From: Mobula birostris
Lineage: Eukaryota
Direction: 5' to 3'
Assembly (NCBI RefSeq): GCF_030028105.1
Contig: NC_092380.1
Coordinates: 27,305,144 to 27,369,143, forward strand
Length of the DNA stretch: 64,000 nt
Shown: positions 1 through 64,000 of the stretch, piece after piece
How positions within the stretch are numbered: the stretch's first letter is position 1
Layout: every line of letters begins with the position of its first letter
Notes under the pieces: model-generated
The model's input: only the letters and a program-made list of their open reading frames with translations
The model's database searches: none
Told to the model about the DNA's origin: nothing
Translations under genes and position numbers: made by a program

Positions 1-685
1 ACTGAGTACCCCATGCGGTTAATTGCGAAATGCTGACATTGTGACACAAAAGGCTTTTAATGCCAGGTCGCCTCAGGCTCCGGCCATTCCCACTGCCTTC
101 CATTCCCATTCTCTCTCCTATACCCACTCTCCCTCCCATTCCCACAATCCGTTCCTATTCCCGCTGTCCGCATTCCTAGTAGATTTCGAGGCCCCGATAT
201 CCCTGTGTTTCTGGCTGCGCTTCGGAAGCAGTTTCTCTCCCCTGGGCTCCTTCATAACATGAGGGTTAACGAGACCCGAGGGGAGAGACCACAGACCTCT
301 CAAACACTCCCTGACAGGGTTCTAACCTCTTCACTATCCCAGCGGAACCCTAATCCACAAAACGGAGAGGCGGGATTCTGGGGGGGCACTGAGGAGTCCA
401 CTCAACAGGAGCACAGACTACCAACATAAACGGCCGAATTGTCCACACCCCCAACACCCATTCCCCCACCTTTCCCACTATCCCGCCTATCGCAGGTTCT
501 GCAGGTCTCGCATTGGACTCGTATGTCCGCTCCAGCTCTACATACCAGAGGCGTGAGCCACCCATTAACTGTTTCCTGTCTGCATCGCAGCGATTAATCT
601 GCTGGTCCCCATGGCTAGCCGGTGTAGGTGTGGCTCGTGGGGAAAGGTTGTTGCCTGGGAACAAAACAGGCAAAAAAAAACAGTA

Positions 686-1340
686 AACACGAGGAATTCT
701 GCAGATGCTGGAAATTCAAGCAACACACATCAAAGTTGCTGGTGAACGCAGCAGGCCAGGCAGCATCTCTAGGAAGAGGTACAGTCGACGTTTCGGGCCG
801 AGACCCTTCGGCAGGACTAACTGAAGAAAGAGCTAGTAAGAGATTTGAAAGTGGGAGGGGGAGGGGAGATCCAAAATGATAGGAGAAGACGGGGGGCTGG
901 GGGAGGGATGGAGCCAAGAGCTGGACAGGTGATTGGCAAAAGGGATATGGGAGGATCATGGGACAGGAGATCCAGGGAGAAGGAAAGTGGGGGGGGGGGG
1001 GAACCCAGAGGATGGGCAAGGGGTCTTGTCAGAGGGACAGAGGGAGAAAAAAAAGAGAGAGAGAAAGAATGTGTGTATATAAATAAATAACGGATAGGGT
1101 ACTAGGGGGAGGTGGGGCATTAGCAGAAGTTAGAGAAGTCAATGTTCATGCCATCAAGGTGCTCCAGAGTTCTGTGAGGCAGGAGAAAACTGAGACAATA
1201 GGTCTGCCAGGACAGGCAGGTTTGTGGATCTTGGGTAGGAGGTAGAAACGGAAAGTGCGGAGTGTGGGAACTATAAGGTTGGTAGCAGTGGATGGGAGAT
1301 CCCCTGAGCGGATAAAGTCGGTGATAGTGTGGGAGAAACA
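686..1340 (-). mobile_element. Penelope-like element fragment: 3' end/pseudo-LTR (686-1158) joined to an RT-region fragment (about 1160-1340)
   Basis: 724-1158 is the reverse complement of 1879-2304. The minus ORF 1146..1403 contains SHTITDFIRSGDLP...FYLLPKIHKPACPGRPIVS, a Penelope RT N-terminal motif. Confidence 0.85.
783..818 (-). ncRNA. Minimal type I hammerhead ribozyme motif in Penelope pLTR (core variant CUGCCGA)
   Basis: Minus strand reads AGTC-CTGCCGA-AGGGTCTCGGCCC-GAAA-CGTC-GACT: stem I AGTC/GACT, stem II GGG/CCC, GUC cleavage triplet, one core substitution. Confidence 0.65.
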
Positions 1341-1585
1341 CAGCTGTAAAGTAAAAATGGAAAGAATATTGCTACAGATGCATGCTGGAGAGCATCCTAA
1401 CATGCCACATCATTGCATGGTACGGAACTGTACTGTAGTGGACAGGAATCCACTACACCAAGTAATCAAAACTGCCCAACACATCACTGGCAACAGCCTA
1501 CCCACCATCAAGAACACATGTACAGAAAGGTGCTGGAAAAGGGTCAGTGACATAATGATGGATCCCACACACCCTTCCTGTGCAT

Positions 1586-2304
1586 TCCAGGTGAGGCGAC
1601 ACTTCACCTGTGAGTCGGCTGGGGTGATATACTGCGTCCGGTGCTCCCGATGTGGCCTTCTATATATTGGCGAGACCCGACACAGACTGGGAGACCATTT
1701 TGCTGAACACCTAAGCACTGTCCGCCAGAGAAAGCAGGATCTCCCAGTGGCCACACATTTTAATTCCACATCCCATTCCCGTTCTGACATGTCTATCCAT
1801 GGCCTCCTCTACTGTAAAGATGAAGCCACACTCAGGTTGGAGGAACAACACCTTATATTCCGTCTGGGTAGCCTCCAACCTGATGGCATGAACATCGACT
1901 TCTCTAACTTCTGCTAATGCCCCAACTCCCCCTCGTACCCTATCCGCTATTTTTTTTATACACACATTCTTTCTCTCACTCTCCTTTTTCTCCCTCTGTC
2001 CCTCTGACTATACCCCTTGTCCATCCTCTGGGTTCCCCCCGCCCCTTCCTTCTCCCTGGGCCTCCTGTCCCATGAACCTCCCATATCCCTTTTGCCAATC
2101 ACCTGTCCAGCTCTTGGCTCCATCTCTCCCCCTCCTGTCTTCTCCTATCATTTCGGATCTCCCCCTCCTCCTCCCACTTTCAAATCTCTTACTAGCTCTT
2201 CCTTCAGTTAGTCCTGACGAAGGGTCTTGGCCTGAAACGTCGACTGTACCTCTTCCTAGAGATGCTGCCCGACCTGCTGCGTTCACCAGCAACTTTGATG
2301 TGTG
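1586..2304 (+). mobile_element. Penelope-like element 3' part: GIY-YIG endonuclease C-terminus plus pseudo-LTR
   Basis: Translation FQVRRHFTCESAGVIYCVRCSRCGLLYIGETRHRLGDHFAEHL...EQHLIFRLGSLQPDGMN* (stop 1917) carries the VIY...YIGET motif. Followed by a pyrimidine-rich tract and a hammerhead motif. Confidence 0.9.
2210..2245 (+). ncRNA. Minimal type I hammerhead ribozyme motif, intact core
   Basis: AGTC-CTGACGA(2214-2220)-AGGGTCTTGGCCT-GAAA(2234-2237)-CGTC-GACT matches the CUGANGA/GAAA/NUH consensus with a minimal palindromic stem III, as known for Penelope elements. Confidence 0.75.
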
Positions 2305-2683
2305 AGGCAAAAGAAGGGTTAAATTTGTGAGTTAATCACTTTGAGCAGCTTTGCTGCCGCTTGCTGGTTCCTTCGGGAATTGCAATTGTACTGGTGGTTT
2401 GGAATTGGAATTTTTCAAAATCAGAATCAGGTTCAATATCACTGGCATATGTTGTGAAATTTGTTGTTTTGTGGCAGCAGTACAATGCAATACATGATAA
2501 TAAAAACAATAAATTAAGTATATGAAAATTAAATAAGTTGCTCACAAAGAGGGGAAAAATAGTAAGGGTTCACTGTCCATTCAGAAATCTGACAGCAGAG
2601 GGGAAGAAGCTATTCCTGAACTGTTGAGTGTGTCTCTTCAAGCTCCTGTAGCAATGAGAGGACGGCATGTACTGGGTGATGTG

Positions 2684-3212
2684 GGTCATAGAATCATTGA
2701 AACCTACAGCTCAGAAACAGGCCCATCGGCCTATCTAGTCCCTGCTGAACCATTAAACTGCCTAGTCCCATTGACCTGCAACAGGATTACACCCATCGAT
2801 ACCCCTGCCATCCGTGTACCTATCCAAGTTTATCTTAAGTAGTGAAATTGACCCTCCATACACCATTTGCACTGGCAGCTCATTCCACTCTCTCACCCCC
2901 TCTGAGTAAAGAAGTTCTCCCTTATGTTCCCCTGAAACTTTTCACCTTTTACACTGAACTCATGACCTCTGGTTGTAATCCCACCCAACCACAGTGGGAA
3001 AAGCCTGTTTGCACTTACCCTATCTATATCCCTCATTATTTTGTATACCTCTATCAAATTTCCCCTCAATATTCGGTGTTCCTAACCTATTCACCCTTAT
3101 AACTCAGATCCTCAAGTCCTGGCAACATCCTTGAAAATTTTATCTTCACTTTCAGTTTTGTTTACATCTTTGCTGTAGGTAGGTGACCCAAACTGCACAC
3201 AACACTCCAAGT
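2684..3212 (-). mobile_element. CR1 LINE 3' fragment (degenerate)
   Basis: Reverse complement resembles the CR1 3' ends at about 61000-61470 and 63550-63810. Confidence 0.7.
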
Positions 3213-3319
3213 TAAGAATCACCAAACTTTCCTGAACACATCTGACAAACTCTTTCCCAGCCTTTTACAATATGGGAGTCCCAGTCAATATGTGGAAAGT
3301 TAAAATCACCTACTATCAC

Positions 3320-4724
3320 TACTAACCCCGGAGGGTTCCTGTACCGTGGAAAACGTCCTGCCTCGTCCCTGTGCTGAAGACGCCGCGCCCCAGCGGCCTC
3401 AATGACTACAGACCGGTGGCATTGACCTCCCACATCATGAAGACCCTGCAGAGACTTGTTCTGGAGCTGCTCCAGCCTATGGTCAGGCCACACTTAGATC
3501 CCCTCCAGTTCGCCTACCAGCCCCGACTAGGAGTTGAGGATGCCATCATCTTCCTGCTGAACCGTGTCTACACTCACCTGGACAAGCCAGTGAGCACTGT
3601 GAGGGTCATGTTTTTTGACTTCTCCAGTGCGTTCAACACCATCCGCCCTGCTCTGCTGGGGGAGAAGCTGACAGCGATGCAGGTGGATGCTTCCCTGGTG
3701 TCATGGATTCCTGATTACCTGACTGGCAGACTCACAGTACGTGTGCTTGCAACACTGTGTGTCCGACAGAGTGATCAGCAGCACTGGGGCTCCACAGGGG
3801 ACTGTCTTGTCTCCCTTTCTCTTCACCATTTACACCTCAGACTTCAACTACTGCACAGAGTCTTGTCATCTTCAGAAGTTTTCGGATGACTCTGCCATAG
3901 TTAGATGCATCAGCAAGAGAGATGAGGGCTACTGTAGGAAACTTTGTCACATGATGTAAGCAGAATTATCTGCAGCTTAATGTGAAAAAGACTAAGGAGC
4001 TGGTGGTAGACCTGAGGAGAGCTAAGGTACCGGTGACCCCTGTTTCCATCCAGGGGGTCAGTGTGGACATGGTGGAGGATTACAAATACCTGTGGATACG
4101 AATTGACAATAAACTGGATTGATCAAAGAACACTGAGGCTGTCTACAAGAAGGGTCAGAGCTGTCTCTACTTCCTGAGGAGACTGAGGTCCTTTAACATC
4201 TGCCGGACGATGCTGAGGATGTTCTACGAGTCTGTGGTAGCCAGTGCTATCATGTTTGCTGTTGTGTGCTGGGGCAGCAGGCTGAGGGTAGCTGACACCA
4301 ACAGAATCAACAAACTCATTCGTAAAGCCAGTGATGTTGTGGGGATGGAACTGGACTCTCTGACGGTGGTGTCTGAAAAGAGGATGCTGTCTAAGTTGCA
4401 TGCCATCTTGGTCAATGTCTCCCATCCACTACATAATGTACTGGGTGGGCACAGGAGTACATTCAGCCAGAGACTCATTCCTCCAAGATGCAGCACAGAG
4501 CATCATAGGAAGTCATTCCTGCCTGTGGCCATCAAACTTTACAACTCCTCCCTTGGATGGTCAGACACCCTGTGCCGGTAGGCTGGTCCTGGACTTATTT
4601 CATAATTTACTGGCATAATTTACATATTACTATTTAACTATTTATGGTTTTATGACTATTCATTATTTATGGTGCAACTGTAACGAAAACCAACTTCCCC
4701 CGGGATCAATAAAGTATGACTATG
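3320..4724 (+). mobile_element. Rex1/Babar-like LINE, 5'-truncated RT pseudogene with (TATGAC)n tail
   Basis: ORFs 3371..3889, 3741..3959 and 4210..4581: NDYRPVALTS, DPLQFAYQ, FFDFSSAFNTI, GAPQGTVLSPFLF, KFSDDS. AATAAA followed by TATGAC repeats. ACTATCAC flanks both sides (3312-3319, 4725-4732). Inserted in a minus-strand CR1 endonuclease fragment. Confidence 0.88.
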
Positions 4725-5090
4725 ACTATCACACCCTTAAGTTTCTTGCAACAGTCTGCGATCTCTACAAATCTGCTCGGCTAAAATCCTGCAGGTGGTT
4801 GGGTTGTCTATAATATAAACCTATTAACATAGTTGTAAATTTCTTATTCCTTGCTTCTACCCATAAAGCCTCACAAGACAACCTCTCTAATCTGTCCTGT
4901 CTGAGGATGACCGTGACATTTTCCCCGATTAGTAATGCCACCCATCCCCCCTTAATCTCTCCCACTGCATCACATCTAAAACAACGGAACCCCCCGGAAT
5001 ATTGAGCTGCCAGTCCTGACCCTCCTACAACCAAGTCTCACTAATGGCTACAATGTAATAATTCCACGTGCTGATTCATGCCCTAAGCTC

Positions 5091-5770
5091 GAGGAAGAGA
5101 AGGTAGCGGCGCGATGCAGTGCACGCGGCCTCTCCGGTGATGGATATCTGTAATCTGTCAAGTAGGGTGCCGTGCACAATTCTGATTTGATGGAGGCAGA
5201 CGTGAGAGCACGGAGGAACATCTGGTGAAACTTCTGAAATGCCTGTTTCGCTGCCGCCGCTACTGTGTGATCCGAAATCTCCGGAGGGGAAGGCCCCGAG
5301 TCCTCGGCTTTGCTTGTTGCTTGGCAGCCGCGGCCGGGATCAAAGTGCTCGGCAGAGACGGTGCTCGGTGCTCGGTGTCGGAGAGCTGGTCGGAGGCTCA
5401 AAGCTTTTGGACGGACTCAGAGTCGGTTGTGGTCGGGTGCTTCCAGGATGCTGCATCGGCAAGTTTGCGGTGCTGGAGGCTCATGGCAGGGAGAGTTTTC
5501 TTCCTTCTACCATTTGTGTGAGATGCTGGGCTATCCGGACTTTGAGACTTTTTTTTACCGTGCCCATGGGCTGCTCTTATCAAATTACGATATTGCTTTG
5601 CACTGTTGTAACTATATGTTATAACTATGTGGTTTTTGTCAGTTTTAGTCTTAGTCTGTCTTGTGTTTTTGTGATATCATACTGGAGGAACATTGTATCA
5701 TTTTTTTAATGCATGCATTTCTAAATGACAATAAACGAGGACTGAGTGTCCTCATAATCTAAAAATCTAA
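5091..5770 (+). mobile_element. Non-autonomous retroposon (about 680 bp, CpG-rich head, AATAAA and (AATCT)n tail), copy 1
   Basis: Closely similar to 7653-8338. AAGCTC duplicated at 5085-5090 and 5771-5776. No credible ORF. Confidence 0.75.
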
Positions 5771-7652
5771 AAGCTCATCAGAATCATTTTATTGCCAGCA
5801 TGTGAGACATACCTGAATTGACTGTCATTTGGTGCCAAGCACAAAACACAAGACAATACCATAACAGACAACACAATAGCAACCAACAATTTACAAGACA
5901 GTAGTGCAAACAGCCATGAGAAAGCTACACTTAGCAGAACGGTCACATCTGCAAATGTTAATAATCAAACTTAATAAATGTGAACATATGAACAGACTCA
6001 ATGAATATCAATGGAACAAGAAGAACAGGAAAGGCCATTTAACGGATGCTGTGCGGGGAGAGTCAGGGTATTACAGCTGAGTGAGTTTTGTTGAGGAGCT
6101 GGATGGCTACAGGAAAGAAGCTTCGGAGATGGTGTGTAGTCTGGTGGTGATGGACTCGTAGCATCTCCCTGGCGACAATTTTGCTGGATAGGTGACTGCT
6201 AGGATGGGTGGAGTCAGCAGCAATTCTTTCAGCTCTTTCCTTCACTCCGGGGATGAACAGGTTGTTTAATATCAGTCGCTGACAGCCAATGATCTTCTCC
6301 AACGAGTGGACCACTCACTACAACCTGGACGTCGAGAGGGAGGAGGCAACGGGAAAGCAAATGGCGATAGAGGTGGCCACAACACTCTCAATGATAGCTG
6401 AGTAAAAGTTCATCAGGACACGCCCTGAGATATTGTTTTCTGGCTGGTGTGGGAAGAATAATCTCAGCTGGGCTTTCCTGGTGACGAGCGAAACGTGCTT
6501 GTCCCACTTCAATATATTGGTATTAGTGAGGGCCTCCGTCAGTCAGAGTTGACCTTGGACGTTGCATACTTGCTGTCCAGATATGTATGCCTGGGCAGTA
6601 CAACATGGAGAGCAAGCGGGTGCCTAAGTAGCAAGCTCCCCCTCTCCACGCATCCAATGAACCCAAAGGAACAGCAGACATTGATATAGTTTAACACCAG
6701 CAACATTACAGGAGTTGCCAGTCAGCATTGAACTCAATGTAGGACTGCCCTAGGGACTCCAGCTCTGTAGATATTGGATCAGGCAAGTAGGAACTCAGCC
6801 TTACATATTGCTTCAGGGAGTTTGTAATCCACTGACAGATACTGCAGGGTACTACTAGCTGGGTTAGCTTGTTGTGGAGCAACTCTGGATCAGCAGTGCT
6901 GAAGGTGGAGCTAAAACCCACAGACAAGTCCTGCCAAAGGGTCTCGGCCCAACTCGTTGACTGTGCTCTTATCCACAGATGCTGCCTGGCCTGCTGTGTA
7001 CATACATCTATTGATGCTTCTGGACACATCTTCAGTGATGTTCCTGGAATCATCGGGTGTTTCAGGTCTTTCAACATCATACAACCTCCTCCAGGTGACC
7101 CAGCCGGGGCTGATCAGACCCCAGCTTGTGTCCAGATGGCTAGCTACTTATGACTCCATGGCTCCCCTCTTTTGAGCCACAGCCATCTTGAGGCCCTCTC
7201 TGCCACATCGGTGGTGGTGGTACTGCGGATGGCTCTCCTCTTCCTCTCTCCCTCGATGCCCAAATTGCTGAAGGTTCTAAATAAGGAACAGGCTACGAAT
7301 CCCCTACAACCAACCTCCACTGGGAGACACCTCGCTTTCCATCCAGCCTGCTGACAGTTGCTGACAGCATTTTGTGTGTGTCGCTTGGATTTCCAGCATC
7401 GGCACATTTTCTCCTGCTTGAGACAAGATCCTCACATATTGTGGGTGCAGAGGGAGTAAAAACGTTGAGGAATGTGGTCAGCCTTTCCTACAATAGTCTT
7501 TGCATTGAAGTATACATAGCTCAGAATCTTAGTCCGACAATGTTGAAACTTTTGACTCCTGACTTTGTATGAAGCTTTAACAACATTTTCTCCGCAAGTA
7601 CTCCACTATCTGTTGTGGTGCTCTGGTTCCCATCCCCCTGTAACTCTTTGGG

Positions 7653-8338
7653 AGGGAGGAGAAGATGGCGGCGCGACTCAGCGTGTGCGGCCTCTCCGGT
7701 GAATGATATCGGTATATGTAAGTAGGATGCCGTGCACGATTCTGATTTGATGGAGACAGACATGAGAAGCACGGAGGAACATCTGGTGAAACTTCTGAAA
7801 TACCTGGTTTGCTGCCGCTGCTACTGTGCGATCGAGAATCTCCGGAGGGGAAGGCCCCAAATCCTCGGCTTTGCCTGTTGCTGACGGCCAGGGATGGGGT
7901 CGAAGCGCTCGGCAGAGATGGCGCTCGGTGCTCGGTGTCAGAGGGCTAGTTGGAGGCTTGAAGTTTTCGGACGGACTCAGAGTCGGACTGTGGTCGGGTG
8001 CTTCCAGGATGCTGCATCGGCAAGTTTGTGGCGCTGGAAGCTCATGGCAGGGAGAGTTTTCTTCCTTCTACTGTCTGCGTGAGATGATGGGACTTTCGAG
8101 AGACTTTGAGATTTTTTTTTACCGTGCCCATGGTCTGTTCTCTATCAAATTACGGTATTGCTTGCACTGTTGTAACTATATGTAATAATTATATGGTTTT
8201 TGTCAGTTTTCAGCCTTGGTCTGTCTTGTGCTTCTGTGATATCATCCTGGAGGAACATTGTATCATTTCTTAATGCATGCATTACTAAATGACAATAAAA
8301 GAGGACTGCGTGTCCTCATAATCTAATCTAATCTAATC
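7653..8338 (+). mobile_element. Non-autonomous retroposon, copy 2
   Basis: Collinear with 5091-5770. Ends AATAAAAGAGGACTGCGTGTCCTCAT(AATCT)4. Confidence 0.75.
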
Positions 8339-8389
8339 TCCTCCCCCCTCCCACCCCCACCATTGTGCAGTTCAGTGATGAATGCCACC

Positions 8390-10180
8390 ATTTTGAGGCG
8401 TCGTCTTCAATGCTGGGGAAGCTGGCTGAGCTTTCAACTTCCTGCAGCTTTTTCTGATCTCGTACAGTGTCCTCTTCATACTGGACGGTGCCATTGGTAA
8501 TATAGCCAGACTCCTCAAACTCCTAATGAAATATGCTATCGTGCCTTCTTTGTAATTACATCAATATGTTGGGCCCAGGATAATCAGCTGATCCACCCTG
8601 TTCCCGTACACATCACCATCCGAAATTCTGCCAACAATTGTTGTGTTGTCGGCAAGTTTATAGATGGCATTTGAGCTGTGCCTAGCCACAGAGTCGTGGG
8701 TATAGAGAGAGTAGAGCAGTGGGCTAAGCACACGTCTTTGACGTGCGCCAGTGCTGATTGTCAGAAAAGCGGAGATGTTATTTCTGTACGGCACTGACTG
8801 TGGTCTCCTGGTGAGGAAATCAAGGACCCCATCACAGAGGGAGGTACAGAGGCCCAGGTTTGGGGCTTGTTCATTAGTACTGAGGGTGTGATGGTGTTGA
8901 ACACTGAGCTATAATCAATAACCACAGGTAATACTATTGTCCAGGTAATCCAAGGCTGAGTGGAGAGACAAAGCATCCACTGTAGACCAATTGTGGTGAT
9001 AGACAAATTGCAGTAGGTCCAGGTCCCAACTGAGCTATGACTTCATCTCAGTAGCTGTGAATGCCGCTGGTTGATAGTCATTGAGGCAGCTCACCCTGCT
9101 CTTGGGCACTGGTATCATTGTTGCTCTTTTGAAGAAGGTGGCAACTTCTGACTGTAACAGTGAGAGATTGAAGATGTCCTTAAACACTCCCACCAGTTGG
9201 TTTGCACAGGTTTTCAGTGATCTACTGGGTACATCAGGGCCTGGCGCCTTGCGAGAGCTCACCCACTTGAAAGATGTTCCGAGACAGAGGTCACAGGGTC
9301 ATCAGATGCTGCAGGGATTCACACAGGGGTAGTTTTATTCTCCCTCTCGAAGCGTGATTAAAAGGCATTCAGCTCATCCAGGAGTGAAGCATCATAGCCA
9401 TTCGTGATGCTCGGTTTTGCTTTGTAGGAAAGTAATTGCCAGAGCTGACGTGTATCCGATTCCATCTCAGACCTCAGTCAGAGTTGGTTTTTCTCCCTCT
9501 TAAATTAGCCTTGCATAGGTCGTACCTGGACTTCTTGTATAGTTCTGGATCACCAGTCTTGAATGCCACAGATATACTCTGCCCCAGACTACAAATCTCC
9601 TGGTTCATCCACTTCTTTTGATTTGGGTATGTCTGGTGTGCTCTCAAAAGCACACACATTCATCCATACTGGTCTTGAAGTCAGTGAAAACTGTGGCATA
9701 TTCCTTCAAATTCAAAGATGAATCCCTGAATATTGACCTGACCGCTGACTCAAAGCAGTCTTGTAAGTGCTCCTCCGCCTCTCTTGACCATACCTTCTTG
9801 GTCCTCATCACTGGCGTTGCGGTCTTTAGTCTCCGCGTACACGCTCGGAGTAGAAGTACAGCCAGGTGATCAGACTTTCCAAAGTGCAGCTGTGAGATGG
9901 CATGGTAAGTTGATGGTGGTATGACAGTGGTCAGGTGTGTTGGCTCCTTTGGGTTTCACAGGTGATATGTTGGTGGTAGCTGTTCAGAGACATCTTCAAG
10001 CTGGCCTGGTTGATATCTCCCACAATGATAAGGAAGGCCTCACGGTGCCCTGTTTCGTGCCTGCTGATTGTGATGCCCAGCTCCTTCAGTGCCTGCCTGA
10101 TGTTGCTCTGAGGGGGAATGTACACTGCTACCAGGATGTTGGTGGAAATCTCCCTTCAGCAGATAAAAAAAGATGTCATT
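8390..10180 (-). mobile_element. Degenerate LINE (Rex1/Babar-like) endonuclease plus RT fragment
   Basis: Minus ORFs: YIPPQ...IIVGDINQA, KAPGPD...[38 protein letters not shown]...KLADNTT. Confidence 0.8.
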
Positions 10181-10539
10181 TGACCACTAGCTGTTCCAGG
10201 TTGGGTGAGCAGGCCTTGTTTTCAAACAGAATATAACAGAGCAGAACATTACTGAATTATACTCATAGGTGGACTCAGCCCAATACATCATGGTCCCATC
10301 CCTCCCACCATCAGTAGTACCTACATGAGTTATTGCCTCAAGAAGGCAACAGCCATCACCAAAGATCCCCACCATCTGGGCCATGCCAGAAGCCTGAAGT
10401 CTGACGCCACCAGGTTCCATAACAGTTTCTTGCTCTCAACCATGATATCCTTAAGACCAGTGCCCCAGAAGAGCTGAGTGAGCTGCCTCAAAGACCATCG
10501 CCCAATGGCACTCACATCTACTGTGACGAAGTGTTTTAG

Positions 10540-11660
10540 ACAATAGACAATAGGTGCAGGAGTAGGCCATTCGGCCCTTCGAGCCAGCACCACCATTCAC
10601 TGTGATCATGGCTGATCATCCACTATCAGTATCCAGTTCCTGCCTTATCCCCTTAACCTTTGATTCCGCTATCTTTAAGAGCTCTATCCATCTCTTTTTT
10701 GAAAGCATCCAGAGACTTGGCCTCCACAGCCTTCTGGGGCAGAGCATTCCATATATCCACCACTCTCTGGGTGAAAAAGTTTTTCCTCAACTCCATTCTA
10801 AATGGACTACCCCTAATTCTTAAACTGTGGCCTCTGGTTCTGGACTCACCCATCAGCGGGAACATGCTTCTTGCCTGCAGCGTGTCCAATCCCTTAATAA
10901 TCTTATGTTTCAATAAGATCCCCTCTCAGCCTTCTAAATTCTAGAGTATACAAGCCCAGTCGCTCCAATCTTTCGATATATGACAGTCCCACCATCCTGG
11001 GAATTAACCTTGTGAAACTACGCTGCACTCCCTCAATAGCAAGAATGTCCTTCCTCAAATTTGGAGACCAAAACTGCACACAGTACTCCAGGTGTGGTCT
11101 CACCAGGGCCCTGTACAGCTGCAGAAGGACCTCTTTGCTCTTATACTCAATTCCCCTTGTTATGAAGGCCAGCATGCCATTAGCTTTCTTCACTGCCTGC
11201 TGTACTTGCATGCTTGCTTTCAGTGATTGATGTACAAGAACACCTAGATCTCGTGCTTCCCCTTTTCTTAACTTGACTCCACTTAGATAATAATCTGCCT
11301 TCCTGTTCTTACCACCAAAGTGGATAACCTCACATTTATCCACATTAAACTGCATCTGCCCACTCACCCAGCCTGTCCAAGTTACCCTGCATTCTCATAA
11401 CATCCTCCTCACATTTCACACTGCCACCCAGCTTTGTGTCATCGGCAAATTTGCTAATGTTACTTTTAATTCCCTCATCTAAATCATTAATATATATTGT
11501 AAACAGCTGCGGTCCCAGCATTGAACCCTGCGGTACCCCACTGGTCACCGCCTGCCATTCCGAAAGGGACCCGTTAAACGCTACTCTTTGTTTTCCGTCA
11601 GCCAGCCAATTTTCAATCCATGTCAGTACTCTGCCCCCAATACCATGTGCCCTAATTTTG
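10540..11660 (-). mobile_element. CR1 LINE 3' half (RT), nested in an older + strand LINE
   Basis: [54 protein letters not shown]. Short repeat tail at about 10540. The host LINE resumes on both sides. Confidence 0.9.
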
Positions 11661-12920
11661 AGAAGCTAGAATCAACTCCTGCCTCAGCAAGGACCTTGAC
11701 CTGCTGCAATTTGCCTTTCATCACAATAGTTGTACAATAGATGTAATCTCACTGGCTCTTCTCTCAGCCTTGGATCACCAGGACAATAGTATTATTTATG
11801 TCGGGCTGCTACTTAGCATTCAACACAATCATAGCCTCAATTCTAATCAAAAAGCTGAAAAACATGGGCCTCTGTACCACCCTCTGCAACTGGATCTTTG
11901 ACTTCCTCACCAGGAGACTACTGTCTGTTAAGATCAAAATTAATATTTCCTCTGCTAACAATCAACACTGGCACATCTCAGGGATGCGTGCTTAGCCCAC
12001 TACTCTACTTTCTGTACACCCACGACTGTGTGTCTAGGCATGGCTCAATTCCATCTATAAATTTGCTGAGGACACAACTACTGTTGGCAGAATTTCAGGT
12101 GGTGATGAGGAGGCGTACAGAAGCGAGATCAATCAGCTGGTTGAGTGGTGTCGCAGCAACAACCTCGCACTCAACGTCAGTAAGACCAAGAAATTGATTG
12201 TGGACTTCAGGAATGGTAAGCTGAGGGAAAACACACCAGTCCTCATCAAGGGATCAGAGTGGTAAGGGTGAGCAGTTTCAAGTTCTTGGGTATCAACATC
12301 TCTGAGGATCTATCCTAGGCCCAACATACTGATGCAACTACAAAGAAGACTTGACAGTGGCTATATTTCATTAGGGAGTTGAGGAATGACACGTCGCCAA
12401 CAACATTTGCAAATTTCTACAGATATACTCTGGAGAGCATTCTAGCTGTTTGCTTCACTGTCTGGTATAGAGGGGCCACTGCACAGGATTGGAAAGAGCT
12501 GCAGAAAGTTGTAAACTCAGCTAGCTCCATCATGGGCCCAAACCTCCCCAACATCGAGGGCACCTTCAAAAGGTGATGCCTCAAAAAGGCAGCATCCATC
12601 ATTAAGGACCCACCGTCACCCAGAACATACCCTCTTCTCATTGGTACCATCAAGGAGAAGGTACAGGCGCCAAAAGGCACACTCTCAACATTGCAGGAAC
12701 TGCTTCTTCCCCTCCACCATTGGGTTTCTGAATGGACAATAAATCTATAAACCAGCCTTAGTATTTTGTTTCCCTCTTTTTTTGCACTACTTATTTAATT
12801 TGTTGTTTTATATATACACGTTGCAATTTATCATTTTTATTGTTATGTATTTCAATGTACTGTTGCTGCAAAACAACAAATTTCACGACATAATATTAAA
12901 CCTGACTTCGATTCTGATTC
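11661..12920 (+). mobile_element. Degenerate LINE RT plus 3' UTR (continuation of 10455-10540)
   Basis: [43 protein letters not shown]-rich 3' UTR with a GATTCT-type tail. Confidence 0.8.
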
Positions 12921-14004
12921 CTTGATCTAACATGCATGGCCCTAATTACTACGCCTCTGTAGTAACTCCATGAACTCTTTGCACAGCATGGACCAATTGT
13001 GTTCTTTCTTACAAAAAAAAACTGTTCATAATTTATGTTTATGTCATTTCTTGTGAATACTGCTGATCAGATATTGTGCCTGTGATACTTAAGGTAAGAT
13101 GGACTCCTGCCCTCAGAACTTACCTTGTCGTGTCCTTGCACCTTATTACCTGCCTGAAATGGACCTTCTTGGCATTGCTTTACCCTGTACTACTGATGTG
13201 AGGAATGTTCCCTATGGATAACCTACCAAACAAGTTTTTACTGTGCCTTGGAAAAAGCGATTAATACACTAATTTACCAATGGTTGTGTGATATTTATAC
13301 GGAACCCAACTATACTTTAATTAGCTCTTAAAATTAACCACCATATTTATAGAGACCAGTAGTAGCTACAAAGTTTAAAGTCCAAAATAAAATTTATTAT
13401 CAGAGTACATACGCATCACCACATTTTTTTTTCCTGCAGGCATACTTAGCAAATCTATAGAAGAGTAACTACAAACTGTAAACATCAGAAACTATAAACT
13501 GTAAACAAACTGTGCAAATGCAGATATAACAAATAACAATAAATAATGAGCATGAAATAACAAGATAAAATAGTCCTTAAATGAGTGAACTTATCCTCTT
13601 TTGTTCAAGAGCCTGGTGGTTGAAGGGTAGTAACTGTTCTTGAACCTGGTGGTGTGAGTCCTGAGGCACCTGTACCTTCTACCTGATGGCAGCAGCGAGA
13701 AAAGAGCATGGCCTGGGTGGTGAGGATCTTTGGTGCTTTTCTACAGCAACATTTCATATAGATGTGCTCAGTGGTTGGGATGGTTTTCCCGTGATGTGCC
13801 TTCAGTCTGTACATAAGTACATGTTTAATCAGACAATAGATGTGATCTGTCCATGAGACATTCTGGGATGCCTGGCCACATGTACAGAGACCATAGAATG
13901 TCATGGTCAGGTGGATGAGACAAAGGTCAGTATGAACCAGAATCCACATTCTCACCTGGAGAGATACAGCCAACACAAAAAGGTAAATTGAAGATGTGTA
14001 TCAG

Positions 14005-14530
14005 TGTTAAGGATCTGGCCTGAATACTGGGTCGAAGGGCCTCTGCTGGTAGCTCTGCATCACGACAGTCTTTAATTTCTGTTTTCTTTCACCTGGTCAT
14101 GTGGGTTCTGGCCCAGTCCCTTTCCTTTTTGGACTTCCTCCAATTACCTGCTTGTCTCCTCATTTTGCACACACCTGTTTCTAATTTTCACTCATTACCC
14201 TGTCTATTTAAACCCTGCCTTGACTAGCATTCTCTGCCAGTTCGTCCCAGTTCTGACCTGTGTCATTCTAGCCCATCATTGTGACTTCTGCCAACCGATT
14301 TTGCCTGATTCTGTGTTTTGGACTTTGCCTGTTCTTGGACCTGATTTTTGCCTGTACGCTCTGGATTGTCTGCCCTCGCCTGACTGCCTTTCCTGGTTAA
14401 GGCCTCGGCCTGTCACTTCCAATTCGTGCCTGCCTTCTGTTTTTGAAAGATTGTTGCCTTTGTGCTCCCTAATAAATCCTGGTGAGAAAGTATTCATTGG
14501 TCTGCACTTGAGTCCCACCAAAACCTGACA
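14005..14530 (+). repeat. 5' LTR (526 bp)
   Basis: TGTTAAG...CCTGACA. TATA-like TATTTAAA at 14205-14212, AATAAA at 14471-14476. About 40 substitutions and 2 indels versus the 3' LTR by manual count (about 92% identity). Confidence 0.95.
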
Positions 14531-14542
14531 GAACGAACTGGC
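14531..14542 (+). promoter_or_regulatory. Self-priming primer binding site
   Basis: ACGAACTGGC (14533-14542) is the exact reverse complement of LTR 14236-14245 GCCAGTTCGT. The site does not begin with TGG as a tRNA-type PBS would. Confidence 0.8.
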
Positions 14543-14546
14543 CAAG

Positions 14547-15515
14547 ATGGACTCAGCAGACCCCAACCAGATGGGTGAGGCCCTCTCCCGACAGGGCGTG
14601 TTGTTAGGGAGACATGAAACGCAGTTCGCCGCTATCAACCAGTCGATGGAAGCCTTCTCTGCCACTCTGACCAGCATACCCTCCCAGCTACAGCAGATTC
14701 AGCTGGCGCTGAGCTCTGACCCGCCTTCTCTTGCTGTGCCAACAGCCCCACAGACTCCAACCCAACCAGCCCGAGAGCCCCGTTTACCTCCACCTGAACT
14801 GTACAATGGTGAACCAGGCACCTGCAGACCCTTCCTGTCTCAATGCTCGCTGATTTTCAAGCTGCAGCCCACTACCGTTCCCACTGATCGATCCCGTATT
14901 GCTTATGTTATCATGCTGCTGTCAGGAAGAGCAAGAGAGTGGGGTACAGCCGTGTGGGACAGCAGAGCTCCTTTTTGCCATGAGGAGATGAGAAGAGTCT
15001 TTGACCGTTCGCAGCAGGGGCGAGAGGCAGCAAGGGAGGTGTTGCGAGTTCGTCAGGGTAACTGTTCTGTTTCGGACTACGCCATTCAGTTCCGCACACT
15101 AGCCGCCACTACCAACTGGAATTCGGCGGCCCAATCTGACGCGTTCCTCTATGGGCTTAGCGAAGAGGTTAAGGATGAACTAGCCACCTGCGACCTGCCT
15201 GCTGGCTTCCAAGAGCTGGTCGATTTGGCCATTAAGATTGACAGCCGCATAAAACAGCGTCAGCAGGAGCGTGATTTGCGGGGGTCACGAAGAACCACCA
15301 GGGGGCGTCTGACCTCTTCCCAGCCAGCACCCAGATCTCCTTCCCCGAGTCCTCAGTCACCCCCATCCAGCCCAACAGATCTCATGTAGATTGATCGTAC
15401 CCATCTGTTTCCTTCGGAAAGAAGGGGGAGAGTCAGTACCAACTCCTGTCTGTATTGTGGTCAGGCCAGTCACTATGTATCTACCTGTCCTGTAAAAGCC
15501 AACGCTCGCTCGTAA
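14547..15515 (+). pseudogene. Gag (Sushi/PEG10-like capsid plus CCHC zinc knuckle) with an internal TAG at 15387
   Basis: PRLPPPELYNGEPGTCRPFLSQC...LLSGRAREW...QGNCSVSDYAIQF. The same frame continues past the stop to CLYCGQASHYVSTC and ends at TAA 15513-15515. Confidence 0.9.
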
Positions 15516-18500
15516 AGAGGGGACTACGGGCGAGCGGTACTTCCTTCCCCCAGTTCCCCGTCACTCGAACCCTGCTACCAGCTTTTATACTGGCTGAATG
15601 GAGGAGACGCACCGTTTCAGTTTTCATCAACTCTGGAGCTGAGGGAAACTTTATCAGTTCCAGTTTCGCAGCCAATCTCGGGATGCCACTCTCCCATCTG
15701 AAGCAACCCCTGGAGGCCAGAGGCTTAACCAGAGTGAAACTTGCCATAGTTACCCACTCTACAGCTCCAGTGAGTCTCCTCATTTCTGGCAATCACCAGG
15801 AGAGCATTGCTTTCCATGTAATAGATTCCCCCAAAGCTGACATTGTGTTAGGCCACCCATGGCTAGCTCAGCACGGTCCACACATTGATTGGTCTAACAA
15901 CAGAGTGTTAAGCTGGAGTCCTTTCTGCCGAAGTCATTGTCTGCATGTTGCTCATGCTACTCAAAGTCCGGTTCCTCTGCCTACAGAAGAGTTTCCCAAT
16001 CTGTCCTCTGTACCCCCGGAATATCTGGACCTAAAGCTGGTATTCAGCAATCACCTCACCCCCACATCACCCCTATGACTGCGCTATAGATCTCCTTCCG
16101 GAAACCTCGCCACATAGTCTGTATTCCCTGTCTCCACTTGAAAGGGAAGCGATGGACGAGTATATCCAGGAGGCCTTGGCTGCAGGAATTATCCATCCCT
16201 CTTCCTCCCCAGTAGGTGCAGGGTTCTTCTTTGTAGCCAAGAAGGACGGGTCCCTGCATCTGTGCGTGGACTATAGAGGTCTCAATGAGGTCACTGTTAA
16301 GAACCGCTATCCTCCTCCTCTTATGTCATCTGAATTTGAATTGCTCCAGGGTGCTTCTATCTTCTCCAAGCGCGACCTCTGCAATGCTTACCATCTGGTC
16401 CGCATAAGAGATGGGGATGAGTGGAAGACCGCGTTCAATACGCCATCTGGGCACTACGAATATTTGGTAATGCCTTTCGGACTTTCTAATGGTCCTGCTG
16501 TGTTCCAGTCCCTGGTGAATGACGTCCTCAGAGACATGCTGAATCAATTTGTATTCGTGCACTTAGATGATATTCTGATATTTTCTAGGTCCCTCTCTGA
16601 ACACATCCAACACGTCCGTCGGGTGCTCCAACGACTCCTGGAGAATCAGTTATTGGTGAAGGTGGAAAAGTGTGAATTTCACCAGAGTTCAACTTCGTTT
16701 CTGGGATATGTGATCAGCGCTGGAGGAATCCAGGTGGACCCTCAGAAGATCAAGGCAGTAGAGAAGTGGCCACAACCTGCCTCTCGACGAGATGTCCAAC
16801 GCTTTCTTGGGTTTGCCAACTTCTATTGCCGATTCATTCGAAATTTCAGCATCCTGGCCGCCCTGTTGACTGCTCTAACCTCCTCCAAGTCGAAGTTCGC
16901 CTGGAATCCAGCGGCTGAGAAAGCCTTTTCTGATCTAAAGACTCGTTCCACGGCACCTGTCCTCCTTCAGCCCGATCCTACAAGGCAGTTTATTGTAGAG
17001 ACTGACGCCTCTGATGTAGGAGTAGGGGCTGTACTGTCACAGCGTTCAGCACAGGACGGCAAGCTACACCCGTGCACCTTTTTCCCCACAAATTTTCACC
17101 CGCAGAACACAACTATGCCAATGGCAATCGAGAATTATTGGCTGTTAAACTTGCTCCTGAGGAATGGCAGCATTGGCTGGAGGGAACGACTACTCCTTTT
17201 CTAGTCTGGAGGGATCACAAGAACCTGGTATATATCCATTCAGCCAAACACCTCAACTCCCGCCAGGCTCGGTGGTCCCTGCTTTTTGCCCATTTTAGAT
17301 TCACCCTGGCCTACCGTCCTGGCTCTAAGAACGGCAAGCCTGACGCGCTCTCCAGGCAGTTTCCAACAACCAACGAGGCACCCGAGGTTACGACCATTCT
17401 CCCCAGGCAATATCTGGTCGCCGCAGCACAGTGGGAGATTGAATCTGTGGTCCAGTCTGCCCAGCAGGGTGAGTCTGTTCCTAGTGCCTGCCCTACTAAT
17501 CTATTGTATGTTTCCCAGTCTGTCCGCTCCCAGGTTCTCCAGTGGGGACACACCTCCAGACTGGCATGTCACCCTGGCATCAGAGGCACGACGGCCTTCA
17601 TCAGTCGAAGATTTTGGTGGCCATCCCTGAGGAAGGATGTTGAGAGCTTCATTTCTGCCTGCCCAGTCTGTGCACAGAACAAGACCTCCAGCCAGCCACC
17701 AACTGGTCTCCTGCAAGCCCTGCCTGTTCCTAGAAGGCCCTGGTCACACATTGCACTGGACTTTGTCACTGGACTCCCTCCGTCCGACGGTAACACTACC
17801 GCTCTTACCATAGTGGATCGTTTCTCCAAATCGGTCCACTTAGTTCCCCTTCCCAAGCTGCCCTCTGCCAAGGAGGCTGCCAACCTGGTGATTCAGCATG
17901 TTTTCCGTATTCACGGTCTCCCCGTTGAAGTGGTATCTGATAAAGGTTCGCAATTTACCTCCCACTTTCGGAGGGCCTTTTGCAAACTACTCAGGATCAG
18001 GGTTAACCTCTCATCTGGGTTTCATCCACAGAGTAATGGCCAGACCGAGCGGGCTAATCAGCAGATGGAGGTGATGCTCCATTGTGTGACGTCTCAGGAA
18101 TCTTCCTCTTGGAGGCAGCAACTTCCCTGGGTCGAGTACGCCATTAATTCTTTGCCTTCTGCTTCATCAAGTTTATCTCCATTCTAGTGCTGTCTTGGCT
18201 AACAACCCCCCTTATTCACGTCTCAGGAGGAGGTGAGCGTTCCCTCAGCTGAAGCGTTTGTCCAGAGGTGTTCACGGACCTGGAGTCGAGCCCGAAAGGC
18301 GCTGCTTCAATTTACAGCCAGAATGAAGCAGCAAGCAGACCGTCACCGCATCGAGGCCCCCCATCATCGCCAGGGTCAGAAGGTGTGGTTATCTTCGCAT
18401 GATATCCCCTTGAAGGTGGACTCCCGCAAGCTGGTGCCACACTACGTTGGACCTTTCCCCATCACCAAAGTGATCAGCCCTTCGGTGGTGCATCTAAAAC

Positions 18501-18810
18501 TACCCCCACCTTTCGCAGAATCCATCCTACATTCCATGTTTCAAGGATTAAGCCCTTTGTCTGCAGCCCCCTCTGTCTCACCCCCAAGCCCCCTCCCCAT
18601 CTCATGGATGGCTCAGAGACCTTCACTGTGCGCCAATTACTGGACGTTCAACGCGGAGGTCGTGGACTGCAATACCTCGTTGATTGGGAGGGCCATGGCC
18701 CCGAAGAGAGGTGTTGGGTTGCCGTTCGAGATACCCTGGATCCCTCTCTCATTAAGGACTTTCATAGGAGCCATCCCGTACCAGCAAGTAGGGCGTCTGG
18801 AGACGCCCGT
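15490..18810 (+). pseudogene. Pol: protease, RT, RNase H, integrase, chromodomain (frameshifted)
   Basis: FINSGAEGNFI (catalytic D replaced by N), [66 protein letters not shown] module, chromodomain FTVRQLLD...[16 protein letters not shown] (18604-18843). Confidence 0.92.
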
Positions 18811-18824
18811 GGGGGGAGGGGTAC

Positions 18825-19348
18825 TGTTAAGGATCCGGCCTGAATACTGGGTCAAAGGGCCTCTGCTCATAGCTCTGCATCACAACAGTCTTTAATTTCT
18901 GTTTTCTTTCACGAGGCCATGTAGGTTCTGGCCCAGCCCCTTTCCTTTTTGGACTTCCTCCAATTACCTGCTTGTCTCCTCATTTGCACCAACCTGTTTC
19001 TAATTTTCACTTATTACCCTGTCCATTTAAACCCCACCTTGACTAGCACTCTCTGCCAGTTCATCCCAGTTCTGACCTGTGTGGTTCCAGCCTGTCATTG
19101 CGAATTCTGCCAACCGATTTTGCCTGATTCTGTGTTTTGGATTTTGCCCGTTCTTGGACCTGATTTTTGCCTGTGTGCTCTAGATTGTCTGCCCTCGCCT
19201 GAATGCCTTTCCTGGTTAAGACCTCTGCCTGCCATTTCGGATTCATGTCTGCCTTCTGTTTTTGAAAGATTGTGCCTTTGTGCTCCCTAATAAATCCTGG
19301 TGAAAAAGTATTCATTGGTCTGCACTTGAGTCCCACCAAAACCTGACA
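18825..19348 (+). repeat. 3' LTR (524 bp)
   Basis: Direct repeat of 14005-14530, preceded by PPT GGGGGGAGGGG plus TAC. Confidence 0.95.
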
Positions 19349-20689
19349 CTCAGATGGCCCATGGAAGCAGACAAGTTATGAATGGACCAGGCATTAAGGA
19401 TTCAATGCATTTGTGAATGAAGATATCTTGTAATATTGCAAAACTAAAGCAGATGATAGGCACAGAACTAGGGTGGAGAGGTGATCACTGAAAAGTGACA
19501 CCAGACTCACCGAAAATGGTTATAGATATATGTAATGCCCAATCACTCACCTGCCACACTTTATGGTATCTAGATTATGTAAAACAGATGCTGCATGCAT
19601 TCGGATTCACCCAGTGACATTCCCATTTAATTTCTCTGAATGCATGCTTATTATTAAGAATGAATAAAGACTTCTCCCAACATTAAGTGGCTCTTCATCC
19701 ACAACACCCAAGATTTCCAAAGGTTATCTATCGATCCAATCAGGAAATAGTCCCCACATAATCAGAAGCAGCCTCCATCCAATCAGAACATACACCAATC
19801 AGGAATTGGTTCCATCCAATCAGACACTACACTCATTCAACCAGAAACAATCATCATTGAATCGGGAAGGTTATCCATCAAATCAGAAACCCCGTCCAAT
19901 TAGTGATCATACTCCACCAATATAAGAATTATTTCCCATCTTCCATTGTTCTACCTTATCAATTATTTTGCCATGCCCCCAAATTTGGAATATTTGGGGT
20001 TTAATCCTGTCTCCACTTGTCAGGTCTCAGTGGGAGTTAACCAATGGACATGCTCATGAGCCTGGTGTTGTCGGCTGTACTCATCCAGGCAAGTCGAGAG
20101 GCTTTTGTCTCTGTCCTCATTTGTGTCTTGGATTCTGGTTTATGAGGAGGCAAGACCATCTCTGCAAGTTTTCTAGCCTCTGAATGCTGTATGAGAGAGT
20201 GAGTTAGTTGTTAGTGACACTCCCTGACTTGGTAATGGTTTGCCACTGAATGTCAGTGGTAAATGATCAGACTTTCTGGTTGGAACTGGCCATTGCCAGG
20301 AACTGGTGTGATGCAATGTCAGAGTTGAGGAATTGTGGATGGAACTGAGCATTATGCTGTCATCAGACACTATCAGTATGTGATTTGAGCAAGAATATGT
20401 TCTTCAACTGTGACCTCAACAGTGAGTGATTTCATTCAAATTCCAGATCACCATGGAGACAAAGACCTAGCTGTAATGAATCAGAAGATATTGTTGTCTC
20501 TTCATAAACTGTTGTGATAGTTGCTGGACAAAGTATTTCTCACTGCAAACTGGAATTTTCATGGACCTGAGGTCTCTGTCACTTTAGCGAGCTTGAGGTG
20601 AGATAAAGTGTGAAATGGATCAAACTTATGGGGTTATTGCTGCTGACTCTGAACTTTAACCTCAGGCCCAACAAAAGGCACAGTTCACA

Positions 20690-20870
20690 AACACAAAATA
20701 ATCTGCAGATGCTGTGATCAAAGCAATACTTTCAGTACGCTGGATGAACTCAGCAGGTCGGGCAGCATCAGTTAGAAATGATGAGTCAACGTTTTGGGCC
20801 GGAACCCTTCATCAGGACTGAAGAATGAAAGATGGGGAAGGATTTGAAGAATGCTTGTAGCTTCAGTTCA
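20690..20870 (-). mobile_element. Penelope pLTR fragment with a degenerate hammerhead (20784-20819)
   Basis: Minus strand AGTC-CTGATGA-AGGGTTCCGGCCC-AAAA-CGTT-GACT followed by GATGCTGCCCGACCTGCTGAGTTCATCCAGC. Confidence 0.7.
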
Positions 20871-21745
20871 GCAAAGGTCTCATTCATTCATAGTCAGTGT
20901 GTGGAAGGTTGAGCCTTTATGTTCCCAAAGACAAAGAGGAGGAAAGCTTTGGTACACAAGGCAATGTGATGGGTGACTTTTTATGAAGTGCACACACCCG
21001 GCTCTGATGTCTGATGACAGCACAGTGCCCAGATCCATCATGAAGTCTGAGAGAAAATGGGTAATGGGAAAAGGAAGTTCTGGGGTTGGAGCAGCCAAGT
21101 ACAAGTGATATGCAGTCACTGTGGACTGTGCCTTTGTTACTTCCTGCTTTCTATGTCCTGTAAACCTGAGGTCATCTGAAACTCTGCTACCAGTGTTCTT
21201 ACTGCAGCCAGCTGCATTCACCTATCACCCTATCCTCTGACCTACACTGAAGCACAACTCAGATTAGAATTTCACCACTTTGTGATTTTCACCATGCCTT
21301 CATCCTCTCTCCTCTTCCCACCCACACCCAACCCCGCACTATAAAACCTCAGACACTTCCAGTTCCAACATCATTTCCCCTGATAGTGATTTCTCCACCA
21401 TCAACAGACTGGGACTAAAGCTCTGGAACATCCCCTTTCCTTCCCCACTCTAAACTAGTGTCTGAGTGTCTTTTTCTTCATTTAAAATGAGTAAACATTT
21501 AATGTTTTCCCATCAGAATCTGCTTGTATAGTAAGGCTTAAATTCTCTTCATTTGATAACATCCCCAAAGCTAAGTGTTCAAATTGTTGGTAGTTATTTC
21601 TCCAAATTGTTGCAACTCGATAAAACTCTGGTCAGATGACTCTTGGAGCATTATGGTCAGTTCCAGTTGTGGAAGATTTGGAGAGGGTGCAGAGGAGATT
21701 TACCAGGATACTGCCTGGACTAGAGAGCATGCCTTATGAGGATAG

Positions 21746-22207
21746 TGTTATGTACCATTCAGCTAGGTCTTCTAATATACAGAAACAAACTACAACAAAT
21801 TCAGATTGGGCCAATTTATAGATGCATTTATTCACTTGCAAGGGAAGCTACTACACATACGTTACACCTGGAAATAGCTTACACCTTATACTTATAGCTT
21901 AAAACAAACCACTTTTATACTTTTTACAGAGAACAATACTTAATTCTATTCCATAACATTCCTCTGTTATCTGCATCTTTATCTGGTCATGACATTTGTT
22001 CTTTAGAAGCTGTGGCCTATTGATCTCTGTTGTCAAAACGATCCCCCCAACATAAAACACATATCTCCTGTCATAAAACACACATGGCTTCCTATAAGCC
22101 TCCATCCAAACGAACAAAGCACTCTGGGATTTCATAGGTTCCATTTTGTTACATTGCATTTTTAAAAAGTTACAAATTCATAAAGGCTGCAGGATTATAT
22201 TTCCACA
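21746..22207 (-). mobile_element. Solo LTR (462 bp) interrupting a CR1 fragment
   Basis: TG...CA termini, 4-bp TSD ATAG (21742-21745, 22208-22211). CR1 sequence resumes across it. AATAAA on the minus strand. Confidence 0.8.
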
Positions 22208-23020
22208 ATAGATTAAGTGAGTTAAGGCTTCTCTGTTTGGAGTAAGGAGGACGAGAGGAGACTTGATAGAGGTGTATAAGATGATAAGAAGCATAGATAG
22301 TGGACATCCAGCACTCTTCTTCCAGGGTGACAATGGCTAATACCAGAGGATATCCTTTTAAGGTGAGTGGAGAAAAGTTTAGTGGAGAAGTCAAAGGTAG
22401 TTTTTTTTTAACACAGAGTATGGTAAGTGTCTAGAATGCATTGTAGAGACAGGTATATTTAAGAGACAGTTAGAGAGGCACTTGGATGTAGAAAAATTAA
22501 GGTCTGGGCTGCGGAGGAGGGAATGGTTAGATTGATTCTGGAGGAGTTTTATGTAGTCTCAGCATAATTATATGGGCTAAAGAGGCTGTACTGTGCTGTA
22601 CTATGTTCTAAGTTCAATCATCAGTGGTATTTAGTTTTCTAGAATCCAACTGAAAATGACATTGGAAGAATTGTTGGAAGGATATGGGAATGGTTGAGGA
22701 TACAACTAAGAATGCAGGAAAATAGAAGCTGAAGGAGGCCATTTGGCTTCTAATGTTGGTCTGTAGGGTGTGGGTGAAGGGAGGAATGGTTGCATTCAAC
22801 CTGACACCCAAAAAAAGGCAGAACAGTATCAACAAACTATGCATTTGTATAAGACCCTTTAATCTATCAAGATCATCCAAATATGAGAACATCACTGAGC
22901 AAAGACTGATGTGACCCAGAGTTAGTGACAGTGTTAGGTGTTGAGATGGGACCTTAAGAGGTTTAATGTCATTTCTTTCTCCTCAGTAACTGCTCTTTGT
23001 GTGTTGATATAGAGGCAGCA

Positions 23021-23222
23021 ATGGACCTACTGCAGCCATACCTGGAGCTGCTCATCTCCTTTTATCTGCCAATGATAATCTTTGACAAGGAGATCACTGA
23101 CACTTTACATTGGATGATTGGGATCTCCTCCTGTGGGATCAGGCAGATGTACACCATGACGGCCAACAAAATTGAAGTTCCCCGGCGACAAGTTCATGGA
23201 TCAACTGCCTGCAGGTTTAAAG
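23021..23222 (+). CDS. Unknown TM/coiled-coil gene, coding exon 1 (acceptor at 23012, putative ATG 23021)
   Basis: Pyrimidine-rich tract ending in TAG at 23012. Kozak GCAGCAATGG. Open frame MDLLQPYLELLISFYLPMIIF...ACRFK. Donor AAG|GTGAAG is phase 1, matching the next exon. Confidence 0.7.
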
Positions 23223-23991
23223 GTGAAGGATCAGCATTTTCCCAGAGACTGATGTTTGTAGCAGTTTCTACAGGAATCGTGGAGGACCTGCCCTCAGGTG
23301 CAGGGCTGGGCAGTGTGGATACTCCACCCATTCACTAAAAAGCACAGGTTCCCATTATGCATTGAGAGAACTAATCTTCTAGAAGGTTCTGAATGAGGGC
23401 TGTGGGCTGTCCTGTTGAATGACAATAAGGAAACAAGAGGCCAGGCTACCTGTGGCATTTGTATATCCCAAGAGCAAGCCTTTGTAATTGGGAGGCATAG
23501 GGACATCGTTTATAGAACCACTGCCTGATAGATCCAGAGACCAGGTTCAATCCTACCCTCAGGTGCTGTCTATATGGAGTTTGCATGCTTACCTCCAGTC
23601 ATAAATTCATGGAATCAAATTCCCTTCAGCCCTCCCCCACCGTCTATGCTGACCAAGTAATTATCTCTACTCATTTCATTCACCAGCCCTTCATCTGTTC
23701 CCTTCTACCCATTGAGAGGTTGAGTACTTGCCCAGATATTTCTGAGCTCCTGCGGAAGTCGCTTCCCTCACCATCCCTCCAGAGTTTGCTTCACATATCA
23801 GCATGAGGTGCCTCACCAGCCATTGCCCATTCCACACAGGGATGTGGCAAAGAGATTCAAGGGGAGTTGATGGTCATGTTACAGGGGAAGAAGAGGGTGG
23901 CATAGGTGAATCTTATTGGGAGAAGGTAAGGACCCAATGGGCTGAATGGCCTTCCTCTCTAGTGGCAGTAATTAATTTATTTTCCAAACAG

Positions 23992-24251
23992 ATGTAAAGA
24001 TAAAATCCCAAAGGACCTTAATGAAGCTCATTGAGTCTCCAACCCAAATCCCTTATTTCACGCTCATCCTCGTCTATTGGTTTCTCCTGGTCATCGCTAA
24101 CTTTGTGCCCAAGTGGTTGTACATTCCCTGGGTCCTACACTGCTCACTGGACCAGCTGGTGGTGCTCTTCCGCTGGTCGAGGTGCTACAGAAACTTCCAT
24201 CAAGAGGGTCTACAAGATGTCGACACCTTCCAACAGTCTGGCAACTACCTG
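23992..24251 (+). CDS. Unknown TM/coiled-coil gene, coding exon 2 (hydrophobic segment)
   Basis: TTTTCCAAACAG acceptor, CTG|GTAAGT donor, phase 1 to 0. Encodes ...IPYFTLILVYWFLLVIANFVPKWLYIPWVL... Confidence 0.8.
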
Positions 24252-26639
24252 GTAAGTAAAGACTTCATGAGTTATCATTGTTTACACAATGTGTTGCTGC
24301 CAACAAGGCCAGAATGTTATACCCAGGATGTGATAGTGATGGTATCCCTCTTCTCTGGGAGGCCTGAAATGGAAATACCTATTACCTCAGTCTTTTGAAT
24401 GTTATCATTAACCAGGTGTGAATCCAGTTAGTAATCATCTTGTGGTAGTTAGCAATCATTGTTAGCAATAGATGGATAGATACTTTCTTGACCCCAAAGG
24501 AAATTTCAGTGTGACAGTAGCATTACAAGTGCACAGATATTAATATTAGAAGTAGAAAGAATAAAAAATAAGTTGCCTCAAACAGTTGAGCAGGAGAGGG
24601 GGGACATCACTTCCCCAGCAATAGGTTGACTCATTATAGAGCCTAATGGCCGAGGGTAAGAATGACCTCATATGGTGCTCTTTGGAGCAATGTAGTTGTC
24701 TTAGTCTTTTACTAAAAGTGCTCCTCTGATCAGCCAAGGTAGAATGGAGAGGGTGAGAAACATCGTCCAGAATTGCCAGGATTTTCCATAGGGTCCTTTG
24801 TTCTACCACAGCCTCCAGTGTGTCCAGTCTGATTCCTTTCTAATCACGTGGCAGTCACAGCCAATGGGAGACGGAACCACCTACAGTACTTCTGGTGCAT
24901 TTGGATCTTTTCCAGCACCCGATTAGTTTAATTTTTCAAAAATAAACCTTATTGATATGAGTATGTACAGGAATTGTTACCAAAATAATTGATGTGTTCT
25001 ATCGTTATATTCACAGTGCCATGTTCTGTGCACAAAATACCACTGCCACTTGCAGCCCCTTTGAACAGTGCACTCGTCCAGTGTTTGTACCTCAGAATCA
25101 GTACCCGATGACAGCCAGGTGTTGGCTCATAATCCATTAGAACATATCATTTTTGAATTCCTGGTGTACTGCTGGTCTCTTCCACAGTGAAGACTGACGT
25201 AAAATACTTAATAAGTTTGTCTGCCATTTCTTTGTCGCTCCATTACTACCTCTCCTGCCTCATTTTCCAGCACTCCAATATCCACTCTTGCCTCTGCTGT
25301 CCTTGTTATGTAACTGAAAAAAGCTTTGTTTTTTTTTATATTATTGGCTAGCTTACCTTCATATTCAATTTTTTTTCTCTCCTTATTGCTTCTTTTAGTT
25401 GTCTTCTGTTGGTTTTTGAAAGCTTCCCAATGTTTATGGGGCTGTCAATCAGACTAATTATCCAATCACAGCTGGGTCTTGGCTCACAGACTTTTCCCTC
25501 AGTCTTTAAAGTGTCTGCACCAAGTTTCAGTGCATCCCTCATTTGGCAGCATTCCCTGACGGACACCTTACTGTACTGGAACATCAAGTTTGGGACAGAC
25601 CAACGTGTGTTTTTCCTCGAGCTGAGGATCTTACAGCTGCTCTTGTTTGTGTTTGGTGTGTGTCCCTGGGAACAGCATGGCTGTCTGAAATGAACAGGGC
25701 CTTGGCATCATTTTCTATGACCCAAGGGCATTGCGAGTGTGATTCCAACTCGGCAGGCGTGACCACTCTCACCCTCAGCCAAGTAAGGTCTTGGTGCTTG
25801 ATAGTGAGGTCCTATCATTTAATGAAGTTGTCACTTACCCAGTGCCCATTTCTACCTGTTTTAACATGAACTACAGCCAAAAACTCCACGTCACAGTCCA
25901 GTGGAACAGTCTCATCTGTGGACCAGGACAGGAAGCATACAGTGCCAGGTTATCACTTCTCGTGCTGGTTGAGAAGTGATAAGCTGATGTTGGGGACTTT
26001 GCTGATGTCGGGGACTTGACTGGGCAGTTTCAGGACTAACTGCAGAACTTCAGCACACGACTGAGGCCTGCAAAGCCTACAAGATCACCTCAAATACTGA
26101 TGCAGCCGGTGCGTGAGAGGTGACACCAGGCTTTGGGTTCTATTACTGCAAGCATCAGTGTGCCTGTAACTGACCATTCAGGGTCCGTCGGGTCCTAGGG
26201 TAACTAATGGAATCCTGGCACATCAATAAAGAACTTATTTCCCTCCCATCTGTAGCCAAAATGACCACTTCTGCAGTTATTCATTGGGATTTTTTTTTCA
26301 TTTACACAGCCTGACCTCCTGGGCATATCCCACAGCTTGCTTTTAGCAGCACTACACAAAGTGTCATCATCCCCAAATGATCCTGTTTGACTCATCTTCA
26401 CCCAGTCAAAGATGGTTGACCCATCACTCTCCTCTCCACACAGGGTATGATCTGTGGATTCTCCCTGCGGGCTGTGGAAGCTCGATCGCTGGGCTATTCG
26501 ACAATTCAGGGAGTTCAGCACTGTGGGCTGTGGAAGCTCGATCACTGGGCGATTGGACAATTCAGGGAGTTCAGCACTGTGTTCTGTGGAAGTTCAATCA
26601 CTGGGGATTTCGACAGTTGAGGCTGATGAGCAAGATATA

Positions 26640-27690
26640 GTCAGAGCCCATGGTATTAAAGGGAAGATTCTAGCAAGGATAGAAGATGGCAGACTGCCAG
26701 GGGGCAAAGAGTAGGAATAAAGGGGGTCTTTTTTAGTTGGCTGCCGGTGACTAGTGGTGCTCTGCAGGGGGTCGGTGTTGGGACCGTTTCTTTTCATGTT
26801 ATATATCAACGATTTGCATGACAGAATTGATGGCTTTGTGGTCAAGTTTGCACCAGATACAAAGATAGGTGGGGGGGCAGGTAGTGTTGAGTAAACAGAA
26901 GGACAGATTAGGAGAACGGACAAAGAGTGGTAGATGAAATATAGTGTTGGGAAGTGTATGGTCCTGCACTTTTGTAGAAGGAATAAAGGCCTGTTTTCTC
27001 AATGGGGAGAAAATTCAAAAATCAGAGGTGCAGAGGAGCTTGGTCCTCATGCAGGATTCCCTAACTTGTCAGTTGAGCAGGTGGGAAGGAAGGCAAATGC
27101 AATGTTAACGTTCATTTCAAGGGACGAGAATATTAAAACAAGGATGTAACGCTGAGGCTTTATAAGGTCTTTGTCAGATCGCTCTTGGAGTATTGAGAGC
27201 GGATTTGGGTCCCATGTCTAAGGAAAGGGTCCAGAGAGGTTCATGAGAATTATTCCGGGAATGAAAGGGTTAACGTGGGATAAGCATTTGACGGTTCCGG
27301 GCCTGTACTCACAGGAATTTAGAAGCATGAGGGGAGGATCTTCTTGAAGCCTATTGAATATTGAAAGGCCTAGACAGCGTGGATGTGGAGAGGATGTTTC
27401 ATATAGTGGGGGAGTCTAGAACCAGAGGGCACAGGCTCAGAATAGATACAGGTCCATTTAGAATGGAGAAGAGGAAGAGTTTTTTTCAGCCACAGATGGC
27501 TGTGGAGGCCAAGTCATTGGGTCTATTTAAAGCAGAGGCTGATCAGTTCTTGATTCATAAGGGCAGCAAAGGTTACAGGGAGGAGACAGGAGAATGGTGT
27601 TGAGAGGGATGATAAATCACCCATGATGGAATGGTGGAGCAGACTTGATGGGCTGAATGGCCCTAATGTTGCTCCTATGTCTTATGGTAC
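26640..27690 (+). mobile_element. CR1 LINE 3' half (degenerate)
   Basis: AHGIKGKILARIED, YSVGKCMVLHF, KGLDSVDVERMF...TRGHRLRI, typical CR1 3' UTR. Confidence 0.8.
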
Positions 27691-27796
27691 ATGTGCCTTC
27701 CCAACCTGTGAAGAAGTGGTGGAGAGAGTGACCATGTATGACATTGGTATGGGGGCAGCTCACTACTGACCTGCTGTGCTTTTGCTTTGTTTTCAG

Positions 27797-27877
27797 CTGG
27801 CTGAAGACTTTCAGTGGAAGCAGCACCTCGAGAATGACTGCCTCAGAATCAAGAAGATGATAGAAAAGGAACAAATG
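27797..27877 (+). CDS. Unknown TM/coiled-coil gene, coding exon 3
   Basis: TTTGCTTTGTTTTCAG acceptor, ATG|GTATGG donor, 81 nt, phase 0-0. LAEDFQWKQHLENDCLRIKKMIEKEQM. Confidence 0.8.
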
Positions 27878-27882
27878 GTATG

Positions 27883-28573
27883 GGTGACTGGGGCTGCTGA
27901 GGGAAGAATGTTTGGATGAATGGGGCTGCTGAGGGAGTGATGTTTGGATGAATGGGGCTGCTGAGGGAGTGATGTTTGGATGACTGGGGCTGCTGAGGGA
28001 GGAATGTTTGGATGAATGGGGCTGCTGAGGGAGGAATGTTTGGATGAATGGGGCTGCTGAGGAAGGAATGTATGGATGAATGGGGCTGCTGAGGGAGTGA
28101 TGTTTGGATGAATGGGGCTGCTGAGGGAGGAATGTTTGGATGAATGGGGCTGCTGAGGGAGGGATGTGTGGATGAATGGGGCTGCTGAGGGAGGGATGTT
28201 TGGATGAATGGGGCTGCTGTGGGAGGAATGTTTGGATGACTTAGGCTGCTGAGGGAGGGATGTTTGGATGACTGGGGCTGCTGAGGGAGGAATGTTTGGA
28301 TGAATGGGGCTGCCGAGGGAAGAATGTTTGGATGACTGGGGCTGCTGAGGGATAGATGTTTGGAGGACTGGAGCTGCTGAGGGAGGAATGTTTGGATGAA
28401 TGGGGCTGCTGAGGGAAGAATGTTTGGATGAATGGGGCTGCTGAGGGAGGGATGTTTGGATGACTGGGGCTGCTGAGGGAGTGATGTTTGGATGAATGGA
28501 GCTGCTGAGGGATAGATGTTTGGAGGACTGGGGCTGCTGAGGGATAGATGTTTGGAGGACTGGGGCTGCTGAG
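27883..28573 (+). repeat. 32-bp G-rich minisatellite, about 21.5 copies
   Basis: Unit approximately GGGGCTGCTGAGGGAGGAATGTTTGGATGAAT, period 32 (27891, 27923, ...). Confidence 0.95.
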
Positions 28574-29811
28574 TGAGGGATATGCTCCACTCCCAACCAC
28601 AGCTGTATGTGACTTAACACACGTTACTGGGCCAATACAGCTGTTCCCTTCTGTGGCTTGCCAGTAGTAGTGTGGTTGATTATCTGCAATGTTTTAATTT
28701 AAATCTGAATACCAGATCTGGAATTGTGTCGGAGAATAAAGGCTGAACTGTGAGTGGGATTGGAACGGAACTGGGTGGAGTGGGGACTGAAGGGATGGTA
28801 GGTGGATGTTCAAAAGTTCAAAGGTTCATTATTAAAGTATGTATGCAGGAGACAACTCAGATTCTTCTTCTCCAGATAGCCACAAAGCAAGACAAACATG
28901 GAAGTCAGTTCAGAGAGAAACAGCAAGCCCACCCTCCTGCACAATAAAAGAACAGCAATATGATCATCGACCTCCTCCCCCACACAAAACGCAACAAGAA
29001 TGGCAGCCCCCAAGCCCCCCCGAAACCACCCCCAACATGAAATGTAACAAGAACATTGGCCTCCTAATACCCCTTTCCTCGCACAAAAACTAACAGAAAC
29101 GCAATGAGAACATCGATCCCCAGACCACACCCCCCACACACAGAACACCACAAGATCATTGACCCCCCCCCCCCACCAAACCCACTCCCCTGCACAAAAG
29201 AACAATGAGAAAGGACGGGAAAAAATCACAGAATATAAAAACCATTAAAAAATCCATAGCCCAAATCCATACATACAGAAACCTCAGTAACATCCTCCAA
29301 GATTACTGAAAGAGAGAGACGCAGCGATAGGCCACAAAGGCTCCATCTCCAGCAGCACAGAGATCCCACCAGCAATCAGAAGGCAGGCAGCTGGCTCCGC
29401 ATTCACCCCGACGTTTCAATCTTCCTCGTCACTTTAACTGGCGAACAATTGGAGCTTTAATATGGAGTCAAACATCGGCGCATGCATAGAAGACAGACAA
29501 AGTAGAGGTGGTATTTTCACTGGAACCTTTGGAGTTTGAGAGGTATATGTATACATGCCAAGTATCATCTCATAATTTCTTCACCTCGAGGCTCACACTC
29601 ACTGCTTTTTGAAATCTTCCCACAGATAGCAAAGTGGTGAATCACTCAATTGTAAATCTCCAAACTGTTAATTGCAGGCTCTAACAGATCCAGAAACACA
29701 TTCAAGATGAAAAGCAGACGTAAACGAAATGAAATAAATAGTTTCGTAGTCTATCCAGAAGATGGCTACTGAGGGAGCATTGTACGCAGGTTCACACCTG
29801 CAGGGGGAGCG

Positions 29812-30165
29812 GGGTTATGGAGTCATGGAGAGATGCAGCACGAAACAGGCTCTTTGGGCCATTATGTTCACCGATCACCGAGCATCCATTTACACTTGTC
29901 CCATCTTTTCTTCTTGCCAAGTTCTCATTAACCTCCCCTGACTTTACCCCTCGGCCTACATGGTGTGTCGGGGGGTGGGTTTGGGAGGGGGAGATAATTT
30001 GCAGAGGTCAATTGACCCACCAACTTGCATGTCTTTGGGATGTGGGAAGCAATCAGAGCTCCTGGGGGGAAACTCAGGTGTACAGGCAGACTCCGCATAG
30101 TCAGCACTGAAGCTGGGTCACTGGCGCTGTGAGGAAATAGCTCTACAAATGTGCCACTGCTTCGT
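29812..30165 (-). mobile_element. HE1/V-SINE-like element (degenerate)
   Basis: Minus strand contains a tRNA-like head and ...GCGGAGTCTGCCTGTAC...CTTCCCACATCCCAAAGACATGC..., with a CR1-type 3' end. Confidence 0.55.
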
Positions 30166-30333
30166 CCTAGTGCTGTGTAAAAGAAATCAATATCATCATG
30201 ATAGAACACAAGTCCTTTCTCCATGGTGATCTGCTCAATGATTTTTACTCCTCGTATATGAAGGATATAAGTAATAAAGTCAAGTCAGGTCAAGTCAAGT
30301 CAATTCATTGTGTTTTTCCCTGTTGGGTGGCAG

Positions 30334-30474
30334 TTTTACAGCATCGAATCCCCGCATGTCATGCAGAGTCACGTGGGCATTGAGGAAGATGCCAGGCGCT
30401 TAATCAGAATCCGCAAGGCAGCAATTCTGCAGGAACTGAAGAAGAAGTTGACCCAGCAGATGGCCAAGATACAG
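30334..30474 (+). CDS. Unknown TM/coiled-coil gene, coding exon 4 (GC donor)
   Basis: Acceptor ...GGCAG at 30333, 141 nt, phase 0-0. FYSIESPH...AILQELKKKLTQQMAKIQ. Donor CAG|GCAAGC. Confidence 0.72.
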
Positions 30475-31349
30475 GCAAGCATACACTGGGCTCATACTGA
30501 AAGGTAGACTTGCATCTTCACAGTGCCTTTTACATCCCCTTTGGGATGTTCAAAATGCCTTACACCCACAGACTCAGGTGGAGATACATTCACTGTTGTA
30601 ATATGGGAATTTGCATAGCTCATTCCCACAGACAATATGATGACATCATTGTTAGTGATGCTCAGTGACTGATAAGTATCAAGCTCTATATGCCTGGTCA
30701 TCAGCTAAACAGAGGAATCTTTTCCTTTCAACTAGACAATCACGAGTCATTTTAGTTTAACCTCTTTAGCCATGTAACATTTCCTCCAATGCCCTGTGAT
30801 CCAGCATTTTCTCTAGTCAGGAAAATATCTGATAATTTGGCACACTCACCTTTGATGCCAGATGGGCAGATATTCTGGATTATTGATTAATGGCCCAACA
30901 CACTTCAGATTTTTTTTTGTTTGACTATTACAAAGTATTATAGTAAATGCTAGATTTAAAGGGAACATGGGAATGGGAGCCCTGCTGTGTGAAAAGGGAA
31001 GCCTACTTTTACCTGGCGATCTGGGTGCCGAAACTTGGGATTTCCAAACAGCCGGTCAGCAGATGAGTAGAATTTAACTGGGATTACCATATAACCTGAA
31101 GAGGCAAAATTCCTTTTTTGTACAGATTGGAAAGTCTAGATTTGGACAAGCTCATCGTCCCCCCTATCAGAGGTTTCCACGCCTATGAGGACCCTGTAGA
31201 ATCCAGCATCACATTGCCTCTTTATCTGTTTCAGCACTAATGCTGTCATTCTAGAAATCTTGCTCCAAACCCTTTTCAGGGAACCTATTCAGGAATCTCT
31301 CCTAAACACAATACTAGAATCTTTTATCTCCAAAGTCCTGACAACGAAT

Positions 31350-31820
31350 CTGAGGTTCACAAAAATGAACCCAGGAATGAAAGGGTTAACATTTGAGAAG
31401 CATTTGATTGCTCTGGGCCTGTACTCACAGGAATTTAGAAGAATGAGGGGAGGAATGTCATTGGAAGCTATCAAGTGATGAAAGGTCTGAATAAAGTGGA
31501 TGTGGAGAGGACGTGTCCCATAGTGGGGGAGTCTAGGCCCAGAGGACACAACCTCATAATTGAGAGATGTCCATTTAGAACAGAGATGAGGAGAAATTTC
31601 TTCAGCCAGAGGGTGATGAATCATTAGAATTCATTGCCACAGATGGTTCTCCAGGTCAAGTCATTGGATAGATTTAAAGCGGAGGTTGATAGGTTCTTGA
31701 TTAATCATAGAGAGTCAAAAGTTGCGGGAAGAAGGCAGGAGAATGGTGTTGAGAGGGGTAATAATGGAGCAGACTTGATGGGCTGAATGGCCTAATTTGG
31801 CTCCTATGCCTAATGGACTA
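31350..31820 (+). mobile_element. CR1 LINE 3' fragment
   Basis: RFTKMNPGMKGLTFEKHLIALGLYSQEFRRMRG plus CR1 3' UTR. Confidence 0.8.
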
Positions 31821-32249
31821 AGACAGGAAACAATATGGCCAATATCATTTTTCAACACTCACTATTCCTCCCAACTTTGTGGTCCTTTGAGATCTGCTTG
31901 GGTATCAAGTTAAAACCCAAACGCATCATGTCTAAACCCAAACTGACCCAGACCTAAGGACTTCCAATTTCCACATGTTCCCAAGAATATAGCAATCTCA
32001 GAGGTGCTCTTCATCTGCTTGAGGTTGAAACACCAAATAACGGAGGAACTGTGCAGTTAGACCACAACTCTGCAGGGCCAGGTCTGCCTGACTCTTCTCT
32101 CAGGATGTACACCCCACTGAACCCTGTTGCACACATTCAGGGCCCTAGAGGCCTGGGTCAGATGCATTCTATTATTTGTACGTTAACAGATTAAAGTGAA
32201 ACCGAGCTGATGTGGGCCAAGCAAACGTAATGCATTGGTTTTGTTGCAG

Positions 32250-32315
32250 GAACTGATGAAACAATGTGAGCAAGCTGCAGGTCAGAAACACCGTCCAAGC
32301 CTTAACAGATGTTGA
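32250..32315 (+). CDS. Unknown TM/coiled-coil gene, terminal coding exon
   Basis: TTTTGTTGCAG acceptor, phase 0. ELMKQCEQAAGQKHRPSLNRC-TGA. AATAAA 7 nt after the stop. Confidence 0.7.
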   Translation, partial: ELMKQCEQAAGQKHRPSLNRC

Positions 32316-32322
32316 TATTGTC

Positions 32323-32328
32323 AATAAA
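32323..32328 (+). terminator. Polyadenylation signal of the unknown gene
   Basis: AATAAA just after the predicted stop, with GT/CT-rich sequence downstream. Confidence 0.55.
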
Positions 32329-32592
32329 GACAAGATTATCTTGATATCTGTGGCTGCCTCAATCTGTCTTCCACCCTTTTCCCTCTCAAGCTTTCTGGTC
32401 CTCTCTCTTCCATGCTCCCCTCGCTCAGAGGCGTTTAAATAATTGCCCCGAGTTACACAAGGCAAATGAGCAAAAGGTTGCCCTAGTTTGTAGGAGGGAG
32501 GGTGATCAGAGGGTTTAGGGAGTTAATTCCAAACCACTGTCCAGGCTGCTGAAGACACGCCTTGCCTTGCGCTCTCTGTACAGCAACAGGAA

Positions 32593-32909
32593 ATCATCAT
32601 CATAGGCATCCGTTAGTCTCGTGAGACCATGGATTTGCACCTTGGAAGGTTTCCAGGGTGCAGGCCTGGGCAAGGTTGTATGGAAGACCAGCAATTGCCC
32701 ATGCTGCAAGTCTCCCCTCTCCACGCCACTGATGTTGTCCAAGGGAAGGGCATTAGAACCCATTCAGCTTAGCACCAGTGCAGTCACAGAGCAATGTGTG
32801 GTTAAGTGTCTTGCTCAAGGACACAACACACTGCCTCAGCCAAGGTTTAAACTAACGACCTTCAGACCACTAGATGAATGCCTTAACCACTTGGCCATGC
32901 ACCAACACT
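32593..32909 (-). mobile_element. tRNA-derived SINE
   Basis: Reverse complement of the 44110-44424 family. Box A TGGCCAAGTGG, (ATG)n tail. Confidence 0.85.
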
Positions 32910-33519
32910 CAGGGAAGTAGCAGGTGATTATATAACACTGTGCAAAAGTCTTAGCAAGAGCACTTAAAGACTTTTGCACGGCACTGTATTTATCAACGTG
33001 GAGCAAGGCGTGTGTTTATAAATCTGGCAGGAGCAAAGGATGTTGGGAATGATGAGGGTGGAATGCTGCGGGAGGGCTGACGGACAGGTAGCAGAGAAGG
33101 AATGCCAGGTGCAGGTGGTGGCATAGGTGCAGTCACACCCAGCCCTGAGACTGCAAGCAGGGTTAGTTGTTTCCAAATAACTAGCTTATTGATCATTACA
33201 GCATGCCCTTCTGGTGCTTCCCTCTCCCTTCCTCTTTTCTCAACCATGATTCCCCTCTCCCTGTCCCCTTCCCTCTCTTAGTCCACAATAGTGACTGAGA
33301 TCAGAATCAGGTTTATCATCACTCACATATGTCATGAAATTTGTTTCCTGCTGCAGCAGCAACAGTTGTTCAATACATAAAATTAGTACAATACTGTGCA
33401 AAAGTCGTACCCTATCTGTGCCTAAGACCTTTGCACAGTACTGCAGTGAAGGAATGCGGGGAACTCAGGAAGACTATTGGTTTCAAAACAAATGTGAAAA
33501 GAACATGAGTGCCGGTGTG

Positions 33520-34320
33520 GACAAGTCAAAGTGATGACTGTGGACTTCAGGAAGGCACAGGTCAACCACTCTCCCTTGCACATCAATGGCTCTGCTATGG
33601 AGAGAGTGAAGAGCACAAAGTTCCTTGGTGTGCACATAATGGACGATCTAATCTGGACCAGTAGTGCCTCCTCAGTAGTCAAGAAAGAGTAGCAACATCT
33701 ATACTTTCTGAGGCGATCGGGCTGTGCAAGGCTCCACACCCCCATTCTAACAACTTTCAACAGGAGTACCATCGACAGTGTCCTGTCTGGCTGAACCATT
33801 GTATGGTAAGAAAGTTACATGGCATTGGAATGAAAGACCCTACGGAGGACAGTAAAAAACATCTGAGAGGATCACCAAGGTCTCCTTTGCCCCTATTTTG
33901 TGACATTTACTGGGGGTATTGTATAAAAGGGGCCCAAAGTATTGCTGAAGATCCCTACCACCCATTCCACAATCTCTTTGGACCCACTACCATCAGGAAG
34001 AAGGCCATCAGGACCAGGACTGCCAGACTGGGTAACAGCTTCTTCCCTCAGGCTGTGAGACTAATGAGTACCCTGGCACCACCGAGGTCTCATCACTAGG
34101 ACAGCAAGCTGTTTACTATCTACAGTACTGTTTACTGTTCACCTGTGCTGTACAGTACATGCATTTTTAATCACATTTTATTAACTAATTGGTGGTACAT
34201 TTTGTTTTATATGCTGTGCATGATATAAGTTTTATGCCACACCATGGTCCAGAGGAATGTTGCTTTATTTTGTTGTATATAATGTACAGTCAGATGACAA
34301 TAAACTTGAAGTTGAACTTG
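33520..34320 (+). mobile_element. Degenerate LINE RT 3' fragment
   Basis: Remnants of VDFRK...KFLGVHI and RTARLGNSFFPQAVRL. AATAAA plus a TTGAAC-type tail. Confidence 0.7.
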
Positions 34321-35029
34321 GAGGAGCTAGGAGGGATTCAGAAAGAAGGCTGTGAAATTGAATAGCGAGTTTTGTTAAACAGGGACCTAGTAAGGACTTG
34401 GGGAGATGGATGAATGGAACAATGTTGATTTAGAATTTATTATGGGAGGCCAAACATGAGAATAGTCTCATTCTAAACATATTTTTTTTTTCTTTTCTTG
34501 GTGAATCTACACTGCCATCTCACTATGTCCTAGCCCAGATGATGTGACCCACTAATTCTTAATGTTGAAGACAAAGACTGCCCAAGTTCTTGGGAAAACA
34601 GCTGATGGGATATCCATAGTCTGTTGATTCGACACAATGGACCAATACAGTGCCTGGTGTTATTATTCTACGCAATATATCATCTTTATGAAAATAGGAA
34701 GTGGGATTTTGGGTATTGCAAACCAGATTTATATATGGTGATCCTCACTACAGATTATACCGTTCCCTTTAGCAGAACATTCTCTCCACTGAGTCGTGCT
34801 GCAAATCTGAAATCAAAGCTGCAATTGCTGGAAATAGTCAGCAGGTCAGGCAGCATCTATGTAGAGAGACACAAAAAGAAGGTCTCAGGCTGATGACTCC
34901 TTATAGTTACGCAGAATGCGTGGGTGATTTCTGTTGACCTTAGATCTCTTGGGTTCCTGTGATCAATTGGTGAGATGGAAACTAAGATTTCCAAATATTA
35001 TCCCTGGTCAAGAACATCCTTCACCATTT

Positions 35030-35800
35030 CAGCCAGCTCCAATGCAACCCACCACCAGTCATAAGCTTCCTGCTTTCAGGGGGGATTGCTCTTCACAATA
35101 ACTCGGTTAACCCCAACCACCCCTGTCTGTCTCCTGGCATTTCTCCCTGCTACCGAAGGAGATGTTACACCTGTCCCTTCACTTCTTCCATCACCACCAT
35201 GCAGGGACTAAACGAGTGAGGCAGAGGTTCCCTTGCCCCTCTTCTAACTTGGTTTACTGCATTCAGTGTTCACAAGAAGGCTGTCCCTGCATTGTGCAAA
35301 CCGGATATAGATTAACCAACTGTTTTGCAGATCATCTGTGCTCTGTCGCAACCAGTATCTCCAGCTTCCGGTTGCATATTTCCCACCCCCACAGTGACCA
35401 GTCTGTCCTCGGACTTCTCCACTGCATCCGAGAGGCCAAAAGCAAATTGAATTAACAACATCTCACATTCTGCTTGGGCAGCTGACAACCCAATAGCATG
35501 AGTATTTAATTTACGTGTTTCAGGTAATCTACATCCCTGGTGCTCTCCCCCACACACTCACCTAGCTACCTGATTTTCTTTGTTCACTCGTCCCATCCCC
35601 ATTCCATTTCTCCACCTGGATTCACCTGTCCATTCTCCCCTTCCCACCTGGTTCACCTATCACACACCATCCTCCTCGATGTGCTATACACTGGCACTTT
35701 CCTCATCCGTCTCAGTCCTGATGCAGGACCCAAAACACTGACTATTCCTTTCTCTTCCACAGATGCTGCTCAGCCCAATGTGTTCCTCCAGCAGATGAAT
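35030..35800 (+). mobile_element. Old Penelope GIY-YIG/pLTR fragment
   Basis: VRQRFPCPSSNLVYCIQCS...GLLHC. Degenerate AGTCCTGATGCAGG...AAAACACTGACT hammerhead remnant at about 35714-35743. Confidence 0.65.
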
Positions 35801-37827
35801 TTTTGCTCCACATTCCATCTTTTTTTGTCATTTTCAGGGAACAATGGACTTGCACATCGAGATCCCTCTTTATATCAATGCTCCCAAGGATTCTGTCTTT
35901 TACTCTATGCACTTCCTTTACATTTGACCTCCTAAAATGCAGCACCTCACACTTATGCAGATCAAAATCTTGTTGATTATTTCCTGCATTTTCTGTTTTC
36001 CTTTATTTCAGATTTTTAGCATCTTCAGCTTCTGAAACACAGCTGGGAGCTGTTGAGGTTTAGGGTGGACTTAACTCCTGACTCCACACTGATCTGGCCA
36101 CAAACACATTTGTCCTGTGCTGTTCCAGAGGGGAGGCTGTAACTCTGAAACCTAACAAGGAATGGCACACCCCAGCCAGGGCCATACACCTAGCCCACAC
36201 TCTGCACCCTGGTTCCAGTACTACCTGTGCACTAGTTGTAGTCTTCAGTACCTGTGCTGCGTTGGTGGACAAATTGCGGAAACATCCTCAAACTGCCCAG
36301 ATCGCATTGAGATATCCAACCTCAGAGCCCAGATGCACAAGTATGGTGTCTCGTCCCAGTCATCTGTAGAAAGCTAAGTGTAATGCCCTGGTTAAGATTT
36401 CTACTGTGATGCTGTAGGTATTTCATTTTAACAGTTCTGTGCAAAAGCAGTGTGTCCTGCTGGTAGAATGTATTGGTTTCGGCTAAAGATAAGAAACCCT
36501 GCTATTCAACTTAGGAATATTGTGTCAGCCAATCAGGATGGTGGGGCCTAGAGAAAGTTCTAGAGAGAGGGGGGAGGAGAGAGATTTGATTTGTTAGTTA
36601 TATTTGCTTAGTACATTGCTTTACTCTCTTTGCTCTCTCATGGCCCTGCAGCTAGACATAGCTTGTACACATCTATATATAGCTACTGACAGCAATGTTG
36701 TTGACGGAATCTCAGATGGTGACAAGGAGGCTTACAGGAGTGAAATAGATCAGCTGGTTGAGTGGTGTCACTCAATATCAGCAAGATCAAGGAATAGATT
36801 GTGGACTTCAAGGAAGTGATGTTGGGAGAATATACTCCAGCCATTGAAGGGCCAATGGTGTAAAGGGTGAGCAGCTTCAAGTTCCTAGATGCCAATATCT
36901 CTGAGGATCTATCCTAGATTCAACACATTGTCTTGGACGTTTTTACTGTGATTGCAAGACCCTATTGGAATTTAGTAATTGGAAATTAGTAATGTAGAAT
37001 ACTGCAAGTCTGGTTCACTGGGACATTGGTGAGGCTGACAGCTGGGGAGCTGCATTGCCTCGGTCATCGCAAGGACCAAACCTTCATGTCGCGGCGTTGC
37101 CTGTCACAGCCGACCAGGAGAAACGATGCCAGGGTAGTGTGGGTGGGAGCAAAGGCCTCTATGGGCATGCTAGAATATGTACTGCATTGGGAGTTGGCCC
37201 TTCCCGTTTGTGCTGCCCTCTAGTGCTCGCTCTGTGGAAGTCAAGCTGGACCAGGACAACATCCCACGTACCATCAATGTACAAGCCAAGCCATTCAGGG
37301 ACTTGGGCTATATTTTTTTGGTGACAGATTGTATGCTTTTTTCTGCTATTGTAACCATATACAATGTGTACTGGTGCTGTGTGCTGTTGGTTATGTGTTT
37401 TGCAGCTCGGCCCTGGAGGAACCTGTTTCATTTGGCTGTATTCATGTATGGTTGAATAATAATTAAGGCGAGTGTGGCTCCCCACCCCCTCCTATTTTGA
37501 CCAATTTTTACAGGAGCATCACCGGGAGTGTCCTGACCAGCTGCATCACCGTCTGGAATGGGAATTGCAAGGCATCTGACTGCAGTCCCTGCAAAGGATT
37601 GTGAGGACTGCTGAGATGATCACCCATAGGAGATAGTTATCAGGAGTGCTGTGTGTGCAAGAACCTTAGCATTGTCAATGATCCCTTCCATCCGTCCAAC
37701 AATCTCTAACCCCCTACCATCAGGCAGGAGATACTGCAGTATGAGGACACCAACTGTTAGGCTAGGAAACAGCTTCTTTCCCCAGGCCATGAGATGACTG
37801 AACTTCTTGACACCAGATATGAATCTC

Positions 37828-38900
37828 GTCATAAGACCATAAGGTATAGGAACAGAATCAGGCCATTTGGCCCATCAGGTCTGCTCTGCCATTACATCAT
37901 GGCTGATACAATTTTCCTCTCAGACCCAATCTCCTGCATCTTCCCGTATCCCGTCATTCTCTCACCAGTCAACAATCTATTAACCTGTGCCTTAAATATA
38001 CATAAAGACTTGGCCTCCACGGCTGCCTGCGGCAAAGAATTCCACAGATTCACTACTCTCTGGCTAAGGAAATTCCTCCTCATCTCCTTTCTAAAATGGT
38101 GCCCCTCTATTCTGAGGCTGTGTCCTCTGGTCTTAGACCCTCCCACCATAGGAAACATCCTCTCCACATCCACTCTATCAAGACCTTTCATCATTTGATA
38201 GGTTTCAATGAATGCACCCCTCATTCTTCTGAATTCCAGTGAATACAGGCCCAGAGCTATCAAACGCTCTTCACCTGACAAGCCATTCAATCCTGGAATC
38301 ATTTTCGTGAACCCTCCCCAGTTTTAACACGTCCTTTCTCAGATAAGGGGCCCAAAACTGCTCACAATACTCTAAGAGGGAGCTCACCAGTGATTTATGA
38401 AGTCTCAACAAGACATCCTTACTTGTATAGTTTAGTAGTTTTCTTGAAGTGAATGCTAACATCATATTTGCATTCTGCACCAGAGATTCAACCTGCAAAT
38501 TAACCTTTAGGGAATCCTGCACAAGGATTCCCCAGATGCTTTGCAACCCAGTGTTTTGGTATTTAATCTCCATTTAGAAAACAGTCAACCCTTTCAGTTC
38601 TTCTACCAAAGTACTTCAGCATACACTTCCCCACACTGTATTCCATCTGTCACTTTTTTGCCCATTCTTCTAATTTGTCTAAATACTTCTGCAGTCTCTC
38701 CACTTCCTCAAAACTACCTGCCCCTCCACCTAGCTTCATATCATCTACAAACTTTGCAACAAAGCCATCAATTCCATCATCCAACTCATTTGCATATAAT
38801 GTAAAAAAATTCAGTTCCAACACAGCCCCCTTTCGAACACCACTAGTCACTGGCAGTCAATCAGAAAAGGCTCCCTTTATCCCCACTCTTTGCTGACTGT
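37828..38900 (-). mobile_element. CR1 LINE 3' half
   Basis: TSGVRKG...KFVDDMK, LLEYCEQFWAPY, GLYSLEFRRMRG, QRVVNLWNSLPQ. Confidence 0.85.
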
Positions 38901-39409
38901 CACGGTCTCATCATGTATGAAATGCCAGTAGCGTTATGCCGTTTACTTTTTAACTTGTATCATATATGCAGCTTATTATTTGTTAATTTATTTGTGGTAA
39001 TGTTAAGTTATGTGTTATGTGTGTGTTGTACACCTTGGTCCAGAGTAAAGTTTTGTTTGGTGATATACATGTGTACGGTTGAATGACAATAAACTGAACA
39101 TGAAAATGAACTTGAATTACAGTCAATTTTGTCATGATGCAATCATGACAAAGGCACTCAGCTGCTGTGCTTCGTTAGGAGTTTGAGGTAATTTGGTATG
39201 TCACCAAAGACTGTTGCAAATTTCTGCAGATTGGAGAGCACTTTGGCTGGTTGTGCAACGACCTGGTAAGGAGCCTCCAATGGGAAGGATTACTAGAGAC
39301 TTCATCATGGTTGCAAGAATATTTTGAAGAGGCAGTGCTCCAAGACAGCAGCATCCATCATTAAGCACACTTACTAAGTGGGACATGCCCTCTTCTTTTT
39401 ACACCCATC

Positions 39410-40228
39410 AGGCCTCACCTGGAAGGACTGTCTGGGGTATAGAAGGCCACATCGGGAGCACTGGACGCAGTATATCACCCCAGCTGACCCACAGGTGAAG
39501 TGTCACCTCACCTGTGAGTCGGCTGGGGTGATATACTGCATCCGGTGCTCCCAAAGCAGCCTTCTATATTTTGGCAAGACCCAATGCAGGCTGGGAGATC
39601 ATTTCGCTGAACACCTATGCTCTATCCGCCAGAGAAAGCAGGATCTCCCAGTGGCCACACATTTTAATTGCATGTCCCATTCCCATTCTGACATGTCTAT
39701 CCACGGCCTCCTCTACTGTAAAGATGAAGCCACACTCAGGTTGGAGGAATAACACCTTATATTCCGTCTGGGTAGCCTCCAACCTGATGGCATAAATATT
39801 GACTTCTCAAACTTCCGCTAATGCCCCACCTCTCCCTCGTACCCCATCCGTTATTTATTTATATACACACATTCTTTCTCTCTCTCTCCTTTTTCTCTCT
39901 CTCCTTTTTCTCCCTCTGTCCCTCTCACTATACCCCTTGCCCATCCTCTGGGCTTCCCCCCTCCCGTCTTCTTTCTCCCTAGCCCTCCTGTCCCATGATC
40001 CTCTCACATCCCTTTTGCCAATCACCTGCCCAGCTCTTGGCTCCATCCCTCCCCCTCCTGCCTTCTCCTATCATTTCCGATCTCCCCCTCCCCCTCCCAC
40101 TTTCAAACCTCTTACTAGCTCTTCTTTCAGTTAGTCCCGACGAAGGGTCTCGGCCCGAAACATCGACTGTACCTCTTCCTAGAGATGCTGCCTGGCCTGC
40201 TGCGTTCACCAGCAACTTTTATGTGTGT
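39410..40228 (+). mobile_element. Penelope GIY-YIG/pLTR copy with a 5' fold-back inversion
   Basis: Near-identical to 1586-2304. 39438-39498 is the reverse complement of 39508-39568. Mutated hammerhead at 40133-40168. Confidence 0.88.
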
Positions 40229-41208
40229 AAGCCTGATTCTGTTCTGTCCAGCTGTTTCTGATTGTTTTAGGTGTGTGTGTCTTCGTGATCTTTTAGCTCT
40301 ATTTTAATAAACAAATTTCAGCAATGTTTTTATTTTAACAGGTCTTGCTAGGTTTCTGAAGTTTTAAAATGTCAAACATGCCATCAAAATTAAAGCTTTG
40401 GCACCTGGTCTTCGAGGATGGTGTCCCTCTGCCTCTCAAACCCATCTTGTTATTGCAGCCAGGTCACTGTCCTGAGCCGGGCTCCCAGCAGCAGTTTAGG
40501 CTAAGGACCACGCTGTAGCCTTTGCCGACCTCACAGGCCACCTGACTGCACATATTTAGTATTGGTCGGTAATGCAGTCCTGATGGGTTCCTACCCTCCT
40601 CCCATCCGTTCTCCCCATCTCCCTCACTTGATTCCATGCTCTCCAATCAGTCTCCATCATCTTCAGCCCTTTGTTGCCTCCACCTACCACCTCCAGCCAC
40701 TTTGCTCCCCCTACGCTCAGCTGCCTATCAACCCTGTCATGGCCAATTAACTGGACTCTGAAAACTTGCACTAGTTCCTCAAGCACAGTTTATTCCCAAG
40801 AACAGTATGACCCCTGTCACCAAACTGCTCTAATGTTTGAACAAAGTGATATGAGTTTTATACAGAAATGGACTAATTGTGTACAGATATCGACCAATCA
40901 GTAACCTCATGGATGTTCCAATTCTTTATTTGCATAATCAATCACCAATCACACTACGATAATACAGGTATTAATAGAAAACATAATCTCCATGTTAAAG
41001 CCCCAGAATCTGTAAAGTAACTGACCATTTGTAATGGGCACCCTAGAATCCTTAGCTTGCATCATAATCTTGTCTTGGTATGCCAAATGGCTCTGGGCCC
41101 CTGCTGTGCAAAGGGGAGATATGCTCTTCAAAGACCTTTCTTGACTGTGCTGTCTGTATACCACCTGTAAAATATCCTCTCCCATACATTATCTTAACTA
41201 TTCCTTAT

Positions 41209-41676
41209 TAGAGGACTCTCTGATCTATGGGCTGTTCCCGGGGACGCACACGGAGACCAACATCCGGTGCTGCTGGCAGATCATCAACTCGGTGAGAGAC
41301 GCTCTTTGGTTGGCCCGAAACTTGATGATCTACCAGCACATGGAGATGTCTGTGGGAGAAAGCTGCCGACTGGCACATTCTTGGCTGCAGGAGTACGTGC
41401 TGAGGGACGCACTGAAACTTGGTGCAGCCACTGCAAGGGCCCAGTGGGGAAGGACCACAGTTTAGGTTTCTTCTCCTGCGGGAGTGGGAGGGGTCGGGTG
41501 GCGGGGAGTACACCCCTCAACAATGGTGTAGTAAGGTGAACCAACGGAGTGCCACGTGGGTGGCCAAAGTATGGATATGTAGAGACCATATGGGAAACAT
41601 ATGTAAAGGATTGAGAGTCATTGAATGGTTTATTGTATATAATTTTATTTTTGAATAAAGTATATTTTGAAAAACA
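41209..41676 (+). mobile_element. Tx1/L1-clade LINE 3' end, 5'-truncated
   Basis: EDSLIYGLFPGTHTETNIRCCWQIINSVRDALWLARN...QEYVLRDALKLG...WGRTTV*. AATAAA plus A-rich tail. Perfect 13-bp TSD AACTATTCCTTAT (41196-41208, 41677-41689). Confidence 0.85.
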
Positions 41677-42269
41677 AACTATTCCTTATCGCGATTTTCA
41701 CACCCCTCCTCACCTGGATTCACCTATCGCTTGTTAACTCTGGTACTAACTTTTCCTCATACTTTTACACTGACTATGCCCCCCTTTAACTTTCAGAATC
41801 CACTTGAAAGAGGTACAGGAGCTTTATGACTCACACCCCAAGTTCAGGAACAGTCATTACCCCTCATCCATCAGGCTCTTGAACCAAAGGAGATAACTTC
41901 ACTTGCCCCATCATTGAACTGTTCCCACAACCAATGGACTCACTTTCAAGGACTCTGCATCTCATGCGCTCAATATTTATTGCTTATTTATTTTTTATTA
42001 TTATTATTATTATTATTTATATTTGCATAGTTTGCTGTATTCTGCAATCTGGTTGAATGCCATAGTTGGGCAGTCTTTCATTGATTCTGTTGTGGTTATT
42101 AGTTTATTGATCTATTGAGTATGCCTACAAGAAAATGAATCTCAAGGTTGTATATATGTCCTTTGACAATAAATTAATTTTGAATATTGATGTATCTTGA
42201 TACAAAATGTTGATTGTTCATCCTTCTCCATAGATGTTACTTAGATTTCCTCCGGGGGATTTCCATAAG

Positions 42270-42535
42270 TTCTGAAAAGCTCTTCAAAACTTTTGCATGT
42301 CCATTCTTGATGTAACTCATGGATGTCATGCACTGCTGACCACAACTTTTTTTTCCATCAGCTTTTCCCATCACTGCAAGATGTTCGAGCTTCTCTTTCA
42401 GCTGATCCCAGAAATTCCAGCTGCCGTGTTCTGATTGATGGTAACATCTCTCTTCTTATTCCAGGTTTACACAACACTTCCTCATTTGTTCCTCTGTCCT
42501 TCCACAATATTTTCGCTATTCTTCTCAAAAACCAC
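42270..42535 (-). mobile_element. RTE-clade LINE C-terminal fragment
   Basis: MWFLRRIAKILWKDRGTNEEVL...IRTRQLEFLG. Confidence 0.7.
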
Positions 42536-42810
42536 ATTAAGGGCATAGATAAGTTGAATTGTCACAGTCTAAAGTGCATAGGTTTTATAAGAGAGAGGGA
42601 AATTTAAAGGGGATGTGAGAGACAGCTTTTTCACAAAGGATTGTGGGTATGTGGAATGAGTTTCCAGATGAAATGGTGGAGGTGGCTAGAATTACAGATT
42701 TTAAAAGACATTTGGATGAATACGTGGATAGGACAGGTTTAGAGAAATATGGGCCAAATGTAAGCAAATTGAACTAGATTGGATCTAGTGTTTTTCTGGC
42801 ATATACAACG

Positions 42811-43161
42811 AATATATTCTTCTCGGGCTTTCAGCTGGTTAGAGATATTGACTTTAACTGATGTTTCGATGACAAGATCTGCCATCTTCATCAGGGGTGA
42901 TGTCTGGGCACGTATATTCCGGTGGTACTTATACCCCCATCGTCCGTCCCTCCAGATTGGTTAGTCCACATCCAAGATGGGACAGCGGAAACCTGACTGG
43001 GTGAGGTCTAACCAATCAGGAGGGTCAGACAATGGGGGTATAAATTCAACCGGACTAGACTGGCTCAGGCATCATCCCTGATGAAGATGGCAGAGTTTGT
43101 CATTGAAACATTGGTTAACATCAATACCTGTACCTGGCTGGAAGTCCAAGAAGAGTGTATT
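42811..43161. mobile_element. Palindromic mini-element of two head-to-head Penelope-type pLTR arms, each with CCAAT, TATA and a hammerhead motif
   Basis: The roughly 165-bp arms align as reverse complements. + arm: CCAAT 43012, TATAAAT 43039, CTGATGA 43078, GAAA 43105. Mirrored on the minus arm. Confidence 0.75.
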
Positions 43162-44109
43162 GGAATTGCTTAGGTAGACAACATGGTTAGAATGAACAAG
43201 TAAAGCCAAAGGGCCTTTTTTCCCATGTTGTATAACTCTGTGAATCTATTGAAAATGTGACAAGCTACCTGCACACTAGATTCCAATAAATAGTGGTGTA
43301 ATATTGACTAACCATGAAGAATTAAGATTGGTAAGGAGAACAGTTATTGTGATCCAAGCTAATGCAGTGGGATTCCCTGCACTCACAAAGAGATATGGAA
43401 ATGTACTTTTCTTGTAGTAGTAACAAAATGGCAATTTTGTCTGTAACAAAATGGAACCTGTACTGTACCAGAGTGCCTAGCTAACAGAGTTTTTGCAACA
43501 TTATGCCAATGGACCTTCAGTACATGACAAACTGCAGAAGGACAAGCAGATACGTTACTGGAAGAATGAGAAGTACACTAATTAAACAGGTGAACAGAAT
43601 GTACCCTGACCTTGAACTGGCATGCAGTAGCTACCGCTTGTGCATAAAGGAGTGACTATGTTGTTTTTTTTTTCTTTTCGAAGCTATCACCAGCTCTTGT
43701 GTGGTACTCGTCTTCCCTTGCTGCAAGTAAAATAATTGATCCACTCCGAGTTAATTGTTGTTTGTTTTAAGACGTAGCAAAAAGGTGGGTGACAGAAAGC
43801 AGCCTCTGTTGAAAGCAATATCTTTGATATCCAGCAATCCCTCACTATGACATTATTTTCATAGTTTACAGAGTCGGGCTTGAACCCATTTCTGTTCGAC
43901 ATTTGTGGACAACTCATTGGTCAAGTACATGATAGCATCTGGATTGCTCGGCAGAGCAGTTTTTATTGAGGTGCAAAGCTGCTCAGGAAAAAGAACCACA
44001 TTCATTATTGTATTTATTTATTTTATTAATTTAGAGATACAGCGCAGAATAGGCGCTTTTGGCCCTTTGACCAGCGACCCCCAATTTAACCCTAACCCTA
44101 ATTACGGGT

Positions 44110-44424
44110 GTGGGCACGTGGCCAAGTGGTTAAGGCATTGGACTAGCGACCTGAAGGTCGTGAGTTCGAGCCCCATCTGAGGGAACGTGTTGTGTCCTTG
44201 AGCAAGGCACTTAATCACACATTGCTCTGCGACAACACTGGTGCCAAGCTGTATGGGTCCTAATGCCCCTCCCTTGGACAACATTGGTGTCATGGAGAGG
44301 GGAGACTTGCAGCATGGGCAACTGCTGGTCTTCCATACAACCTTGCCCAGGCCTGCGCCCTGGAGAGTGCAGACTTTCCAGGCGCAGATCCATGGTCTCC
44401 CAAGACTAACGGATGCCTTTACTT
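44110..44424 (+). mobile_element. tRNA-derived SINE with Pol III boxes
   Basis: Box A TGGCCAAGTGG at 44119-44129, box B GAGTTCGAGCC at 44162-44172. 11-bp TSD TAATTA(C/T)GGGT (44099-44109, 44425-44435). Confidence 0.88.
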
Positions 44425-44505
44425 TAATTATGGGTCAATTCACAATGATCAATTAACCCAACTGTATGTTTTTGAACTGTGAGAGGAATCTGGAGCACCT
44501 GGAGA

Positions 44506-45865
44506 AATCAGAATCAGGCTTATTATGACCGGAATGTGCCGTGAAATTTGTTCACTTAGCAGCAGCAGTTCAATGCAATACCTAATATAGAAGAGGAAAA
44601 AAATAATCGATTACAGTATACATTGCAAAAAAAACCAAGAAATAATATATATTAGAAAAGTGAGGTGGTGTTCATGGGTTCGACGTCCATTTAGGAATCG
44701 GATGGCAGAGGGCAAGAAGCTGTTCCTGAATCACTGAGTGTGTGCCTTCAGGCTTCTGTACCTCCTTCCTGATGGTAACAGTGAGAAAAGGGCATGCCCT
44801 GGGTGCTGGGGGTCCTTAATAATGAATGCTGCCTTTCTGAGACAACGCTCCTTGAAGATGTCCTGGGTACTTTGTAGGCTAGTACCCAAGATGGAGCCGA
44901 CTAAATTTAGAACCCTCTGCAGCTTCTTTCGGTCCTGTGCAGTAGCCCCCCCCCCACCTCCTACCCCCATACCAGACAGTGACACAGTCTGTCAGAATTC
45001 TCTCCACAGTACATCTGAAGAAGTTTTTGAGCGTATTTGTTGACATGCCAAATCTCTTCAAACTCCTAATGAAGTATAGTGACGGTCTTGCCTTCTTTAT
45101 AACTGCATCGATATGTTGGGACCAGGTTAGATCCTCAGAAATCTTGACACCCAGGAACTCGAAACTGCTCCTCTCTCCACTTCTGATCCCTCTATGAGGA
45201 TCGGTATGTGTTCCTTCGTCTTACCCTTCCTGAAGTCCACAATCAGCTCTTTCATCTCACTGATGTTGAGTACCAGGTTGTTGCTGCGGCAGCACTCCAC
45301 TAGTTGGCATATCACACTCCTGTATGCCCTCTCTTCACCACCTGAGATTTGACCAACAATGGTTGTATCATCAGCAAATTTATAGCTGGTATTTGAGCTA
45401 TGCCTAGCCACACAGTCATGGGTATAGAGAGAGTAGAGCAGTGGGCTAAGCACACACCCCTGAGGTGCACCAGTGTTGATCGTCAGCGAGGAGGAGATAT
45501 TATCACCACTTCGCACTAACTGTGGTCTTCCAGTTAGGAAGCTGAGGATCCAATTGCAGATGGATGTACAGAGGCCCATGTTCTGTAACTTCTCAATCAG
45601 GATTGTGAGAATGATGGTGTTGAATGCTGAGCTATAGTCAATGAACAGTATCCTGACATAGATGTTTGTACTGCCCAGTGGTCTAAGGCCATGTGGAGAG
45701 TGATTTAGATTGCATCTGCCATTGACCTATTGTGGCAATAGGCAAATTACAATGGGTCCAGGTCCTTGCTGAGGCAGGAGTTCAGTCTAGTCATGACCAA
45801 CCTCTCAAAGCATTTTATCACTGTAGGTGTGAATGCTACTGGGCAATAGTCATTAAGGCAGCTGA
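44506..45865 (-). mobile_element. LINE (Rex1/Babar-like) RT 3' part
   Basis: [68 protein letters not shown] tail. Confidence 0.88.
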
Positions 45866-46534
45866 CATTCCACTGGGAGCATTCCTTACAGGTGACACTG
45901 GGATTAAATTCTGATGCCCCAAGATGTAATAGCATTGCACCAAGCCATACACTACCATGGTGCCCAATTAGTGTCTTTCATGCTCCCTCCTGAAGCAGGT
46001 GACAATGAATGAAGTCACTTCATTCTCCTCTGTTGTCTTGTGGTTTGTTGTTTCACCACAGTGCTGTATTGTGGCAGCTGCTGGGTTACACCTGAAACAC
46101 CAAACCTAAGCCCAGCTGCTAACACGATAGCTCCTGGAGAGGTATCTCCAGAGACTTAGTCAATAAACCAACCCTGACTGACGAAGGCCAGCGTGCCAAC
46201 AGCCTTCTTACCACGTTGTCTGTCTGTGACGCCACTTTCAAGAACCAGGAACCTGAACTCCAAGGTCCCTCTGTTCTACAACACTCTCCAGTACCCTACC
46301 GTCTGCACCTTCTGAGGATTTATTGAGCATTTTTCCCCCGGATCACACACAGTCAATATGATGGCAAATTTCACATACGTGGTGAAGGATCCCACAACAC
46401 ACTGAAAGAATGTGAAATGCTCTACGTAGATGCGAAGCTCTCCCTCCAACTTCCGACAGGACTTGTGCCTAGCACAAAATGCTGGAGGAACTCATCATTG
46501 GAAATGAATAAACCATCAAAGCTTCAGGCTGACA

Positions 46535-48035
46535 CCTCAATGACTATCACCCAGTAGCATTTACATCCACAGTGATGAAGTGTTCTGAGAGCTTGGTGAT
46601 GAAACTCCTGCCCGAGAAGTCACTTAGATCCCTTTCAATTTGCCTACCACAGCACAACTCTTTACTCAACTCTAGTACATCTGGTCAGCAAAGATGAATA
46701 TATCAGGATGCTCTTTACTGACTACAGCTCAGAATTCAATAACCTCATCCCCTCAAGACTAATCAATAAGCTCCAAGACCTTGGCCTCAATACCTGCTTG
46801 TTCAATTGGATCCTGGATTTCCTCACTTGCAGACCCCGGTCGGTTTGGATTGACAACAACGTCCCTTCCACGAACCCCATCAGCACAGGTGCAGCACAAG
46901 GCTGTGTGCCTAGCCCCCTGCTCTACTTGCTTTATGGTTATGACTGTGTGGCTAAGCACAGCTCCAATGCCATATTCCAGTCCGCTGATGACTCCACAGT
47001 TTAGGCCGATTCAAAAGTGGTGATACATTGACATATAGGAGGGAGATTGAAAATCTGGCTGAGTGGTGTCATAGCAACAGTGTCTTACTCAATGTCAGCA
47101 AGACCAAGGAGCCGATGATATAATTCAGGAGAAGGAAACCGGAAGTCCATAAGCCGGTCCTCATTGAAGGATCAGAGGTGGAGAGAATTAGCAACTTTAA
47201 ATTCTTGGGTGTTATTATTTCAGAGGACCTGTCCTGGGCGCGTAAGTGCAATTCAAAGAAAGCACGATAACGGCTCTACTTCCTTTGGAGGTTACCGACC
47301 TTCGGCATGACATCTATAGATGTGTATTGGTGAATATATTGATTGGCTGGTATGGAAAGAAAAAACCTACAAAAAGTAGTGGATACGGCACAGTCCATCA
47401 CGGACAAAGCCACCGCAACCATTGAGCACACCTAGATGAAACGCTGTTACAGGAAAGCAGCATCCATCATCAGGGACCCCCACCACCCAGGACATGCTCT
47501 CTTCTCGATGGTACAAGAACCTCAGGACTCACACCGCCAGGTTCAGGAACAGTTACTACCCCTCAACCATCAGGCTCTTTAAGCAAAGTGGATAATGTAG
47601 GTTTTCACAAATAAAACGGCGTTGACGTTTTATCTTTAGGGAAATACGTAACAATTATTTAACGTCAAAAAACTAAACACAAAGCGCCTTAAAAGTCCTG
47701 TACGTAATTGCATCATCACGTCAGATCCCCCTCTTAAAGATGAACCCCAACTCGATGTCGGGGGTTGTGAATTACGTTATGCAATAACCTCATTGAAATA
47801 TTCCCTCAACCAAAGGACTCACTTTCAAGGACTCTTGATCATATTCTCGATACTTAATGCTTACTTATTTATTATTATTTCTTCGTTTTGTATTTTCATT
47901 CTGGTTGAACGTCCTAGTTTTGCGGTCTTTTATTGATTCTATTTTGGTTATTATTCAATGGATTTATTGAGTATTCCCCAAAAAAATCAATGTCGGGGTT
48001 GTATATGTACTTTGATAATTTACTTTGAACTTTGA
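46535..48035 (+). mobile_element. Degenerate LINE RT plus 3' UTR, interrupted by a solo LTR
   Basis: [35 protein letters not shown]. (ACTTTGA)n tail at about 48020-48034. Confidence 0.8.
47596..47783 (-). mobile_element. Short solo LTR (188 bp)
   Basis: TG...CA termini, 4-bp TSD ATAA (47592-47595, 47784-47787). The host LINE UTR resumes across it. Orientation is tentative. Confidence 0.7.
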
Positions 48036-48049
48036 AACCCTTCATCAGG

Positions 48050-48620
48050 ACGTCGCTAATAGAAGCCTGACGTAGTCTCTATGTATGATGTCACAAGTGG
48101 AGGCCCCGCCCCTTGGCTCTCGCGAGAGCTGAGCTGGGCTGTGCTGCCGATGGAGGTGATGGCTGTCGAGTACAATGGAGCGGAGCGCTGCTGAGCGGCC
48201 GAGGGCCGGAGCGCGGGGACTGAGCAGCGGGGAGCCGCGCCATGGACGCTGTAGCCGCGCCTGCTGACCTGCTGGCGTGCGGGGGCAGCGGGGAGTCGAG
48301 CCCCGGGAGGGGAGCGGACGGGCCGCCGCCGGGCCCCGATGCCGATCCTGACGCAGTGAGGCTGGTAGAGCCGAGCCCGAGCCTGCTGGAGCGCTGCGGC
48401 GTGTGCAAGGGCTGGCTGCGGGAGCGCCAACCCCGCCTGCTCCCCTGCCTGCACTCGGTGTGCAAGGGATGCCTGCATGGCGCGCTCAGTGCGGGCTCTA
48501 GCCCGCAGGCTGAAGGTAAGGCCTGGGCTGGAGAGAGGAGGGCAGGGACCCGGGGCGAGTGCGATGAGATCGGGGCAGTGGACGACATGATTTGGGGGAG
48601 GGGCGCGAATGTGCTGAAGG
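48050..48620 (+). promoter_or_regulatory. CpG-island promoter
   Basis: GC- and CpG-rich. CRE-like TGACGTAG at 48068, GC box GGCCCCGCCCC at 48102-48112, palindrome GCTCTCGCGAGAGC at 48116-48129 (TCTCGCGAGA motif). Confidence 0.85.
48242..48515 (+). CDS. TRIM28: TIF1-family (TRIM28/KAP1-like) RING protein, coding exon 1
   Basis: Kozak GCCATGG, low-complexity N-terminus, then LLERCGVCKGWLRERQPRLLPCLHSVCKGCL. Donor AAG|GTAAGG, phase 1. TIF1 family membership is strong. TRIM28 versus TRIM24/33 rests on recalled motifs (CGVC...PRLLPCLHS versus CAVC...PKLLPCLHSFC). No further exon found in the window. Confidence 0.75.
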
Positions 48621-51600
48621 AGAATGGTACATCTGACCGGACGAGGACTGGGTTGATGGAGTTTGTCTGAGTGGCCGTGAATTAGGAGAGTATCGCCGGA
48701 GAGTAGGGTGCGTAAGGGGACCAGGGGTTGTGATGTGGGCTTGTTGATAGGGAGAGACATGGGGGGGGGCTGCCGATCAGGAGGGAGGGCGATTGGGGGA
48801 TGAGGAAGAGAAGACTGGGGCGTGGGACGGCGTGCGAGTTTGAGGGATGCCGCAAATTGTGTGGGGAGGATAAGAGGGAATGCAGTGGATCTGTGAGGCA
48901 GTACTGACGGAGGATTGTTGGGAATAGGGTATGGGTGACTGGATTTTGCTGGTGGAAGTTCTTAGAATAATGTGCACGTTGGAATGAGTGGACCAGAGAA
49001 TAAATGGTCAGTCTGGTCCGATGGTGTGGCATTCGTACAAATGGTGGAGTAAAAAGGTTACTACAGTGAGGAGGTTCTGGAGCTGGAGAGCGGGAAGTTC
49101 AGCAAATTTCTGTAGTAGAAGAATGAAGGTGGGTGGTCTGCGATCGAGGCCAGTATCCCGTGTTACCTGCATTGGTGGAAGGGGGAATATGTGCCAGCGG
49201 CCTTGCTTCAATTTCGTGGAATACTGAAAGTTTGCATTGGGTGGATGACAAGTTGAGAAGGAAGAGTGATGATTAGAAAACGGAGTAAGTCTGAAGTTCA
49301 ATATCTGTGGAAAAAAGAGGGAATTTTTTTGGATAGGGGATCAAGGAGCAGCGTTCAGACTCGGAAGTAAGAATAAAGTTACTGCTTTGAAGCTACACTG
49401 GATGTTTTTTTTTGGTCACTGAATGAATTGTAGAGGGGCTTGTTTTGTCATGAACAGGAACACGATTACTTCCCAAATGTGTTGTCAGAGTTAGTTGCAA
49501 TAAAGTGCACAAGAATGATCTGATTCTGTTTCTAATTCAAGTGAGTTATTCAGTAACATCATTCAGTAACTGTCATTCAGTAACATCATCAGTACTTCGG
49601 CAAATTCAGAACTGACTTAATGGACCGAATGGCCTAACTCTGCACTTTTGTCTTGTGGTCTTACAGATTGCTGATTTGTTCTGAAAACTTGCTGTTCATT
49701 CTTGCTTGAGTTAATCCCATATGAAATAAGTAAGATATTTCCCAGTGGGATGCTGGATTTCTTTATTCATTTTTGGGGATCTGGGCATTTTGGCCAGGCC
49801 AGCAGTTACTGAGCACCCCTAACTGTTTGGGAGCAGGTGGGTGGTGAGCTGCTGCCCCTACATGCAGCAGTCCTTCTGGTGCCGCTATCATGTTGGGCCT
49901 TGAAATCCAAGACCTAGGCGATGTCAGGATTCTGTTCAACTTGTTGGATAGAGCAGTTGTTTTTTGCAATCCAAGTGTAAACTGCTAGGGGTGGAGTGCA
50001 TTAGTTTGTAAGGACTGGATGAATATGCATCATTAGACAGTTTTTGGAAAACTCAATCAGCTTTAATTGAACTACTTATTGGCCAAGTATCGAAAGAATG
50101 ATTTCTGTGCTTTAGTTCTCTTTCCTGTCCAAAAGTGCTTTCCAGCCTCACGCAGTACTTGTGAAATCTTGTCAATGTTGTTATGTTGTGTATCGTAGGC
50201 AGCCAATTTGTACAGATCAACCTCTCTCAAAGAACTATGTGATGTTGGGTGGATAATCTGAGTCACGGATAAGTGATGGTACTGATAGTGATCATACTGT
50301 CCGGCTTTTCAAAGTGGTGATGCACCCACCTGAGAGGGAAGACTGCCTTTCTCTGAAAGATGGCACTTAAGACAGCAATGCTTTTCCTCCCTTGTGTACA
50401 ATCTAAATGTCAGAGTAGGTCTTGACCATATTATTTTGCCTCCAAATGTTACCAGCCAGGCCACACTGAGAGCTTGTAGGATTGCAAAGTCTACTGAATT
50501 TACCAACGTCATCATTCAATTGAAAGCTACTCTTGCTCAGACGCATTCAGTGGATTGAATAGTAGGTGGTTGGGGGGGGGGAGGTGGGGAAGAACAAGCA
50601 TGCAGGAACAATGCAAGCTTCTGGCGTCTGGCATTAAAGGTACTAGGAGCTGCATTGTCCACAGTGGCTCTTGCACTACAAAAATGCAAGTAATTTTAGT
50701 AGTAATTTGTCATCATGCTTCAACTTTGAGGAAATTTCTTTGGATGCTAGCATTTTTCATTGTCCTCCTATCACATTTTCATGCTTCGTTGTACTCTGCT
50801 TGCATGAGTGATATTGATTGTACAGAGCATTCAGTAAATGAGTGATTGCCAACACCAGCTATTTCTGAGAGATCTGTGGATAGATGATCATTTTAAAGCA
50901 CATGAAGGTGCATTAGCACCAGTATAACTTGTGGAGAATTACAGAGAACTGAGGTAATTCTGTTCAGTGGAACATGCAAAGAGATGTGTGGATAAAAAAT
51001 ATCATGTTAAGGTACCTCTCTAAATAGAAGACAGTGTTCTTATCGCTTATCACAGCAGACTTCTCAGTGAAAACAGGCCCGATTACTGGCCAGCAGAGAA
51101 GTTAGGAACTACACAGAAAGCAGTATTCTATAGGATATTTACTGAGGATGGTGAAAGCAGTTTCAGTTTCTCAGAAAGTACATCTCAAAGCATTAAAGGT
51201 TGTTGGTTGAAGTAAGATTTCTTGTCTGTTTTAATGATTAATACAGCAAAACATCTGACCATTGCTCACTGTCTTGTACAATTCTTAAGTATTCTCATTA
51301 TAGCAGGTTAGACAAACTTGAGTTGTTTTCTCTGGAGTGGCAGAGGCTGCCGGGAGATAAATAAGATTATGAGAGGCATAGATAGAGTAGGCAGAGAGTA
51401 TATGTGAACTGTACACATTACTCCAAGTGTGATCTCACCAAAAACTTTTACAGATGTAGCATGATGTCCCAGCTGTCTTCTCAATAGCCTGACTGAATAC
51501 ACCCTATCTGTGTCTCCACTTTGAGGAAACTATTCACCTGAAGCCCTAGGTCTTTCCGTTCTACAACACTTTTCAGGGCCCTGCCATTTATTGTATAAGT

Positions 51601-53040
51601 CCTGCTGTGCTTAACTTACCAATTTCAATATCTTACTCATGTCTGAATTAAAATCCATCTGCTGTTCCTTAGCACTTCCCCAGTTGATCTAGCTCCTGTT
51701 GTAATCATAGATAACCCTCTTGACTATCTACTGTACCACCACTAATTGTGTACTTGCAAGCCTACTAATGATGTCAATTTATTCTCATCCAAATCATTAA
51801 TATTGGTGACAAGCAATAGTGGATCCCAATCCCTACGAGACACCACTGGTTACAGGTTTTCAATCTGATGAGCAACCCTTTACTACCACATTCTGACTCA
51901 TTTCATGTAGCCAATTTTTTATCCAGTTTGCTAGCTCATCCTGGATCCTTTGATCTAATCTTCTGAACTAATGCATAGAACCTTGTCAAAACTCTTGCTA
52001 AAGTCCATGTAGACAATGTCACTGCCCTGCCCTTGCATTCCTTTTTATTATCTCATCTGAAAACTGATTTGTCAGGAAGTCATGTTGACTAACCCGTATC
52101 AGTCCTTGTCCTTACAAGTGCTCGTGGATCCGGTTCCCTCAAACTTCCTCCAGTAATTTACCACTGATCCTAGGTTCACTGGCCTGGAGTTTCCCTGGTT
52201 GTTTTTCAACCCTTAAAGACAGTTATAGCATTAGCCATCTCCAGGTGACTCACCCTTGTGTATAGATTTTGCAAGTATTTCTACCATGGACCCTGCAATT
52301 TATTTCCTACTTTCTCACAGCATCCTAGGATGATCTTCTTGGGCAGGTCTCGGGGACCTCATTACTACCGTAAGGGAGGAGGTACAGGAGATTGAGGAAC
52401 AGCTCCTTCTCCTTTGCCATAAGATTTCTGAACTGTAAATGAACACTATTTATTAATCCTTTCTGAACTATTTTTATATTTTGTAATTTATAATTTTTCT
52501 CTTTGTACTTTTCTGCTGCCACAAACCAACAAATTTGACATGAATGGCAACACACAAAATGCTGAAGGAACTCAGCAGGTCAGGCAGCATCTATGGAAAG
52601 GAATAAACAGTCAACGTTTTGGGCCGAGATCCTTCATCGGCTTTGGAAAAACAAGATGAGAGGTCAGAGTATGAAGCACTTCCTCCAGTTTTTTGTGTTC
52701 CTCCAGCACTTTGATTTCCAGCATCTGCAGATTTGAAATTTCACATCATATAAGACTGTGATAATAAATCTGATGTTAAAGTATCCACCCTAATGCTTTA
52801 AGACTACCAGCATGTTTATTGTAATGTGGATGCGTTCCAATCACCACCATACATTTTCCTTAGCTTACATACCTCTGTTGTAAACACTGATGAGAAGTAC
52901 TCAGTTCGGACCTGATGGTGAGCTGCTACTCCATTTACAGGACACCTGGGGGTATTGGTTGATTTGTGCTGAGTGTTGCAGTGTTTATGTGTAATCTCAA
53001 AAGATTAAAGATTAGTTTTATTTATCACATGTACATCAAA

Positions 53041-54770
53041 ATAGTCATAGTCATACTTTATTAATCCCAGAGGAAATTGATTTTCGTTACAGTTGCTCCA
53101 TAAATAATAAATAGTAATAGAACCATAAATAGTTAAATAGTAATATGTAAAATATGCCAGTAAATTATGAAATAAGTCCAGGACCAGCCTATTGGCACAT
53201 GATGTCTGTCCCTCCAAGGGAGGAGTTGTAAAGTTTGATGGCCTCAGGCAGGAATGACTTCCTATGACGCTCAGTGCTGCATCTTGGTGGAATGAGTCTC
53301 TGGCTGAATGTACTACTGTGTCCACCCAGTACATTATGTAGTGGATGGGAGATATTGACCAAGATGGCATACAATTTGGACAGCATCCTCTTTTCAGACA
53401 CCACCGTGAGAGAGTCCAGTTCCATCCCCACAACATCACTGGCCTTACGAATGAGTTTGTTGATTCTGTTGGTGTCTGCCACCCTCAGCCTGCTGCCCCA
53501 GCACACAGCAGCAAGCATGATAGCACTGGCCACCACAGACTCGTAGAACATCCTCAGCATCGTCTGGCAGATGTTAAAGGACCTTGGTGTCCTCAGGAAA
53601 TAGAGACTGCTCTGATCCTTCTTGTAGACAGCCTCAGTGTTCTTTGACCAGTCCAGTTTATTGTCAATTCGTGTCCCCAGGTATTTGTAATCCTCCACCA
53701 TGTCCACACTGATCCCCTGGATGGAAACAGGGGTCACCGGTACCTTAGCTCTCCTCAGGTCTACCACCAGCTCCTTAGTCTTTTTCACATTAAGCTGCAG
53801 ATAATTCTGCTCACACCATGTGACAAAGTTTCCTACCGTAGCCCTGTACTCAGCCTCATCTCTCTTGCTGATGCATCCAACTATGGCAGAGTCATCCGAA
53901 AATTTCTGAAGATGACAAGACTCTGTGCAGTAGTTGAAGTCCGAGGTGTAAATGGTGAAGAGAAAGGGAGACAAGACAGTCCCCTGTGGAGCCCCAGTGC
54001 TGCTGATCACTCTGTCGGACACACAGTGTTGCAAGCATACGTACTGTGGTCTGCCAGTCAGGTAATCAGGAATCCATGACACCAGGGAAGCATCCACCTG
54101 CATCGCTGTCAGCTTCTCCCTCAGCAGAGCAGGGCGGATGGTGTTGAACGCACTGGAGAAGTCAAAAAAACATGACCCTCACAGTGCTCACTGGCTTGTG
54201 CAGGTGGGCGTAGACACAGTTCAGCAGGAAGATGATGGCATCCTCAACTCCTAGTCGGGGCTGGTAGGCGAACTGGAGAGGATCTAAGTGTGGCCTGACC
54301 ATAGGCCGGAGCAGCTCCAGAACAAGTCTGTCCAGGGTCTTCATGATGTGGGAGGTCAATGCCACCGGTCTGTAGTCATTGAGGCCGCTGGGGCACGATG
54401 TCTTCGGCACAGGGACGAGGCAGGACGTCTTCTACAATACAGGAACCCTCCGGAGCCTCAGGCTCATGTTGAATACATAGCGAAGTACTCCACATAGCTG
54501 AGGGGCACAGGCTTTGAGCACCCTGGTACTGACACCATCCGGTCCTGCAGCCTTGCTTGGGTTGAGACGTTTCAGCTGTCTTCTCACCTGTAGAGCTGTG
54601 AAGCCCACCGTGGTGGTTTTGTGTGGGGATGGTGTATAGTCATGAGAGCAGGGTGGGGGACTGTGAGGAGGGGAGAGTGGAATATTTGTTGGTTTGGGGC
54701 TGACAACAGATGGCTCATGTGTGGGATGGACAGGGGTCACACTGTGAAATCTGTTAAAGAACAGGTTAAG
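53041..54770 (-). mobile_element. Rex1/Babar-like LINE RT, same family as 3320-4724
   Basis: 304-aa ORF 53189..54103 with GAPQGTVLSPFLF and KFSDDS. KAAGPDG upstream. (TATGAC)n tail. Confidence 0.9.
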
Positions 54771-55604
54771 TTGTACAGTGATATGCCTCCATTGCATCAA
54801 GACTTAACACAGTACGAAGGAATATGTGCTGCCTAATATTGAAGTACTTAAATATACTTTTTTTCTGAATTAAGAAAATAAATCGGTGTTTAGTTAATGC
54901 TTTTAGTACAAATTTCTTAATTGCGAAAATAGCATTTAACTTAGTTTTGCTACTTCGGCAAATACTTTTTAAATAGATGCTTCTTGGCAGTATCTTGTTT
55001 AATAACAGCTGCAAGAAACAGTTCAGGTCAATTTAAAGTAACTAATTTGCAGTTAATGGTTTTGCTTTCTTAAAAGAAACTTATTTTTGGGTCCTTTTGA
55101 AGTTCTATTTCTACTATTTGCTTTCCTGTTAATGCCATTAAGTATTTGCAAGGTAAGCAAACAGACAATGTATAATAGTTCTTCATTTTAGTTAACTGAA
55201 CCGATTTTCAGATATTTCTGATCTGGAATCAGATATGTATTCTGGAACTGATTTCAAGTTCTGCAGAGTGCAAACACACAGGGTAAATGGTCTCCTGTGA
55301 TGCATGAAAGTGTGGCAGAAATGTTAAGGTTGGTAGACCTTGGTAGAAATAGAGGGAATGTTAAAATGAGCAGATGCATGACAATTAATTTCATACAAAG
55401 TCAAAATGAAAGTGAAGTTTGTTATATGCACAGGTGCAATGAAAAAATTACTTGGAGCAGCATTCATAAGAGAAAGCAGGCAAAAACAAGGTGACAATTT
55501 TTAGAAGAAAGATGGGGGAAATGAGAGAAATAAAAGGCCTAATCTGCGCTGTATCTCTAAATGCGTATATGTGTGCGGTACATGCATACAAATTGTACAA
55601 TGTT

Positions 55605-56680
55605 TAAAAAAGATTCAGAATGGTCATCTATGCATGGAGCCAAAAGAGATGGGGGAGATTTTAAATGGAGTTTTTGCATCTGTATTTACTTGGGAGATGG
55701 ACACAGAGTCTAGAGGAGTGAAGCAAAACAGCAGTGAAATCATAGACTATTTATAAATTATAGAGTAGGTGGTGTTTGCTGCCTTGAGGCAAATTAGGGT
55801 GGATAAACCTCCAGGGTTTGACAAGATGTTCCCTCGGACCTTGTTGGAGGCTAGTGCAGAAATTACAAGGGCCTTAGCCGACATATTTTTAAAAAATTCC
55901 TTAGCTGCAGGTGAGGTGCCGGATGATTGGAAGATAGTTAATGTTTCTTTGTTTAAGAAAGGTTCTGTGAGTAAGCTGGGAAATAGTAGGCTGATGAGCC
56001 TGACATCAGTAGTGGGAAGTTATTGGAAGGTATTCTAAAGGACTGGATGTACAGGGTTCGATTAGGAATAATCATTGTGGCTCAGTGATTGGTAGGCTGT
56101 GTGTAACTATTGTCGAGTTTTTTGAGGAAGTTCTAAGAAAAGTTGATGACAAGATAGTGGATGTTGTCTATGTGGAATATAGCAAGGTCCATCATGGAAG
56201 GTTGGTCGAGAACGTTCAGTCACTTGGCATTCAGGATGAGGTCGGAAATTGGAATATTCATTTTCTTCGTGGGAGAAGCCAATAGTAGGTGGTTGATTCT
56301 CCTGACTGGTGGCTTCTGATTAGTGATGTGCCACAGGGATCTGTTTTGGGTCCATTGCTTTTTGTCATCTATATCAACAACCTGGATGGTAACGGCGTAA
56401 ACTGGATAAGCAAATTTGTGGATTACACCAAGATTAGGGTGCAGTGGACCGTGAGGAAGGCTATCAAAGCTTACAGCAGTATCTGGGCCAGCTGGAAAAA
56501 TGGCAGATGGAATTTAAAGCAGACAAGTATGAGGTGTTGCAATTTCGGAGGACAAACTAGGGTAGATCTTACACAGTGAGCAATAGGGCACTGAAGATTG
56601 CGGTAGAAAGGAGGAGTCTAAGAATACAGATCCATAATTCCTTAAAAATGGCACCACAGGTAGATGGGGTCATCAAGAGA
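55605..56680 (+). mobile_element. Degenerate CR1 RT fragment
   Basis: GEVPDDWKIVNV, SLTSVVG, DVPQGSVLGPLLFVIYIN. Confidence 0.8.
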
Positions 56681-58034
56681 GAGCACTGCGCATTGTGTGA
56701 AGTTCAAAACACAATGTTTATTTTTTTTTAAAATTGCAATCTGTCACAGAACCCCAGTTGAGAAACCCTGCACTATACTGACTGGTATCCCATTGCCCTG
56801 ATATCTCTCTCTACTTGTTGGTGTCCCATTGTGCTGATATCTCACTGTACTACTGGATGTCAAATGGTCTTGGTATCTCTGTACTAGAGACTATCCTGTT
56901 GCCATGAAGTCTCGCTATAATGGAGAGTCCAATTTTCTTAAATCTCTCTCTATACTGGAGATTGTCCCTCTGCCTTTGTATTTTTGGTGGGGCAATATCT
57001 TTCTTTCCTGGTAGGTGTCCTGCTCTGTGTCTATACTGATGAGTATTCCACTGCCCTCTCCACTCTCCACAGTGCATCTCTACACTGGAGAGTCTCCCAT
57101 TACCCTTGTATATCTGTATACTGGAGAGTGTCCCATTATCATGATATCGCTCTGTATAGTTGGGTGTCCTGTTGCTCTATGCTGTGGAGTGTCCCATTGC
57201 CCTGATATCTCTCTATAATAGCATCCCATTATCCTGTTTTGATTTCTCTCTCTTTGGTTGGTGTCTCATTGCCCTTGTACTTCTATACATGTGGATGTCC
57301 CAATTTCCTGATCTCTCTTATAGTGGAGAATTTTCAATTACCCTAATATCCCCCTCTACTGGACAGTATCCCTGTATGGCCACAATAATGGAGTGTGGCC
57401 ATTGACATGATATCGTGCTAGACTGGAGAGTGTCGTGTTGCTCTGTTATCTCTTTGTACTGGAGAATGCATATTGCCACAATATCCTTCTTGACTGGAAA
57501 GTGCCCCATTGCCCTGATATCTGCCTATATAGGTGAGTATCCCATTGCGCTGATAGTTCTCTATTCTGGGGGTTGTCCCACAGCCCTGAAAGCTCTCTAT
57601 ACTGGTGGGTATTCTATTGCCATGATATATCTTTATACTGGAGGTTGTCCCACTGCCCTTGTATCTCTGGTGGAGCAATATCTCTCTATAATGGTGAGTG
57701 TCTCTTTGTATTGATATCTTGCTAGAATGGCACATGTTCAATTTCCCTGGTATCTCTTTATAGTGGAATGTGTCTTATTGCCATGATATGTCTCAATACT
57801 GGTGGAAAATTCACTGTCCCCTGATATTGTATTATACTAGAGAGCGTCCCACTGTCCTGATCTCTCTTTACAATGGAGTGTGTCCCATTGCTCTAATATC
57901 TTTATAATGAAAAGTGTACTTTGCCCTGATGTGTGTCTGTACTGGTGCATGTCCCATTGCCCTGCTATATCTCTGTACTGGTGTTGTCCCATTGCCCTGT
58001 TGTCTCTCTATACTGCAGATTGTCCCGCTGCCCT

Positions 58035-58604
58035 TGTAACCGTAAATTTGCTCGATCAAATAACAACAGTACAAAAAGATCGTTGTTTATCTTTTCACCC
58101 ATTTATTTCTTTGAGCTCAGCCGGCAGGTGAACTTGGACCTGACATCAGGGAAAGAAACGTTCTCATCTCCCCGGCGGTTCAACAGATTCACTGCCTGAT
58201 GTCAGAATTGTTAGAAGTTATACGGCCACCGATACATAAGAACAATCAGTTTGATAGACACTCCAGCCACCTTAATTAAAGAAAGGAATGTCCTACCTGG
58301 TTTGTTGGAGTCACAACTTAATTACAAAGATAAGAACATCCGTCAAATTTATGCTTTAATTAAGAGAGGAATGTTATGTCTAATTCCCATCAGGTACTGC
58401 CTTTTGTCAAAATCAAAAGGTATGAAAAGCCCAGAGACATCTTATGTGGATGTGGGTGAACTTTAACCCTTATCTTGCTCCAAAGAAACCAGCTGTGAGA
58501 CAGTATTCTAACACATTGCAGTCACCCACAAAATACACAGACATAGTCGGTTCTTAACCCATTGTAAACAATCTGAGAATCCCCCGTTCCCTTAAACTTT
58601 ATCA
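58035..58604 (-). mobile_element. Solo LTR (570 bp)
   Basis: TGTAAC...TTATCA termini, 4-bp TSD CCCT (58031-58034, 58605-58608). AATAAA on the minus strand near 58102. Confidence 0.78.
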
Positions 58605-58699
58605 CCCTTGCATTTCTGCTGGGGCAATATCTCTATACTGGTGGGTGTAACCTTTGCACTGACATCTCTCTGGAATAGAACACACCCCACTTCCCTCTT

Positions 58700-61470
58700 A
58701 GCTCTGTGGAATTATGATGTAGTGGCCATTACAGAGACTTGGCTGGCACCAGGGCAAGAATGGATTCTCAATGTTCCTGGATTTCAGTGCTTTAAAAGGG
58801 ATATAGAGGCGGTGGGGAAGGGGAGGAGGGTGGCATTACTGGTCAGGGATACTATTACAGCTACAGAAAGGGTGGGTAGTGTAGCAGGATCCTCTTTTGA
58901 GTCAGTATGGGTGGAAGTCAGGAACAGGAAGGGAGCAGTTACTCTATTGGGAATATTCTGTAGGCCCTCTGGTAGCAACAGAGATACCGAAGAGCAGATT
59001 AGCAGATTGGGAGGCAGTTTTTGGAAAGGTGCGAAAACAACAGGGTTGTTATCATGGGTGACTTTAACTTCCCTAATATTGATTGGCACCTGGTTAGTTC
59101 CAAGGGTTTGGATGGGTCAGAGTTTGTTAAGTGTGTCCAGGACGGATACCTGTCACAGTATGTTGACAGGCCGACTAGGGGGAATGCCATACTAGATGGA
59201 GTATTAGGTAATGAACTGGGTCAGGTCACAGATCTCTCAGTGGGTGAGCATCTGGGGGACCGTGACCACCACTCCCTGGCCTTCAGCATTATCATGGAAA
59301 AGGATAGAACCAGAGAGGACAGGAAAATTTTTAATTGGGGAAGGGCAAATTATGAGGCTATAAGGCTAGAACTTGCGGGTGTGAATTGGGATGTTTTTGC
59401 AGGGAAATGTACTATGGACATGTGTTCGATGTTTCGAGATCTCTTGCAGGATGTTAGGGATAAATTTGTCCCAGTGAGGAAGATAAAGAGTGGTAGGGTG
59501 AAGGAACCATGGGTGACAAGTGAGGTGGAAAATCTTGTCAGGTGGAAGAAGGCAGCATACATGAGGTTTAGGAAGCAAGGATCAGATATAGCAAGAAAGG
59601 AGCTTAAGAAGGGGCTGAGAAGAGCAAGAAGGGGACATGAAAAGGCCTTGGCGCGTATGGTAAAGGAAAACCCCAAGGCATTCTTCAATTATGTGAAGAT
59701 CAAAAGGATGACAGGAGCGAAGGTAGGACTGATTAGAGATAAAGGTGGGAAAATGTGGCTGGAGGCTGTGGAAGTGAGCGAGGTCCTCAATGAATACTTC
59801 TCTTCGGTATTCACCAATGAGAGGGAACTTGATGACGGTGAGGACAATCTGAGTGAGGTTGATGTTCTGGAGCATGTTGTTATTAAGGCAGAGGAGGTGT
59901 TGGAGTTAATAAAATACATTAGGATGGATAAGTCCCCGGAGCCTGACGGAATATTGTCCAGGCTGCTCCACGAGGTGAGGGAAGAGATTGCTGAGCCTCT
60001 GATTAGAATCTTTATGTCCTCGTTGTCTACGGGAATGGTACCAGAGGATTGGAGGGAGGCGAATGTTGTCCCCTTGTTCAAAAAAGGTAGTAGGGATAGT
60101 CCAGGTAATTATAGACCAGTGAGCCTTACATCTGTGGTGGGAAAGCTGTTGGAAAAGATTCTTTGAGATAGGATCTATGGGCATTTAGAGAATCATGGTC
60201 TGATCAGGGACAGTCAGCATGGCTTTGTGAAGGGCAGATCATGTCTGACAAGCCTGACAGAGTTCTTTGAGGAGCTGACCAGGCATATAGATAAGGGTAG
60301 TACAGTGGATGTGATCTATATGGATTTTAGTAAGGCATTTGACAAGGTTCCATGGTAGGCTTAATCAGAAATTCAGAAGGCATGGGATCCAGGGAAGTTT
60401 GGCCAGGTGGATTCAGAATTGGCTTGCTTGCAGAAAGCAGAGGGTCGTGGTGGAGGGAGTACATTCGGATTGGAGGATTGTGACTAGTGGTGTCCCACAA
60501 GGATCAGTTCTGGGACCTCTACTTTTCGTGATTTTTATGAACGACCTGGATGTGGGGGTAGGAGGGTGGGTTGGCAAGTTTGCAGACGACACAAAGGTTG
60601 GTGGTGTTGTAGATAGTGTAGAGGATTGTCGAAGATTGCAGAGAGACATTGATAGGTTGCAGAAGTGGGCTGAGAAGTGGCAGATAGATTTCAACCTGGA
60701 GAAGTGTGAGGTGGTACACTTTGGAAGGACAAACTCCAAGGCAGAGTACAAAGTAAATGGCAGGATACTTGGTAGTGTGGAGGAACAGAGGGATCTGGGG
60801 GTACATGTCCACAGATCCTTGAAAGTTGCCTCACAGGTAGATAGGGTAGTTAAGAAAGCTTTTAGGGTGTTAGCTTTCATAAGTCGAGGGATAGAGTTTA
60901 AGAGTCATGAGGTAATGATGCAGCTCTATAAAACTCTGGTTGGGCCACACTTGGAGTACTGTGTCCAGTTCTGGTCGCCTCACTATAGGAAGGATGTGGA
61001 AGCATTGGAAAGGGTACAGGGGACATTTACCAGGATGCTGCCTGGTTTAGAGAGTATGGATTATGATCAGAGATTAAGGGAACTAGGGCTTTACTCTTTG
61101 GAGAGAAGGAGGATGAGAGGAGACATGACAGTGGTGTACAAGATAATAAGAGGAATAGATAGAGTGGATAGCCAGCGCCTCTTCCCCAGGGCACCACTGC
61201 TCAATACAAGAGGACATGGCTTTAAGGTAAGGGGTGGGAAGTTCAAAGGGGATATTAGAGGAAGGTTTTTTACTCAGAGAGTGGTTGGCGTGTGGAATAC
61301 ACTGCCTGAGTCAGTGGTGGAGGCAGATACACTAGTGAAATTTAAGAAACTCCTAGACAGGTATATGGAGGAATTTAAGGTGGGGGGTTATGTGAGAGGC
61401 CGGGTTTGAGGTTCAGCACAACAGTGTGAACCAAAGAGCCTGTACTGTGCTGTACTATTATATGTTCTGT
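58700..61470 (+). mobile_element. CR1 LINE, near-complete ORF2 (AP endonuclease plus RT), frameshifted
   Basis: AITETWL, MGDFNFP, DHH, NYRPVSLTS, SGVPQGSVLGP, KFADDTK, TRGHGFK. ORFs 59021..60166 and 60339..61409. Confidence 0.93.
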
Positions 61471-61761
61471 GTAGTGAATCGTGTCCTATGCCATAACATC
61501 TCACTGTAATGCCCAGATATCCCTCTATGCTGGACAGTGCCTCATTGCCTTGATCCCTCTCTAATGTAAAGTGCCTACTGCCCTGATATCTTCTATTCTG
61601 GTTGCTGTTCCATTGCCTAGATATCTGTTCATAATACATTGTCCCTCTGTCCTGCCCTAGATCTTGAGGGGGGATTTGATAGAAGTATACAAACTTGTGA
61701 GGAATATAGATGCAGTGAATGCAAGCAGGCTTTTTCTACTGATGTTGGGTGAGACTAGAAC

Positions 61762-63540
61762 GGTGACAGGACAATTGCATCCTGGACAACTGTCCCGGTC
61801 AAATGTGTCCCAGTCATTGGCGTCCCTGGACATTTGCGTCCTTTTTTTATGTCCCAATATATATATGTCTCATATTAGATTTGTCTCCCAATATATGTAT
61901 ATTTCATAAAAGATATAATTTTACATATGTAATTTTTAAATCAAAAACAGTTTTATTAATTAAAAAAGGGATTGTGACATGCATTCTATTGATTAAAAAA
62001 TTTAATTTATAAGTCCAAACTTAAAAAGTATGCATGTCGTGGGCAACCCCTCGTAAGAAACTTAATTTGTCCTCAGGATTGTTACATGCAATTCATGATT
62101 GAAGGCGCTTATTGATATCCTTATTTCTTGGTTGGACAATTATCTCTCTTTGGTAGTCAGTTTTCTTCTTTGTGGCCATGACTTTCTCTTTCTTCAACGC
62201 ATCAGTTAATTTCCTAACAGAGGGGTGTTGACAAGTAATTGAATTTTCGATAGCATTATGCCACTCCTCTAAACTGTTGTTAGATCTAGGCAAGTCGTTC
62301 ATTGTTCAATCATGAACATGCCAAGATGCAATGGGAAAGGTTGCAGCAATCTTGTGCCCACTTCTACCTCTTGCTTGGCCAATGTATGTAACTTCAAAGT
62401 ATGCGAAGAATTTGGGAGGTAAGTCGTGATCTTCACTCAGATCCAAAAAGCCTGCTACAACATCATTTACTGGAAGGAAAGCTAATGCACAGAAATATCT
62501 AATTTTTAAATTGAATTCTTGATCTTCGTTATACTGTTGTCTTAAACCGAGGTTGCATATTTTCTTAAAGATGGATTGTTGACAAATGGAAAATACACGA
62601 GCTTATTGTTGCATTAGTATATGCTTCTGCTATACTCTTTCTTGCTCCTAGTTTAAAATCCGATTTGGGATTAAGTTGAGGGTGAGTCTGCGACTAAAGA
62701 GTGAATAGGCGGTCATATGCTTCTTTAGTCTTATTGGGTAGAAGAGCAAAAACACGGGGAATACTGAATGTATGGTCTTGGACATCGATACAGTACAATT
62801 GATAATAGATTTGTGGGCACATTTTAAAAGTGCCATTTGCTGCCCAATTCTGAAATTGTGTCAAGTCATCCAAACCATCTTCAGAAGCAAAGATGAGCAT
62901 TCTGTTTTCATCATCTATGCTAGTATCAATTGCAAGAAACCTTTGTCTAGTGGGGAGAATACAATATTCTTCTGGTATTTCGTAATTACGTCTTTGGTTT
63001 GGTATAGGTAGAGCATTTTGTGTTTTCTGTCTCCAACGACGAACATTTCTCCCCATTGCTGAGACAGAGGGCATTTCTGCCATTGAAAATTCATCATGTT
63101 TTGACAAAGTTGTTCCAATGAGATGTCTTGTTGGTTCTTGTGAGGATATCGCTGTTTCTTTCAACTCTAAAATTGATTCTTTTACTCTAATTGCAGCAGC
63201 AGGAGAAGCATGGTTATGCTCATTAATTCATTTTGTTATTACATTGCTCTCGGTATGAACTGCTACTTTGCAAGATCGTACCACACATCTCCAGTAAGTT
63301 TTCGTGCCCACAGCATTTTTCTTATGATAGTGATAGATATAATTTTGGTCATCAGCAAGTATGTTTCCACCTTTGCTTGATTTCAAGCACTGTGACATAT
63401 ATAACACGGGGTTTGTTACCCTGTAATAGTACATATAGTGGGACGCAAATGACCAGGATGCATGAAAAAAAAAGGACGCAAATGTCCATGGATGCTAATG
63501 ACCGGGACACAATCGTCCAGGACACATATACCCTAGTACC
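61762..63540 (-). mobile_element. Mutator/MULE DNA transposon (Phantom-like), 1779 bp, inserted in a CR1 3' fragment
   Basis: 9-bp TSD GACTAGAAC/AACTAGAAC (61753-61761, 63541-63549). GGT...ACC ends. Imperfect terminal and subterminal inverted repeats. Confidence 0.88.
62021..63398 (-). pseudogene. FLYWCH plus MULE transposase pseudogene
   Basis: SSKGGNIL...NYIY...TYWRC...C...HNH (FLYWCH), RMLIFAS...WAANGTFKMCPQIYYQLY...FALLPNKT, ALAFLP, RSNNSLEEWH, FLRGVAH. Several stops and frameshifts, catalytic D replaced by N. Confidence 0.88.
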
Positions 63541-64000
63541 AACTAGAACATTATGGGCTAAGAGTTAGAGGAGAAATGTTTAATGGGAACATGAGGGGGA
63601 ATTCTTCACTCAGAAGATGATGAGATTGTGAAACGAGCTGCCTCTGGAAGTGGTGGATGTGGGTTCAATTTCAACATTTAAGAGAAGTTTGGATGGGAGG
63701 GATATGGAGGGCTATGGTCCGTGTGCAGGTCAATGGACCTAGGCAGATCAATAGTTCGTTGTTGACTAGATGGGCTGAAGGGCCTGTTTTTGTGCTGTAG
63801 TGTTCTATGACTAGGGTATAACAGAGATAGGAGGCTTTGATGTATGTACGGTTGTAAGAAAAAGTTTGTGATACCTTGGCAATTACCTGGTTTTCAGAAT
63901 TAGTTACACAGAATGTGGTTTGATCTTCATCTAAGTCACAATGCACAAACACAATCTGCCTGAACTAATAACGCACATACAGTTATACTCTTCATGCCTT

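Follow-up and report, generated by a model that had tools for sequence, protein, structure and literature searches.

Mobula birostris, a cartilaginous fish, carries a true orthologue of TRIM28 (KAP1, TIF1-beta), an assignment that we regard as practically certain; trees of both domain regions, AU tests, synteny and the presence of separate paralogues in the same genome all agree on it, and the proposal of such an orthologue in the initial annotation is thereby borne out. The first coding exon of the gene lies in the window, by which we mean the whole stretch of DNA that was analysed (64,000 nucleotides). Ray TRIM28 is probably a dimeric silencing scaffold of the HP1/SUMO type, with a recruiter that is likely something other than a canonical KRAB zinc-finger protein (KRAB-ZFP). 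The protein provides a test case, since its KRAB-binding patch is intact although searches of the genome found no KRAB-ZFP, and it poses the question of what KAP1 bound before KRAB.

The RING exon was confirmed at 48242..48515 of the plus strand; the frame opens with an ATG at position 48242, runs through a leader rich in Ala, Gly and Pro and includes the RING half that had been quoted, and this coding part (residues 1-92, ending in phase 1) is supported by the reading frame, by the protein match and by a contig join to exon 2. It encodes the six N-terminal zinc ligands of a C3HC4 RING, namely C52, C55, C69, H71, C74 and C77 (48395..48472, plus strand), as judged from the frame and from PDB and Pfam matches; the RING half was recognised by the Pfam profile zf-RING_UBOX (E = 1.7e-5), and the best PDB match of the exon was human TIF1-beta (E = 3.7e-9). 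When the exon was used in a protein search, 8 matches were obtained among 655 candidates, all of them TIF1-beta-like proteins from rays or a shark, three showing 100% identity across it. Positions 48072..48241 (plus strand) are likely to be 5' untranslated sequence of exon 1, as contigs extend back as far as 48072-48152, although contigs cannot prove the true start. Positions 48001..49000 form a CpG-rich promoter/first-exon island (GC 0.62, CpG observed/expected 0.81), the top CpG bin among the 64 one-kb bins of the window.

The donor GT (48516-17) directly follows the end of exon 1 at 48515 and opens an intron of approximately 63.9 kb, which separates exon 1 from exon 2; the donor and the first 15.5 kb of this intron, with LINE-type and other repeats, occupy the remainder of the window (48516..64000, plus strand). 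The last CxxC of the RING had been predicted to fall on a later exon, and C96 and C99 are indeed encoded on exon 2 at G000:C13:27417510, beyond the window. In four of four public runs, from four studies, a contig exits the window at the donor and runs into exon 2; the RNA nature of these runs is a guess of the tool, and the join itself has the spliced form. Recovery of the downstream exons, as had been suggested, yielded a 19-exon gene at G000:C13:27353385-27471626 encoding 1142 residues, with exons 2-19 (G000:C13:27417510-27471626) beyond the window. The NCBI record for this species (P0001, named TIF1-beta-like) is encoded letter for letter by the 19 exons over 1142 of 1142 residues; 15 residues of the M. 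hypostoma record (P0002) were left uncovered when compared with the same genome.

Dispersed, 5'-truncated copies of exon 1 were observed at C4:137.35 Mb (L002), C1:145.9 Mb (L003) and C1:244.86 Mb (L007), matching window positions 48139-48517 at 95% identity over 379, 170 and 92 bases. All three run on into one common sequence of approximately 700 bases, which differs from exon 2 and for which no counterpart was found in the window. They probably originated by retrocopying of an alternative or chimeric transcript; C28:61.6 Mb holds a fourth candidate copy. By eye, no other conserved gene was recognised in the window among frames of at least 110 residues. A tandem repeat with an 81-base-like period (window 27620-28693), whose minus strand gives long frames rich in Pro, Ser and Gln, is probably non-coding, and window 14500-18900 appears by eye to hold the remnant of a Gypsy-like LTR retrotransposon, in which fragmented gag-, RT- and integrase-like frames can be made out.

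The encoded protein consists of a RING, two B-boxes, a coiled coil, a PHD finger and a bromodomain, the domain composition of the TIF1 family (class VI TRIM proteins). Its RBCC region matched human TRIM28 in the PDB with an E-value of 4e-128. At the C-terminus, Pfam matched a PHD finger (E = 2e-4) as well as a Bromodomain (E = 0.008), both below the curated cut-off, and the PHD-bromodomain matched PDB structures with E-values of 1e-33 to 1e-40. By plain score for this half, human TRIM28 (119 bits) came behind TRIM33 (142), TRIM66 (132) and TRIM24 (123), and for this reason the RBCC and PHD-bromodomain halves were treed separately. In alignments, the start of the PHD finger and the bromodomain pocket are degenerate, diverging from TRIM24/33/66 at the same places as tetrapod TRIM28, positions presumed to bear on histone binding. 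The HP1 box proposed as a check is present as PYVRL (residues 799-803), followed by the motif found in all TRIM28 rows, and the box is common to TRIM66. At residues 797-798 of P0001, just ahead of this box, both Mobula records have Asp where the other chondrichthyan and the lobe-finned TRIM28 rows have Val. The linker of the ray protein is rich in glutamine (18% versus 4-8% in lobe-finned TRIM28), and together with the length of 1142 residues this suggests that TRIM24/33-like roles may persist. Neither the ray protein nor the buffalo row has a C-terminal SQ site within its last 60 residues, so this feature does not discriminate.

The RING motif, which had been offered as a marker of TRIM28, did not serve as one: the TRIM28 of Heptranchias reads CAVC, and P0126, a protein of the TRIM24 clade, reads CGVC...PRLLPCLHSVC, so that the motif alone was ruled out as diagnostic. 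P0126 is a 'frog TRIM24' by the analyst's label, its cluster holding only a hypothetical frog protein.

Phylogenetic placement was clear in both halves. In the RBCC tree (35 rows) the TRIM28 clade was recovered with support of 100/99 and its inner order followed the species tree, the cartilaginous fish (100/97) branching first, followed by lobe-finned (99/97) and ray-finned (99/96) groups, with TRIM66 as the sister clade of TRIM28 (97/96). The PHD-bromodomain tree (34 rows) likewise recovered TRIM28 at 100/99; it was weakly resolved within the clade, where one long hagfish branch fell. These rows were hand-picked from approximately 300 proteins, an earlier tree of 86 rows having been built by a quick method only, and the tree labels u_T24, u_T33, u_T66 and inv1-5 denote unnamed representatives assigned by motif and position. 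AU tests rejected the grouping of the chondrichthyan rows with TRIM24/33 (RBCC, p = 6e-6; PHD-bromodomain, p = 0.015) and with TRIM66 (p = 0.001). Among the RBCC homologues listed, 119 of 120 were named TIF1-beta or TRIM28 or had uninformative names, the exception being a hake TIF1-alpha.

Coiled-coil exons identified three further TIF1 genes in the Mobula genome: TRIM33 (C4), TRIM24 (C11) and TRIM66 (C13:76 Mb). TRIM28 (C13:27.35 Mb) and TRIM66 (C13:76.2-76.4 Mb), which are sister clades, thus share one contig, and ray TRIM66 retains its RING exon. The synteny predicted for the locus held in part. UBE2M lies 42 kb downstream of TRIM28 (PDB E = 3e-22) and CHMP2A approximately 90 kb downstream (E = 3e-22), both on the same strand, and we take both to be neighbours of human TRIM28; ZBTB45, the third neighbour named, was not seen, as none of 142 BTB matches fell near C13:27 Mb (150 of 196 candidates scored). 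That the gene is instead TRIM24, TRIM33, TRIM66 or a paralogue confined to chondrichthyans is suggested by the higher PHD-bromodomain scores against TRIM33/66/24 structures, by the length and by the Gln-rich linker; set against the trees, the AU tests, the synteny and the three paralogues found at loci of their own in this genome, this alternative has a negligible probability. Membership of TRIM24 or TRIM33 was rejected specifically, the protein having neither their clade position nor their coiled-coil signature.

The same trees bear on the ray-finned fish, in which TRIM28 has been stated to be absent (PMC11603059, PMC10380595, PMC10547256) while the initial annotation had described the KRAB-ZFP/TRIM28 system as lacking in teleosts. 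An absence of TRIM28 from these fish was not supported and looks wrong. The bichirs Erpetoichthys and Polypterus carry proteins named TIF1-beta-like, and a divergent, fast-evolving clade comprising bowfin, gar, arowana, eel, bonefish, trout, cavefish and a cyprinid nests within TRIM28 in both trees, joining the bichirs with support of 99/96 (RBCC) and 95/80 (PHD-bromodomain). A position of the fast clade beside TRIM66 was rejected (p = 0.007), as was one beside TRIM24/33 (p = 0.006), although the stem of the clade is long (1.16), so that attraction may contribute. The names of its members vary among TIF1-beta, TRIM33-like and TRIM66-like; the ray-finned TRIM28 candidates are P0132, P0267, P0163, P0181, P0168, P0154, P0224, P0225, P0212 and P0262. 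From these placements it is very probable that ray-finned fish never lost TRIM28, that its KRAB patch decayed, and that zebrafish-type fish carry a fast-evolving TRIM28 that has gone unrecognised. Among the mostly open-access main texts surveyed, no paper was found on TRIM28 being kept in ray-finned fish. Such an orthologue bears on papers proposing TRIM33 as a stand-in for TRIM28 (PMC11603059, PMC10547256) and, if real, would be a candidate cofactor for the zinc-finger repressors of fish.

In human TRIM28, KRAB is contacted by Q292, V293, K296, M297, L300, residue 304 and R311 (Stoll et al. 2022, PMC9753469); residue 304 is printed as Arg304 in that article and is Lys in the PDB chain when this is numbered so that the remaining six residues agree. 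The KRAB-binding residues of the coiled coil had been singled out for inspection, and six of the seven in the ray are as in mammals (Q, V, K, M, L, K, K, the difference being R311K), with all seven letters identical to those of turtle, caecilian and Callorhinchus. Coelacanth and lungfish each match at 5 of the 7 positions, bichir at 2 and the teleost rows at 0-1; among the paralogues, TRIM24/33 rows match at 0-1 and TRIM66 rows at 2, K296/M297 being found in TRIM66 also. By hand count, 24 of 28 residues over the patch are identical between ray and caecilian versus 58% over the RBCC, a difference which favours constraint without separating binding from packing. RBCC identity is 78% between Mobula and Callorhinchus and 78-89% among chondrichthyans. 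Among the mostly open-access main texts surveyed, no paper was found on the chondrichthyan KRAB patch.

A search of the genome with a KRAB profile, which the initial annotation had recommended, agreed with its expectation that canonical KRAB-ZFPs would be missing, as only PRDM9-type matches were found. The Pfam KRAB profile gave 9 matches among 58 scored candidates, all in one PRDM9-type tandem array on C9; with the ray's own aKRAB as the query, 10 matches were obtained on C9, the same 9 plus one decayed copy, in or near the array. The decayed extra aKRAB exon lies at C9:132.12 Mb. The array itself (G000:C9:132416000-132839000; L008-L033, L114-L144) is made up of 10 tandem PRDM9-like units approximately 45 kb apart, in which aKRAB and PR/SET exons are joined by zinc-finger exons; two of the units appear complete, with 17 and 8 fingers, and the others are damaged by stops, frameshifts or missing exons. 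PR/SET exons follow 7 of the 9 KRAB exons, the other two standing alone. The database matches to ray aKRAB numbered 16, of which 14 had PR/SET and 2 had no Pfam entry. No gene joining a SET-less KRAB to C2H2 fingers was found in the genome by these searches, whose counts are lower bounds, as a very divergent KRAB could escape them. A DUF3669 search of the genome gave one weak match (E = 0.43) among 14 candidates.

The C2H2 complement is very large (15,393 first-look candidates, many on C17). On C17, very many near-identical multi-finger ORFs were observed, and at C12:50.41-50.49 Mb a cluster of 12-19-finger ORFs with a common short Pro/Thr-rich leader; no KRAB was seen in either. Across 49 zinc-finger loci or stretches, none of 9,091 frames matched the aKRAB profile, the best score being 8.7 bits versus 101 for the control, in what is a small sample without distant 5' exons. 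The in-frame leaders of the zinc-finger arrays examined were short or of low complexity.

By analogy with human TRIM28, a corepressor role for the ray protein is quite probable. It would dimerise through its coiled coil, the HP1 box would bring HP1 to chromatin, and SUMO-dependent SETDB1/NuRD silencing would be recruited there as it is by human KAP1, presumably against transposons. The recruiter would be something other than canonical KRAB-ZFPs: with the KRAB-contact residues kept and no KRAB-ZFPs found, another docking partner is likely. The central patch of the coiled coil may be the docking site for an adaptor, a site that KRAB domains would later have taken over in lobe-finned fish. The step inferred most weakly is a living non-KRAB ligand on the patch, to which we give slightly less than an even chance. 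We put forward tentatively the wider history in which the KRAB-docking surface was complete in the jawed-vertebrate ancestor before KRAB-ZFPs arose, is held by a pre-KRAB adaptor in sharks and rays, was taken over by KRAB in lobe-finned fish, and decayed in a TRIM28 that ray-finned fish kept.

Conservation of the patch need not mean a ligand, given its position at the centre of the dimer and the slow evolution of cartilaginous fish. Dimer structure and slow evolution could account for it entirely, with recruitment by way of TRIM24/33 heteromers, promoters or the C-terminal half, and this is a real possibility, if one we would not presume. The patch does lie on the dimer dyad and KAP1 remains on promoters without KRAB binding (PMC9753469), the chondrichthyan background identity is high, and SET-less KRAB was not found in the genome searches; a purely structural constraint sits less easily with the other residues that occupy the patch in TRIM24/33/66 and ray-finned TRIM28 (0-3 of 7 retained), or with the excess of ray/caecilian identity over the patch relative to the RBCC.

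Two further readings are special cases of an adaptor on the patch. In one, which is doubtful, zinc-finger genes of the ray would encode the recruiter as a concealed KRAB-like domain that has diverged beyond the reach of current profiles; the size of the C2H2 complement and the existence of FiNZ and KRAB-like domains in fish (PMC10547256, PMC11603059) are in its favour, whereas the failure of the aKRAB profile in the small sample of zinc-finger loci and the short or low-complexity leaders of the arrays are not. In the other, the ligand of the patch would be the ancestral KRAB encoded by the PRDM9-like array that has expanded on C9, a forerunner of the KRAB-ZFP system. That array holds the sole KRAB matches in the genome, as nine tandem exons accompanied by zinc-finger exons with as many as 17 fingers, and coelacanth KAP1 binds PRDM9-like coelacanth KRABs; it failed, however, to bind the KRAB of coelacanth or human PRDM9 (Helleboid et al. 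2019, PMC6745500). The PRDM9 KRAB requires several changes to bind TRIM28, and modern KRABs need MLE (Lorenz et al. 2022, PMC8835667); at this place the ray domains retain KR, as in PRDM9. On the strength of these two studies PRDM9 is an unlikely ligand and, with PR/SET exons behind most of the KRAB exons, we consider this reading quite improbable.

A TRIM28 has been reported from Callorhinchus milii, the elephant shark, and dated to the gnathostome ancestor, with loss inferred in ray-finned fish (Carducci et al. 2021, PMC8292531), so a cartilaginous-fish TRIM28 is not new; its existence is in print, and the finding as first stated is ordinary. The gene and its dating being already known, what is added here is an intact KRAB patch where no KRAB-ZFPs were found and the probable retention of TRIM28 in ray-finned fish. 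The account of Carducci et al. concerns presence only; in its accessible text the KRAB patch, HP1 box and partners are not discussed. The Callorhinchus protein (P0010; TIF1-beta at NCBI, where the ray proteins are TIF1-beta-like) is the same gene, with an RBCC 78% identical to that of the ray and the same seven patch residues, as are the NCBI TIF1-beta-like models of Mobula, Hypanus, Hemitrygon, Pristis, Narcine and Heptranchias, P0001 being the ray protein itself. TRIM66, TRIM24 and TRIM33 share the domain order, and TRIM66 also the HP1 box and K296/M297, but they occupy separate loci here, their patch is incomplete and their PHD-bromodomain motifs are canonical. Coelacanth KAP1 (PMC6745500, PMC8835667) is alike in being an early TRIM28 beside PRDM9-like KRAB domains; more than 200 SET-less aKRAB-ZNF genes bind KAP1 in the coelacanth, whereas in the ray all KRAB matches belong to the PRDM9-type array, and the ray patch, with K296 kept, is closer to the human than the coelacanth patch is. 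Human TRIM28/KAP1/TIF1-beta (PDB 6h3a, 7z36; PMC9753469) has in common with the ray protein the RBCC, six of seven KRAB contacts, the HP1 box and following motif, and the degenerate PHD-bromodomain; the ray protein differs in being approximately 300 residues longer, in its Gln-rich linker, in R311K, in the segment after the coiled coil and in a basic C-terminal tail, and it is encoded in a genome in which no canonical KRAB-ZFP was found.
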